Assembly: GCA_016699105.1 (NCBI GenBank)
Contig: CP064960.1
Location: 456,727-520,726 of the forward strand
Length of the DNA stretch: 64,000 bases
From: a bacterium
GTDB lineage: Bacteria; Patescibacteriota; Saccharimonadia; UBA4664
Reading direction: 5' to 3'
The notes under the pieces are model-generated. The model was given only the letters and a program-made list of their open reading frames with translations, did no database searches and was not told the origin of the DNA. Of this stretch, positions 1 through 64,000 are shown piece after piece; position 1 is the stretch's first letter; each line of letters starts with the position of its first letter. A program made the position numbers and the translations under genes.

Positions 1-1302
1 GGTTTTGAGAAACAGTCTGAGCTTGACGATTACTTGGCAAAGTTAGAACAAGCGGCAGCTCGTGATCATCGAAAGCTTGGCCGAGAGCTGGATTTGTTTG
101 TGTTTAGCGACCTAGTAGGCCCAGGGTTGCCCTTATGGACCCTCGGGGCACCATGATGCGTGAGCAGCTGAATGCATACGTCCAGGAACTGCGTGAAACG
201 CTGGGGAGGCTACCAAGCGGTGACCATTCCGCATATTACGAAAAAGACCTATATGAAAAAGCGGCCATTGGAAAAAATTTGCCGATGAGCTGTTTAAGAT
301 TACGACGCGTGAGGGCATGTTTTTGCGATGAAACCCATGAACTGCCCTCATCACACGCAAATTTATGCGAGTCAGCCACGAAGTTACCGGGACCTGCCAA
401 TACGCTACCGGGAGACGACTATGGTTTACCGCGATGAGCAAAGTGGCGAGTTGTCGGGATTGAGCCGGGTACGATCAATTACTCAGGATGATGCTCACGT
501 GTTTTGTCGGACAAGCCAAATTGAGACTGAGATTGGTCGGATCTGGGAAATAATCACCACGCTCAATCGGACATTTGGAATTGAGCTTAAGGTACGTTTG
601 AGTCGTCACGATCCCCAAGCCATGGATCAGTATCTCGGTGACCCCGAAATGTGGCAACGGGCTGAAGAACAATTGGAACGAGTGGTACGGGCTAAAGTCG
701 GTGATGAATTCATAAATAGTGTTGGTGATGCCGCGTTTTATGGACCAAAAATCGATTTTGTCGGTCGCGATGTCTTTGGACGCGAGTTTCAAGCAGGAAC
801 TGTCCAGCTCGATTTTGGTCAACCAGAAGGTTTCGATCTAGTCTGTATCAATGAAGCCGGTGAACGTGAGCGCGTCGTCATGGTCCACGCAGCAATCATG
901 GGATCGATAGAACGGTTTATGGTACTACTGATAGAGTCGACCGGTGGGGCATTCCCATTGTGGCTAGCTCCAGAGCAAGTGCGATTGGCACCTGTGAACG
1001 ATTCACGGGAACTTGGTGAATTTGTAGAGCAATGGCGACAACAACTCATGGCCGCTGGGTTACGTGTTGGCATTGATGGTAGCTCCGAAAGTGTTGGCAA
1101 GAAGATTCGAGCTGCCGGTTTGGCTAAGGTTCCCTATACACTAGTTATCGGCGACAAAGAGCGACAGCAACAAACAGTCAGCCCTCGTTTACGCCAGGGT
1201 CATGGGGACTTTACCGGCGAGTTGACTCTCGATGATCTGATTGCGGCATTGCAACAAGAAGTGTCCGAGCGACTGAACCAATCGGCACTTTCGAATAAAT
1301 AG
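1..1302 (+). CDS. thrS: Threonyl-tRNA synthetase, 3' ~430 codons (5' end outside window); reading frame broken at five homopolymer runs within 140-330
   Basis: ORF 328..1302 contains KPMNCPHH and [14 protein letters not shown] class-II ThrRS motifs. Manual translation of 1-330 recovers ThrRS-like sequence ([37 protein letters not shown]) only by switching frames at gggg(145-148), gggg(204-207), aaaaa(241-245), aaaaa(256-260), ttttt(320-324). Confidence 0.85.
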
Positions 1303-1347
1303 TCTTATCTGATGATACGACCACTTAAGCTGTAATAATTACAACAT

Positions 1348-2262
1348 ATGACAAAGATTCGTGACATGATGGAGCTATCGGGGTTGCCACTGGTGGTGAT
1401 TACGGGCCCAACAGCTAGTGGTAAAACAGCTGTCGCTCTCGATATAGCCAGGCAAATCAATGGCGAGATTATTTGTGCAGACTCCCGGACAGTCTATAAA
1501 CATATGGATATAGGGACAGCGAAACCATCTTCGGCTGAACGAATACAGATTCCTCATCATCTACTTGATCTCATACAACCAAATGAACATTTAAGTGTCG
1601 GGGAATTTCAGGATTTGGCTGAAGCTGCCATCGAAAATATCTGGAAAAGGGGACACGTTCCAATGTTGGTAGGCGGGAGCGGATTATATCTAGACAGCGT
1701 TCTGTATAGCTTTGATTTTCCGCCAGCTGCTGATCCGGTTGTGCGCAGTAAATATAATGACATGACGCTCGATGAACTGGTTGTAGAATTACGGCGTGCG
1801 AGCCCAGAACGTAGTGAGACAATTGATCTCAAGAATAAAAGACGGGTAGTCAGGGCATTGGAAACGCAAGCGGTGGGTACCGGACGTCGGTTTGATTTAC
1901 TACCAGGCGCTTTGGTCATAGGAATGGCTCTGAACAAAGATGTTGCTCGTGATCGAATCGCAAAAAGGGTAGAATTAATGCTTTCCCAAGGCTTTGTTGA
2001 GGAGGTAACCTATATCGGTGAGACTTACGATTGGGACTGCGCAGCCTTCAACGTGATTGGTTACCGAGCCTTTGCGCCGGTCGTACAGGGACTAGAATCG
2101 ATCGAAGTGGGTACCGAGCATTTCATTCGAGGCGATCTGGCTTTGTATAAAAAACAAATGACATGGTTTAAGAAGAACTTAGATATCAAGTGGGTGGAGA
2201 ATCCTCAAGCCGCGCAGGTACTGGCACAAGCGTACATAGCCAATTTAAAAGGTATACTATAG
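1348..2262 (+). CDS. miaA: tRNA dimethylallyltransferase
   Basis: 304 aa ORF; P-loop GPTASGKT, ADSRTVYKHMDIGTAKP and HHLLD motifs typical of MiaA. Confidence 0.85.
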   Translation: MTKIRDMMELSGLPLVVITGPTASGKTAVALDIARQINGEIICADSRTVYKHMDIGTAKPSSAERIQIPHHLLDLIQPNEHLSVGEFQDLAEAAIENIWKRGHVPMLVGGSGLYLDSVLYSFDFPPAADPVVRSKYNDMTLDELVVELRRASPERSETIDLKNKRRVVRALETQAVGTGRRFDLLPGALVIGMALNKDVARDRIAKRVELMLSQGFVEEVTYIGETYDWDCAAFNVIGYRAFAPVVQGLESIEVGTEHFIRGDLALYKKQMTWFKKNLDIKWVENPQAAQVLAQAYIANLKGIL

Positions 2263-2265
2263 TCA

Positions 2266-3631
2266 TGCCTGTTTGGACTACATTATTGGTAGGTAAATCG
2301 ATTGCACGATTAAGCAGATTGTCGGGGCGCGGTGGCGGTCAAGCTTTACCGGGGTTGGTAGCAGAACAGCTAGACCCAAAACTGCTACGCAAGATTAGTC
2401 AAAAATTTCCTCAGGGTATCGTCTTGGTGACGGGCACAAATGGAAAAACCACTACTGCCAAGTTGCTGGCATCAATGCTAGAGAAAAAAGGCTGGCGTGT
2501 GTTAACAAATTCGACTGGTTCGAATTTGAAACGAGGCATCGTTTCGGCGGTTATAGACGGAGCCAGTATTTCTGGAAATTTACCGTTCGATGCTGCAGTG
2601 TTTGAAGTTGATGAAGCTACTTTGCGGCTGGTTGCGGGATTGCTTCAGCCAAAATACATTGTGGTGCTCAATTTGTTCCGGGATCAGCTTGATCGATATG
2701 GTGAGCTCGATACCACGGCAGCCTTGATTGGTGAAGGCATTGGCCAAACCGAATCTACACTCTGTTTGAATGCTGATGACCCATTAGTAGCCAGCTTAGT
2801 AAAATACGCTGCCAAGCCAGAACAGACAATGTATTTTGGCGTGGGACAGTCAGTGGATCACCGCCCGTCACTGATCACCGCTACGGATTCCGATAGGTGT
2901 CCAATTTGTCATGAGTTACTACAATTTCCCCGAGTTTGGTTTGGTCACATTGGACACTATAAATGCCATAACTGCGGCTATAAGCGACCGAAACCTGGTG
3001 TAGAAATTACATCAATAAGTGAAATGACAACTCAATCTAGTAGATTAGAAATGCGATTAATGGGTGCTAAGCTGACGGTCAATTTTCAGCTTCCGGGGAT
3101 ATATAATGTCTACAACGCGGCGGCCGCTTCCGCGGTAGCTACTCTATGGGGATTGATATGTTGATGGTGTCGCGGGCATTGTCGGCTTCAGTGCCGGCGT
3201 TTGGTCGCGTGGAGCGGGTAACTTATAAAGGTCGGACGATTTGTATTCTCTTGATTAAGAATCCGGCTGGATTTGCTCAAGTGGTACAGACGTTTTTGCA
3301 AGATCGTAGCGGGCTAGCAGTGTTGTTTGCGATAAATGACCTGCATGCGGATGGGCGGGATGTGTCTTGGTTGTGGGACGTACCGCTCGAAGGATTATCA
3401 CGGCAACATTTAGATTTGTGGGTGACCGGTTTACGCAGCTGGGATATGGCTTTGCGTTTAAAATATGCTGGTATGGAAAGTATTGTTGAATCGGACATAC
3501 GCGGAGCTTTAGATAATCTGGTAACGAGTCGTCCAGAAGGCTCGGAAGTATATGTTTTGCCAACATATACTGCAATGAATGACATCCGGGCGGTTCTCGG
3601 TAAAGTGACGGAAGTCGAGAATATTCGATGA
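2266..3631 (+). CDS. murT: Mur ligase family protein MurT (lipid II isoglutaminyl synthase ligase subunit); one frameshift near 3148-3151
   Basis: GTNGKTTT Mur-ligase P-loop and a CxxC...CxxC zinc ribbon (2266..3164), then a DUF1727-like C-terminal domain (3146..3631). The two ORFs join in one reading frame if one g is added to gggg at 3148-3151. Confidence 0.8.
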
Positions 3632-4383
3632 AGAAGATAACGATCGCTCATCTGTATCCCAGAGAAATGAATATATATGGTGACATGGGCAATGTGTTGT
3701 CATTGCGGCAACGCTTAGCTTGGCGGGGACTTGGCAGTGAAGTTGTATTGGTTGAGCCCGGCGAAAAAGTCCGTTGGTCGGATATTGATTTGGTATTTGG
3801 TGGTGGTGGCCAAGATTCGGGCCAAGTAATTATGAGTAGCGATTTGAGTCACCATGGCCAAGAACTAAAACGGATGGTGGCTGATGGAGTGCCGATGCTT
3901 GTAATTTGCGGAAGTTATCAGCTTTTTGGACATGGTTTCACTACAGTTAGTGGTCAAGAATTAGCTGGAATCGGTGTTTTTGGAGCGCATACTCGGGGAG
4001 GCGATCAACGGCTTATCGGTAATGTGTTGATCAATTCACAGCGATTTGGTCGGCTGGTAGGTTTTGAAAATCATTCTGGGCAAACAATTTTGGCAGAAGA
4101 CCAACCAGCGTTGGGCGAGGTAGTCCAAGGGTATGGCAATGACGGCAGCGGCCAAGCAGAAGGTGCCATAATACAAAATGCTGTAGGCACCTATCTCCAC
4201 GGTCCCATATTGCCAAAGAACCCACGTTTAGCTGACGATTTGCTCAAACACGCATTGGAGCGGGCCGGTATAGTAAATGAGTTAGATAACTTGATGATAG
4301 CTTGGAAATATCTGCAGCCGATCAGGCAGCAATTCGACCCCGGTAGACGTCAAGCTACAATATGGTTATGCTTGGGGCTATGA
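3628..4383 (+). CDS. gatD: Glutamine amidotransferase GatD (CobB/CobQ-like GATase), partner of MurT
   Basis: 251 aa with a CobB/CobQ-like GATase1 fold (ICGSYQLFGHGF). Start overlaps the murT stop (ATGA) and the gene is co-oriented with murT. Confidence 0.8.
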   Translation: MKKITIAHLYPREMNIYGDMGNVLSLRQRLAWRGLGSEVVLVEPGEKVRWSDIDLVFGGGGQDSGQVIMSSDLSHHGQELKRMVADGVPMLVICGSYQLFGHGFTTVSGQELAGIGVFGAHTRGGDQRLIGNVLINSQRFGRLVGFENHSGQTILAEDQPALGEVVQGYGNDGSGQAEGAIIQNAVGTYLHGPILPKNPRLADDLLKHALERAGIVNELDNLMIAWKYLQPIRQQFDPGRRQATIWLCLGL

Positions 4384-5748
4384 TCATGATGCCCGATGAG
4401 GCTATTACTGAGGTTGAACTCAGCCAGGCTAAAACACCGCCAGTTTCCAAGCGATATTCTGTGCAAAAGCGATTTGGTCGGTTTTTGCGTATCTTGGGTC
4501 CGGGAGTCGTGACTGGTGCCGCCGATGATGATCCATCCGGCATTGCCACATACTCACAAGCAGGGGCGATGTTTGGGCTGAGTATGGCTTGGGTGATGCC
4601 GTTTACATACCCACTCATGACGGCAGTACAAGAAGCGTGTGCTCGCATTGGTGCAGTCACCGGTAAAGGCCTGGCGGCCGTGGTACGCACGCATTACCCG
4701 AAACCAGTACTTTATAGTGTTGTGGGATTGGTGGTGTTTGCCAATACGCTTAACATCGGGGCTGATATTGGAGCTATGGCCGCGAGCGCCCAGCTGCTTT
4801 GGCCACAGCTGCCCTTTGCAACTGCGAGCAATTGTATTTGCAGTGTTAATGCTCGCTCTGGAGATTTGGATTCCATATAAAACGTACGTGAAAATGCTGA
4901 AATGGCTGGCATTAACATTATTTTCATACGTTATAACGGCGTTTATCGTGCATGTACCGTGGGCTGAAGTCTGGCATGCTACTTGGGTTCCGCATATTTC
5001 ATGGTCGCCGGCGTATTTATATGCACTCGTTGGTATTTTGGGCACCACCATATCTCCGTATTTGTTTTTCTGGCAGACGAGTGAGGTCGTTGAAGACGAG
5101 ATTGCAGCTCATCGCTTAGCGCAACGAGGCGGTGTACCCCGTTTGAGCCGTCGGTATCTCATGAATTTACGGATCGATAATGCATTCGGCATGCTGTTTA
5201 GCAATGTGGTGGCTTGGTTTATTATTATCGTCGGTGCAGTTGTGCTTCACGCCAATGGTGTCACTGAAGTGGCTTCGGCCGCCGATGCCGCCCGGGCGTT
5301 GGAGCCACTAGTAAATGGTTGGCCAAACGCCGGCTACTGGGCCAAAGTAATTTTTGCCGTCGGTATTATTGGCATTGGCTTGTTGAGCGTACCGGTATTG
5401 GCTGGTGCTTCGTCATATGCCATCGCCGAGACTTTTGGCTGGAAAGAGGGTCTCTACCGGCCGTTGAAAAAAGCGCGTGGATTTTATGCTGTAATCGCTG
5501 TGGGCACTTTGGCCGGGTTGGCATTTAATTTCCTCGGTATTGATACCATGCAGGCGTTAGTATTTGCGGCGGTGTTTAATGGCGTGGCTGCGGTACCGCT
5601 CGTACTCCTGATATTACTTATATCGATGCGCTCGGATATCATGGGTGAACACCGGAGCGGGTGGTGGTCTCGGCTGGGATTATTGGCCACATTTATATTG
5701 ATGCTTGGGGCAGCTGTAGCCATGTTGCTGTCTTTTTTGCCTATATAA
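4362..5748 (+). CDS. mntH: Nramp family divalent metal (Mn2+/Fe2+) transporter; one frameshift near 4812-4817
   Basis: GPGVVTGAADDDPSGIATYSQAGA Nramp signature and multi-TM profile. ORFs 4362..4880 and 4639..5748 are consecutive parts of one transporter, split at ccc/ttt (4812-4817). Exact start is ambiguous (4362-4382). Confidence 0.75.
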
Positions 5749-5813
5749 GGTTTGATCTGGTACAATTTAGCTAAATTAGAGTGCCAAGGGGAGCTTTTAA
5801 GAGTTACAAGACC

Positions 5814-6506
5814 ATGGTAGAGCAGTTATTTGGTTCTAAGACCAGGGTGAAGTTGTTAAGTTTGTTTTTTAACAACCCCGGTCGGCCGTTTTATGTTCGA
5901 GAAATTACCCGTAAAATCGATGAACAGATAAACTCTGTCCGTCGAGAGCTGGCAAATTTGTTATCAGTTGGTTTGGTATCCTCAGATGGGGCTAATAACC
6001 GGCTGTATTATGAAGTAAATCCAAAATATGAGTTTTACGAGCAGTTACGCAGTATCTTTACGGCCATACCGGCAAAATCCAAAGATCCGGTGGTCAAAGA
6101 AGTTCGTGAGGAAGATAAGATCGTCAAGCGACTCAAGTCGGCCGGGTCAATTAGTTTTGCTTTCTTGACAGGTAGTTTTGCCAGAGAAACGGCTACTAAT
6201 GTTGATATTTTTGTAGTGGGTGATCTCAACAAGGCACGTTTAGCCAAAGCTGTCGGTGAGCTCGAAAAAGAATTAGGCCGGGAACTCAATTATTCGGCTT
6301 TGTCGGTCGAAGAGTATGATTACCGCTTGGGCTTGAACGACAGATTTGTAACCTCGGTGTTGGAAGCCCGCAAAATCGTGATTATCGATGGCGAAAACAA
6401 ACCCCTAGCCCACAATGAGGTCACATTTGGTGAGTATGTTGAGGCAGGATTGGTTCCAGTACGGGCGGGATCTCGACCGGGTCGGGGTCAGATAATAAAA
6501 GACTAA
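5814..6506 (+). CDS. Predicted transcriptional regulator: winged HTH fused to a nucleotidyltransferase-like domain
   Basis: N-terminal HTH-like segment (MVEQLFGSKTRVKLLSLFF...VREITRKI) and a C-terminal NTase-like segment (FLTGSFARETATNVDIFVVGDL). A GTG at 5781 is an alternative start. Confidence 0.5.
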   Translation: MVEQLFGSKTRVKLLSLFFNNPGRPFYVREITRKIDEQINSVRRELANLLSVGLVSSDGANNRLYYEVNPKYEFYEQLRSIFTAIPAKSKDPVVKEVREEDKIVKRLKSAGSISFAFLTGSFARETATNVDIFVVGDLNKARLAKAVGELEKELGRELNYSALSVEEYDYRLGLNDRFVTSVLEARKIVIIDGENKPLAHNEVTFGEYVEAGLVPVRAGSRPGRGQIIKD

Positions 6507-6524
6507 CAACAAAGGAGTTTAACA

Positions 6525-7145
6525 TTGGATATTTCTTATCTTGGTAACGGTAGTGTGCGGATTTCGGGAAAAGACATAGATATCGTCACCGATCCGGTAG
6601 CAGGCACAAAAGTAAAAGCCGACGTCGTGACGTGGTCGGCACCCGAAGCCTCGGGCATGGGGTTTGTGAAGCTGGCTGATACACTCCTGCTTGATGATCC
6701 CGGTGAATATGAGGTTAAGAGCTGCGCTATCACTGGAGTACCCACACGCTTGCATATCGACGAGTCGGGTGAACGGGGAACCGCCTATAGTTTTGATGTT
6801 GATGGTATACACGTAATTGTGGTTGGAAACGTGGCCGGTAAACTGGCTGATGCGCAAGTGGAAGGCCTTGGTCAAGCCGATGTGTTGGTGGTACCGGTGG
6901 GCGGTGGTGGATTGACCCTGGATGCTCAAGGTGCGGCTGAGCTGGTGGCACAATTGGAGCCAAGTTGGGTGATTCCGGTCCATTATGACGACGGAGTTTC
7001 TCAATACGCTGTTCCGCAAGCCAAAGTCGAAGAATTTTTAGGCGAAATGGGAGTCAAGCCGGAACCAGTGTCAAAATTCCGACTATCTATAAAAGACACT
7101 GCCGCCGAGACACAGGTGGTGTTGCTACAGCGGCAGGGGAGCTAA
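6525..7145 (+). CDS. MBL-fold (UPF0173-like) metal-dependent hydrolase
   Basis: 206 aa with MBL-fold-like motifs (ISYLGNGSVRISG...IDIVTDP, HYDD). TTG start preceded by an AAAGGAG RBS at 6510-6516. Confidence 0.6.
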   Translation: MDISYLGNGSVRISGKDIDIVTDPVAGTKVKADVVTWSAPEASGMGFVKLADTLLLDDPGEYEVKSCAITGVPTRLHIDESGERGTAYSFDVDGIHVIVVGNVAGKLADAQVEGLGQADVLVVPVGGGGLTLDAQGAAELVAQLEPSWVIPVHYDDGVSQYAVPQAKVEEFLGEMGVKPEPVSKFRLSIKDTAAETQVVLLQRQGS

Positions 7146-7151
7146 CAAATT

Positions 7152-7373
7152 TTACTGGGCGGGCTTAGCGGCTTTGGCGGCAGCTTGACGGTCCCATTTT
7201 TTGAGAGTGCGCAAAGTAGAAGTAGCTACTTTGAGCCGGACTTTTTGGCCACCTACAACCACCGTCAGAGGTTGGAGATTGGGCTTCCAGACCTTACGGG
7301 TCTTTTTCTGGGAAAAAGGCACGCTGTTGCCAAATTGCTTGCCTTTACCGGTAATGTCGCAGGCGTATGCCAT
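7152..7373 (-). CDS. rpmB: 50S ribosomal protein L28
   Basis: 73 aa basic protein MAYACDITGKGKQFGNSVPFSQKKTRKVWKPNLQ matching the L28 N-terminal consensus. Confidence 0.85.
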   Translation of the reverse strand: MAYACDITGKGKQFGNSVPFSQKKTRKVWKPNLQPLTVVVGGQKVRLKVATSTLRTLKKWDRQAAAKAAKPAQ

Positions 7374-7447
7374 AAAATTAGTCCTTCGATAACCTCGGTA
7401 GTGTACATGATCCAGATAGCCATGTCAACGTTTGCTATAATGAAGCT

Positions 7448-8074
7448 ATGAACGGACTAGAAATCGTCGCCCAACTAACTGCTCTCATATTTGGCGTAAC
7501 CGCCCATGAATTCGCGCATGCTTGGGTGGGGCACCAATTAGGCGATACGACAGCCAAGGATCAAGGCCGTTTAACTATGAATCCAATCGCTCATATTGAC
7601 CCGATTGCGACGCTATTATTGCCAATATTTTTGATATTGATTGGCTCGCCGGTAATATTTGCCGCTGCTAAGCCAGTGCCGTTTAATCCCTGGGCATTGC
7701 AGGGAGGACGCTGGGGAGCAGCACTGGTAGCAGTCGCTGGTCCACTGACAAACCTGATGATAGCGGGCTTTGTGGCCTTATGGCTGCAATTAATGCCATT
7801 AAGCGCCGTATCGGCAACATTCTTGCTCGCCATGGTACTCGTAAATGTCGGCTTGTTTGTATTTAATATGATTCCGTTTCCGCCGTTGGATGGTTCTCGC
7901 GTTTTATATGCGATGGCACCACCGAGCTGGCGCGAAGTATTAGACCGTATTGAACGGATGGGTTTTGCGGTATTACTCATCGTTATGTTATTCGGCTTTC
8001 AGTATATTTCTCCATATGTTGCAAAAGTTACAACGTTTATTGTTCACTTCTTGATAGGAAGTTTGAGAGTGTAA
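7448..8074 (+). CDS. Site-2 protease family (peptidase M50-like) membrane zinc metalloprotease
   Basis: HEFAHAW (HExxH) inside a multi-TM 208 aa protein; typical small S2P-like architecture. Confidence 0.7.
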   Translation: MNGLEIVAQLTALIFGVTAHEFAHAWVGHQLGDTTAKDQGRLTMNPIAHIDPIATLLLPIFLILIGSPVIFAAAKPVPFNPWALQGGRWGAALVAVAGPLTNLMIAGFVALWLQLMPLSAVSATFLLAMVLVNVGLFVFNMIPFPPLDGSRVLYAMAPPSWREVLDRIERMGFAVLLIVMLFGFQYISPYVAKVTTFIVHFLIGSLRV

Positions 8075-8931
8075 TGGCTACTAGGCGTCATTTAGCGCAC
8101 AAGTATCAACCCGTAATGGTGCTGCGCTATCATGATCGCCTGGATGTTGTGCGGCAACGATTGCGCTGGCTGAGAGCACTAAACCCCGATGTATCGGTGC
8201 ATGGCATTTATGGCGGCCAAGAACCGCTACCGGCAGCCATAATTGATTTGTTTGATAGCCATTATCAACTCGATTTATTACCAGAACTTGCCTGGCGCAA
8301 TATGGATCTGGCTTTGCTCGAGTGGTACCGTACTATTGGTCAAAGTTTACCGTTTAGTCATCTGTACATTCAAGAATGGGATTTAGTCTATTTGGCGCCT
8401 TTGAACGAAGTAGTGCCAGTGCCAGAGATAGGACAATCGCTATTGACCGGATACACGCCATTATCAATGGTGGAGTGGAAGTGGGATTGGACTAACGGTA
8501 AGCGACTTGGTCCGCTCAACGAATGGCTCGAGCTTAAACGGTTTGTAGCCGGAGTCTATCATTATTATGGTCCATACTATGCCAGTATTGGGCCCGGCGC
8601 AGTGTTGTCACGAGAGTTTCTGGAGTTCTATATGACCCTGGAGCTGCCACTATTGTGCATCGATTCACTGCGATTGCCTTTGGTACACGCCATTGGAGGA
8701 TTGAAAGTCGCGGATACCAAATTGTATCCGCCCGACTGGTACCAACCAGAACACGTTGATTGGATACGACGGTTTAATGTGCGCAAATGGGATGTGGAGC
8801 CTACATTGGTCAATAAAGAAGCCCGTCAGGGGCACAATGCATTCCATCCAGTGAGTAATTTGTTAGATGAACGGTTGCTAAAGCGGGCACAGTCTCGGTA
8901 CAATGTGAGCGGCTCTGCACCACGCGACTAG
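8074..8931 (+). CDS. Hypothetical Trp-rich protein, start overlaps the S2P-like gene stop (likely co-transcribed)
   Basis: 285 aa ORF with no recognisable motif; coding-like composition; ATG overlaps the upstream stop. Confidence 0.4.
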   Translation: MATRRHLAHKYQPVMVLRYHDRLDVVRQRLRWLRALNPDVSVHGIYGGQEPLPAAIIDLFDSHYQLDLLPELAWRNMDLALLEWYRTIGQSLPFSHLYIQEWDLVYLAPLNEVVPVPEIGQSLLTGYTPLSMVEWKWDWTNGKRLGPLNEWLELKRFVAGVYHYYGPYYASIGPGAVLSREFLEFYMTLELPLLCIDSLRLPLVHAIGGLKVADTKLYPPDWYQPEHVDWIRRFNVRKWDVEPTLVNKEARQGHNAFHPVSNLLDERLLKRAQSRYNVSGSAPRD

Positions 8932-9083
8932 CTCGTAATTTTTCTCTGTAAGTTTACCAACGGGAGTTCGAGATTGTTTTAGCCCGTGGGCTACTGACTG
9001 AGGACACCCACCTGCCATTGGCAGGGAAAAGTTGGCCTGAGCTGGACGGTGGTTGCGGAGTCATATAGAATATGTGGGTTCAT

Positions 9084-9159
9084 CGGGGTGTGGCGCAGTT
9101 GGTAGCGCGTACGGCTGGGGGCCGTGAGGCCGCAGGTTCGAGTCCTGTCACCCCGACCA
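9084..9159 (+). tRNA. tRNA-Pro (anticodon GGG)
   Basis: 76-nt cloverleaf folded by hand. Acceptor CGGGGUG/CACCCCG with the C1:G72 pair typical of bacterial tRNA-Pro, A73, encoded CCA. D-loop AGUUGGUA, anticodon stem UACGG/CCGUG, loop CUGGGGG (anticodon GGG, G37), T-loop UUCGAGU. Confidence 0.9.
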
Positions 9160-9171
9160 TAGAACTTATAT

Positions 9172-9200
9172 TAAAAAAGAGGCCGCAAGGTCTCTTTTTA
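9172..9200 (+). terminator. Rho-independent terminator after tRNA-Pro
   Basis: GAGGCC-GCAA-GGUCUC hairpin with a GNRA loop, followed by TTTTT. Confidence 0.5.
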
Positions 9201-9219
9201 ATCTGATAAAATAACTTAT

Positions 9220-9790
9220 ATGAAGTTTGATTTTATACGTCATTCAAAGACTAAGGTTGAATCTGATAAACCTATCGCGTTGTGGGGTCTGGCGGATGAA
9301 GGGATTTTGAAAGCTCAGGTTTTGAGTAATGATGAAGCCATCAAGCGACTCGATATCGTTTGCTCGAGCCTTCAAACTAAGGCCATTGAGACGATGCTCT
9401 ACCTAGCTAAACCCAATACCCTACCAATGCGTACCCACCCGGATCTTGCCGAAATTACGTCATTTAGCAACAAGTTTTTATATTGGCGAAGAATATACCT
9501 CTCAGATTGAGCGGTATTATGAACGTAAACTAGATCGAATCGCAGGCGGGGAAACAATCGAGGAAGCTTTAGGCCGCTTTGTTGCTGCAATCTGAGGCAA
9601 TTATCAGTCAGGAAACGCAGGCGAAGAATATTGGCATTGTGACTCACGGTTATATTTTGTCCTTCTTTACGGGAGATATTCAGATCTAGACCCATATGAA
9701 CTTCATAAGACGATTCAGCAGCCAGATGTGGCAGAGTTTGAGTTGGGAATCAAAGTCTTTTATACGGATGTGGGGCAAGTAGGGTGTTCA
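9220..9790 (+). pseudogene. Histidine phosphatase (phosphoglycerate mutase family) gene disrupted by several frameshifts/stop
   Basis: ORF 9220..9510 starts MKFDFIRHSKT (RHG-type catalytic motif). Downstream, ...IGIVTHGYILSFFTGDI... is readable only in other frames, with an in-frame TGA near 9592. At least 3 disruptions. Confidence 0.55.
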
Positions 9791-9873
9791 AAACGTTAAG
9801 GTCCATATCACATCAACGATGGTCGTCCATAGTATTAATTATCTTGGTACTGAATAGTTCCACAATTATCCCA

Positions 9874-10719
9874 ATGAAATCACTTAAAGTTGCGGTTGCA
9901 CATATAAATATATCGAATGATATCCGCGAGAACGGAATACGTGTGCGAGAGCAAATGCGTGAAGCCGCTAATGCGGGCTGTCGACTCATACAATTTCCGG
10001 AAGGTGTAATGTCTGGGTATTGTAAACAGCAGATCAGAACCTGGGCAGATATAGGTTGGGGCTTGCTACGTGTAGAGTTTATTGCAACAGCTAAGCTTGC
10101 CCAAGATTTAGGTATTTGGGTAGTCGTTGGTAGTGCTCATCGTTTAACGGGCAAGAACTTACCCCACAATAGCCTATATGTCATATCTGATCGGGGTACG
10201 ATAGTAAACCGTTACGATAAACGGTTTATATCGCATGGTGAATTGCAGGGTTGGTATACTCCCGGTAAAGATCCGGTAATTTTTGAAGTTGATGGCATCA
10301 AAGTTGGCTTAGCATTATGCTTAGAAGTTCAATTTCCGGAGATATTTGACGAATATCGCAGGCGAAATGTAGATTGCGTTCTACTATCTGCCTATGCTGG
10401 CGAGTCAAGCCAGTATGATTTATTGGTTAGAGCACATGCTGAAATAAACAACATATGGATTGGCTTTAGTACTCCAGTGAATAAGATCGAAAATGACAAG
10501 CCGTTGCCAAGCAGCTTGATCGGTCCAGACGGAACAGTACTATCGATTACTGGACTAGACGGTGAAGGATTGGCATTAGGAATTGTCGCTCCAGGAGATC
10601 CAACTTGGGACATTGCTATTAATAAAGCAAAACCCTGGCGCGAGCTGGCGCGAAAGGGTGAGATTTATCATAAAAAATTTGTCCAAGATGTACGAAGCGA
10701 CGATAAGACACTCTTCTAA
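9874..10719 (+). CDS. Carbon-nitrogen hydrolase (nitrilase superfamily)
   Basis: Starts MKSLKVAVAH, with LIQFPEG and ALCLEVQFPE motifs of the CN-hydrolase E-K-C triad region. The upstream in-frame extension to 9784 looks non-coding. Confidence 0.75.
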   Translation: MKSLKVAVAHINISNDIRENGIRVREQMREAANAGCRLIQFPEGVMSGYCKQQIRTWADIGWGLLRVEFIATAKLAQDLGIWVVVGSAHRLTGKNLPHNSLYVISDRGTIVNRYDKRFISHGELQGWYTPGKDPVIFEVDGIKVGLALCLEVQFPEIFDEYRRRNVDCVLLSAYAGESSQYDLLVRAHAEINNIWIGFSTPVNKIENDKPLPSSLIGPDGTVLSITGLDGEGLALGIVAPGDPTWDIAINKAKPWRELARKGEIYHKKFVQDVRSDDKTLF

Positions 10720-10746
10720 TTGGTAGGAATTAATTGGTGTATAATA

Positions 10747-11116
10747 GCTGTTGCCAGATCAGAAGATAATCGCGCTTGGCCGCAAGGCTTGAGTGAGGAA
10801 AGTCCGGACAGCATAGAGCAAGATGGTTGCTAACGGCAACCGCAGGTGACTGTAGGGAAAGTGTCACAGAAACGATACCGCCGACCGCAAGGTATGGTAA
10901 GGGTGAAACGAGTGGGGTAAGAGCCCACAGCTGATACAGGTGACTGTATCGGGTGGTAAACCCCATCTGCTGCAAGGCATGCCAAAACAGGTTCATCGCA
11001 AGGTGAATGAGTTGCTCGCTCGTTTTGGCGATAGACCGCCTGAGATATATGGCAACATATATCCTAGATAGATGATTATCCTTTGACAGAATCCGGCTTA
11101 CCCCTGGTCTGGCAGC
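10747..11116 (+). ncRNA. rnpB: RNase P RNA (bacterial type A)
   Basis: Conserved blocks GAGGAAAGUCCGGAC, GGUAAGGGUGAAACGAGUGGGGUAAGAGCCCACAG and ACAGAAUCCGGCUUAC. 5' GCUGUUGCCAGAUCAG pairs with 3' CCCUGGUCUGGCAGC (P1). TATAAT at 10740-10745 just upstream. Confidence 0.85.
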
Positions 11117-11141
11117 AATTATTACACTAAGATAGCCGTAT

Positions 11142-12609
11142 ATGCGTAAACGCAGTGAGTTCTTCTTCAGTATTATCCAGGTGCCAATCGACTTCTTGGC
11201 ATTGATGGCCGCGTTTGTATTGGCTTATATCATCCGGGTGAAACTGGCAGACCGGCCGGTGGCGCACGCCATTCCGGCCATGGAATTCTTGCAAATAGTG
11301 CTAATTCTCGTACCGTTGTGGATATTAATATTTGCGGTCTCAGGGTTATATAGCCAAACAAACTTGCGGGGCCGGTGGAGTGAGCTGGGCAAAATATTTG
11401 TGGCAGTATCTGGCGGTGTGATGATGACTATATTGCTGGATTTTTGCAGCCAATTTCATTTTTCCCGTCAAAGTCAGTACCGATCTATGCATACGGTTTA
11501 GGGCTCCTGTTCGTCATAATCGGACGATATTTAGTACTGGCATTACAGCACTATTTGTTTAATTTTGGCATAGGCGTTCAAAATGCGTTATTGGTAGGAA
11601 GTGGTGACGCAGCGCAGCAGTTATATAAATATTTGGGTGCCAAGCGCAGCGGATTTGGATACTGGGATGTGTTGATAAAGCTAAGGGTGCCGCCAAAAGA
11701 ATGCCGGGATTACCAGTTTATGAGAGTTTTGCCGAAGCGTTGCGGGCAACTGGCACTGAGAGCAACCGGCGGCAACTCGATCAAATTATTCAGGCTGACT
11801 CAGCCTTTGACGCAGAAGCTGTGTTGGAGATGGTGAGTTATGCTTCTAATAATCATATTACGTATAGGGTTGTGCCAAACCAGTTTGGTTTATATGCAGC
11901 GCGTTCGGTAGTTGGTACTTTGGGTGGTGTCACCATGGTAGAAATGCGTCTGACACCACTCGAAGGATGGGGGAGAGTAGCTAAACGAGCGTTTGACGTG
12001 TTGGGAGCAATGGTGGGAATGATTATTTTGGTGCCAGTGTTTTTGCTGGTGGCTTTGGCTATCAAGATCAAAGATCCGAGTGGACCGTTGATTTTCCGGC
12101 ACCGGCGATTGAGTCGGGACGGTCAGCCGGTGTATATCTATAAATTCCGGACGATGCTATGGAAATATTGTGACGGACCCAATCGTCCATTTAAGTCTGC
12201 CGAAGATACTTTTCGGGCTATGGGACGGACTGATCTGGTGAAGGAATTCCAAAAGACGCAGAAAGTTGAAAATGACCCTCGAGTTAGTCGCTTTGGCCAG
12301 TTCTTACGGCGATCGAGCCTGGATGAGCTGCCTCAACTTTGGAATGTATTTATAGGTGACTTGAGCATTGTGGGACCACGCCCAATTATTGCGTCAGAAT
12401 TAGCGCATTATGGCGCCAACAAAGCGAGCTTTCTAGCGCTCAAGCCAGGAATGACTGGGTTGTGGCAAATATCTGGACGGAGTGATTTGAGCTATGACGA
12501 ACGGGTGAAACTAGATATCTATTATGTGGAGCATTGGAGCCTGTTTCTTGATCTGAGAATTCTATTCAAAACAGTGTTTGCCTTACTAGGCACTCGCGGT
12601 GCGTATTAG
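11142..12609 (+). CDS. Polyprenyl-phosphate sugar phosphotransferase (WbaP/CpsE-like 'bacterial sugar transferase'); two frameshifts (~11456-11462, ~11664-11666)
   Basis: Three consecutive same-strand ORFs: an N-terminal multi-TM region, a Rossmann-like segment (LLVGSGDAAQQLYKYL) and a C-terminal catalytic domain (DELPQLWNVFIGDLSIVGPRP). They join if one base is added in ttttt and ggg runs. Confidence 0.75.
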
Positions 12610-13808
12610 TGATGACGCCTTCAAAGTCCTTGAGTAAACGGCGCGTAGCACTGGTTCACCATTGGCTGACTTCTCCTGGTGGCGCCGAAAAAGTGTTGTA
12701 CGAGTTGCATCAGATGTACCCTGACGCACCAATTTTTACGGCGGCATTTATTCCGGAAAAATTTCCGGAATTTGCCAGAGCCGATATCCGGACGACATTT
12801 CTTGATAAAATTCCTTGGCTCAAGCGCAAACATCAACTGTTCCCATTATTTTTAGGTTTACCATTCAAAACTTTTGACATGAGCGGTTATGATTTGGTGA
12901 TATCGTCGTGTGCGGCCGAAGCTAAGTATGTGCGTACCCGTGACACGACCTTACATATCTGTTATTGCCATACTCCGGTGAGATACTATTGGAGCGATTA
13001 TGATTGGTTCATGGCTGATGAGCGCCGGATGCCATTTGGTAGACTGAATTGGTTGGCCAAGCCAGTATTCGGGCTGCTGGTGCGGGGATTACGCAAAATT
13101 GATTATGCAGCGGCTCAAGGTGTGAGCGTGTTTATTGCGAATTCACAACATATAAAACGGCGTATTTCTCGATATTATAATCGGCAATCTGTTGTAATTT
13201 ATCCACCAATTCAAACTGCCGAACTCGCACAGCTCGATAGTAAGAAGTCAGATTTTTATCTCATTGTCGGTAGGCAAGTTGCCTCGAAACGGCTCGATAT
13301 TGCTGTTGAGGCCTTCAATGAACTGGGATTACCACTCAAGGTGGCGGGAGCTGGCGAACAAATTGACCGTTGGCGCAAAGTAGCCCAACCTAATATTGAG
13401 TTCTTAGGCCGAGTATCAGATGAGGTGCGAAATCAACTCTTTCGACAGGCGCGGGCTTTTATATTCCCGCCTGAAGAAGATTTTGGAATGACACCCGTGG
13501 AAGCGTTAGCGGCGGGTACTCCAGTGATTGCCTTTGATGGAGGCGGTGCACCCGAATATGTGCACAAGGGACAAACGGGAGTCTTATTTTCGGAGCAGAC
13601 TCCGACTGCGCTCGTGAAAGCGGTGCGGCGTTTTGAGACGATGAAATTTGAGGAGGATCGACTTCGGCAAGAAGCTGGTCGGTTTTCGGCAGCGGTATTT
13701 CGAGATGATTTCCAAAACCTGGTACAGTCGGCCTGGCAGGAGTTTGAGCGCGCTGGCCGATCCGCGAAGGTTGTGAAATCATTGTATGAGTCACAACACA
13801 AAAAATAG
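12609..13808 (+). CDS. Glycosyltransferase family 4 (GT-B, 'glycosyl transferases group 1')
   Basis: 399 aa; the C-terminal half carries GT4-like residues (EEDFGMTPVEALAAGTPVIA...GG). Immediately follows the WbaP-like gene, start at its stop. Confidence 0.75.
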   Translation: MMTPSKSLSKRRVALVHHWLTSPGGAEKVLYELHQMYPDAPIFTAAFIPEKFPEFARADIRTTFLDKIPWLKRKHQLFPLFLGLPFKTFDMSGYDLVISSCAAEAKYVRTRDTTLHICYCHTPVRYYWSDYDWFMADERRMPFGRLNWLAKPVFGLLVRGLRKIDYAAAQGVSVFIANSQHIKRRISRYYNRQSVVIYPPIQTAELAQLDSKKSDFYLIVGRQVASKRLDIAVEAFNELGLPLKVAGAGEQIDRWRKVAQPNIEFLGRVSDEVRNQLFRQARAFIFPPEEDFGMTPVEALAAGTPVIAFDGGGAPEYVHKGQTGVLFSEQTPTALVKAVRRFETMKFEEDRLRQEAGRFSAAVFRDDFQNLVQSAWQEFERAGRSAKVVKSLYESQHKK

Positions 13809-13809
13809 T

Positions 13810-13840
13810 CGCCCCAGATAGAGGCGACTATTTTTTGAGA
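13810..13840. terminator. Bidirectional hairpin terminator between GT4 (+) and rplT (-)
   Basis: AAAAUAGUCGCC-CCAGAUAGA-GGCGACUAUUUUUUG: stem flanked by A-run and T-run. Confidence 0.5.
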
Positions 13841-13852
13841 CTAATCTAAATG

Positions 13853-14203
13853 TTATTTAACGGCTTTGGCCGCTTTGGCAACGGCCGCAAAGACGGTTGG
13901 CTGATTGACAGCCAGTTCAGCTAAGATTTTGCGATCGAGGCTGATGTTGGCCGTCTTCAAACTACCAATGAGCTTTGAGTATGATGTGCCAAGCTCGACT
14001 GCAGCGGCGTTGATACGGGTAATCCAAAGTGCGCGGAAGTCTTGCTTCTTATTACGGCGGTCACGGTATTGGTATGACAACGCTTTCAAGATGGCTTGGC
14101 GGGCTTGCCGGACACTTGATTGGCGGACAAGGCTATAACCCTTGGTCTGAGCTCTTAATTTGTGATGTTTGGCGTGTGTGGTAACGCCGCGTTTGACGCG
14201 CAT
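13853..14203 (-). CDS. rplT: 50S ribosomal protein L20
   Basis: MRVKRGVTTHAKHHKLRAQTKGY... canonical L20. Confidence 0.9.
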   Translation of the reverse strand: MRVKRGVTTHAKHHKLRAQTKGYSLVRQSSVRQARQAILKALSYQYRDRRNKKQDFRALWITRINAAAVELGTSYSKLIGSLKTANISLDRKILAELAVNQPTVFAAVAKAAKAVK

Positions 14204-14222
14204 GTTTTCTCCTTAGCAGGTA

Positions 14223-14423
14223 TTAGCGGTAGGTACCAAGCATTTTTTTGACATTGGCTTTGTCGCCAGCGGAAATCTCGAACTCTTTGACGTACTCACG
14301 CTTGGTAGAAGCTTGCTTGTGCGCAAGCATATGGCTCCGAAAAGCACTCCGATGGAGTAGTTTACCGGTGGCAGTGAGTTTGATTCGTTTGGCGATACCC
14401 TTGTGGGTTTTAAGCTTTGGCAT
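14223..14423 (-). CDS. rpmI: 50S ribosomal protein L35
   Basis: MPKLKTHKGIAKRIKLTATGKLLHRSAFRSH... canonical L35; infC-rpmI-rplT operon order. Confidence 0.9.
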   Translation of the reverse strand: MPKLKTHKGIAKRIKLTATGKLLHRSAFRSHMLAHKQASTKREYVKEFEISAGDKANVKKMLGTYR

Positions 14424-14946
14424 CCTTTTTGGGTCCTATAATCATATTTAAATCTCGTCCAGATAGTTGAGGAGCTTGTTCCTGGTTGCCGTATTCTTGA
14501 AGAATAGTCATGACTCGTTCTAGAATGGCTCGGCCAAGATCGGGTCTGGTAATTTCGCGTCCCCGGAAGAGGAGACTGACTTTTACCTTGTGGCCTTGGT
14601 CTAAAAATTTGATGGCCTGATTGACCTTAACAGTCAAATCATGATCACCAATTTTTAAGCCTAACCGGACTTGCTTAATCTCAACTTGCTTTTGATTCTT
14701 TTTGCTCTTAGCCAGTTGCTTGGTCTGCTCGTAACGGTATTTACCCCAGTCGAGAATTTTAACGACTGGAGGATTGGCGCTCGGGGCAATTTCTGCCAGA
14801 TCTAAATCCGCTTCGGCAGCGGCATCCAAAGCCTCACGGAGACTTACGACGCCTTGTTGTGAACCATCAGCACCTACGAGGCGGACTGTAGGGGCACTAA
14901 TTTCACGGTTCAAACGGATTTTATTTATCTGGAGTTCTCCTTGCAA
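14410..14946 (-). CDS. infC: Translation initiation factor IF-3 (probable non-ATG start)
   Basis: IF3 N- and C-domain motifs (VRLVGADGSQQGVVSLREAL..., KQVRLGLKIGDHDLTVK). The ORF begins at a TTG, with in-frame ATA/ATC just after an AAGGAG. An atypical start is expected for autoregulated infC. Confidence 0.85.
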   Translation of the reverse strand: MQGELQINKIRLNREISAPTVRLVGADGSQQGVVSLREALDAAAEADLDLAEIAPSANPPVVKILDWGKYRYEQTKQLAKSKKNQKQVEIKQVRLGLKIGDHDLTVKVNQAIKFLDQGHKVKVSLLFRGREITRPDLGRAILERVMTILQEYGNQEQAPQLSGRDLNMIIGPKKDAKA

Positions 14947-14982
14947 AGCTCCTGCGTACTATATCAGTTTGAGCGCTTGTGG

Positions 14983-15909
14983 TCAACTAGATTGGTTTTT
15001 TGGCTGCTGAGCAGCTGAAGTGCTGACTGTGCGCTTGAAATCACCGACGATTTTTTCGGTTATAAATCTGATATTGCGATCAGTTAATCTGATGGCGATC
15101 GGTGTCCGGCCAGCTACTTTTCCGTCAACCATTATGCCGGTGGCTGGTGTCGTTGTTAGTACGACCCGCTTGGCGAACAAACGATTGGAGGCAGTGTCGT
15201 CTAAAAGGGTTAATTCTTGGCGACGAAGGCTTTGCCAGACGAGTTTGCCGGTTTTAAGTCGGCGACGTGGTTTTTCGGAGAATGCGACCAGGAGTTGATT
15301 GTCTGCCAGGGGATTTAAAAATTTTTGATTGGCGATAGCTAACGAAAAGACATCACATTCGATTGTGTAGCTATCATCTATTTCAATGACTGCATGAAGC
15401 CGAGGGAAGCGGCGGGCATGGCCAAAACTGGAGGTAAATTGTTTGAGCCTGCCCGTTAATTTACTATCTGGTGCATCAATTCTCTTGTCGAGATCGGTTT
15501 CAAAGCCAAGGGTCAGCGTTGAGAGAAAATATTGTTGTCCGGCCGCAATCAGGGAATATGAAGTCAGACGGCGGGCAGCCAAAGCGTCGCAGGCTTGCTG
15601 CCAGGTAATAATGCCCAGTTGTCGTGAAAGCCGGTTACGTAAACCTAAGGGTATGACACCAACAGCAATATGGTCAGATGTACCAATGCCGTTGATGACT
15701 TCGTTGAGCGTATCATCGCCGCCAATAGCTACTATGGTGGTGGCACCAGCCTGTACAGCAGCTTCGGTAAGGCGGGTTGCCTCGCCCGGACCCGTAGTTT
15801 TCGACCATTGGCCACTGATGCCGAGCGTGTCCAGGCGCTGTTTGAGCTTGTCTTGTAAGCCCTTAATCTGCCCGTGCCCCGCAGCCGGGTTAACTATGTA
15901 GTAATACAT
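14983..15909 (-). CDS. Diacylglycerol/lipid kinase (DAGK_cat, YegS-like)
   Basis: MYYYIVNPAAGHGQ...TIVAIGGDDTLNEVINGI catalytic-domain motifs. Confidence 0.7.
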   Translation of the reverse strand: MYYYIVNPAAGHGQIKGLQDKLKQRLDTLGISGQWSKTTGPGEATRLTEAAVQAGATTIVAIGGDDTLNEVINGIGTSDHIAVGVIPLGLRNRLSRQLGIITWQQACDALAARRLTSYSLIAAGQQYFLSTLTLGFETDLDKRIDAPDSKLTGRLKQFTSSFGHARRFPRLHAVIEIDDSYTIECDVFSLAIANQKFLNPLADNQLLVAFSEKPRRRLKTGKLVWQSLRRQELTLLDDTASNRLFAKRVVLTTTPATGIMVDGKVAGRTPIAIRLTDRNIRFITEKIVGDFKRTVSTSAAQQPKNQSS

Positions 15910-15920
15910 ACAACAAATAC

Positions 15921-16298
15921 CTAATGAGTTGTCGGACTGCTAGCCGGTTGAGATTGGCTACTTTGACCAACAAAAATGCCACCTGAATCGATAGCCAAGG
16001 AGGCAGCTACAATATCACCGTGCACATTACCAGTTGATAAGACACTGGCTTCACCACTGGCTGTGATGTTGCCACGAACCTGGCCGGCAACTACGACATT
16101 GAAACCTTTTAGATTGCCTTTGACTTGGGCATTAACTCCAACAGACACGTTGCCTTGTGAAGTGATGTCGCCTTCCATATGACCGTCAAAGCTAATATCG
16201 GAATCGGTCATAATGTGGCCCTTAACATGGACATCAGAGCCAATAATAGTATCGGATCCGGCGACGCTTAAAGCATCAGATAAATTACGTTTACTCAT
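15921..16298 (-). CDS. Bactofilin (DUF583) cytoskeletal protein
   Basis: 125 aa from MSKRNLSD. Repetitive beta-helical segments (GSDVHVKGHI..., GNVSVGVNAQVKGNL..., GNVHGDIVA) with a Ser/Pro tail. Confidence 0.7.
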   Translation of the reverse strand: MSKRNLSDALSVAGSDTIIGSDVHVKGHIMTDSDISFDGHMEGDITSQGNVSVGVNAQVKGNLKGFNVVVAGQVRGNITASGEASVLSTGNVHGDIVAASLAIDSGGIFVGQSSQSQPASSPTTH

Positions 16299-16791
16299 GG
16301 GACCTTCCTTCCGTGGTAGTTGTGTCAGATGGGGGAGTGCGCTTAATGGCTTGGGAGATAGCTTGGCGTTCTTCATCCGAGAGGCCATAGCGGCTTTTGG
16401 CGAAGTCTATTGGTTTGACGTATACGCGCGTGCCTTGACGACCATGGATACTTGAAAGTACATAACCCGAGTCATGAGCGTCCAGTACTGCTAAGGCAAA
16501 GCTTTGATCGCCACCAGTATCGCCAAATGGGTTAAATCGGACGACAGATATCTTCTGTGAAGCCACACTGGCGGTAATAGTGAGGTTGGTATAGAGCTTT
16601 TCCAGCTCGCCTAACCGTTGATCGACTTGGGTGATTTGTTGATTGTGCCCGGTTAAGAGTGATTCCAGGTCGGTGTCGGGTCCGAAATTGAGCGCCCGGT
16701 TAAGACGTTGATGCAATTTGTAGGCATACACAGCCACGCCAATGCTGCTGGCAAGTGATAGGGCTACCAAGGTATACAATACCGGATTCAC
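16291..16791 (-). CDS. Membrane-anchored hypothetical protein (DUF4446-like)
   Basis: N-terminal TM helix, coiled-coil segment, 166 aa; overlaps the bactofilin start by 8 nt. Confidence 0.45.
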   Translation of the reverse strand: MNPVLYTLVALSLASSIGVAVYAYKLHQRLNRALNFGPDTDLESLLTGHNQQITQVDQRLGELEKLYTNLTITASVASQKISVVRFNPFGDTGGDQSFALAVLDAHDSGYVLSSIHGRQGTRVYVKPIDFAKSRYGLSDEERQAISQAIKRTPPSDTTTTEGRSHE

Positions 16792-16882
16792 GTGTGGTCC
16801 TTTACCTCATTGCTAATGTATCTATAGTATACGGTCTGACGCAAGATATCGTAAACTGCTCGACCAAATACACTACACCTAT

Positions 16883-17200
16883 GTGATACCATGGGATTTG
16901 AGAGGAGAATTTATTGTTATGGCATCCAAGAAAAAGTCTGGCCAAAAGAAGCATCGCTTCAAGACTGCAAACATTAGTCCAGAACTGGACGTTGCTCCTG
17001 AGCGGAGACCGGTAGCTAAAGATAATTCAGCGGTAGCGGCAATCATATATGACTCGAGCGACTTCGCCTATGTGAAGGGTGATGTTGTCAGGGTGGCACT
17101 ACTCGCAGCCCTGTTGGCAGTTATGCAGTTAGGTTTGTGGTACGCCTTCGGGAACACGGCTTTGGGTGATTTGATTTATGGGTTCTTTCGGCCGCAATAA
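16883..17200 (+). CDS. Hypothetical small protein (Lys-rich N-terminus, C-terminal TM)
   Basis: ORF only. The 3' end overlaps convergently with the extended comM 3' end, so one of the two may be mis-framed. Confidence 0.25.
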   Translation: MIPWDLRGEFIVMASKKKSGQKKHRFKTANISPELDVAPERRPVAKDNSAVAAIIYDSSDFAYVKGDVVRVALLAALLAVMQLGLWYAFGNTALGDLIYGFFRPQ

Positions 17201-18746
17201 CTGACCTTGTGGTTTAATCGGCTTTGAACTAAGTCGCTGTTTGGGGCGATACTGTAGAGCTTCGGTAAAGTGCTCCAACTTGATGTTGGGTTGGTTTTCG
17301 ATGTCGGCAATAGTTCGCGCTACCCGGAGAATTCTCAAGTACCCGCGAGTAGACAAAGACAATCTATCAATGGCCATAGCAGCGATTGCCGTGGTTTCGT
17401 TGTCTAATTTACAATACATTTTGATTTCTTCATTGGTCATATGGGCATTACATTTGAACTTTTGGTGGTTAAACCGGGCTTGCTGGACGTGGCGAACTCG
17501 TAATACTGAATGTGCCAGCTCGGCAGTTGAACGACCGCCTTTGGCTCCGAGCATGTCATCTTGATCTACTTTGTGAACATCGATCACCAGATCTAATCGG
17601 TCCAAGAGTGGTCCAGATAATTTTTGTTGATAGGTTGATACGGTACCAAGTTTACAAGTACAGGTGTGGGTAGATTCGCCGTAGTATCCGCAGGGACAGG
17701 GATTGGCGGTGGCAACGAGCATAAATCGAGCCGGAAAAACCAGCGTGCCGGCGGCGCGGGCAATTGTGATGCGACCTTCTTCGAGCGGTTGTCTGAGTAC
17801 TTCCAAGACTGGGCGGGGAAACTCGAGGATTTCATCAAGAAATAACACCCCGCCATGACTTAAGCTAATTTCACCGGGTTTAGGTCGAGAACCGCCACCG
17901 ACAATCGCAATACTAGAGGCGGTATGATGAGGGCTTCGAAATGGCCGATGGCGAATGATTCCTGGTAATGTTCCGTCGGCGTTTGAATAGACTTTGGTGA
18001 CATCAATAATTTCTTCTTGGCTAAGTGGTGGGAGTAAGCCGATGATTGACCTGGCAAGTAAGGTTTTACCAGCTCCCGGTGGGCCGACCAACATAATATT
18101 GTGACTGCCGGCGGTGGCGATCTCGATTGCGCGTTTGGCGGTATGTTGGCCATAGATTTCGACCATGTCCTGGGAAAATACCATCCGGTTGAAGGGTCGG
18201 TTGCCAGGGTGTAACGGGGGTACAAGACAGCACTTTCTGGCCGATTAGGTGATGATAGACTTCGAGGAGATTGTGAACCCCGAAAACTTTGACTTCTTCG
18301 AGTAACGCGGCTTCGATACTGGACGAGGCGGCCGTAAAAAGCCGGCGCTTGCCGAAATCAAGAGCAGTTTGAGCGGCAACTAGGCCACCTTTGGTTGCTT
18401 TGATTTGACCACTTAGAGCTAATTCGCCCATAAATACACAATCTTCTAATGGTACGTCTGGCAATTGACCACTGGCCGAGAGAATGGCGACCGCCATACC
18501 CAGATCATAGCCAGAACCATCTTTGGGTAGGTCGGCTGGTGCTAGGTTGAGGGTGATTCGTTTGGGAGGTAATGAAAAGCCACTGTTTTTGATGGCACTC
18601 CGCAATCGCTCTTTGGCTTCGACGACGGCTTTGTCGCCCAGGCCGACGATGACTAAACCGGGAAGGCCGTTGGTGATGTCACATTCAATTTGGACAATTT
18701 GACCATTCACGCCAATGAGGGCTGTTGCTGAGGTGGTAGCTGTCAT
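17129..18746 (-). CDS. comM: Mg-chelatase-like AAA+ ATPase ComM/YifB; frameshift near 18216-18220
   Basis: N-terminal Lon-like/ChlI segment (18066..18746) plus a sigma-54-interacting AAA domain (LVGPPGAGKT...ANPCPCG). Split at ggggg 18216-18220. An unusually long C-terminal tail may hide another frame error. Confidence 0.8.
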
Positions 18747-18864
18747 GAATTTCTCCTAATGACGCGATAATACCGAACGTATACCGAATATGCAACCGTA
18801 AGTACATTCATATTTTGTTGTTATTTATTATTGACTTCGTTCATAGATGCGCTAGTATGAGGGC

Positions 18865-19650
18865 ATGCAAGAGCAAGAAATCATTTCAGCGATCGAAGAA
18901 CTGGGCCTCAGTAATAAAGAAGCCCGTGTCTACGTAGCGGCGTTGTCTGCCGGGGCTTCGTCAGTACAACGGTTGGCCGACCAATCAGGTATCAAACGGG
19001 TGACAGTTTACGTCATTTTGGAATCATTGATGGGTATGGGGTTGATGAGCCAGACGAGTAAAGGCAAGAAAACCTATTTTGTGGCCGAAGATCCGGCGAA
19101 TTTACATCGGTTAGTCGATAAACGTCAGCAAGAGGTGAGTGCTCAACAGCAGGGTCTTGATGCCTTGATCCCTAAACTATCACAATTGTTAGTTCCAGAG
19201 TCCGACCAAACTACCGTCAGACTGTATGACACAGCTGATGGTATTCAGTCGGTCATGCGGACGTTTATCAAAGAAGCGCTGCGCGATAAACAGACGTCAG
19301 TAGTAGGATTTAGTAATCTCGATCAACTGTATTCATACTTCCCGGAGTTTCGAGTGTCACATGCCAATCCTGAACGAACGCGAGCCGGTATTAAGAGTCG
19401 ATTTTTGTATACTTCAAGTCAAGGAGCGGTTATGGCTCAATTTGATCAGCAAACTCGGCGGGTCTCTCGGTGGATTCCAGTCGACAAGTGGCCAGTGCAG
19501 GGAGATTTCACCGTGGCAGGTGACTCTATCATGATGTTGTCATTTGCTGGTAGTCACCCTACCGGCATATCAATCAAAAGCCCCGAGTTGGCTCAGGGCT
19601 TGAGAGTAATGTTTGATCTGGCTTGGCAGGCATCCGAGCAGTATAACTAA
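18865..19650 (+). CDS. TrmB-family-like HTH transcriptional regulator
   Basis: N-terminal wHTH (LGLSNKEARVYVAALSAGASSVQRLADQSGIKRVTVYVILESL) plus a C-terminal sensor-like domain. Confidence 0.55.
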   Translation: MQEQEIISAIEELGLSNKEARVYVAALSAGASSVQRLADQSGIKRVTVYVILESLMGMGLMSQTSKGKKTYFVAEDPANLHRLVDKRQQEVSAQQQGLDALIPKLSQLLVPESDQTTVRLYDTADGIQSVMRTFIKEALRDKQTSVVGFSNLDQLYSYFPEFRVSHANPERTRAGIKSRFLYTSSQGAVMAQFDQQTRRVSRWIPVDKWPVQGDFTVAGDSIMMLSFAGSHPTGISIKSPELAQGLRVMFDLAWQASEQYN

Positions 19651-19904
19651 CCCTGCTTAGATGGTGCGTCAGCTGGTTGACTGGCTTCGGCTTGGTCTTC
19701 GGCGGTAGTCAATAAGCTATCGTCAGTATAGATGTGCTCACCGAATTCGTCGAAGCCATAGTACTCATCGTACAGGCTGGTGTCATCACTAAACCCAGCC
19801 AACGGGTCATCGTCTTCGATATAGTCTTCGTAAATCATGGCCTTTGTGCAAACTCCACTTATGAACCTATCGTATAGGTGATTAGGGGTGCGGACATTAT
19901 ACAA
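19647..19904 (-). CDS. Small acidic hypothetical protein
   Basis: ORF rich in D/E/Y; no motif. Weak call. Confidence 0.3.
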   Translation of the reverse strand: MYNVRTPNHLYDRFISGVCTKAMIYEDYIEDDDPLAGFSDDTSLYDEYYGFDEFGEHIYTDDSLLTTAEDQAEASQPADAPSKQG

Positions 19905-20043
19905 GCTTCCAAATTCGGAGGCTGATAGGGTGGGATTCTTAGGAAGTGTTGATATATATGCAACGATTCTTATGCTTAAACTTGAAAATTATCTCATATA
20001 TCAGGTATAATGCTTGGGTGCGAGGGGCTGATCAGCTTCGACG

Positions 20044-20403
20044 TTCGGACATTCACACGCATATGGTGCAGACCGGAGGCAAACGTTAGCTTCCAAGTTG
20101 CAAATCAAATCGCAACGCTTTTTCGCGGGTGATGGACGCTTTCCGCGCTCCTTCATTCGCACCCGCTTTTGCCTAATAAGCATTAGCCATCACGACCTGA
20201 CGCCAGATGGGGGTTCCGTGGTGTCACTTTATCTGGTTGCTCTAGCTGGCGTGCCGACACCAGTTAGCTAAGATTTTCGGCTGCTCGCTTGTGGGGTTTT
20301 GTCCATTCACACCCGCTGCGCTAAGACCTTTAAATGGACTATGTCTGTAGTGCCTATGCCTGTGACCGGGCGGACCGGGGTGCAATTCCCCGCAGCTCCA
20401 CCA
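20044..20403 (+). ncRNA. ssrA: tmRNA (SsrA)
   Basis: 5' GGGGCUGAUCAGCUUCGAC and 3' GACCGGGGUGCAAUUCCCCGCAGCUCCACCA (T-arm plus acceptor with encoded CCA). Internal tag reading frame ends ...APSFAPAFA followed by TAA TAA at 20174-20179. TATAAT at 20025-20030. Confidence 0.85.
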
Positions 20404-20510
20404 AAAGTGCCTCAAGTAATGCTTGGGGCTTTTTGATAGTACGGAATACTTTATGCGCAATTAATAATGTATAAAAATGCGATAATGTTCATGAATCATT
20501 AAAGGGTACT

Positions 20511-21313
20511 ATGACAAATTTAGAAAAATTAGAATCGCAAGCATTTGAGTTAGGCCAATCATTGATTCGCCAAGCCGGTGATATGGTTACACGAAGTTTG
20601 GCCGAGGAGGGAATTACGCAAGTTCCTGGAAAGAAGATAATACACCCGTTACATCGATCGATATTGCAGTCAATGAGTTCGTAATTGAGCGGATTAAGCA
20701 GGCCTATCCAAAAGACCGCATTTACGGCGAAGAAGTGAGTTCTGCGGGTACGGAAGGTGGTTTTACTTGGGTGCTAGATCCAGTTGATGGTACCCAAGCA
20801 CTTGAGCAAGGATTGAATACGGTTACGTGTTGCTTGGCCCGTTTGGATGTGGACGGAAAGCCTATATTTGGAATTGTTGTAAATCCCGCTACAGATGAAT
20901 TATTTGCCTGTAGACGAGAAGGCAAATCAACTCTAAACGGTAAACCCGTTCAAGTTTCTGATAACAAACAGTTTAAGGGGAGCTATGTTTATCTGGGGAG
21001 TAGGATACAACCGGAAGATCTAGCTACTAACGGTGTTATTTACGACCGAATTGAGGGTGCTGGCGGAAAAGTATTTAATGCCCGATCTTTATCATTCGGG
21101 TGCATGCAAGTCGCTAAAGGTGCTGCTGTAGGCGCCTATATCGGTGTGCGAACACCATTTGAGGCTGCTTCGGTTCAATTGATAGTCGAAGGGGCAGGTG
21201 GCAAGGTAACCGACTTACATGGTAGGGCACCTGGTCGTATGGACGGAGCGATTGATGGTTTAGTTGTATCAAATGGCAAAGTTCACGATCAGTTACTTTC
21301 AGTTTTGTTATGA
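20511..21313 (+). CDS. suhB: Inositol monophosphatase family protein (SuhB/IMPase-like); frameshift near 20627-20633
   Basis: N-terminal frame (20511..) MTNLEKLESQAFELGQSLIRQAGDM..., then a second frame gives DNTPVTSIDIAVNEF...IYGEE...WVLDPVDGT (IMPase motifs). The two join across an aaa run. Confidence 0.75.
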
Positions 21314-21320
21314 TGGCTGT

Positions 21321-21692
21321 ATGAAGATTATTGAACGGCAAGAAGCAGGTTTTCGAGAAAAGCCGGAAGGCGATAAGACTTACTATTATTTATTCGACGA
21401 TTACGAAGTAATGATGACGGAGCAGCCGCCACATAGTGAGCAGGCTTGGCATCATCACGAGATAATTTGGGAGACCATTTATATCGTTGAAGGTGAATTG
21501 CGTGTGCTGTGGCGCGAGGGTGATGAGGAAAAGTCTCGGATGGTGTACGCCGGTGATCTGCTGGAAACTGAGCAATCAAGTCACACTTTTCGAAATGAAT
21601 CAGCTAGTGTTGTAAAACTTATGGCAATTAAGCATATACGATCAGATCAAAACTATCATGAAGTATTTAAGTCAGATAAAGTACTGGATTAA
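21321..21692 (+). CDS. Cupin-domain protein
   Basis: Cupin-like motifs (HHHE...IYIVEGEL...H) from MKIIERQ; the longer ORF from 21264 overlaps suhB and is unlikely. Confidence 0.55.
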   Translation: MKIIERQEAGFREKPEGDKTYYYLFDDYEVMMTEQPPHSEQAWHHHEIIWETIYIVEGELRVLWREGDEEKSRMVYAGDLLETEQSSHTFRNESASVVKLMAIKHIRSDQNYHEVFKSDKVLD

Positions 21693-21785
21693 AGCTGGCA
21701 CTCACGTCTGAAGATTGCTAACATTAGTGACAGCTCTTCTAAAAGGGGAGTTGATCTAGGGCCTTCAAGAGAGGAATGATCTGCC

Positions 21786-22088
21786 ATGAAGATTAAGATC
21801 GTACGGGTACCAGCGGGCAGCCCGCCGCTGTGGGTTCGGCAAGCGTCAGTGGAGCTGGTGTTGCCTTGCGCCCATGAGGGCGTGTCAACGTCACCAGTGC
21901 TTGGTATCGCGGGCGGTAAGCCGTCTGAGGCTAATATCACTGGCTATCAAGTAGCGGTCGGCGACCTTGTGAGTGCTCTGCGTCATGCTAGGGAGGAAGA
22001 GGCCGCCCGATGGTGGGAACGTAGATCGGGCTTACGCCTCGATAGTATTATCCAATACGGAGAGATATTTTGCGACGAGGTAGCTTGA
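21786..22088 (+). CDS. Hypothetical protein
   Basis: 100 aa ORF, no recognisable motif. Confidence 0.3.
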   Translation: MKIKIVRVPAGSPPLWVRQASVELVLPCAHEGVSTSPVLGIAGGKPSEANITGYQVAVGDLVSALRHAREEEAARWWERRSGLRLDSIIQYGEIFCDEVA

Positions 22089-22172
22089 TCTTGGTTACCG
22101 ACATAGCTGGTGGTTTTGGGGGAAGACCTTTGAAACCACCAGCTTTAAGTATTAGTGGATATACTATAGTAA

Positions 22173-23675
<1,503 letters not shown>

Positions 23676-23678
23676 TCA

Positions 23679-24692
23679 ATGAGCGAAGACTGGCGATCAC
23701 AATCTGAAAATAACGTAGTCGGATCACCGGCACGTCCTCAGGTAGTGAAGCCAGAGCGTCGGCGGCATTGGAAGCGTTGGGTAGTGTTAGTTTTAGGATT
23801 GATTGTTGTAGCGTTGATTGGGTTTGCCGTAATGTTGAGCCAAAATGTTGCAAAAATGTCTACAAATCCCTGGTACTTTGGGGTTTTGGCGAACGACTCG
23901 GCGCGGACGAATGTGTTGGTGCTCGGTTCAGGTGATCCAGGTCATGCTGGCGAGAAACTCACTGACACTATCATGATTCTCAGCTCGGGTCAGCAGACCC
24001 AACACAACGGGATTGCCGGATTGCCGCGGGATATGCGGGTACCGATTGCGGGTTTTGGATCAGGCAAAATCAATTCTGCTTATGCCTTAGGTGGTTTGGA
24101 TACAGCTCGGCAAACAGTAGCCAATGTCAGCAATCAGCCAATTCATTATGCAATCGAATTGAAATTTAACGGCGTTGTCACGCTCGTTGATGCGCTGGGT
24201 GGGTTGGACGTAGATGTGAAAGAGCGGTTGTACGATACTGAATACCCTTGCGTAGATAATCAATATAAGGCTTGTGGGCTAGACATTCCGGCTGGGCTTC
24301 AGCATATGGATGGTCGGACAGCATTGGCTTATATACGCTGTCGTAAAGGCACGTGTGGAAACGATTTTGGGCGGGTCGAGCGGCAGCAAGAGGTGGTTGG
24401 TTTGATAAGTGAGCGGATGACTGATTCGACGATGTGGCTGCATCCCAGCACTTTGTGGCGATTGAGCCTGACAGCTGATGATATTTTAACTACAGATATG
24501 AGTATTTTTCAGATGATTCAATTTGCGTGGCAATGGCAGAAATACAACAACCAATCACCGGCAAATCACCTGGTGTTATCAACAGAGTCAGGTGGATTTT
24601 TGCAAAACGGTGGTGGAAGCGACCTCGTGCCAGTGGGCGGTAACTGGCAGGCGATACATGAGGCAATTGCCGGACTGGTTGACAGGCCTTAA
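23679..24692 (+). CDS. LytR-CpsA-Psr (LCP) family cell-envelope phosphotransferase
   Basis: N-terminal TM plus the LCP core (NVLVLGSGDPGHAGEKLTDTIMILS...INSAYALGG). Confidence 0.75.
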   Translation: MSEDWRSQSENNVVGSPARPQVVKPERRRHWKRWVVLVLGLIVVALIGFAVMLSQNVAKMSTNPWYFGVLANDSARTNVLVLGSGDPGHAGEKLTDTIMILSSGQQTQHNGIAGLPRDMRVPIAGFGSGKINSAYALGGLDTARQTVANVSNQPIHYAIELKFNGVVTLVDALGGLDVDVKERLYDTEYPCVDNQYKACGLDIPAGLQHMDGRTALAYIRCRKGTCGNDFGRVERQQEVVGLISERMTDSTMWLHPSTLWRLSLTADDILTTDMSIFQMIQFAWQWQKYNNQSPANHLVLSTESGGFLQNGGGSDLVPVGGNWQAIHEAIAGLVDRP

Positions 24693-24718
24693 CTAAACTA
24701 GCTAGTGTTAAGCATAAG

Positions 24719-25951
24719 ATGCATGAATTACCAACCAGTGTGAGCGAGCGTTTTGATGCTCAAGTTGTACAGAAAGCCTTAGCGTATATCGAAGGCTACT
24801 GGGACACTCTCCAACGACACCAGACGACCGACAAGGGTACCATCATAGGCCTGCCTCATCCATACCTGGTGCCCAGTTCGGGTAATGGCAGTGGCTTTTC
24901 ATACCAAGAAATATATTATTGGGACAGCTATTTCATGGTACAGGGGTTATGGGGAACGGATCGTGAGTACATGGTCAAAGATATAACTGATAATTTGTTG
25001 TATTTAATGCAACGATTTGGCGTAATTCCGAACTCAGGACGCATGTATCACACCGGTCGGAGTCAGCCGCCGTTTTTAACGACCCTTATCAGGCAAGTAT
25101 TTGACGTAACGGGTGATTTGGAGTGGTTAGAGCAATCAGCGGCCATAGCTCAGCTGGAGTATGAAACAGTCTGGATGGGTACCGAGCATCCTCACTGGCG
25201 TCAAGTTTTCGAAGGATTGTCGCGATATTACGATGTGGACGTACTCAATGATTTGGCGGAAGCCGAGAGTGGCTGGGATATGACGACACGCTTTGATCGG
25301 CGGGCGCTCAGTTTCCTGCCGGTTGATTTGAACGCCCTACTTTATAAGTACGAAACTGACTTAAGTGAGATAGTCGGGATACTAGGTCGGGAATCGGATG
25401 CAGCAGTTTGGCAGGAACGAGCTGCTCAACGTCAAAAAGTGGCCGATAATTATTTGTGGGACAGCCACAAAGGTGGTTATTTTGATTTTGATTACAGTAG
25501 GCTGGAACTTGGCAGTGTCTGGTCACTAGCAACCTATTTTCCGATGTGGTCAGGTATGGCGAGTGAACGTCAAGCGGCTGATTTGGTGAAAAATTTACAA
25601 CGATTTGACTGTCCAGGTGGACTTTCTACAACAGCAAAAGAGCCTCAAATAGGTATGGTGGTGCCGACTCAATGGGCCTACCCGAATGGCTGGGCGCCGC
25701 TGGAAATGATCGTGATCGAAGGGCTGGAACGTTACGGTTATCAAGCTGAAGCACGATTATATGCTCGGAAATGGTTAGCGACAAACTTGAACTGGTTTAA
25801 TCACCGTGAAGAATTCCTCGAAAAATATAACGTGGCTGAACCAGAACTGCCACCGCTGCAAGGCTTGTATCCAAATCAGGTCGGATTTGGTTGGACTAAT
25901 GCTGTATTTGTGCGTTTTGCGGCCAAGTACCTCGACGACAATGAACGTTAA
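24719..25951 (+). CDS. Glycoside hydrolase family 37-like (trehalase-like)
   Basis: Motifs resembling trehalase signatures (YQEIYYWDSYF, QWAYPNGWAPLE); (alpha/alpha)6-barrel-like. Shorter than typical trehalases. Confidence 0.6.
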   Translation: MHELPTSVSERFDAQVVQKALAYIEGYWDTLQRHQTTDKGTIIGLPHPYLVPSSGNGSGFSYQEIYYWDSYFMVQGLWGTDREYMVKDITDNLLYLMQRFGVIPNSGRMYHTGRSQPPFLTTLIRQVFDVTGDLEWLEQSAAIAQLEYETVWMGTEHPHWRQVFEGLSRYYDVDVLNDLAEAESGWDMTTRFDRRALSFLPVDLNALLYKYETDLSEIVGILGRESDAAVWQERAAQRQKVADNYLWDSHKGGYFDFDYSRLELGSVWSLATYFPMWSGMASERQAADLVKNLQRFDCPGGLSTTAKEPQIGMVVPTQWAYPNGWAPLEMIVIEGLERYGYQAEARLYARKWLATNLNWFNHREEFLEKYNVAEPELPPLQGLYPNQVGFGWTNAVFVRFAAKYLDDNER

Positions 25952-25969
25952 ATACCAGCTGAGGCGTTT

Positions 25970-26185
25970 GTGACGTGCCCTGATTGCCATGCAGCATTAC
26001 TGCCAGTCGAGGGTGAATTGTTTTGCCTACAGTGTGGCCAAGTATATGTCACTGCCCAAACCCAGCCGGTACTACCGGCACCTGAAATAGCTCCAGAGCC
26101 CGAAGTGATACCGCCAGCGCCAGCCATAGTACCAGCACCTGTACCGAAAACGAGTTGGTGGCGAAAGCTAACCGGCAGACAATAG
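25970..26185 (+). CDS. Small zinc-ribbon protein with Pro/Ala-rich tail
   Basis: CPDC...CLQCG (CxxC-x-CxxC) then a PAPEIAPEPEVIPPAPAIVPAPVP tail; GTG start. Confidence 0.4.
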   Translation: MTCPDCHAALLPVEGELFCLQCGQVYVTAQTQPVLPAPEIAPEPEVIPPAPAIVPAPVPKTSWWRKLTGRQ

Positions 26186-26187
26186 TC

Positions 26188-27762
26188 CTAACCGACCTGA
26201 GTGTAAACTTCTTCGAGCGTCGTAACTTTGTTGAGTGCTTTGATGATACCGTCTTGCAAGATGGTAGTCATACCATCTTTGATGGCGGCTTGTTCGATGC
26301 TATTGGCGGTGGTAGCTAGGGTACTATTGGCAATGAGCTCAGCCATGGGTTGTGTGATGGCCATTTGTTCCATGATGCTCGTGCGGCCTTTATACCCAAA
26401 GTGGAAGCACTGATTACAACCAACAGGCTTGGCCAACTTGATGCCCTCAAGGGGAGGATAGAGATCGGTACTAACACCGTCTAATACGGTTTTAATTTGG
26501 GTGAGCTCGGCTTTGGACGGTTCATACTCGGCTTTGCAATTGTTGCAGAGCGTGCGCACGAGCCGTTGAGCCATGATGAGCTTGATGGAGCTGGCTAGGA
26601 GTGGGTTTTGACCAATCATGTCCATGAGACGGGAAATGGCAGCTGAAGCATTGGTGGCGTGAAAGGTGGACAATACAAGGTGTCCCGTCAAAGCAGCCTG
26701 GAGGGCAGTTTTGGCAGTATCGGCATCGCGGATTTCCCCAATCATAATGACGTTTGGGTCTTCGCGGAGGACGGCGCGCAGTTTTTCCATAAATAATTGT
26801 GAATCTGCTGAGCTGACCGGGATTTGGCTAATGCCTTCGAGTTCGTATTCGACGGGATCTTCGAGGGAAACGATTTTTACTTCGGCACTATTGAGGTGAT
26901 TCATAACAGAATAGAGCGTAGAGGTTTTACCGGAACCAGTCGGGCCGACACTCATGACGAGGCCACGGGGGTGGGCAGTTGCTTCCAGGAGTACATCTCG
27001 TTGCTTATCGGTGAGGTGTAGGTTCTCAATATTGAGATATTGCATACTCAAGTTGAAGAGCCGAATAACGACATCTTCGCCATGCAGCGACGGTATGGTT
27101 TCAATACGCATGTTAAGTGGTACTTCATCACCATCAGGATCGATGACACTAATACTCAAGCGGCCGCCTTGAGGCACATCGCCGCCCCATTTAACACCGG
27201 CGCGCATTTGGAGGTCTGATGCGAACAGATCATAGCGATCTTTGGGTAAGACAGTAATCGGGTGCAGTGTACCGTCGATTCTGAACCGGATGCGCGCTTC
27301 GGTTGCGCTTGGTTCAATATGTATGTCTGAGGCTCCTATCTGATAAGCAAGCTGGGCGACGGGCTCAAACATATATTTGGGTTCAATATTGAGAATGCGA
27401 TCGGTAAATTGGCTGAAATCACCGGCATCAATGGCTTGCTGGTCTTTGGCGGTCAAGAATCTGTTGAATAGCCGGTTCCAGCCAAATTGTGAGCTAAACA
27501 TGAAGACGACATCAAAGCCCGTAAGTCTTTGACGTAGCGATTCGAGCTGAGCTCGTTCGGTATCTTCACTGATGGCGAGAGTGAGCTGCTTACCGATGAC
27601 GCCAATTGGTATGACGCCATAGGCTTCCATGCCAGCTAGGGTTAACTTGCCGATAAGGGGTTTAATATCTAGTTTTGGGCGGGTATCGAAGTAGGGTAAC
27701 CCGATCTGGTCGGCAAAACTTTTGGCAGATAGTTCAACTTGGTCACGTTCGTCGGTTGTCAT
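26188..27762 (-). CDS. pilB: Type IV pilus / type II secretion assembly ATPase (PilB/GspE family)
   Basis: N-terminal T2SSE_N-like domain, Walker A VGPTGSGKTST, Asp/His boxes and a C-terminal CxxC...CxxC zinc motif. 524 aa. Confidence 0.85.
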   Translation of the reverse strand: MTTDERDQVELSAKSFADQIGLPYFDTRPKLDIKPLIGKLTLAGMEAYGVIPIGVIGKQLTLAISEDTERAQLESLRQRLTGFDVVFMFSSQFGWNRLFNRFLTAKDQQAIDAGDFSQFTDRILNIEPKYMFEPVAQLAYQIGASDIHIEPSATEARIRFRIDGTLHPITVLPKDRYDLFASDLQMRAGVKWGGDVPQGGRLSISVIDPDGDEVPLNMRIETIPSLHGEDVVIRLFNLSMQYLNIENLHLTDKQRDVLLEATAHPRGLVMSVGPTGSGKTSTLYSVMNHLNSAEVKIVSLEDPVEYELEGISQIPVSSADSQLFMEKLRAVLREDPNVIMIGEIRDADTAKTALQAALTGHLVLSTFHATNASAAISRLMDMIGQNPLLASSIKLIMAQRLVRTLCNNCKAEYEPSKAELTQIKTVLDGVSTDLYPPLEGIKLAKPVGCNQCFHFGYKGRTSIMEQMAITQPMAELIANSTLATTANSIEQAAIKDGMTTILQDGIIKALNKVTTLEEVYTQVG

Positions 27763-27828
27763 GCTTCTTATGTTACCATGGTCAACGCCAACTGGTCAGC
27801 CACATTCGTGCCTGCAATTGGACATCAG

Positions 27829-29150
27829 TCAGGGCGAGTCCGTAATAGAGGGGCTGAAATAAATGAACCCAGCGCCAACAGCTATGATGGCGATGGCAAA
27901 ACCAAGTCGATATCTGGGATTATGAAGTTTTGGCGTCAGAAAGTAGCTGCCCAACATGGTAACTATCAATATCGAATAGAGAAACGAAAAGAAATAGTGG
28001 TACAAAAACATGACACGAGGTACCCCAATGAAGGGTAAGAGGTTGAGGAGGTAGCCTAGGGTCAGAAATGTCAGTGGTTCGCTCACTTTGACGGGTAGCT
28101 TGTGGTTACTCAAAATGAGGTGAGCCAAAATAATAATGACGCTTATTACTACGCCCCACCAAATAATTGGATTACCGAGTAGATAGATGTGACCTTGACC
28201 GCCAACGTTGTTGGCTGTGCCTTGCCAGTAATAGATAGGTCGTTCGAGGAATGGCCAGGTGATCCAGCGAGAGCCATAAGGATGAGTAGCCGTCAGGTCT
28301 CGGTTGGCCCGATACATTGTAATGTTGAGCTCGGTAATTTTGGAGACAAAGCTCATATGAGTTGAGCGGTCATAGGCAGGATTGTCGATAAGTGTGCTTT
28401 GAAACTGCTGACTCATAAAAGCATCACCTTCACCACTGCTTGGTAGGAGGGCAAAGTGGAGCCAGAAGCTACTTACATATATAGTCACAGGAATGATCAC
28501 GAAAACTGCCAACTCTTTGAAAGCGTGGATGAGCCGTTGGTTGGTGCCGAGGCTTTGACGTTGGTCCCATAGCCAACAGAGTCCGATGACTGCAAGGGCC
28601 GTGAGCCCTGTCCACTTGATACTGCCGGCGATACCGGCGGAAGTAATAGCCGCTGTTAACCAGAACCAGCGACGCTTGCCGGTGAGGCCTCGGGCAACCA
28701 GATAACAGTACAGTGCACTTAGTCCGCTCAGCAGCAGTAATGAATCTGTCAAAATAAATCGTGATTCTACTAGTAAGGCGCCGTCGGCTAAAACCAGAAA
28801 AGCACCCAGAAAAGCAAAGGGTCGGCTGGCTCCCAAACGGTTGAGAATAAGCCAGATGAGCGGAACGAGCATCGCCCCTGCGAGCGCGGGTATAAGCCGT
28901 AACGGTAGAGCCGATGTCGTTAATAAGGCCGTGGCATCGAGTCCCCACAATTTAGCCCAGTACGCAAAAATGAGTTTCATGAGCGGGGATGGATATCAAA
29001 GAAATAATGACCGTCTAAGTAGTGGGCGGCGAAGGCTTTGAAATACACTTCATCAAAAACTGTTTCTCCGGGGCGAAATAGACCCCAAAAGCGAGTAATA
29101 ACGGCACCGACGATGAGGGCAGTAAATTCCGGAGCGAGGCGTCGTTTCAT
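27829..29150 (-). CDS. GT39/PMT_2 family (ArnT-like) membrane glycosyltransferase; frameshift near 28985-28988
   Basis: N-terminal segment (ORF 28977..29252 from MKRRL...FDEVYFKAFAAHYLDGHYFFDIHP) joins the 383 aa multi-TM ORF 27829..28980 (IHPPLMKLIF expected) across gggg. Confidence 0.7.
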
Positions 29151-29197
29151 GAGAATAAGTATACCTTGCTGAGCGCTCAATTGAAGTAATTTCTCGT

Positions 29198-29889
29198 CTA
29201 ATATATGTATCGGAACGACGAACTGTTGGCCCAACGGGTGCTGCGTACCCATAGGCCTTGATAGTTCATCTCAGAGACGTATACTTGGCTGCCATCTGTA
29301 GATATATCTTCGACTAGCGCAACATGGCCAAAGGCCCCAGTACTTGTCTGGGCAATGGCGCCAATGGCGGGAAGATTGCCGACAGGCCAACCGGCGGCTA
29401 GAGCTGAGCGGTACCAGTTGTTGGCATTACCCCAGCCGCTAGGGATGGGGCGCCGGCTGGCGACGTACCACGTGCATTGTCCACGGGCATAATTATTGGT
29501 GAAGGAACTAGTAGAAGCTAAATTGGCGGAAACAGGTTTAGAAACTATGGTTTCTGATACTTGTGGTGATGGCGCACTTGCTCCTGAGGACCGCTTGGTA
29601 ATGTAATAGCGGCAACGGCGGCAGGGGTGGCCGTTGCAACAACAGTGGTGGGGGAAGTGGAGGAAGCTGCCTGAGCGTCAGTGCCACTCGCGGATGGTGC
29701 AGTAATACTGCTACTTGTGACAGCCAGACCGGCCAATAAGCCAATTAAGGCTCCTCGCTTGAGCTGTTGAAATGGCGTTTGAGCGATCTGAAGTCGCCAG
29801 ATATGTACTGAGTACGACCAGCGGCGCCATCGAGAATGAAAACGTGGTCGCGTGAGATATGACGAAAATACGTGTAGTTGACGGTTCAA
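29198..29889 (-). CDS. CHAP-domain peptidoglycan hydrolase with N-terminal signal/TM and Ser/Thr/Ala linker; frameshift near 29545
   Basis: Manual minus-strand translation of 29198-29545 gives GQCTWYVASRRPIPSGWGNANNWY...GHVALVEDI (CHAP Cys and His motifs). The upstream ORF 29545..29889 is the secretion/linker part in another frame. Confidence 0.6.
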
Positions 29890-29978
29890 AAGCCTAGATG
29901 CTCCATCTGTTTATGGCCAAGTGACGATGATATACCTCATTCGCACATAAGCCAAGCTTAGGCGTAATATAAGTAGGT

Positions 29979-30877
29979 ATGAAAAGGCGCACACATTGGC
30001 TACGAAACGTACTTTGGCTGACCGCTTGGGCTGTTGTATTGGTAGCGGTATGGCAGTGGCGATGGTTGCGCGACGAATATGTGCTGCGGACATACCAGCC
30101 TCGTCCTGACGTCGTGCAACTACTAGATGGAGTGGAACTTACCTCAGCTGGTTTGGCGGCGCTATATCGATCGGATCCAATCATTGATGACAAATTAAGT
30201 TTTGCGCAACACTGCCCAACTGAATCAGCGGGCTTGGAGCTGGGATGCTATGACGGTGGTCAAATATTTATCTTACGTATCGATAATAACCAATTGGCTC
30301 CAGAGATGAAGGCAGTATTGGTTCACGAAATGTTGCATGCAGTCTGGGCTGACCTGCCAGCGAACCGGCGTCAAGAGCTGACGGAGAGAGTGCAGTACTA
30401 TTATCAGCAAGAAGCTACCCAAGACATCGATCTCGTGGAGCGCATGGCTGGCTACACCGAGACCGAGCCGGGTGAAGAATCAAACGAGTTACATTCGATT
30501 TTGGGTAGCGAACAGACTGAACTGCCTGTCAGTTTGGAAGAGCACTATAGCCTGTATATTGGAAATCGACAGGCTATAGTGGGATACCACGAACAATACT
30601 CGGCAGTCTTTGAAAAACAATTGAGCGAATTGAAAAGGAATTAGCAGCTATTTCGTCCGACAAGGTTACATTGGAAGCTCTCAATAATCGTATGACAAGT
30701 CTGAGAAATGCTGGCAAGATTGCTGAATATAATGCATTGGTGCCACAGCAAAACCGACTGGTGGTGGCGATAAATGCGCGTATCGATACATATAGTCAAG
30801 CGGTGGCAGACTACAACGCTTTGTCAGTAGTGCTTGATGCCCAGTCGGCACCCGAGCTCGTTGCGCCAGTCAAATAA
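29979..30877 (+). CDS. Membrane-anchored HExxH (putative zinc-dependent) protein; frameshift near 30634-30637
   Basis: N-terminal TM, VHEMLHAVW HExxH motif; ORFs 29979..30644 and 30671..30877 join in one frame (…QLSELKRELAAISSD…) across an aaaa run. Confidence 0.4.
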
Positions 30878-30894
30878 ATACGTCTTTATATCTG

Positions 30895-30925
30895 AAAAGC
30901 GGCTCTCGGGGAGCCGCTTTTCGGT
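30895..30925 (+). terminator. Rho-independent terminator
   Basis: AAAAGCGGCUCUC-GGG-GAGCCGCUUUU hairpin flanked by U-rich sequence. Confidence 0.5.
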
Positions 30926-31038
30926 GATGGAGTTTGTTCTTTTTGTTTTGAGTACTTTTTTGTGCAGGTACCTACTGATAGATTAACGCTTATACTTATG
31001 TCCGTCAAGACAATTTATACACATTTTTACAAGCATAA

Positions 31039-31506
31039 CTAGTTTCTATGACGAGCCCTCTGGACAAGTTCACGCGCGGTCTGGCGCTGGTCGTCGCGGG
31101 CTTTGAGAACGGCGCGTTTGTCATAGCGTTTGCGACCAACGCCAAGAGCTAATTCTACTTTGACAAATGGACCCGCCAAGACGAAGGCAGTTGGCACAAT
31201 GCTGCGGCCCGATTCTTTGCCAGCGATGAGATCATCGATTTGCCGGCGGTGTAAAAGTAGTTTGCGCTGGCGAGTGGGATCAATGGTTAGTTTATTGTTT
31301 GCTTGGGTATACGGGGTGATGTGTGAGCCCATGAGGTAGGCTTCGCCATGCTTTATAACGATAAAGGGCACCCTTGAGGCTGGCTTTGCCGTTCTTGAGA
31401 CTTTGACTTCGTGGCCCTCAAGCGAGATGCCAGCAAGCATAGATTCACCGAGATCGTAGTCGAAACGGGCACGGCGGTTGGTTGCTAAGACTTTCATAAT
31501 AGACAC
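31039..31506 (-). CDS. smpB: SsrA-binding protein
   Basis: MKVLATNRRARFDY...IVIKHGEAYL...GKESGRSIVP canonical SmpB. Confidence 0.9.
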   Translation of the reverse strand: MSIMKVLATNRRARFDYDLGESMLAGISLEGHEVKVSRTAKPASRVPFIVIKHGEAYLMGSHITPYTQANNKLTIDPTRQRKLLLHRRQIDDLIAGKESGRSIVPTAFVLAGPFVKVELALGVGRKRYDKRAVLKARDDQRQTARELVQRARHRN

Positions 31507-31633
31507 ATTATAGGCGTAAATTGGGCATTACTGATATAATTGGCTCCGTAATGATACTCAAAACACTCCAAAAGATCTGTCGCCAATCTTAGAACGACTG
31601 TGGGGAGCGAATGCACTTGTACCCGAAGTCCAA

Positions 31634-33250
31634 GTGACCTGGTCGGCAGATGCTCAATTTGGCGACGTTGCTGTTAACGCGGCGCTCGTGTTATCACGCT
31701 CCTTGGGACAGCCACCGAGAGAACTTGGTGCGACATTGGCCGAAGCGCTCCAGGCGCTGCCATACGTAGCTCAGGCGACCGTAGCCGGGCCTGGATTTGT
31801 AAACCTGACACTGACTGATAGTTTACTTGGTCAGGCAATGGTTGAGGGCTTGCAGGCGAAAGGTGATGAAGGGCGCAAGGTATTAGTTGAGTATTCGGAC
31901 CCAAATGCTTTTAAACCGATGCATGCCGGACACCTTTACACCACGCTGGTTGGGGACATGATCGCCAGATTGCTCGAACGCCGCGGTAATACTGTGGTGC
32001 GTCTCAACTATGGTGGTGACGTTGGCCTACACGTGGGAAGGGCAATGTGGGGCATTATTAAAGAACTTGGCGGTGAAAATCCTGAGCATTTAGACGATGT
32101 AGCTGGAGCTGACAAAGCGGGATGGATGGGGGCTTGTTATGCCCGGGGCTATGCGGCTTATGAAGATGATGAACAGGCGAAGCGGGAAATTATGGAATAT
32201 AACCGCCGAGTTTATGAATTACAGTTAACCGGTGATAAAGAGTCGCCGTTTGCTCAAATCTATTGGACGTGCCGAGAGTGGAGCTATGAAAATTTCCGAA
32301 AACTATACGTGGAACTACAAGTGACACCCTTTGACCGTTTTATTCCCGAGAGTGAAGTAACGCAACTTGGTATTGACGTCGTAAATCAGCAACTGGCAGC
32401 CGGAGTGTACGAAAAAAGCGAAGAGGCTATCGTGTTCCACGGTGAGACCCATGGATTACATACAAGAGTATTTATAACTTCACAAGGGTTACCGACGTAT
32501 GAGACCAAAGATGTTGGACTCTTGCTGACGAAATGGCGTGATTATAAGTTTGATGAATCGTTGGTCATTACGGCCGGTGAACAGGCTGATTATATGGCTG
32601 TCATGCTCAAAAGTGTTGAACAATTTGAACCTGAGCCAGCTCGGCGAACGCGGCATTTGACTCATGGGTTACTCAAACTTTCCGGCGGAGTCAAAATGAG
32701 TTCACGACAAGGTAAGGTTGTAACGGCTCTTGAGATTTTGGCGGCTGCCCGGGAAGCTAGTCGGTTATCGGGTCGAAAGGTAGAAGAATATACTAATTTG
32801 GCGGCGGTGAAATACGCGTTTGCTAAAAACCGCTTAGCTGGCGATATCGAATACGATGCGCGCGAGTCAGTGGCATTAGATGGCAATAGCGGTCCTTATC
32901 TACAATATGCTCATGCTCGAGCGCGGAGCATATTGGCTAAAGCGACGGTTCCGGTAAGGACAGCCGAGAATTATTCACTTGGTGACCAGTTTGATCCGAC
33001 AGAACGGCAATTCGGGCGTCAGTTGGCTCAATATGCCGATGTCTTGATGGAAGCTGCAGACGAGTTGGCAATTCATAAGCTCTGCACCTATCTCTATGAT
33101 ACGTGCCAACAGTTCAATCGATTTTATGAGCAAACACGGGTCATCGGCTCTGATCGTGAGTCGGTGCGGCTTGGTATTGTCCGATGTTATGCGGATATCT
33201 TACGGGACGGCTTGAGTTTGCTGGGCATAGTGGCACCAGATTCTATTTGA
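31634..33250 (+). CDS. argS: Arginyl-tRNA synthetase (annotated start likely truncates the N-terminus)
   Basis: HAGH (HIGH) motif, ArgRS core and C-terminal DALR domain. The in-frame upstream region (31541-31633) translates to ArgRS-like N-terminal sequence but has no canonical start codon. Confidence 0.9.
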   Translation: MTWSADAQFGDVAVNAALVLSRSLGQPPRELGATLAEALQALPYVAQATVAGPGFVNLTLTDSLLGQAMVEGLQAKGDEGRKVLVEYSDPNAFKPMHAGHLYTTLVGDMIARLLERRGNTVVRLNYGGDVGLHVGRAMWGIIKELGGENPEHLDDVAGADKAGWMGACYARGYAAYEDDEQAKREIMEYNRRVYELQLTGDKESPFAQIYWTCREWSYENFRKLYVELQVTPFDRFIPESEVTQLGIDVVNQQLAAGVYEKSEEAIVFHGETHGLHTRVFITSQGLPTYETKDVGLLLTKWRDYKFDESLVITAGEQADYMAVMLKSVEQFEPEPARRTRHLTHGLLKLSGGVKMSSRQGKVVTALEILAAAREASRLSGRKVEEYTNLAAVKYAFAKNRLAGDIEYDARESVALDGNSGPYLQYAHARARSILAKATVPVRTAENYSLGDQFDPTERQFGRQLAQYADVLMEAADELAIHKLCTYLYDTCQQFNRFYEQTRVIGSDRESVRLGIVRCYADILRDGLSLLGIVAPDSI

Positions 33251-34388
33251 GCGGTACTTTGGCGAGGGCAGAATCGGTTAGGACATAGAATTGTTTGGAC
33301 GTCGGACTATAGATAGCGTCTTGGATTCCGGTGAGTTCGTTAGGTTTGAGCTGGTAGCTATAAGCCAGTTTCGTAGCAGTTTTATCGAAGATTATAATGC
33401 GGTCAGATTGAAGATTGACAGCTGACATCACAGTGGCCGTCTCGAGGGTTCGCAATTTACTCAGTTGAGTCATAGCCATTGGTAAAGCGGCTGCTCGTTT
33501 AACAGTTCCTGACAGCAACTCGGTCAGTTGCTCGGCATTTAAGACATAAACTGAGCCGTCTATCGATAAGTTTGTTGCTCCACTCGCTGGGCCTGTCAGT
33601 TGAGCATAGGTAGTGCGAGGCGAGAAGCCGCTGGAACTACGAACAAATTTATACACAGTGTTGTCGGATAAGATATAAACATTTGAGGCATAGGCAGCGA
33701 TGGCCGTACCTGCTGGCCAACTGCCATACGATATGATCGATTCGGTGAGCTTATCGGTACTGATTTGATAAAACCAAACTGACGGCTTGTCGGTTAGAAT
33801 ATACACGCCATCACCATTTGGGGCGGCAGTGGTAGCAGTGATAGTACCAATGCCACGGACATTGGCGGTGCTGGTGGTAATACTTCCAGAAGTTGGATTG
33901 ATGATGTGAATTGCTGGTTGATCGCCACCAGCGAACAAATATAACTTGGCACTCACAAGCTCGAAGTGCTTAGCGGAAATGTTGGCATCTTTGAGGTTTT
34001 TAATGATCGTGGGCTCGACATTAATGAGTCCGATTAGCTGGTCAAGCCGTTGTTGTAAAACTTGCGCCATAGCTGCATAGGTTCTGGGCTCACCATCTCG
34101 GAGATTGGAATTTGCCAGTGCTTTGTTGATGGTGGATTCAGATGATTTAAATGTGCCGTAGCGCTCCTGCAGCTTGATGAGCTCCTGTACGGTGGACTGG
34201 CTATTGTTCTGATCAACTGGCAGTCGCTGATAGGTGGTAAAAATTTCTTGATATTGCTTGAATTGGGTACGAGACTGAGTCGACTGATGATTTTGCCACA
34301 TCCACCATGACGCGAGAGCGATGATTAGGACGGCCAATATGGCTAGAATTCGCCGACGCTTACTCGAGCGCAAGGCTAGGCGAGACAT
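33243..34388 (-). CDS. Hypothetical membrane-anchored extracytoplasmic protein (beta-rich)
   Basis: Basic N-terminus plus a TM helix, then 340 aa with repeated hydrophobic/Gly beta-strand-like segments; no motif. Confidence 0.4.
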   Translation of the reverse strand: MSRLALRSSKRRRILAILAVLIIALASWWMWQNHQSTQSRTQFKQYQEIFTTYQRLPVDQNNSQSTVQELIKLQERYGTFKSSESTINKALANSNLRDGEPRTYAAMAQVLQQRLDQLIGLINVEPTIIKNLKDANISAKHFELVSAKLYLFAGGDQPAIHIINPTSGSITTSTANVRGIGTITATTAAPNGDGVYILTDKPSVWFYQISTDKLTESIISYGSWPAGTAIAAYASNVYILSDNTVYKFVRSSSGFSPRTTYAQLTGPASGATNLSIDGSVYVLNAEQLTELLSGTVKRAAALPMAMTQLSKLRTLETATVMSAVNLQSDRIIIFDKTATKLAYSYQLKPNELTGIQDAIYSPTSKQFYVLTDSALAKVPLK

Positions 34389-34399
34389 AGCTGCTAAAC

Positions 34400-35299
34400 T
34401 CAGGCCAAATTTGCGGATGATGGGTTTGAGTTTTGATGAGTTTTATGGAGTTGTTTCAGGGCGCGACGGCTATTTTGCTGCACGAACAGACTACTTTGTT
34501 TAATGGTATCGGTCGCAGCTGGTACGGCGATCTGTTTAACAGCTTCAGCAGCATTAGCCGGCGTTCCGACGGTAACTTCGGTTGGTTTGGAGTCAAGAAC
34601 TTGGCTGGCTGCTAGTTCGGGAGTGGTGATTTCAGTAATAATTGCTGCTACCCGGTCGGCCGCGAGCTTATCTATTAATTGACCTAACTCTGCAATCGCT
34701 GTAGTAGGTGAGTGGTGGCTGACTGTAGCGGTGAGCTTAGCAGCTGACACATGGTGGACGAGAGCGGGCGTGGCTAAGAGAATTCGGTCGCCCGTTTCGA
34801 GCTCGCCAGATGCTACTACGCCAAACGTTCTGGTAGGTGTGCTCGATCGCGGACTAGCGTCTGAGGTCATATTGGTTGGCTGATGGTGTCGATAAATAAT
34901 ACCTTCAGCTGATCCGGTATGTGTAATATGAATTTCATTTCCTACCACGATCGCTAAGATGGCGCTTATTTTACCGATCCAGGCAGCATTGCCTTTGTCG
35001 ACATAAGCAGCTAATTGGCGATTAGTTTCCTTGACTGCTTGTTCAAAGCGGGCTAGGGGAAATGGTTGGTTAGCTTGGTTGTAATAGTAGTTACCGAAGG
35101 TCTCGATGACTAGATCTATGAGATTTTCCGATTGACGGCCGGGAACAAGGACTTCGGCGACACAATATAGATTGCCCAGCTCGGCGGCTGGATTATCGGC
35201 TGTCGGTTCATGACTATAGGCTGTCACAAAACTACCACCATGACGTGGGCGTCGGCGGTACGGAGTAATTTTGGCGCTGTTGGTGATAAAATCTGTCAT
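34400..35299 (-). CDS. PP2C/SpoIIE-like domain protein (apparently degenerate metal site) with Ala/Thr-rich tail
   Basis: Weak but consistent PP2C-like blocks (ILAIVVGNEIHITHTGSAEGIIYRHH; GDRILLATPALVHHVS) without the canonical DGxGG/GDSR aspartates. Confidence 0.4.
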   Translation of the reverse strand: MTDFITNSAKITPYRRRPRHGGSFVTAYSHEPTADNPAAELGNLYCVAEVLVPGRQSENLIDLVIETFGNYYYNQANQPFPLARFEQAVKETNRQLAAYVDKGNAAWIGKISAILAIVVGNEIHITHTGSAEGIIYRHHQPTNMTSDASPRSSTPTRTFGVVASGELETGDRILLATPALVHHVSAAKLTATVSHHSPTTAIAELGQLIDKLAADRVAAIITEITTPELAASQVLDSKPTEVTVGTPANAAEAVKQIAVPAATDTIKQSSLFVQQNSRRALKQLHKTHQNSNPSSANLA

Positions 35300-35366
35300 C
35301 TTAACTCTTCAACGATTTGACCTTATGCTTAGTATAACCCATTTGCTGTTGTACACTGTAGGCTAT

Positions 35367-38281
35367 ATGGCTAGTTCCGATATCCTCACAGGGCTCAATG
35401 CCCAACAACTTCAAGCAGTCAGTCATATTGATGGCCCCATGCTGGTGGTGGCAGGCGCTGGCACTGGAAAGACCCAGGTAATTACCAGAAGGATCGCTCG
35501 TTTAATAGCTGATGATGCCGCCAAGCCGTCTCAAATCTTGGCTCTGACCTTCACTGAGCGGGCGGCTCGGGAAATGCAGGAGCGGTTATATGACCTGATC
35601 GGGTGGCAATCGTTTCAAGTAGCCGTTATGACTTTCCACGCCTTTGGCGCAGAGCTGTTAGCACGATATGGATCGCACATTGGTCGTTCAACTCGAGGGG
35701 GTTTACTTAACGATAATCAAAAATCGTTGTTATTAAGTCAACATTTTTCGAGTATTTCACTTGAATACTATAAGCCCGGCCAAGCTATGATGGAGTTTAT
35801 CCAAGATGTTGTAGCCTATATTGGTCTCCTACAGAATGCTGGTATAACCAGTGAAACGTATTCAAAATACACAAGTATGCTCGATGCCGATCAACCACAA
35901 CTACATCCATTTGACCGGGCAGAGCAGCGTGATCTAGCAAAAATTTACTCACTCTACGAGCACATCAAAACGAAAACGGGTACATTTGATTACCATGACC
36001 AAATGGAATTACCGCTCAAAATCTTAAGCGCCAAACCAAATCTGGTAACGCGATTGCGAAACGAGTATCGACACGTACTCGTTGATGAATATCAAGACAC
36101 CAATGCCACTCAGGATTTATTACTGAGGCAGTTAGTGGGTGAGCAGGGTAATATATTTGCGGTTGGCGATGATGACCAGGCTATCTATGGGTTTAGAGGT
36201 GCTGACATATACAATATTTTAGACTTTACCAACCATTTTAGACTGAATCAGGCTGTAGCCCTGGTTCAAAACTATCGCTCCGGGCAATCAATTTTAGATA
36301 TTGCCTATCGATTGATTTGCTACAACAATCCTGAGCGCCTGGAAGCAAAGTTAGGCATTGATAAGCAATTGAAATCGCAAAAGCAGGCGGCAACTGTGAT
36401 GTATAACATGTATTCAACTGTCACTGATGAACATCAGGGTGTTGTTGACGATATTAAGCAGCGACTAGATAGGGGTGAGTTGCCGCAAAGCATGGCAGTG
36501 CTTGCGACAAAGCATACGACCCTGGCAGCTGTCGCCAAACTACTGCGAGTTCGGGGCGTATCGTACAATTTGGCAGAGTCTGTGAGTATATTTGAGCAAC
36601 CTGAACTCCTGACTTTGTGGTACTTATTACAATGGATATCGGGTGATGCTGATGAGGTAGCCATTAGCCATGTCTTAATAGGGAAGTACCTGAATTGGCC
36701 TGCAGATCAGTATGAACAAGTAGCTTCATTGGCTCGCGATCAATCTCTTGGTCTGGAAGAAGCGCTAGAACAGATTGATACTGATTGGTCGAAAAAAATA
36801 CGCAGTCAACTGCGTCAATGGCGACAATGGTCAAGTGAGTTGCCTATAAGCCAACTCGTTTACCGGCTGGTATTTGAGACAACAACGGCTGATACGTGGC
36901 GACAACAGTCGCACGAGAGTCCTCGTATGGTGAGAGTATTTGAGGACTTGCAAAGGTGGCTGGAACATATGCAAGACTTTGAGACTGTCAGTGATGACGG
37001 ATCACTGCGCCGGTATTTAGCATTTTATGCGACACCACCAAAACTTGAAGCTACGGAACCAGTGGGCGATGCCGACGGAGTATCGTTGTTAACTGTTCAT
37101 GCGTCGAAAGGTCTCGAATTTGAGACTGTTTTCTCATTGATTGCAGCCATTCTAGTTGGACTGGCAAATCGGTGCGCGGATGGGAGATACCACCGACACT
37201 CATTAATAAGCGAGCTTTGGCTCCCGAGCATGAATATCGACGGCTCATGTATGTGGCCATAACTCGTGCTAAACAAAATCTTGTTGTGAGTTTTGCAACA
37301 AAAACTCGTAATGGTTCGCGAAAAATGCCGACCCCTATGCTGGCCGAAGCTTTTGGTGATCAGCAGCCAACTCAACTTGCGAGTGATGTGCAGTCTGACA
37401 AAGTGAGTCAATTAATGACGAAACTACAACGTTTTTATCCCCTGCAAGCTAGTGCGACGCCGCAGCGATTGCCATATGAACGGGCTGATGGTTGGCTGGA
37501 ATTGAGTGTGACTGCTCTCGCCCAATACGATTATTGTCCCTTTGAATTTTACCTGCAGGAAGGATTGCGGCTCGTTCAGCCGATTGGTCCTCAGCTGCAA
37601 TTTGGTAATTTGTTGCATAAAGTCTTCGAATTATATTATCGAGCTAAACAGGCCGGCGAGTCTGCGACTACTCAAAACTGGCATCAATTTATCGATGAGC
37701 AGTGGTCAGATCGCGGGTATGAGCAAGCAAATCTAGCGGAAGCCGACAGGCTGTTGGCGCATCAGACATTTGACGCTTACGTAAAACGGGAAACATCTAC
37801 TAGCCGCCGGCCGATGGGTTTTGAAGTGCCTGTACGATTTGAAATGCCGGAAGCAAAATTGCGGATGCGTGGCAAAATTGATGCTATCTTCCAAGTTGAT
37901 GACGGTTTGAGTTTGCGTGATTATAAGACAGGGCGATCGGTGACGACTGCTGATAAGTTAGCGATGAAAGCCAAAAACAATTTTCAATTACGTACCTATG
38001 CTCTGATTGCAGCTCGGACCGGTATGGGGGAAGTGGTTGAAATAGTTCTCGATCATGTCGTTGTTGGGGTGGAAGGCATCGCCAACTTGAGCCCAAAAAT
38101 AATGGCAAATCATCATGATAAATTGCTAAAAATGGCTAAAAATATTCGTGATCGTCAATTTGCTCCTGCTTCCGAGGGTGGGCATGTTTGCCAAGCGGTG
38201 CGGTATTATGGAACTGGTGAACGCGACGAATTAGCCGAAGAATTGATGAGAGAATTGGTAGATGCAGATGAAAGCTCGTGA
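35367..38281 (+). CDS. UvrD/PcrA-like SF1 helicase fused to a C-terminal PD-(D/E)XK (RecB/Cas4-like) nuclease; frameshift near 37150-37175
   Basis: Helicase motifs I (AGAGTGKTQV), II (VDEYQD), VI (VHASKGLEFE ... YVAITRAK). The second frame continues into a nuclease domain (YDYCPFEFYL; GKIDAIFQVDDGLSLRDYKTG). Confidence 0.75.
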
Positions 38282-38747
38282 TGAGCGCTGGTTACAGCAA
38301 ATTCTAGATAAAGTCTGGGATACCTGTTTTGCTGACGTGGTGCAAGATAATGATGTTCGCATTGGCTATGGGCGCAAAGCCAAAAGACGCCTGGGATCAA
38401 TATCATTGGATCCGCAAGACCGGACCATTAGCCTCATTACTATCAACCCATTGTTTCGACGCGAAGATGTACCCGAGTATGTAGTTGAAGCCACGATTTT
38501 TCATGAACTGACACATTATGCTCATGGCTTTAACTCGCCGCTGGCGCAAGCCCAAGTACACCCGCACGCCGGTGGTGTGATGCGGCGCGAATATGCCGAA
38601 CGGGGCATGCTTGATCTCTATCAATTGCAAAAACGCTGGCTCAAAGATAATTGGCCGCGGATTATAGCGGAAGAGTTTCCGCGACGAAGCCAGGCACGGC
38701 TGACGAGCGGGGAAGTCAAGTTGCCCAAGCCTTTTTGGTGGGCGTAA
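38262..38747 (+). CDS. SprT-like/DUF45-type HExxH zinc metallopeptidase-like protein
   Basis: IFHELTHYAHG (HExxH...H) in a ~160 aa protein immediately downstream of the helicase-nuclease. Confidence 0.5.
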   Translation: MQMKARDERWLQQILDKVWDTCFADVVQDNDVRIGYGRKAKRRLGSISLDPQDRTISLITINPLFRREDVPEYVVEATIFHELTHYAHGFNSPLAQAQVHPHAGGVMRREYAERGMLDLYQLQKRWLKDNWPRIIAEEFPRRSQARLTSGEVKLPKPFWWA

Positions 38748-38814
38748 GAAGTCCGCGTTCTAGTATTAGTAGTGTAATTGCGGTATGATTTGCTGGTTGA
38801 AATTGACTTGATGT

Positions 38815-38890
38815 CGGGGTGTGGCGCAGTTGGTAGCGCGCAGCGTTCAGGACGCTGAGGTCGGAGGTTCGAGTCCTCTCACCCCGACCA
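38815..38890 (+). tRNA. Type-I tRNA with tRNA-Pro-like body (C1:G72, A73) but anticodon CAG (Leu codon CUG)
   Basis: 76 nt. Positions 1-26 are identical to the tRNA-Pro at 9084. Anticodon stem CAGCG/CGCUG is fully Watson-Crick, loop UUCAGGA gives U33, anticodon CAG, G37. Variable loop AGGUC is short (not the long arm of bacterial tRNA-Leu). T-loop UUCGAGU, CCA encoded. Confidence 0.85.
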
Positions 38891-39176
38891 TTTATACATT
38901 ACGAGTTTTGACGATATATACGCCGAGACGGTTACTGACAAACTTAAATACATACTTTCTAGGTGGTGGCGCGGAGTTGTTCAATGGTGGCAGGGTTGTG
39001 CTTGAAGCAATACTTTCTACTGCTCATGGCATTGGATTTGCAACTACATCCAGATATAGTTTTACTCCTGCAAATCATATCGTATTAAAACTCAAGTAGT
39101 ATGTGGCGGTGCAGGCGCTGGCTTTCATCCATTTGTCAGCGGTGTTACTATTTCAGCCGCCTGTTACAATCATGGG

Positions 39177-40031
39177 GTGGAATGGTATATATACGTTCTA
39201 ATTAACTTATTGACTGCGTCGTTGATAGTACCACTTCAACGCGTACTGTTGCGCAAAAAAGGCAGCGACCCGGTTGCCTTTATCGTTGTTTCGCAGATTT
39301 TAACAGGCCTCGTCTTATTGCCATTTGTTTTAACTCATGGCTTTGAGATGCCGGATGTTAGAAAGTACGGTTTGCTTATAGCAGCTATGTTCGGATTGTA
39401 CTGTATCGGTCATGTACTTTATGCCCAGACTCTCAAAAAAGTCGAAGCATCAGTTTTTCAAACGCTTCTGAATACAAGCACGATTTGGGTTGTCCTAATG
39501 GGCTATATAGTGCTTAAAGAGCACTTTAATCCGATGGACCTATTTGGAACTGCTGTAATCCTTGGGAGTGTAGGTATGCTGATTGAGCGTAAATCAGGCA
39601 GCAAGCTCACGTTGGAGCGGTCGATACTTTTAGGTTTACTGGTCGGGTTGATATTCGGTGTTGCATCAGCCCTCTGGGTTTATATAGGCAAGCACTCTGA
39701 TGTACTGTCATGGACAATGCTAAGTTTCTTTGGAACACCAGTAATTATTGCTATTGTTCGACCAAAGACATTCAAGGGTACTCGATACTACTTCAAAGGT
39801 AAGGTATTGGCCAATATGCTTATACTGGCATTGGTATGGGCATTCGATAACCTTGCTTCACTCGCTGCTTATAAAACAGGCACAGTTGCCGTAGTTGCAC
39901 CTTTGCTCCAAACCAGTGTGGTTCTGAGCGTCATAATTTCAATCATATTCTTAAAAGAACGCACCAACTTAAAACAAAAGATCGCTGCGTCGGTAGTTTG
40001 TTTTATAGGAGTTTTGTTGCTTGTTGCTTAG
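39177..40031 (+). CDS. EamA/DMT-family 10-TM transporter
   Basis: 284 aa, two EamA-like repeats of ~5 TM each. Confidence 0.75.
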   Translation: MEWYIYVLINLLTASLIVPLQRVLLRKKGSDPVAFIVVSQILTGLVLLPFVLTHGFEMPDVRKYGLLIAAMFGLYCIGHVLYAQTLKKVEASVFQTLLNTSTIWVVLMGYIVLKEHFNPMDLFGTAVILGSVGMLIERKSGSKLTLERSILLGLLVGLIFGVASALWVYIGKHSDVLSWTMLSFFGTPVIIAIVRPKTFKGTRYYFKGKVLANMLILALVWAFDNLASLAAYKTGTVAVVAPLLQTSVVLSVIISIIFLKERTNLKQKIAASVVCFIGVLLLVA

Positions 40032-40117
40032 AAGTATGTTACTAGTTCTTTTACTTCCTTTCGACCTAGATGTAGAGTAAAAAAATATCTATTTGCACTT
40101 ATTTATATATGGATGAG

Positions 40118-40160
40118 CCCGGAGTCATTAGGCAACATGGTGCGTTGCAATGACTCCGGG
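40118..40160. terminator. Bidirectional hairpin between convergent genes
   Basis: CCCGGAGUCAUU - 19 nt loop - AAUGACUCCGGG, a 12-bp perfect stem, lying between the EamA gene (+) and the 40184..40516 gene (-). Confidence 0.4.
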
Positions 40161-40183
40161 ACTTTTGTAAGGGCGATAGCAGA

Positions 40184-40516
40184 TTAGCCTGCCATCGTCT
40201 TTTTGATATTCCTGAATTCTTTGAAAGCCGTGTAAGGCCACACGAAGCTCAGAACGAACAGGACAGGCGCAGCGAAGACGACCTTCATTGCGGTTTCATT
40301 TGGTAGCCACCCTCCTTCAGAATTGAAGAGCATAGCAATAATCTGCCCCCAACAAATGACGAGGCCCAACGGATAGAACAACATCATAATTGGTAGGGCG
40401 AGCAAAGGACGATCTTGCAGCCACTTAGGAATGCCGATTCCATTGATCAACATGATTGATCTCACTACCTCTCGGTCGGGTACGCATATGATACGAGGAT
40501 AGATTAATTTTAGCAA
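40184..40516 (-). CDS. Hypothetical small membrane protein
   Basis: 2-3 predicted TM helices; no motif. Confidence 0.35.
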   Translation of the reverse strand: MLKLIYPRIICVPDREVVRSIMLINGIGIPKWLQDRPLLALPIMMLFYPLGLVICWGQIIAMLFNSEGGWLPNETAMKVVFAAPVLFVLSFVWPYTAFKEFRNIKKTMAG

Positions 40517-40742
40517 TTACTATTTATACAAAAGTTACGAGAGTAATGAACAGTCAGGCTAACTTATTAACTGTGTCGTACAATGTTGTTCGGCGCGGTT
40601 TGTTCGGTAGATTAGGCTGAGTTTTCCACATGATGTGTACAACCATCATCTGTTTATGTCTCATTGTGGGCTGAATATAGCGCCAATAGTTTCTATTCAT
40701 ATCGAGAGAATAGGGGATAATGGGTATATTTAACTAATACTA

Positions 40743-40771
40743 TTGACCCCTAAATGATTTAGGGGTATATT
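40743..40771 (+). promoter_or_regulatory. Sigma70-like promoter (TTGACC-17-TATATT) with an embedded 9-bp inverted repeat, candidate MarR operator
   Basis: TTGACCCCTAAATGATTTAGGGGTATATT. The palindrome CCCCTAAAT-G-ATTTAGGGG fills the spacer; the marR ATG is 5 nt downstream of the -10. Confidence 0.45.
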
Positions 40772-40775
40772 GTTT

Positions 40776-41207
40776 ATGGAGTTCAATGTGCAGGTAAGGA
40801 ATTCTCAATTCGAGAAGTCTCTTCTCAACAAAATCGCCCGGCTGGCTACCAGCCTCGAGCGAGAGGTGGAAAAGGAGTTAAAGGTCAGCTTCGCGCTGAC
40901 CTTTTCTCAATTCCGAGTCCTCAACGCGCTCGGGACACTTGGTGAAGCCAGTCAGTCGTCGTTGGCAGCCGGATTAGAGGTGACCCCGGCTGTGGTTACG
41001 CGCCAAGCTGAAGTGCTGGCGGCGCGAGGCTTGTTAGTGGCGACCTTAAATCCGCGGAGTAAGCGGGAAAAAGTATTGCGGCTGACACCAAAGGGCGAGG
41101 ATGCAGTGGTTGAAGCTGGACGGGTGGTCCTCGACCGGCAAAAATTGATATTGGCAGATTTGAGTTTGAAAGATGAAACGGCGTTTGAACGGGGATTGAG
41201 GCAATGA
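40776..41207 (+). CDS. MarR-family transcriptional regulator
   Basis: LTFSQFRVLNALGTLGEASQSSLAAGLEVTPAVVTRQAEVLAARGLL wHTH. Confidence 0.75.
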   Translation: MEFNVQVRNSQFEKSLLNKIARLATSLEREVEKELKVSFALTFSQFRVLNALGTLGEASQSSLAAGLEVTPAVVTRQAEVLAARGLLVATLNPRSKREKVLRLTPKGEDAVVEAGRVVLDRQKLILADLSLKDETAFERGLRQ

Positions 41208-41232
41208 GCCGGATACTACAAGGGGGAGCGTC

Positions 41233-42309
41233 GTGACATCTTGGACAATAGTGTTGATTATTATTGGCGTGATTGCGCTTGTTGTATTGGCGGCTGTGAT
41301 TTGGAATTTGAGCCGTCAAATGGGCATGATGCGCAGCCGAACTGAAGATGATACGGCGTTGGCACTCATCAAGCAGGATTTGGTCAGTTTACAAACGACT
41401 GTGCACGACCGGCTCGAGCGGTCTGCGATGCATATGAACGAAGCCATGAGCCGTCAATTTGCAGCCTCCAGTCGCCTCATAAGTGAAGTCACTCGTGACC
41501 TCACTGAGTTAAAAGCCAGCAATAAGCAGGTATTGAGTATCTCTGATGAACTGAAGACATTGCAAAATACGCTCCAGAATCCAAAGCAGCGTGGTGTTTT
41601 GGGCGAATATTTTTTGCAGAATGTTTTAGAAAACGTGTTGCCTCCGGATCGATTTCAAATGCAGTATAAATTCATTTCAGGCGAAATAGTTGATGCAATT
41701 ATCAGATTGGATCGTAATTTAATATTACCCGTAGATAGCAAATTTTCACTCGAGAATTATAATCGATTAATTGATGAAAAAGACAAAAGTGTGCAAATTG
41801 AATTACTCAAACTTATCCGATCTGATTTAAAGAACCGCATTGATGAAACGGCTAAATATATTAAGCCGCAAGAGCATACAATGGATTTTGCTTTCATGTT
41901 TATTCCCAGCGAAGCCATTTACTATGATCTCCTCGTCAATAGAGTAGGATCCCTCAAGAGTAATTCACGCGATTTGATTGAGTATGCTTATATCGAAAAA
42001 CACGTTATCATTGTCAGCCCAACGAGCTTTATGGCGTATCTGCAAACAGTTATTCAAGGTTTGCGGAGTTTGCAAATAGAAGAGAAGGCCAAAGACATTC
42101 AAAGACGAGTGGGAGAATTGAGCCGGCATATTGCTGCGCATGAAACGTACATGCAGAAACTGGGATCTTCACTCGGAGTATCAGTTGGTCATTATAATGC
42201 TGCCCACCGTGAGCTGAAAAAAATGGATACTGACGTCGTTAGAATTGCGGGTTCATCAAGCGAAGTTGAACCGTTGACGCTCGACCGGCCAAACTCACTC
42301 GACGAATAA
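41233..42309 (+). CDS. rmuC: DNA recombination protein RmuC
   Basis: N-terminal TM, long coiled coil, then the C-terminal RmuC nuclease-like domain (FIPSEAIYYDLL...VSPTSFMAYLQTV). Confidence 0.75.
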   Translation: MTSWTIVLIIIGVIALVVLAAVIWNLSRQMGMMRSRTEDDTALALIKQDLVSLQTTVHDRLERSAMHMNEAMSRQFAASSRLISEVTRDLTELKASNKQVLSISDELKTLQNTLQNPKQRGVLGEYFLQNVLENVLPPDRFQMQYKFISGEIVDAIIRLDRNLILPVDSKFSLENYNRLIDEKDKSVQIELLKLIRSDLKNRIDETAKYIKPQEHTMDFAFMFIPSEAIYYDLLVNRVGSLKSNSRDLIEYAYIEKHVIIVSPTSFMAYLQTVIQGLRSLQIEEKAKDIQRRVGELSRHIAAHETYMQKLGSSLGVSVGHYNAAHRELKKMDTDVVRIAGSSSEVEPLTLDRPNSLDE

Positions 42310-42392
42310 AGTTCGGCGAAGAGGTGAATGGTAGGGCGGAGTAGGTTATAGTTGATGCTAATAGCATGTAATGGGATGGGAAAGCAGACAAC

Positions 42393-43385
42393 ATGAAGCG
42401 TGTAGTTTCTGGAATCAAACCGACGGGTGATGTCACACTTGGTAATTACATTGGCGCCATGCGGCGATGGGGTGAAATGAGTGCAAATCCGGAAAAAGAG
42501 CACTTTTTCTTTGTGCCAAACTTGCACGCATTAACAGTGCGACCTGATCCGGCTGAGCTCAAGCGAATGAGTCGAAGCGCAGTAGCTTGGCTGCTGGCTT
42601 GTGGGGTTGATCATGACCACAGCTATATTTTTATGCAATCGCAAGTGCCTGCCCATTCGGAGCTCACGTGGATTTTGAATAATTATACGACGCTTGGTGA
42701 ACTCAACCGTATGACTCAGTTTAAGGATAAGGCTGGTAGGGCAGGATCGGAAGGTCAACTGGTGGGTCTATATGACTATCCAGTGATGATGGCGGCCGAT
42801 ATATTGCTCTATGATGCCGAAGAAGTACCCGTGGGTGAAGATCAGAAACAGCATGTCGAGCTAACTCGAGATATCGCGACACGGTTCAATAACCTGTACG
42901 GAGACACCTTTGTGGTACCTCAGCCTACCGTCCAGAAAGAAGGTGCTCGCATCATGAACTTGCAAGATCCGACGAAAAAAATGAGCAAGCGTGATCTGGA
43001 CGACTCAGGCAATATTTTGCTCGATGATGATGAAAAGACGATTGAGAAAAAGATTCTCAAAGCAGTGACCGATTCTGGTAGTGCGGTAGCTACAGGAGCT
43101 GACAAGCCGGCATTGACCAATATGTTGGTAATTATGTCGGTGTTAGGGGGTAAATCTATTGAAGATCTCGAACTGCAGTATGCCGGCAGAGGCTACGGCG
43201 AGTTTAAACAGGATCTAGCAGACTTAGTCGTACATACCATAAAACCGCTACGAAAAGTGCACGACCAGTATATGAAAGAGGGAAGCGATAAGATTGATTC
43301 GGCACTCAAACACGGATGGTGGCGAGCGAGTGAACTAGCAAATGCCAAACTGACGCGAGTCAAAGACAAGCTCGGATTGCTGTAA
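42393..43385 (+). CDS. trpS: Tryptophanyl-tRNA synthetase
   Basis: SGIKPTGDVTLGNYIGA (HIGH-region equivalent) and KMSKRD (KMSKS). Confidence 0.9.
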   Translation: MKRVVSGIKPTGDVTLGNYIGAMRRWGEMSANPEKEHFFFVPNLHALTVRPDPAELKRMSRSAVAWLLACGVDHDHSYIFMQSQVPAHSELTWILNNYTTLGELNRMTQFKDKAGRAGSEGQLVGLYDYPVMMAADILLYDAEEVPVGEDQKQHVELTRDIATRFNNLYGDTFVVPQPTVQKEGARIMNLQDPTKKMSKRDLDDSGNILLDDDEKTIEKKILKAVTDSGSAVATGADKPALTNMLVIMSVLGGKSIEDLELQYAGRGYGEFKQDLADLVVHTIKPLRKVHDQYMKEGSDKIDSALKHGWWRASELANAKLTRVKDKLGLL

Positions 43386-43410
43386 AACCCCTAACAACTA
43401 GCTAATAATA

Positions 43411-43455
43411 GTACCCGCTGTCTGGGTAGTTATATCAGGCAGCGGGTATTTATTT
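43411..43455 (+). terminator. Rho-independent terminator after trpS
   Basis: ACCCGCUGUCUG - loop - CAGGCAGCGGGU (12 bp with one G-U pair) followed by AUUUAUUU. Confidence 0.5.
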
Positions 43456-44230
43456 AGTCGCGCGTAATATTGATATTCCAAATAACTGTGTCATTATATA
43501 TTTTTTGGAGTTGTTATTCGCCAAAAAGTTGTGCACAAATGTTGAATTAATTACAACAACGCTCGGTTAATACCTAAATAATCTGTATAAGGTCGTAATA
43601 ATACACGCCTTTATAAAGCCATAATAAATTATACTAATCTTTTTAGCATAAGAATATTGACATATTAAAATGCTTGTGATAAGTTATGAGTACGTTCGTT
43701 GAAAAGTAAATTCTCCACCCCACGCATGAAGATCCCTGACAGTAGGGCAGACCCAGGTTAGAGATATCCCCCTTATTTCTAACCTAGGTCCACCCTACGG
43801 TCAGCCGGCAAGTGCTGGAAACAAGCGGCTATGATCAGTTGATGGTAGCCGATTGCTTCCAGCTACTCTCGCCAAGAGGGTAGTGCGGAAGGAAATGTTC
43901 GATCAATAGACAATATATGCGATTATTGTGAAATGTTAACAAAACTTGTCTCCAGCAAGCTAAAACATTACAAATTCCACATTGTCTATAAAAACCAAAA
44001 TCCTACTCAAAACAAAATGTATCAAACCTCAGTACTTAGTAATTCAAAAGAATATAAGTATCTAAAGCGAGACTAGATAACGTATGTTGCTTCAGAGTAG
44101 CGATAAAGTTACGGGGCGACTGGCGTCAATTACACATATAGGATGCTTCTAGCTCGCCCCGTAACTCCCTTGATTACCATCTGCCCAACACCATCGCGTT
44201 GTTGGGCGTTTTTTGTGTCATAATGTGAGG

Positions 44231-44632
44231 TATGAGCAAGGTGAGGTGCGGGTGAGTATTGGTGCGTGGCTGAGATTGCTGGGTGGGATATCCTCTCTAG
44301 GTGCCGTAGGTATGATTGCCGTTATGCTTATGTGGTCTCCTCATGATGTTGGGCCCTTTGGTGTCACGCTGTGGTTTGTGGCATTGTATGTCGTTGTCAG
44401 TGCGGTAGTGGCTCAGGGACTTTTCGGCTTAAAAAGCTATCTACAAGTCGGTGAGAGCCGACTCGTGCGGTTGCGGTCAAGTGTGCGACAGGGATTACTG
44501 TTGTCTGGGCTGATGATTGTTTGTTTGGCTTTGAGTTCGCTTAGTCAGCTGAGCTGGCTAGACGTGGTATTATTTGGTACAGTTTTGTTGATCATAGAAT
44601 TATATGTGAGGTTTCGATGGCCGCAGGAATAG
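44231..44632 (+). CDS. Hypothetical 4-TM membrane protein upstream of pheS
   Basis: Hydrophobic ORF ending 16 nt into pheS. Could be an operon leader gene. Start ambiguous (44213 or 44231). Confidence 0.4.
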   Translation, partial: YEQGEVRVSIGAWLRLLGGISSLGAVGMIAVMLMWSPHDVGPFGVTLWFVALYVVVSAVVAQGLFGLKSYLQVGESRLVRLRSSVRQGLLLSGLMIVCLALSSLSQLSWLDVVLFGTVLLIIELYVRFRWPQE

Positions 44633-45639
44633 AGTCGTGGCTTGAGCAGGTGGCTCAAGCGCCCGATGAAGCTACGCTAACGCAGCTTCGGGTTCGAGTT
44701 TTGGGTCGAAAAGGAGTGCTAACCGAGGCTTTAAAAACTATTGGTAGTTTGCCCGTAGCTGAAAGGGCTCAGGCTGGGTTAGATTCAAATAAGCATCGCA
44801 GCACATTTGAAGCTGCTCTAGCTGCACGCCAACTCGAACTACAGAATCAAGCAGAGATAAGTCTGACACCAATTGATGTCACGGCTCCAGGTATGCGACC
44901 ACAACTGGGTCACCGTCATCCGGTGAGTATGGTGCTCAATGAATTGACTGATGTGTTTTGGCAAATGGGGTACCAAGTGGTAGATGGACCCGAAATTGAA
45001 ACTGAGTGGTTCAATTTTGAAGCTTTATTGGTAGACAAAGACCATCCAGCACGCGATATGCAAGATACGTTTTATTTGAAGGGTGGCAATCTGCCACGGA
45101 CGCATACTTCGGCCGTGCAGATCCGCTACATGATGGAACACAAGGATAATCTGCCAATTCGAATTGTTGCCCCTGGCAAAGTCTATCGAAATGAAGACGA
45201 AGACGCGCGACATTCGTGGAGTTTTTATCAGATTGAAGGATTGGTTGTCGACCAAGGTATTACGGTCGGCGATTTGAAGGGAACGCTAGAAGCGATGATG
45301 CGAGGAGTGCTCGGTGATAATACTCAAATCAGGTTAAGGTCGAATTATTTTCCTTACACCGAACCAAGTGTTGAGATGGATGCAACATGTGTTGTCTGTA
45401 AAGGTACTGGAAAAGTATTTCAACACGATTGTCATTTATGTACTGGGACAGGATGGCTTGAACTTGGTGGGGCTGGTATGGTCCACCCGCGGGTACTTCA
45501 AAACGTGGGCATTAATGCAGATAAGTATAGTGGGTTTGCATTCGGGTTCGGTCCGGAACGAATAGCCGCTATTAAATATAACGTGCCAGACGTCCGAGAA
45601 TTTTGGCGACCAAATTTTAAGTTTCTAGAACAGTTTTAA
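44617..45639 (+). CDS. pheS: Phenylalanyl-tRNA synthetase alpha subunit
   Basis: 340 aa; class II motifs (FNFEALLVDKDHPARDMQDTFY; GLV...; RPNFKF). Confidence 0.9.
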   Translation: MAAGIESWLEQVAQAPDEATLTQLRVRVLGRKGVLTEALKTIGSLPVAERAQAGLDSNKHRSTFEAALAARQLELQNQAEISLTPIDVTAPGMRPQLGHRHPVSMVLNELTDVFWQMGYQVVDGPEIETEWFNFEALLVDKDHPARDMQDTFYLKGGNLPRTHTSAVQIRYMMEHKDNLPIRIVAPGKVYRNEDEDARHSWSFYQIEGLVVDQGITVGDLKGTLEAMMRGVLGDNTQIRLRSNYFPYTEPSVEMDATCVVCKGTGKVFQHDCHLCTGTGWLELGGAGMVHPRVLQNVGINADKYSGFAFGFGPERIAAIKYNVPDVREFWRPNFKFLEQF

Positions 45640-45650
45640 AAGAGGCTTCA

Positions 45651-47968
45651 ATGAAAGTTACTACCAATTGGTTACGAAATTGCCTAGGTCGTACAATATT
45701 ATCAGACGTATCTGACCAGCAAATCGTTCAGGCACTTGAACAGTCTGGACTTGAGGTTGAACAAGTAATTTATTCACATGAAATTGATCCACTTGTAATT
45801 TCTTGTTCGGTTAAAAAAGTTATTCAACATCCCAGTGCGGACAAACTAAAAATAGTGGAGTTATCCACTGGTAAAATCGATTTGACTGTGGTATGTGGCG
45901 CGCCAAACGTCCGCGAAGGTATGAATGCAGCCTTAGCTCAGGTCGGTGCGACATTGCCGTCGGGCGACAAAATAGGTATAGCCAAGTTGCGGGGGATAGA
46001 AAGTAGTGGGATGTTATGTAGTCCGCAGGAGCTTGGTCTTGGTGATGATCACAGTGGTTTATTGGTACTCGATGATTCAATACAACCTGGCGTGGAACTT
46101 GCAGATTTATATCCGTCAGATACCATAATTGATGTTAAGACACCTGCGAACCGCTTTGACGTCCAAAGTATTTGTGGCATTGCTCGAGATATAGCGGCAA
46201 TGTTACGCAAATCAGTTGATCTGGAAATGGACTTGATTCGTGATTTTGTACAAAATACTGCCGTGATTGACCGAACTGACGGTAATAGGCCGTTACTATT
46301 GGTTAAATTGAATATAAATCCAGAAAGCCAAACTCCAGATTGGATGGTTGCTCGGTTGCGATCGGTCGGCCAGCGAAGTAAAGGGTTGTTGGTAGATATT
46401 ACAAATTACGTTATGTTTGAAACTGGACAGCCGTTACACGCTTACGACGCAGCCAAAGTTAGTTGGCCATTGCAAGTGAGAACGGCTAATGATGGCGAGA
46501 AATTAGTCACACTTGATGGTGTCGAGCGAAAACTAACAACTGATGATTTAGTTATCGCCGATCAAGATGGACCTGTGGCATTAGCTGGCGTCATGGGGGG
46601 GCAATCGAGCGAAGTCGGAGCAACGACTCATACTATATGGCTTGAAGCCGGTGTATTTGATGCCGTCAAAATTCGAAAGACGGCTCAGCGACATGGTTTG
46701 CGTACCGAAGGCAGCGCTCGGTTTGAACGACGGTTACCGCCGCAGATGCCTCAAGTGGGTCTAACCCGGGTAATCGAACTTTTCAAAACATTGGCTGGGG
46801 CTTCGGTCGAGGCAATGGTTTGGGGAGGGATGACCAGTTACCAAAACCGATCCAGATCACGATTGAGCCTGATTGGGTACAGCGTATGCTTGGCCTGAAA
46901 CTTACTATGGCCGACATGAAGATGACTTTACGAAATTTGGGATTTGGCATTGAAGAAGTTGGTGACCTGATTAACGTTACCGTGCCTTGGTGGCGGCCAG
47001 ACATTAATGGTCGCGAAGATATACTAGAAGAATTAGTCAGAGTACTGGGGTATGGAAAGATACCAGCGACTTTGCCAACTTGGCGGCCGCAACAGGTGAA
47101 TTTCGATCACCTGCGGCAATGGCGAGAACGAGTTTGCCAGACATTAAGTGCAGCCGGATTGTTTGAAGTGATGACATATTCATTTGTAGCCGGTGAACAA
47201 ATTGATCGACTTGAATCGACCTATAAACACCTGGAGCTACAAAACCCATTGTCGGCAGAACAATCGTATTTGCGTACCGGATTATTGGCTAGTCATCTGC
47301 GGGTAGCTGAACGTAATCGAACGTATGCAAAATCCTTCGCCTATTACGAGATATCCAAAGTATTTTGGCCAAGTCGGCCCGGCGAACTGCCACATGAACC
47401 GTTATTGCTTGGACTAACTGCTGTGCGTCCGCACGATGCCTATATATATGTGAAAGGATTGCTGGATGAACTATCAGTAGTGCTGGGGGTGCCAATGACC
47501 GTACGTCCAGCTCAAGTCGCAAATATGGCTACAGGCCGCGCTGGCGAAGTAGTGCTCCATGACGTAGTTATTGGGCATATTGGCCAAGTCAAGCCATCTA
47601 TTGTGAAATCTCACAAGATCGAGCGGGAATTGGCAGGTTTTGAGATAAATTTACAGCCAGTTTTTGCATCGGTACGTCCGCAGCAGTATGTGGCGCCAGC
47701 GCGTTTTCCAACCATTCAACGCGATATTTCGGTTTGGCTTCCAGAAGGAACAACTTGGTCTAAAGTTGTAGAGACGTTGACAAAATATAATGTCGAATAT
47801 GTCGGAGAATATCGCGGACTAGGCACGCCTGCGGGGCAGCGTGGGCTAACGTTGCGACTGACGATGGCACATGACGATCATACCCCGACCGAAGCTGAAG
47901 CTAGTGCAGCCGTTACGCAGGTAACTGATCTACTGGGACGGATGTTGAGTGCGATATCTCGGGGCTAA
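45651..47968 (+). CDS. pheT: Phenylalanyl-tRNA synthetase beta subunit; frameshift near 46823-46826
   Basis: tRNA-binding domain, B3/4 and B5 (PKPIQITIEPDWVQRMLG) domains and C-terminal FDX-ACB domain. ORFs 45651..46898 and 46820..47968 join across gggg. Confidence 0.85.
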
Positions 47969-48035
47969 ATTATCGATAGTTAGCCCTAACAATTTTGTCT
48001 GGTTTTTAAACAAGCGTTAGCGGTATAATCGGCAT

Positions 48036-49469
48036 ATGTTAAAGCGCAGGCTGGATCAGGAAATCCACGGGAGCGCGGGTTATACTTCAGCCCGGCGGCT
48101 CGTGGCGTTGGGTATTTTGCTGGTTATGGCGCTCGTAGGCAGCCACCTGGCTCTAAGGGTTTGGTATGACGGCCGTATCCTTCCAGGCGTGAAAGTAGCT
48201 GGAATTGATTTTGGTGGTAAAACCATAAGTCAAACTCGATCGGCATTAGCTGATGCTGCTAGGGATTACCGTTTACAGTTGACGGTTGGACAGTCTAGTT
48301 ATGAATTGGCGGCAGCTGATGTCGGCGTGACTTTTGATGTCGAGAGTACGGTGGCGTCGGCATATAATAGCGGGCGCGATAAAGCTTGGTCGACGTGGCA
48401 TCATGAACCGGTAGCCATGGCTTACCAACTTGATCGAAAGGTATTACGGACATTTGCGGAAACGGCCGCCCGAAAGGTAGGGACGGCGCCGGTTGATGCA
48501 GCTATTGTTATGAAAAATGGCGTACCCGTGAAAGTGCCCGAAAAAAGTGGTTGGTCAATCGATAAAGTGGGGTTGGTACGGCTGATAGAACAAGATATAC
48601 AGCAGCCAGGAGGCGTGAATTTAGCCTTACAACCCCGCGAGCAAGTAGCCCAAGTGTTAGCGGCTCGTCTCGATCCAGCAGTGAATCAGGCCCAAGAATT
48701 GGTGCGAACACCGGTTGTCATAAAATTTGCCGATAAGACTTTCGTGCCATCGGTGACTGATATTGGTAGTTGGCTGACATTTGTGAAAGCCAGCGAGACA
48801 GCTGGAACCAGTTTGGTACCGACAGTAGATGAATCTAAAGTAAAAAATTATGTATTGGCGGTGGCTAACCAACTCGATATCGCGCCGATAAACAAAAAAA
48901 TTACGATTGAAAATGGGGTCAGTCGAGTTGATCAGGAAGGCGTCGATGGCATGGCCATAAATCAGGACGAAGCCGTAACCGCTATTATGACGGGATTGAC
49001 GGCGGGTCAATCGGTGGCGGTGCAGCTAACGACCCGACCAGTGGCTTTTAAAACGATTTCGACCAATCTCATAACGCTTGATTATCCGCGGTATATTGAA
49101 GTAAATATTAGTAAACAACGGCTGTGGGTGTGGCAAGACAAAGCTGTTATTTATGAAACTCCCGTGACTACTGGTGCGACTGGCGCTGGATTTGGAACGG
49201 CGCAAGGATTGTTTAGTGTCTATTACAAAACGACTAATACCCGTTTGCGCGGGTATCAGTACGGCTACGATTATGACGTAGCGGTTAAGTACTGGATGCC
49301 GTTTTATCAGGGTTATGGGCTACATGACGCGAGCTGGCGCAATGGAAAGTTTGGGGGCTCTGATTATTATTACGGGGGTTCACATGGTTGCGTTAATCTG
49401 CCTGACGCCGCTGCGGAATTTGTATATAACTGGGCGACTGTCGGCACGCCAGTTTGGGTCCATAAATAA
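48036..49469 (+). CDS. L,D-transpeptidase (YkuD domain) with N-terminal TM and long extracytoplasmic region
   Basis: C-terminal YkuD catalytic core (YIEVNISKQRLWVW...GLHD...SHGCVNLP) with the His/Cys dyad. Confidence 0.7.
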   Translation: MLKRRLDQEIHGSAGYTSARRLVALGILLVMALVGSHLALRVWYDGRILPGVKVAGIDFGGKTISQTRSALADAARDYRLQLTVGQSSYELAAADVGVTFDVESTVASAYNSGRDKAWSTWHHEPVAMAYQLDRKVLRTFAETAARKVGTAPVDAAIVMKNGVPVKVPEKSGWSIDKVGLVRLIEQDIQQPGGVNLALQPREQVAQVLAARLDPAVNQAQELVRTPVVIKFADKTFVPSVTDIGSWLTFVKASETAGTSLVPTVDESKVKNYVLAVANQLDIAPINKKITIENGVSRVDQEGVDGMAINQDEAVTAIMTGLTAGQSVAVQLTTRPVAFKTISTNLITLDYPRYIEVNISKQRLWVWQDKAVIYETPVTTGATGAGFGTAQGLFSVYYKTTNTRLRGYQYGYDYDVAVKYWMPFYQGYGLHDASWRNGKFGGSDYYYGGSHGCVNLPDAAAEFVYNWATVGTPVWVHK

Positions 49470-49508
49470 GCTTAAGCTCGACAGGCTAACATGGTATAAT
49501 GCCTGGTA

Positions 49509-49964
49509 ATGGATGCCCAATCGACCGTACCACCAGGAGCCTCGAGTAACCCGAATGAGAATCGGCCAGAAATGGCTGCCCCAGTGTCGGCTGGTGAGCA
49601 AGTAGTTCAACCGGCTCCCGTTTCAGCAGAACAAGCGCCGTCAGTGAGCGGTGGTTCTAGTGCGCCCCAATCGGTTGCGCCAGCGGTAGATCCGATGGCC
49701 TTAGTGATGGCTACAGCCGCAGATCCAGCGACGACGGCTCCGACAACCCAAGCGACAACACTATTGCCGAATCTGGCGGCGGACGTTGATGTGATTGAGC
49801 CTGAATGGGTGGACAAGGCCCAAGAAGCCATAGCAAAGCACGTTGGTGATCCTTATGGCGAAGAAGAAGCAGTAGAAGAGCTCCAAGAGGCCTATCTGCA
49901 ACAGCGCTATGGTCTGAACGTTCATGAACCAGGGGAAGACACAACTAATACCGACAGTGCTTAA
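49509..49964 (+). CDS. Hypothetical acidic low-complexity (Pro/Ala/Ser-rich) protein
   Basis: 151 aa ORF immediately upstream of the VirB4-like ATPase; no motif. Confidence 0.3.
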   Translation: MDAQSTVPPGASSNPNENRPEMAAPVSAGEQVVQPAPVSAEQAPSVSGGSSAPQSVAPAVDPMALVMATAADPATTAPTTQATTLLPNLAADVDVIEPEWVDKAQEAIAKHVGDPYGEEEAVEELQEAYLQQRYGLNVHEPGEDTTNTDSA

Positions 49965-49988
49965 AGGTTACTAGGTGAGGCTGCTGAG

Positions 49989-52323
49989 GTGACATTCGTC
50001 TTAACAATTCTGGGTGTATTTTTGCTCGTTGGATCTGGTTTAGGTCTGTCGGCATATTACATTTACCGTCATAAGCTGCGAAAATCAAAGGCCATCGAAC
50101 GAGGCTTGAAGATGGTGCCTATTTTAATCCATCTGCCGCCAGCGACGAATCAAGGCGCTTCCAATCGTGATGCCAAAGAAGTAATGCGCGAAAAGACAGC
50201 TCAAGCAGAGGTGCTATATAACTTGCTGGCTGGTACCGCAGTTACGGGATTTCGGAGTACGTTTTATGGTCAACGACATGTAGCCATGGAGTTGATCGCC
50301 ATTGATGGGGTAGTGCATTTCTACGCTGCCGTGCCCGTGGCCATGGCGAGCACTATGGAGCAAGCACTACAGACTGCTTATCCAGGGGCGCGGATGGAAA
50401 TGGTTGAGGATCATAATATCTTCAATCGAGAAGGACGGCTGGCAGCTACTATGGGTGGCGAGATGGTGCTTCGGACTGAAAGTGCTTATCCTATTGCTAC
50501 ATATTCAAAACTAGATCGCGACCCGATGGAAGCCCTATTGACGAGCATTTCAGCTTTGGACAAGCAAGATGGAGTAGCTTTCCAACTCATGTTGCGGCCA
50601 GCAGCGTCAAACTGGATTTCGCGCAGTTTGCGGGTAGCGGACATGAAACGGCGTGGCCGGGGAGCTCATAATGATCTGTCGGTTACAAATTTGGCCCAAG
50701 CGGCTCTAAAAGCACCTTCAGCACGGGCTGAGGAAGACAAGCAGTATCACGGTGGACAGACGGCTAGTCAAATCGAGCAAGATACAGCTAATACCATCGA
50801 GGAGAAGACGAAACATCCTGGTTTCGAAGTTTTAATTCGCGTAATTGTATCAACCGGATCGGTTGCCCGTAGTCAACAACTTTTGCGAGATATTGCGACT
50901 ACTTTTGCGCTGTACGACTCTCCGGGACATAATGGGTTTACTTTTTTGCCAGCAGTTGATGTCCAAGGGCTTGTGACTGCCTTTATCTTTCGTTTTTTTC
51001 CGCCTGAGTTGAAAGGAAGTGTGCTCAATAGTGTTGAACTGGCAACGCTATTTCATCTACCCGATTCACAATATTTGCCCGCAGCTAGTATTGAGCGCCA
51101 GAAGAGTAAGCAAGTTGATGGACCGGTCAAATTGCCATCAGTGGGGTTGTTGTTTGGCTACAACGAATTTCGGGGGGTGCGCAAGGAGATTCGGTTATCA
51201 GCCGAAGATCGTCGGCGACATACCTATATACTGGGTCAGACTGGTGTTGGTAAATCGACCATGTTGGAAAACTTGGCCGTTCAAGACATGTTGGCTGGCA
51301 ATGGTTTTGCATTTATCGACCCTCACGGTGACTCAGCTGAGAAATTATTGGCTTTGGTGCCCAAAGAACGAGCCGAAGATGTCATTTACTTCGATCCAGG
51401 TGATAGCCAATATCCATTAGGACTAAACTTGTTCGAATTTAGTGACCCAGCCCAAAAAGACTTTTTGGTGCAAGAGACCATTAATATGCTGTACAAGCTG
51501 TACGACCCCGGTAAAACGGGTATTATTGGACCTCGCTATGAACACTGGTATCGCAATGCCGCACTGACTTTGATGAGTGATCCTAATGGATCGACCTTTA
51601 TCGAGATTCCGAAAGTATTTACCGACACAGAATATTTGAAAGAAAAGTTCAAGTATCTGAAAGACCCGACGGTCATCGACTTTTGGACCAAGGAGATGGG
51701 GCAAACAAGCGATTACCACAAGAGCGAGATGCTCGGCTGGTTTGTGAGTAAATTTGGCGCATTCCAAAACAACGAAATGATGCGCAATATCATTGGGCAG
51801 ACCAAGAGTTCATTTAATATCCGCGAGGTCATGGATCAAAAGAAGATCTTGATCGTCAACCTGAGTAAAGGCCGGGTAGGGGAGTTGAACTCACAATTGC
51901 TCGGTATGATCTTTGTCATCAAGTTCCAGGCGGCAGCGATGAGTCGGGCAAATATGCCCGAAGATCAACGGTCTGATTTTTGCTTATATGTCGATGAGTT
52001 TCGAATTTTTCAACCGATAGTTTTTCTGGCATCTGGTGAAGCTCGTAAATACCGCTTGAACTTAATCGTAGCCAACCAGTTTATTGGGCAATTAAGCCAG
52101 AAATCCGTGACGCTGTCTTTGGGAACATTAGGTCAATTGTGGCTCACCGCATGGGTCCGGAAGATGCTGAATTTATGGTCAACAATTTGCGCCGGTATTT
52201 GATACAGCCGACTTGATGAACTTACCGAACTACAACGCCGCGATGCGATTAATGATTAGCGGTTTGCCAAGCCAACCGTTTACAATGGTAGATAGTCCCC
52301 CCCATCGGCAAGCCAAATGCTGA
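49989..52323 (+). CDS. VirB4/TraC/TcpF-like conjugation/T4SS-type P-loop ATPase (AAA_10-like) with N-terminal TM; about 3 frameshifts in the last 250 nt
   Basis: N-terminal TM helix, ~400 aa N-domain, then Walker A ILGQTGVGKST, IDPHGD and Walker B CLYVDEF (AAA_10/TraG-like pattern). The 3' end reads ...EIRDAVFGN...PEDAEFMVNNLRPVFDTADLMNLPNYNAAMRLMISGLPSQPF only by shifting frames near 52105, 52185 and ccccccc at 52295-52301. Confidence 0.55.
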
Positions 52324-52350
52324 GCTCAGGGGCTGCGGTTAAGCAACTAA

Positions 52351-55300
52351 GTGCCGCAAAGTACGGGCATGACAGAGCAGTTGTCGAAGCCGACATCCGC
52401 TAGCCGTTTGACATCGACTCGGCCGGGAGTAACGCCTCCTGTACCGCCTACACCTCCCGCGCCGCCATTCCCGCCAACGCAGCTGAGATTGCTCAGCCTC
52501 AGCCAGTTCAATCAGTGCCCGCACCCGCACCGGTGGTTCAGGCTTCGCGGCAGCAACAGGAGCACCTCCCGACCCAAAGTATTGGGGCGGCACCGACCGA
52601 CCCGATGACGCTGGTTATGAAACGCATACCACCTACGGCAGTAGTAACTAACGAGCAACCATGGACGACTCGACAGCCTCAAGTGTACCCGGCCAGCGGC
52701 TGTGGCTGCTCTGGAAGCTGCTCAGCGCGGATACAATCCGGATCGGCAATAGCGATGCCTGCAGCTGACCCAGCCGTGGTTACGCAGCCAATGCGTCAAC
52801 CACAACCTTTGCCACAACAACTCCACAGCCTGCATATTCTTTGTCAGTCATCAGCATTGGCTAACGAACCAATACAGTCGGTAGCTACGGCAGTACCAGC
52901 TGCTTTACCAATTGCATCGATGCAGACGCGATCGGTGTGCCTTGGTGGCGGCGGCTGCCGGGGAGGTGCCGGTATGGCGCGCCCGGCTCCACCGATAGGT
53001 GCACCCCGGTCAATTTAGATCCTAGTTTTGACGGATGGCGCCGCCGCACTCGAGCCTCTGCCGCCTGAGCCACTTTTAGCTGAATCAGTGGCGGCGGTTC
53101 CGCCTCCAGTTGTCTCGGCAGATACATTATCAATTCGAGATATTGTCGGTAGTCCGGGAATGACGTGGCTATTTTGGAGCCAGGCGTAATGCCGCCAGGT
53201 GGGGTACCAGTTGTGAGCCAGTAGCGCCAGAACCGGTCGATCAGGTGGTGCAGTCAGATGTAATCTGAATATGGTTGGCAGTGGGAACCGTTCAGGTGAC
53301 CCATATGCCGAGATAGATGTATTAGGATCAGCTCCGTCGCCCGACCATGGCACCTTTGCCGAACCAGCGCCAAATGTCGCTATTTTGCCGCCACAGGAGG
53401 AATTACTGGAACCGGCAGTTCAGAGCCCCATGGTGTCAGTGCCAGAACAAGTATCGGCAGTACCTCAAGTGATTGAACCTGAGGAAATGGTACCAGTTGC
53501 GGTCAGTGTCCGGCACCGATGCCAGTGGAACCGATGCCAGCGGCTTCAGTGTCAATGGCGCCAATGTCTGTAGCACCAATGCCAACCCCTCAAGAAACTG
53601 ATACTGAATACATTCATTTCGTGGATCCAGCGGCCGAGCAAGTCTTGGCGCGTAATGAAATACCGGCACCTATTATTGAAGCCGCGCCTGAGACGATTAC
53701 CTGGCAAGCAGCTACAGTTATAACTGAGCCAGACTCGGTTGTGGCAGTACCCCCATCGATGCCGGAGCCAATGCCAGTTGCTCCGATTATTACTCAACCG
53801 GCACCATTACCAGAACCTGTTCCGATCGCAGCTATGGTACCAGCTCCGGCTCCAGTAATAACTGAGCCTATTCAAAACGTACCGGCACCAATGCCCATGG
53901 CACCGGCGCCGTTGCCGGTGGTGCCAACCCCGGTTGTCGCACCATTACCCACACCCGCTTCGGTACCTGTACCAACTCCAACTTCAGTACCTGTACCGAC
54001 GCCAATGCCAGTACCTGTACCAACGCCAGTTCCGGTAGCGCCAGTTACATCGATACCTGTGATACCGGCTCCAGCACCTGCTCCGGTGGCGCCGCCGATT
54101 GCCCAACCGTCTCCAGTATTGCCACCGGTGCCTGCTCCCGTCTTAAGTCCGCAACCAACACTTCCACCACCGCCATCCCCCGTGGTGACGGCACCAGCAC
54201 CTGTAGTACCGTCGACGCAACCAGAGCTAATTCAGCAAGTGCCAGTTCAGCCAGTACCACAGCCGGTCGTCCAACCCCCGGCGTTACCCCCAATACCAGC
54301 TGTTGTTCAAAATATTGCGGTGCCGAAAAACCTGGAATCGGTTGCCCAAATGTTGACAGAGTCAGCTACCGAGATGACTCAGACGCCCAAGCCAGCTCCA
54401 GTGACTCAAAAACTGCCAGAAAAACCCAAAGAGGTACCGAAAGCTGTTCCTGTGCCCGTATCTCAGCCAACGCCTGTACCGGTAGAGCTCCCACCAGAAA
54501 AACCGATGTTGCCGCCTGTGCCAATTCCATTCCACAAAGATCTGGAAGGTGATGTAGTGGCAGCCATGCCGGCATTGGCGCCGTCACAAGCTACCGTGGC
54601 TGACGAACGGACGGCGCAAAACCAGCTGGCCGATGCCCAGCATGAGATTGACGATTTATTGACCGAATCGCTCATCCGGCTCGAAGGTCGGCGGGAACGA
54701 CTTGAACCAACGGCAGTACCAGCGATCGTGGATGCACCGGTTGCCAAGAAAGTTCCGGCAAAAGCTGTTGTCACCTCGGCACCAGCGTCGGACCCGGTAG
54801 CTGAGCGCGAGCACAAATCATTGGTTATTGCTCCGGTGCATGCGGATTTGGATAAAATGGGTCCAAAAATCGATCCCCAAGTAGTCGCTCAAGTTATGCA
54901 GGGCGACCAACCAAAGTCTCAGTCCGCGCCGGTAGTTGAAAAAGTTCAGCAGGCAGTGGTTGAAACGCCTAATCATGCAGTAGTACCGCCACCGGTAGTC
55001 GAACCGAAATTACCGGACTTGCCGCCAGTACCTGTGATTACTAAACACGCCCGTGGTTTATTGCCGGCGCAGCCACCCGCGGTAAATGACGAACCAGAGT
55101 CGGAGTTGCCAACAAGTGAGTCGTTAGCTGCTGATGATGTGGCTAAGGCGCGAGCTGAACGCGAAGTTAAAGCCAAATTGCCCCAGGTATCGACGGATGT
55201 ACCAAAACCGGTCGAAAAGCCGCGCGAATATATCAAAGAACCTGAGCCAAAAGAACAACCCAAACCGCCGGAAAAAGTACAGCATCCAGTATTTCGGAGT

Positions 55301-55543
55301 CGGACTCAAGCGCGAAAGGTAGAACCTGCCAAAGGCGAAAAGGTGGCTTCGACTGATGAAGCTCAACACAATACGCCTTCGGAAACAGCACAGGATTTTG
55401 GCCCGTTGACGGGTAAAGTCATTATGCCAACAGGCGAAAAACCGATCACGGTGTCGCTATCTCAGCCAGCGTCTAAACCAGCTAAGCTGGCACCAGGTGA
55501 AGTGTTTGTCGATGAAAAAGGTAATGTTAGTGTCGGTGAATAG
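52351..55543 (+). CDS. Very large Pro/Val/Ala-rich low-complexity protein (~1000 aa), open across three frames (frameshifts near 52470-52520, 53020-53270, 53520-53570)
   Basis: Same-strand ORFs 52351.., 52515..53018, 53271..53573 and 53519..55543 all encode PxP/PVP-rich sequence (PVPTPTSVPVPTPMPVPVPTP...). The C-terminal 250 aa is Lys/Glu-rich, ending ...GEVFVDEKGNVSVGE. Antisense ORFs in this region are composition artefacts. Confidence 0.5.
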
Positions 55544-55583
55544 TCCGGCGGTTTATGGGTGTTGCTTCCAGATAGCGATATAA

Positions 55584-57668
<2,085 letters not shown>

Positions 57669-57677
57669 GGAACCAGC

Positions 57678-60236
57678 ATGGACGAAGAACAGACGAATCC
57701 AATTGATACGCCCGAAATTCCAGAAAATGTTATCGACGAAACGGTAGCACACAAGACCGATATTGGTACGGTACGGGTGCAAAAGCTCGAATCCGAAATG
57801 GAAAAGAGCTATTTAGCCTATGCCATGACGGTGATCATTGCCCGGGCTTTGCCAGATGTGCGTGACGGTTTGAAGCCAGTGCATCGGCGAATTTTGCACG
57901 TCATGAATTCGCAAGGTTTGCGTCATAACGCCAAGTTCCGCAAAAGTGCCACCGTTGTGGGTGACGTGATGGGCAACTATCATCCTCACGGCGACGGGGC
58001 TATTTATGATGCCATGGCGCGGTTGGCTCAAGATTTCTCGATGCGTTATATGCTGGTGGATGGTCAAGGAAATTTTGGTTCGATTGATGGCGACCCGCCA
58101 GCTGCCATGCGTTATACCGAAGCTCGTATGCAGGCCATTACAGAAGAGTTGCTCGGTGACATTGAGAAAGATACTGTCGATTTCCGGCCAAATTATGATG
58201 GTTCCAAGCGGGAGCCAGTGGTACTACCGGCCAAACTGCCTAATTTACTGCTGAATGGTCAGGTGGGTATTGCTGTCGGTATGGCTACCAATATTCCGCC
58301 ACATAACCTGACTGAACTTATTGATGCCATTGTGGAAATTATTGATAATCCAGAAGCGAACCTGGACGACTTGCTCAAGCACGTCAAAGGACCCGATTTT
58401 CCGACGGGCGGCATCATATTCGGTGCTGATTCGATTCGTCAGGCCTATGGTACAGGCAGAGGAAGTATTGTAGTCCGAGCTAAGACTGAGATCACGGAAG
58501 ACAAGAAGGGCAATTCGCACATCGTAATTACCGAAATACCGTTTGCCCTGAACCGATCGTCGCTAGTAGAAAAACTAGCTGAAGTTATCAAAGACAAGCG
58601 GGTAGTTGGAATTAGCGATTTGCGAGATGAGAGCTCGAGCCGCGAAGGTGGCACCAAGATTGTCTTGGACTTGCGCCGAGATTCCTACCCAAAGAAGATA
58701 CTCAACCAGCTATTTAAACTGACACCACTGCAATCGGCATTCCATGTGAATATGCTTGCCTTAGTGGACAATGGCCGTCAGCCACGGGTATTGAGCCTAG
58801 AAATGATGCTACGGGAGTATTTGAAGCATCGGCAAGTGGTTGTCCGACGCCGGACTGAGTTTGAATTGCGCAAAGCCAAAGACCGCGCCCATATCCTCGA
58901 AGGTTTGAAGATCGCACTTGATCATATCGATGAAGTCATCAAGACTATTCGCGCTTCCCAAACGAGTGATGAAGCAGCCAACAACTTGATGAAACAATTC
59001 GGATTGAGTGAGCTACAGGCAAAGGCAATTTTAGCCATGCAGCTGCGTCGATTGACGGGTCTTGAGCGCCAAACAATCGAAAACGAACTGGCTGAACTGC
59101 GTAAGCTGATTGCGGCTTTGGAAAAGATTTTGGCGAGCGAATCAGAAATCTTGCGAGTAATTAGAGAAGAATTAGAAGAGCTCAAAGCTAAATACGGCGA
59201 TAAACGCCGGACTCAGATAATCGCAGGCGAACTAGGTAAGTTTTCCGAAGAGGAGCTAGTACCCAATGAGCAAGTGATTGTAACACTCACCAACGGCGGC
59301 TACATCAAGCGTATTCCTTCGAATACGTACAAGAGCCAGGGTCGGGGTGGCAAGGGCGTAATGGGTATGACTACCAAAGAAGAAGATGTGGTTGATCATA
59401 TGGTGTTGACCCAAAATCACGACTATATGTTGTTCTTTACGAACCGGGGACGAGTATTCCGCCTCAAAGTCTATGAGATTCCGGCTGCGTCTCGGACCGC
59501 TAAAGGTCAATCAATTGTCAACGTCTTGCAATTAGCTCCCGGCGAGCGCGTAACGTCTCTCGTAGCATTTGACGCCAAAGCCGATCACCAGTATTTGTTT
59601 ATGACAACTGCTAATGGGACTGTTAAGAAGTCCGCCTTAGATGACTATGCCAATGTGCGAGCCAATGGCTTGATTGCCATCAAACTTGATGACGGCGATG
59701 AGCTCAAATGGGTGAAACTGACCAGCGGTAAAGACGAAGTGATCATCTCGACCGCACTGGCACAGGCAATCCGATTCAAAGAGAGTGAAGTGCGGCCCAT
59801 GGGCCGAGCTACCAGAGGTGTACGCGGTATCCGACTGCGCAAAGATGATACGGTTGTGGGCATGGATGTCGTGCGGGCTGGCATGGAAATGCTCGTCGTC
59901 ATGATGAATGGCTATGGCAAGCGTACCAAAGTCGATCAATTTGCAACGCATGCCCGAGGTGGCGTTGGTATTAAGGCCGGTGTAGTTACCACAAAAACGG
60001 GAAAAACGGTGGCGGTACGGGGTATCGAGCGGCCAGAGGATGAAGTGGTAATTGTGAGCATTCAAGGCCAAGTCATTAGAATGTCATTGTCGGATGTATC
60101 ATTGATCGGCCGAGCTACGCAAGGCGTGAGGATGATGAGAATGAACGAATCTGATAAAGTAGCTTCAGTAGCATTAGTCGGTGAACCGGCTGGTCTGGAA
60201 GGTGAGGCTACTGAGGCCACAACTGAACAGAAATAA
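57678..60236 (+). CDS. gyrA: DNA gyrase subunit A
   Basis: 852 aa; active-site region AMRYTEARM (catalytic Tyr), QRDR-like [20 protein letters not shown]-terminal beta-pinwheel repeats. Confidence 0.95.
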
Positions 60237-60245
60237 GGGGAGATT

Positions 60246-60695
60246 ATGGATTACAATCCGTTTGTGATCGTACCGCTGGCCACCTGGGCGGTAGCGCAAG
60301 TAACGAAGTTTACCTTGTCCGCGCTCAAAGGTGACGTGAATTTTCGAAAATTGTATGCATCAGGTGGGATGCCAAGTGTGCACGCAGCCGTGACTACGTC
60401 TTTGGCAGTAACCGCCTTGCTCATAGAGGGCCTCGAATAGTGCCGTGTTTGGCTTTGCAGCTGTGTTTGCGGCCATCGTGATGTATGACTCAGTTGGGGT
60501 GCGCCGGTCAGTCGGGGAGCATTCCCTGCTCTTAAACGCGATGGTAGATGGCACCGATAAAGGTAAGTGGATAAATCCAGCAGTTCATCGGGTGGCTGAA
60601 CGCCTCGGACATAATCCGGTAGAAGTGGTTGTGGGGCATTGTTAGGTCTCGTGATGGGGGAATTCTCAATTACGATCATCTTGAACCAGTAAATA
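60246..60695 (+). CDS. Divergent PAP2 family (DUF212) membrane protein; two frame interruptions (~60438, ~60640)
   Basis: SGGMPSVHAAVTTSLAV plus (other frame) FGFAAVFAAIVMYDSVGVRRSVGEHS plus (third frame) GALLGLVMGEF..., together matching the divergent-PAP2 pattern. Confidence 0.6.
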
Positions 60696-61130
60696 ATTGG
60701 CTCAAGGCGTTTCCGAACCGTCCTGAAATCTATACCTATTTTGGAATATTTGCAGTCATGGTTATTGCTGGCGCGATTTATCGCTTAGTGTTGGCCCGTC
60801 GCTATCGCAAATCGGTAGCCTGGCAGACGCTCGGCCGGCGCGTGTTGGCCTGGAGTCAGACGACTGGTTGGGTGGACTCGGCCTGACATTGTTAGTCTTG
60901 GAACGGGCAAGCTATTTTGCCTGGCGAATGTGGCCGGCATTGATGCTAGCTATTGAGCCTGGTGGTTTGCCTGGATATTGCGCGTGACTCGTCAAGAATT
61001 GCCGGGGCTTGGGCGCAGGAGCAGGAAATTGCCCGTAAACGTAAATGGCTCAATTGGGGTCGTAAGGGCAGCAAAAAGCGCTCGTAAAAGCGAGCAAAGC
61101 ATGGCGTATCGGTGACAGGTAAAATGCCGT

Positions 61131-61165
61131 TGACAGATGAGAATGAATAGACTACTATTCTATCT
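61131..61165 (+). promoter_or_regulatory. Candidate rRNA promoter (TTGACA-17-TACTAT) with an A/T-rich upstream tract
   Basis: Read directly from the sequence ~260 nt upstream of the 16S 5' end. Not verified. Confidence 0.4.
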
Positions 61166-61421
61166 AGACTTGAAATGAGTTAGTAGGTTAAAGGCTGCCT
61201 AGTACAGGCTGCTATTTATTTTGCCCTCGTTACAAAAGAGTCTAAAAATGTAGCTTGAAATCTTTTATCGTGCAGTGCAATGATGTTTGCTCTTGCAAAA
61301 GAGTAAACACATTACAAAGTCCTTCATAGCGATATGAAGGCAACCAAAATTTTTTTTGAGCGCCAAGCTCAAACAACCCAAAGCCCCATCCCCGATGGGC
61401 ATGTTTATCTTCGGATAAACA

Positions 61422-62888
<1,467 letters not shown>

Positions 62889-63051
62889 AGGGAGAAACGA
62901 CATCGCAAGATGTTCCGAAGCCTCGAGCTTCGGCCAGACTAACCTCTGCAATTTGATCTGCCGAATTTATTCGGACGTGATCTTGGATTGTTAGCTGCGG
63001 TATCCTAGGTCGATCGTTGCACTGCACGATAAAGATTTGAAGCAAAATATG

Positions 63052-63085
63052 CAAAAACCGCTCTGTAAAGAGTGGTTTTTGTTTT
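63052..63085 (+). terminator. Rho-independent terminator downstream of 16S
   Basis: AACCGCUCU-GUAA-AGAGUGGUU hairpin followed by UUUUGUUUU. Confidence 0.5.
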
Positions 63086-63153
63086 AGTTAAGTAGTCAAT
63101 GGTAGTAATATTACTCATTAGTCCTTATGCTGTGTTGAGAACTTAGGTTACTT

Positions 63154-63477
63154 ATGTCCCATCCAACACATCAAATGTTCGTGCACCATAAAATCATTTC
63201 CCGAAAGCGGTTGACTAGATCGGTCGATGGTTTGGCGTATGTAGTTGGTATCGGTGGTAATATTGCCGTCTTACCACAAATTTTGAAAGCCTGGCAAAGC
63301 AATGCGCCGGGTTTGGCGATTACAACGTGGATAGCGTTTAGTCTATTAGGATTAGTCTGGCTTGCCTATGCGATCCTGCATAATTCCAAGCCATTAATTG
63401 TGGCGCAAGTAGTTGGAATCTCCTGCAATTTACTGGTGGTTGGCGGTTGGCTGTATCAAAACTACTGGTTACTGTGA
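63154..63477 (+). CDS. SemiSWEET/PQ-loop-like 3-TM small transporter
   Basis: 107 aa, three TM helices, PQ motif (AVLPQILKAW) in the first helix. Confidence 0.45.
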   Translation: MSHPTHQMFVHHKIISRKRLTRSVDGLAYVVGIGGNIAVLPQILKAWQSNAPGLAITTWIAFSLLGLVWLAYAILHNSKPLIVAQVVGISCNLLVVGGWLYQNYWLL

Positions 63478-63543
63478 CAACGCTGATTGCGTTTATGCTT
63501 ACTAAACTTTAAACTGAGATTAAATGAGAACAAAGAGGTGAAA

Positions 63544-63915
63544 TTGAGTAAATTTGTACTGAGTGCTAAGCCGAAAAATAATAAAGAGCGACTGGTATTA
63601 GCGGCAGTGGCGTTGTCGGTGTTGGGTAATATTGCGACAATTGTTGCGGTGGTGGCTTTACAGGATCGTCGGGCTGACTATTATATTGCCGACTATTCGT
63701 TGGAGCGGATGTGCAACCGCAACATGAAAGCTAATATTTTAGACATTGCTAGTGAATCAAACCGCGCGTTTTACAGCGTGAGTAATTGTGCCGGTTGGAA
63801 TTACAAGACGGGTGAGCAAATGGGCGACGACATTAGGGCAATGATGAAAAAAGTTGAAGATTCACCGACTCCACCCGAGCAAGTTCGAGCACCTGGCTAT
63901 AAAAATAATCGATAA
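63544..63915 (+). CDS. Hypothetical membrane-anchored protein
   Basis: TTG start after an AAAGAGGTG RBS; one N-terminal TM helix; no motif. The longer ORF from 63487 lacks an RBS. Confidence 0.3.
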   Translation: MSKFVLSAKPKNNKERLVLAAVALSVLGNIATIVAVVALQDRRADYYIADYSLERMCNRNMKANILDIASESNRAFYSVSNCAGWNYKTGEQMGDDIRAMMKKVEDSPTPPEQVRAPGYKNNR

Positions 63916-64000
63916 GATTATAAACAACAAGATCGTAACAAAAGAACTCTAGGCACAGGTTAGCTCGATTACGTTATGCAATGATCTTGGACGAGAGCAA

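Follow-up and report, generated by a model that had tools for sequence, protein, structure and literature searches.

FtsK/SpoIIIE, HerA and the ATPase described here all belong to the FtsK-HerA superfamily of ring ATPases. Within the described systems closest to it, type IV coupling proteins (T4CPs) typically possess two transmembrane (TM) helices, and in F-plasmid TraD and Legionella DotL the C-terminal tail docks partners, namely TraM and adaptor proteins, respectively. FtsK has a long Pro/Gln-rich linker in addition to its membrane anchor. Much of bacterial diversity belongs to the Patescibacteria, whose cultured representatives live attached to other bacterial cells. Patescibacterial T4CP homologues are orphan VirD4-like ATPases, approximately two per genome and rarely near virB4: 148 of 5,713 T4CP homologues lie near virB4, and such homologues occur in 2,918 of 3,035 genomes, versus 2,417 of 3,035 for VirB4 (Quinonero-Coronel et al. 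2025, PMC12102498). The gene studied here lies in a 64,000-nt stretch of contig CP064960.1, referred to as the window, and the features below are given in its coordinates and on its plus strand. The product very probably combines a membrane helix, a DUF8128 domain, a T4CP-type P-loop motor and a disordered Pro-rich tail.

The initial annotation had ended the ATPase near 52323 and placed a separate Pro-rich gene behind it, while allowing that the two might form one gene. Positions 49989..55543 almost certainly make up one gene, the frame of which is disrupted by indels resembling sequencing errors, because the intact relatives measure 1,870, 1,842 and 2,006 aa, the 1,870-aa relative (P0121) is collinear with the window through all three frames in alternation, and the C-terminal peptide LAPGEVFVDEKGNV is common to all of them. 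The coding sequence therefore does not stop near 52323 but runs on through homopolymer frameshifts into the Pro-rich sequence, which is the C-terminal tail of the ATPase. The ORF starts with the GTG at 49989, ahead of which lies a Shine-Dalgarno-like motif (GGTGAGG), and the minimum-shift path gives a product of 1,851 aa. P0121 shares 94% identity across the first 655 aligned residues of the window protein, and homologues of the ATPase are each encoded by one ORF (900-2,006 aa).

All of the frameshifts, at least 14, are confined to 52003..53520, a stretch with approximately 14-18 frame changes that reaches from the motor's end to one third of the way into the tail; 49989-52000 and 53519-55543 are both free of them. 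Because most of the shifts examined sit at homopolymers, the peptides between shifts keep 90-95% identity to P0121, and splits occur in further housekeeping genes of the window, the frameshifts appear to be of the sequencing type, and their presence had been suspected correctly from the start. The density of changes in these 1.5 kb is far above that in the rest of the window, which could also indicate a decaying pseudogene that is being lost here. This is very improbable, however: besides the homopolymer positions and the identity to the intact relative, the 2-kb stretches on either side are intact, the essential gene pheT is split too, the family is near-universal, and the apparent counterpart of the gene is essential (discussed below). 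With the gene model corrected, it can be expected that frameshift-rich long-read assemblies will mis-call this gene as an ATPase plus a "proline-rich surface protein".

The N-terminal membrane-anchor helix (aa ~1-26, 49989..50066) is the sole clear TM-like segment of the window protein in a hydropathy scan, and the AF2 model contains a long helix at residues 2-40. A basic stretch (YRHKLRKSKAIERGLK; YRHKLRKSK) follows the helix. By the positive-inside rule, the topology would be C-in, with the part after the helix in the cytoplasm.

Next to the helix lies a DUF8128 domain (PF26449; aa ~38-385, 50100..51143), which was identified from the precomputed Pfam assignment on the best homologues (59-78% identical to the window protein). 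With the window N domain as the query, 1,179 clusters (50% identity) were retrieved at E<=1e-3, and in full-length matches (proteins of at least 800 aa) DUF8128 sits N-terminally. Judged by sequence, the window protein is a member of a DUF8128 ATPase family of Patescibacteria, in which an N-terminal DUF8128 precedes a P-loop ATPase; the family is catalogued but uncharacterised. The AF2 model of the N domain (pLDDT 81.9, pTM 0.80) has a predicted fold like that of the VirB4 N-terminal domain. In a Foldseek search of the PDB, all 14 matches with E<=1e-3 were TrwK/VirB4 chains (E 2e-6 to 1.6e-4), and the next match had an E of 8e-3 and a TM of 0.18. The TM-scores to VirB4 are modest (TMq 0.41-0.46), and the correspondence between the two N-terminal domains is drawn from the specificity of the matches and the alignment length, as Foldseek gave no residue ranges.

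The motor (aa ~386-806, 51144..52400) is very probably of the T4CP type, with an all-alpha insertion, and its last ~400 nt are read across seven frameshifts at homopolymers near 52003, 52035, 52095, 52180, 52297, 52330 and 52398. It contains Walker A (GQTGVGKST, 51234-51260), IDPHGD (51315-51332) and Walker B (LYVDEF, 51984-52001); the two Walker motifs and DPHGD show no variation across 45 homologues. The TM helix, the N domain (here ~350 aa) and the P-loop NTPase motifs of the initial annotation are thus present, and the protein is likely to be an active membrane ATPase.

The assignment of this motor to VirB4/AAA_10 needs to be divided. The T4SS ATPase superfamily and the N-domain fold agree with it, but the sequence pattern of the motor does not: CagE_TrbE_VirB matches none of 45 family members, AAA_10 matches four of them weakly (best E 5.6e-4), and neither Pfam model matches the window protein itself. 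Instead, the pattern favours the T4CP type (TrwB, DotL, TraD): among the 45 members, DUF87 is matched by all, TrwB_AAD_bind by 38 and TraG-D_C by 32, and T4SS-DNA_transf is found as well. In this subfamily, the scores lie at or below the Pfam cut-offs of the T4CP models; the window protein reaches 15.5 bits with TrwB_AAD_bind versus a cut-off of 20.5, and a close homologue (P0003) reaches 22.5 with T4SS-DNA_transf (cut-off 20.1) and 20.7 with TrwB_AAD_bind (cut-off 20.5). The NCBIfam TraD models match the Walker A stretch alone, far under their cut-off. Distant DUF8128 members of 810-860 aa combine the same N domain as the window protein with a clear T4CP motor, which TrwB_AAD_bind and T4SS-DNA_transf match nearly end to end (1e-9 to 1e-13), above the cut-offs. 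Sequence matches of the motor in the PDB are TrwB and DotL. In the fold comparison of the full-length AF2 model (pLDDT 82), VirB4 is the best match (E 4e-16, ~900 aligned columns, TM about 0.3), and the motor matches TrwB and Cagbeta with TMt values of 0.5-0.64 (TrwB ~0.6). Taken as a whole, the sequence profiles favour a place for the motor with the VirD4/TrwB/TraD coupling proteins rather than with VirB4, FtsK or HerA.

When compared with the T4CPs (TrwB of R388, TraD of F/SXT, VirD4/Cagbeta and DotL), the window motor shares the Walker A neighbourhood, D-P-x-G-D and the all-alpha insertion, and the protein also shares the N-terminal membrane anchor and the disordered C-terminal extension with a conserved end peptide. 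On the other hand, it has one TM helix, an extra DUF8128 domain of ~350 aa between anchor and motor, and a gene that is without relaxase or T4SS neighbours and is a chromosomal core gene. With VirB4/TrwK/TraC, the window protein shares the two-domain layout of an N-terminal alpha/beta domain and a C-terminal RecA-like ATPase but differs in carrying a TM helix within its own chain. In FtsK, the linker lies between anchor and motor, whereas the tail of the window protein lies after the motor; the FtsK alpha, gamma and 4TM domains have no Pfam match in the window protein. As for HerA, the DUF87/HerA central-domain model scores 24.4 bits on the window protein (cut-off 23.2), but nothing points to a HAS-barrel, and the N domain resembles VirB4 instead. 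HerA ranks below VirB4 and TrwB in the fold matches of the full-length model.

The tail (52401..55543, ~1,050 aa) is disordered and rich in Pro, Ala and Val, judging from its composition and an alignment of 10 tail sequences. Its coding sequence of ~3.1 kb is P/V/A/T-rich, and Pro accounts for 22% of the residues in the intact part. To our knowledge, it is far longer than the C-terminal tail of any T4CP. The alignment revealed conserved blocks with short motifs: PPIGA (52989-53003), TLSIRDIV (53124-53147), GDPYAEIDVLG (53295-53327), YIHFVDPAAE (53609-53638), HEIDDLLTESLI (54641-54676), DVAKARAERE (55136-55165) and PLTGKVIMPTGE (55403-55438). The C-terminal peptide LAPGEVFVDEKGNVSVGE (55487..55540) is also conserved and has the family form [DE]-x-[IV]-[FY]-[IV]-D-x-[DE]-G-x-[LV]. 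The last ~250 aa, which had been described as a charged, non-repetitive part, show no sign of a separate fold; what is conserved there is short islands in low-complexity sequence. The tail is conserved in relatives, and FtsK or HerA is not the best match of the motor; the opposite findings were those that the initial annotation had named as refuting its proposal. A 24-nt tandem repeat of 3.5 copies (53946..54028) encodes PTPxSVPV units and corresponds to the stretch quoted in the initial annotation as PVPTPTSVPVPTP.

Since the tail is fused to a cytoplasmic ATPase and lies downstream of the helix and YRHKLRKSK, it is predicted to be cytoplasmic. Pro-rich spacers are found in VirB10/TonB as well as in surface proteins, and the longest intact Pro-rich ORF (53519..55543) begins with an ATG, so that two genes might be considered, namely an orphan VirB4-like ATPase and a separately exported Pro-rich protein that together form a minimal secretion/adhesion module. 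Such an arrangement is most improbable, however, as the intact homologues are all single polypeptides and the ATG at 53519 lies within sequence collinear with P0121. Moreover, the Pro-rich part has neither a signal peptide of its own nor an LPXTG-type end (the C-terminus reads ...VDEKGNVSVGE), the hydropathy scan gave no TM-like segment in the tail, and no Pfam/NCBIfam domain was found in the tail or in the ORF 53519..55543. A VirB10/TonB-like envelope spanner or a Gram-positive adhesin, as proposed for the Pro-rich part, was rejected on the same features and on its being part of the ATPase polypeptide.

As annotated initially, a small acidic protein precedes the ATPase (49509..49964; 151 aa, 24 D+E versus 4 K+R). 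Its N-terminal half is disordered and P/A/Q/S-rich, and its C-terminal ~55 aa contain the conserved motif DVDVIE-x-EWVDKA...DPY..EE.VE.L...YL..RYG, with residues that do not vary when the protein is aligned to its syntenic counterparts at loci L001 and L002. More than 3,500 homologues of this protein (120-165 aa) were found, none with a name or a Pfam domain. In ~60 of 83 loci, the motif precedes the ATPase by 160-315 nt. Because members of the ATPase family that have no tail keep the small partner protein, the pairing does not need the tail. The small acidic protein and the ATPase are a two-gene module kept across Saccharimonadia.

The module lies among housekeeping genes, with pheST upstream, gyrBA downstream and YkuD as a further neighbour; gyrB, which had been noted as the next gene, starts at 55599. 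The proposal of a lineage-specific system holds, as does the observation that other T4SS genes do not flank it, but a minimal T4SS is not what the locus contains. The ATPase gene never adjoins virB4, and no NurA-like neighbour was seen at the loci compared. The T4CP-type signatures of the motor might suggest a coupling protein left over from an integrated conjugative element. Against this, the position between pheST and gyrBA is fixed across the class, no relaxase, integrase or T4SS gene was found among the neighbouring genes or in the ten largest ORFs from the rest of the window, and the rise in G+C (0.47-0.55 at the locus versus 0.44-0.51 for the window) is limited to the Pro-rich tail, so that such a remnant can hardly be what is seen here. 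The genes gyrB-gyrA come after the ATPase in most Saccharimonadia, and this proximity is kept in ~60 of 83 loci, down to 42% identity, which would suit a housekeeping role. Nevertheless, opposite-strand genes intervene before gyrB in many loci, which makes the adjacency weak functional evidence, and gene order in Saccharibacteria may be conserved generally.

In Southlakia epibionticum, the pair SEML1_0141/SEML1_0142 is apparently the positional counterpart of the window module, and both genes were scored essential. The orthology of SEML1_0142 is drawn from synteny, gene sizes and domain positions rather than from a sequence comparison: the locus resembles L002 (a small hypothetical gene, the ATPase, two minus-strand genes, gyrB, gyrA and a PAP2-like gene), and the P-loop domain at residues 381-800 matches that of the window protein. 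In Tn-seq, SEML1_0142 was ES/ES/ES (114 insertions in the input DNA, 11 recovered) and SEML1_0141, the counterpart of the small protein, was GD/ES/ES with 0 insertions recovered (Wang 2023, Cell, PMC10633639, Table S1). SEML1_0142 was flagged as core and as belonging to a Patescibacteria-enriched family and is uncharacterised (PMC10633639, Tables S1/S2). The apparent essentiality is a further difference from the T4CPs; it also sets SEML1_0142 apart from the T4CP paralogue SEML1_0293, which was dispensable (NE/NE/NE; PMC10633639). The only homologue from this organism mentioned in the T4CP survey is a non-essential one (PMC12102498). The T4SS genes SEML1_0006-0019, which include a canonical VirB4 (SEML1_0008), are essential; a coupling protein belonging to them was not recognised in that study (PMC10633639). 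This cluster ends ~115 kb before SEML1_0142.

Based on these comparisons, we favour, with some reserve, a hexameric T4CP-like ATPase that is an orphan and recruits through a cytoplasmic tail; it would either supply the patescibacterial T4SS or, after exaptation, fulfil some other essential role. The window protein would sit in the cytoplasmic membrane with the part after the helix in the cytoplasm, would form a ring like its relatives, and would spend ATP on passing or pushing a protein or nucleic-acid substrate at the membrane. The flexible tail would serve as a recruiting platform whose short motifs and terminal peptide bind partners, as in TraD and DotL. The most likely client is the T4SS, which is also essential and reportedly has no recognisable coupling protein in its cluster; that the ATPase works with it is put forward tentatively. 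A core T4SS-superfamily ATPase that lies away from the T4SS cluster and is apparently essential is a concrete candidate for the missing coupling component; otherwise, it is a conjugation-type motor recruited to housekeeping.

The latter would be an exapted T4CP-like ATPase with an essential role independent of the T4SS, such as a second membrane-bound translocase, of nucleic acid or protein, for chromosome handling, cell division or the building of the envelope, in which the tail is a spacer or scaffold like the FtsK/ZipA linkers. It is a possible but rather unlikely explanation. A role of this kind fits in that T4CP homologues occur in more genomes than VirB4, the gene shows no linkage to the T4SS cluster, and the survey authors themselves raise exaptation of orphan T4CP homologues (PMC12102498). 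SEML1_0142 is essential at the first time point, like gyrB, dnaG and rpoD, and most T4SS genes are GD and then ES; however, ordinary housekeeping genes likewise fall on both sides of the GD/ES split. The SEML1_0142 motor has a published ECOD assignment to the FtsK motor (e2iutB2), and FtsK_SpoIIIE matches eight of 45 family members weakly, but the top 50 fold matches of the full-length model contain VirB4, TrwB and Cagbeta and no FtsK, and SEML1_0096 of the relative is already a canonical FtsK, essential and complete with alpha, motor and gamma domains.

A bolder and rather speculative form of the coupling-type reading is that the DUF8128 ATPases are a distinct, undescribed branch of the VirB4/VirD4 superfamily, with a VirB4-type N domain and a coupling-protein motor. 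One paralogue in Saccharibacteria would then have become an essential stand-alone membrane motor whose tail catches cytoplasmic clients by short motifs for the essential relaxase-less T4SS or another conduit. If this is true, the ATPase would be the missing energiser of the host exchange on which these bacteria depend, and an extended tail of ~1,000 residues could span a cell 200-300 nm wide. The length of the tail differs between the two organisms compared: SEML1_0142 measures 1,019 aa with a tail of ~200 aa, and the window protein ~1,850 aa with a tail of ~1,050 aa.

On the forward strand of the window, the ATPase reading frame starts with GTG at 49989, preceded by GGTGAGG, and is intact to approximately 52003; the Pro-rich coding sequence continues it up to the stop at 55543, and gyrB begins 55 nt past this stop. 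The initial annotation had read a VirB4/TraC-like ATPase gene followed by a Pro-rich gene of about 3 kb, while raising the question of whether the two are one gene. In a three-frame reading, the conserved ATPase sequence goes on after the LYVDEF motif by frame hops at homopolymers (e.g., T5, C7 and G4), giving the peptide order QNFSTDSF..., EARKYRLNLIVANQ, EIRDAVFGN...MGPEDAEF, FDTADLMNLPNYNAAMRLMISGLPSQPF, IGKPNAEL and AAVKQLSAAKYGHDRAVVEADIR. In better assemblies, each homologue is one polypeptide of 900-1,400 aa in which a P/A/V-rich tail follows the same ATPase, and the closest ones have 1,870 aa (P0121), 1,842 aa and 2,006 aa. From 50046 to 55540, the window is collinear with P0121 in alternating frames, with identities of 93% for the N domain and 94% for the first 655 aligned residues of P0121, and the two proteins share the C-terminus LAPGEVFVDEKGNV(S/T)(V/L)GE. 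The sequence features first noticed are thus real, but the gene boundaries were wrong: the ATPase and the Pro-rich sequence are one gene, and the path with the fewest frameshifts from 49989 to 55543 encodes 1,851 aa.

The frame changes number roughly 14-18 and all fall within 52003-53520 (1.5 kb; about 1% indels), while the 2 kb on each side are clean. Because the peptides between the shifts are still 90-95% identical to P0121, the frameshifts are attributed to assembly or sequencing errors rather than to gene decay. The indel rate near 1% suggests that this segment was left at raw-read accuracy, perhaps with few reads bridging a strain-variable region. No second ATPase copy is present in the window. 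The window, with a G+C content of about 0.48 and nearly all genes on the forward strand, has the appearance of long-read sequence assembled from a Saccharimonadia (Patescibacteria/CPR) genome; its proteins have their closest relatives in Saccharimonadia MAGs. Single frameshifts split several housekeeping genes, among them pheT, as two overlapping ORFs (45651-46898 and 46820-47968), and the gene of an AddA-like UvrD-type helicase/PD-(D/E)XK nuclease (35271-37262 and 37172-38281). These two are consistent with assembly-wide homopolymer errors; outside the ATPase gene, split genes occur roughly once per 8 kb of the window.

The encoded protein is a membrane-anchored member of the VirB4/VirD4 superfamily, probably an active ATPase, with a small acidic partner and a disordered tail of great length that is predicted to be cytoplasmic. 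Its only TM-like segment is formed by residues 1-26 and is followed by a basic stretch, so that by the positive-inside rule the rest of the protein is expected to be cytoplasmic. Residues ~38-385 form the DUF8128 domain (PF26449), whose AF2 model (pLDDT 81.9, pTM 0.80) matches only the TrwK/VirB4 chains of the R388 T4SS in a Foldseek search against the PDB (14 hits with E between 2e-6 and 1.6e-4 and TMq of 0.41-0.46); the hit that follows them has an E of 8e-3 and a TM of 0.18. Since neither TrwB, HerA nor any other RecA-like ATPase is among these matches, it is presumably the VirB4-specific N-terminal domain that is matched. The VirB4-like architecture first proposed is retained. In the distant DUF8128 proteins P0233, P0245 and P0265 (~907-926 aa), an extra ~150-190 residues lie ahead of this domain.

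The P-loop motor, which contains an all-alpha insertion, spans residues ~386-806. Its nearest solved relatives by sequence are TrwB and DotL, and its TraD hits in NCBIfam are sub-threshold. Among 45 homologues, Pfam matches were found to DUF87 (45), TrwB_AAD_bind (38), TraG-D_C (32), T4SS-DNA_transf (18), FtsK_SpoIIIE (8) and AAA_10 (4), and none to CagE_TrbE_VirB; by sequence, the motor is therefore T4CP-like rather than of the VirB4 type originally assigned. In distant DUF8128 proteins (810-860 aa; N domain 27-31% identical), TrwB_AAD_bind and T4SS-DNA_transf are matched nearly end to end, above cut-offs. For the intact homologue P0003, modelled by AF2 at full length (pLDDT 82.4), the best fold match is VirB4 (E 4e-16, ~900 columns), but with a TM of only ~0.3; TrwB (TMt ~0.6), Cagbeta and HerA come next, and the top 50 matches do not include FtsK. 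Sequence and fold thus bear out a T4SS-type ATPase. Throughout the family, Walker A, DPHGD, Walker B and the EARK/VANQ motifs do not vary.

The tail (residues ~807-1851; ~20% Pro, 12-16% Ala, 12-14% Val) has no TM-like segment and no Pfam or NCBIfam hit, and what had been compared with surface and envelope-spanning proteins is instead an extension of the ATPase, predicted to be cytoplasmic. When ten long tails are aligned, conserved islands stand out from otherwise fast-evolving sequence, namely PPPIGAPPV, TLSIRDITGG, YIHFVDPAAE, AEHQIDDLLSVSLIH, ESLAAD/DVAKARAERE, PLTGKLIMPT and a terminal KLAPGEVYVDEKGNVIIGE; GDPYA-x-ID-x-LG is common to the window, P0121, P0124 and a relative's locus, L029. 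By TRF, a 24-nt tandem repeat at 53946-54028 (3.5 copies, 81% matches), encoding PTPxSVPV units, is the only array in 49400-55700, including the whole ~3.1-kb tail; therefore, the tail is low-complexity rather than repetitive. Its length differs greatly between members: the tail is missing from distant ones (805-830 aa in total), comprises 100-300 aa in most Saccharimonadia and exceeds 1,000 aa only in the window's clade. The 100-300 aa tails carry a related terminal peptide and a different motif, GSSFLD[ED]WLAKR, ~60-90 residues past the motor (loci L006, L007, L009, L013, L023, L035, L047, L048 and L073), which is absent in the long-tail clade. A C-terminal [IV]-[FY]-[IV]-D-x-[DE]-G-x-[LV] is common to the window's clade and most of the tails with this motif, except those of L047 and L048. 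In TraD and DotL, the C-terminal tail provides docking sites, and by analogy the conserved short motifs and terminal peptide may do the same. Like its relatives, the ATPase would form a ring at the membrane and couple ATP hydrolysis to substrate handover or translocation.

The small acidic ORF (151 aa; 49509..49964, forward strand) belongs to a family with over 3,500 members, none of which has a name or a Pfam domain; its last ~55 residues are near-invariant across syntenic genes. The small ORF is found a short way upstream of the ATPase gene in ~60 of 83 loci, tail-less ATPase members included, and is a conserved partner of the ATPase. In ~60 of the 83 loci, gyrB-gyrA follow 2.5-8 kb downstream, often with opposite-strand genes between. 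A subset of loci has pheST and a YkuD L,D-transpeptidase upstream; the window's YkuD gene, with PG_binding_4 domains (48036-49469), directly precedes the small acidic gene, and its synteny with the module is limited to L001, L055, L058, L059, L061, L063, L067, L068 and L076. No T4SS genes were found near the ATPase gene or in the ten largest of the window's remaining ORFs, and the suggested minimal T4SS is not borne out.

The cultured relative Southlakia epibionticum ML1 has the hypothetical gene SEML1_0141 (139 aa) and then SEML1_0142, a 'TraM recognition domain-containing protein' of 1,019 aa with its P-loop at residues 381-800; two minus-strand genes, one of 193 aa and one DUF11 gene, come next, and then gyrB, gyrA and a PAP2-like gene (Wang 2023, PMC10633639). 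Locus L002 is arranged in this way. We infer from synteny, gene sizes and the layout of domains that the window gene is orthologous to SEML1_0142. This positional counterpart belongs to a core, Patescibacteria-enriched family and is essential at all three Tn-seq time points (114 insertions in input DNA; 11, 11 and 9 recovered), and SEML1_0141 is also essential (0 of 9 insertions recovered; Wang 2023 Table S1, PMC10633639). The ATPase is core to the class, and its proposed lineage specificity holds. It is unlikely simply to stand in for FtsK, since ML1 has a complete, essential FtsK. A coupling ATPase for the patescibacterial T4SS is a tentative reading; the essential T4SS cluster of ML1 (SEML1_0006-0019, near dnaA) has, according to its authors, no recognisable coupling and relaxase proteins (Wang 2023, PMC10633639). 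An essential role independent of a T4SS is only slightly less likely; across Patescibacteria, 5,713 VirD4-like homologues were reported in 2,918 of 3,035 genomes, only 148 of them near virB4, and the ML1 homologue was called non-essential, with exaptation suggested (Quinonero-Coronel 2025, PMC12102498). The Tn-seq table of ML1 holds two T4CP-like genes, one essential and one, SEML1_0293, dispensable (Wang 2023 Table S1, PMC10633639); the survey mentions only a non-essential one.

The family already has catalogue entries (Pfam DUF8128; 'TraM recognition domain-containing protein') and appeared among the hits of a published Tn-seq screen, but is uncharacterised; the window protein adds to it a member whose tail is extreme. 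In its conservation and its existing catalogue entries the gene is ordinary; its notable features are the essentiality of the positional pair in a cultured relative and the joining of a VirB4-like N domain to a T4CP-like motor. In the literature searched, SEML1_0142/SEML1_0141 is not discussed as an essential pair, and neither point was found stated.

Elsewhere, the window encodes an Nramp transporter (4639-5748, forward), a trehalase-family glycoside hydrolase (24719-25951, forward), a PilB-type T2SSE ATPase of a type IV pilus or T2SS (26188-27762, reverse) and a PMT-family protein O-mannosyltransferase (27829-28980, reverse); the PMT and trehalase genes are somewhat unexpected for a reduced CPR genome.
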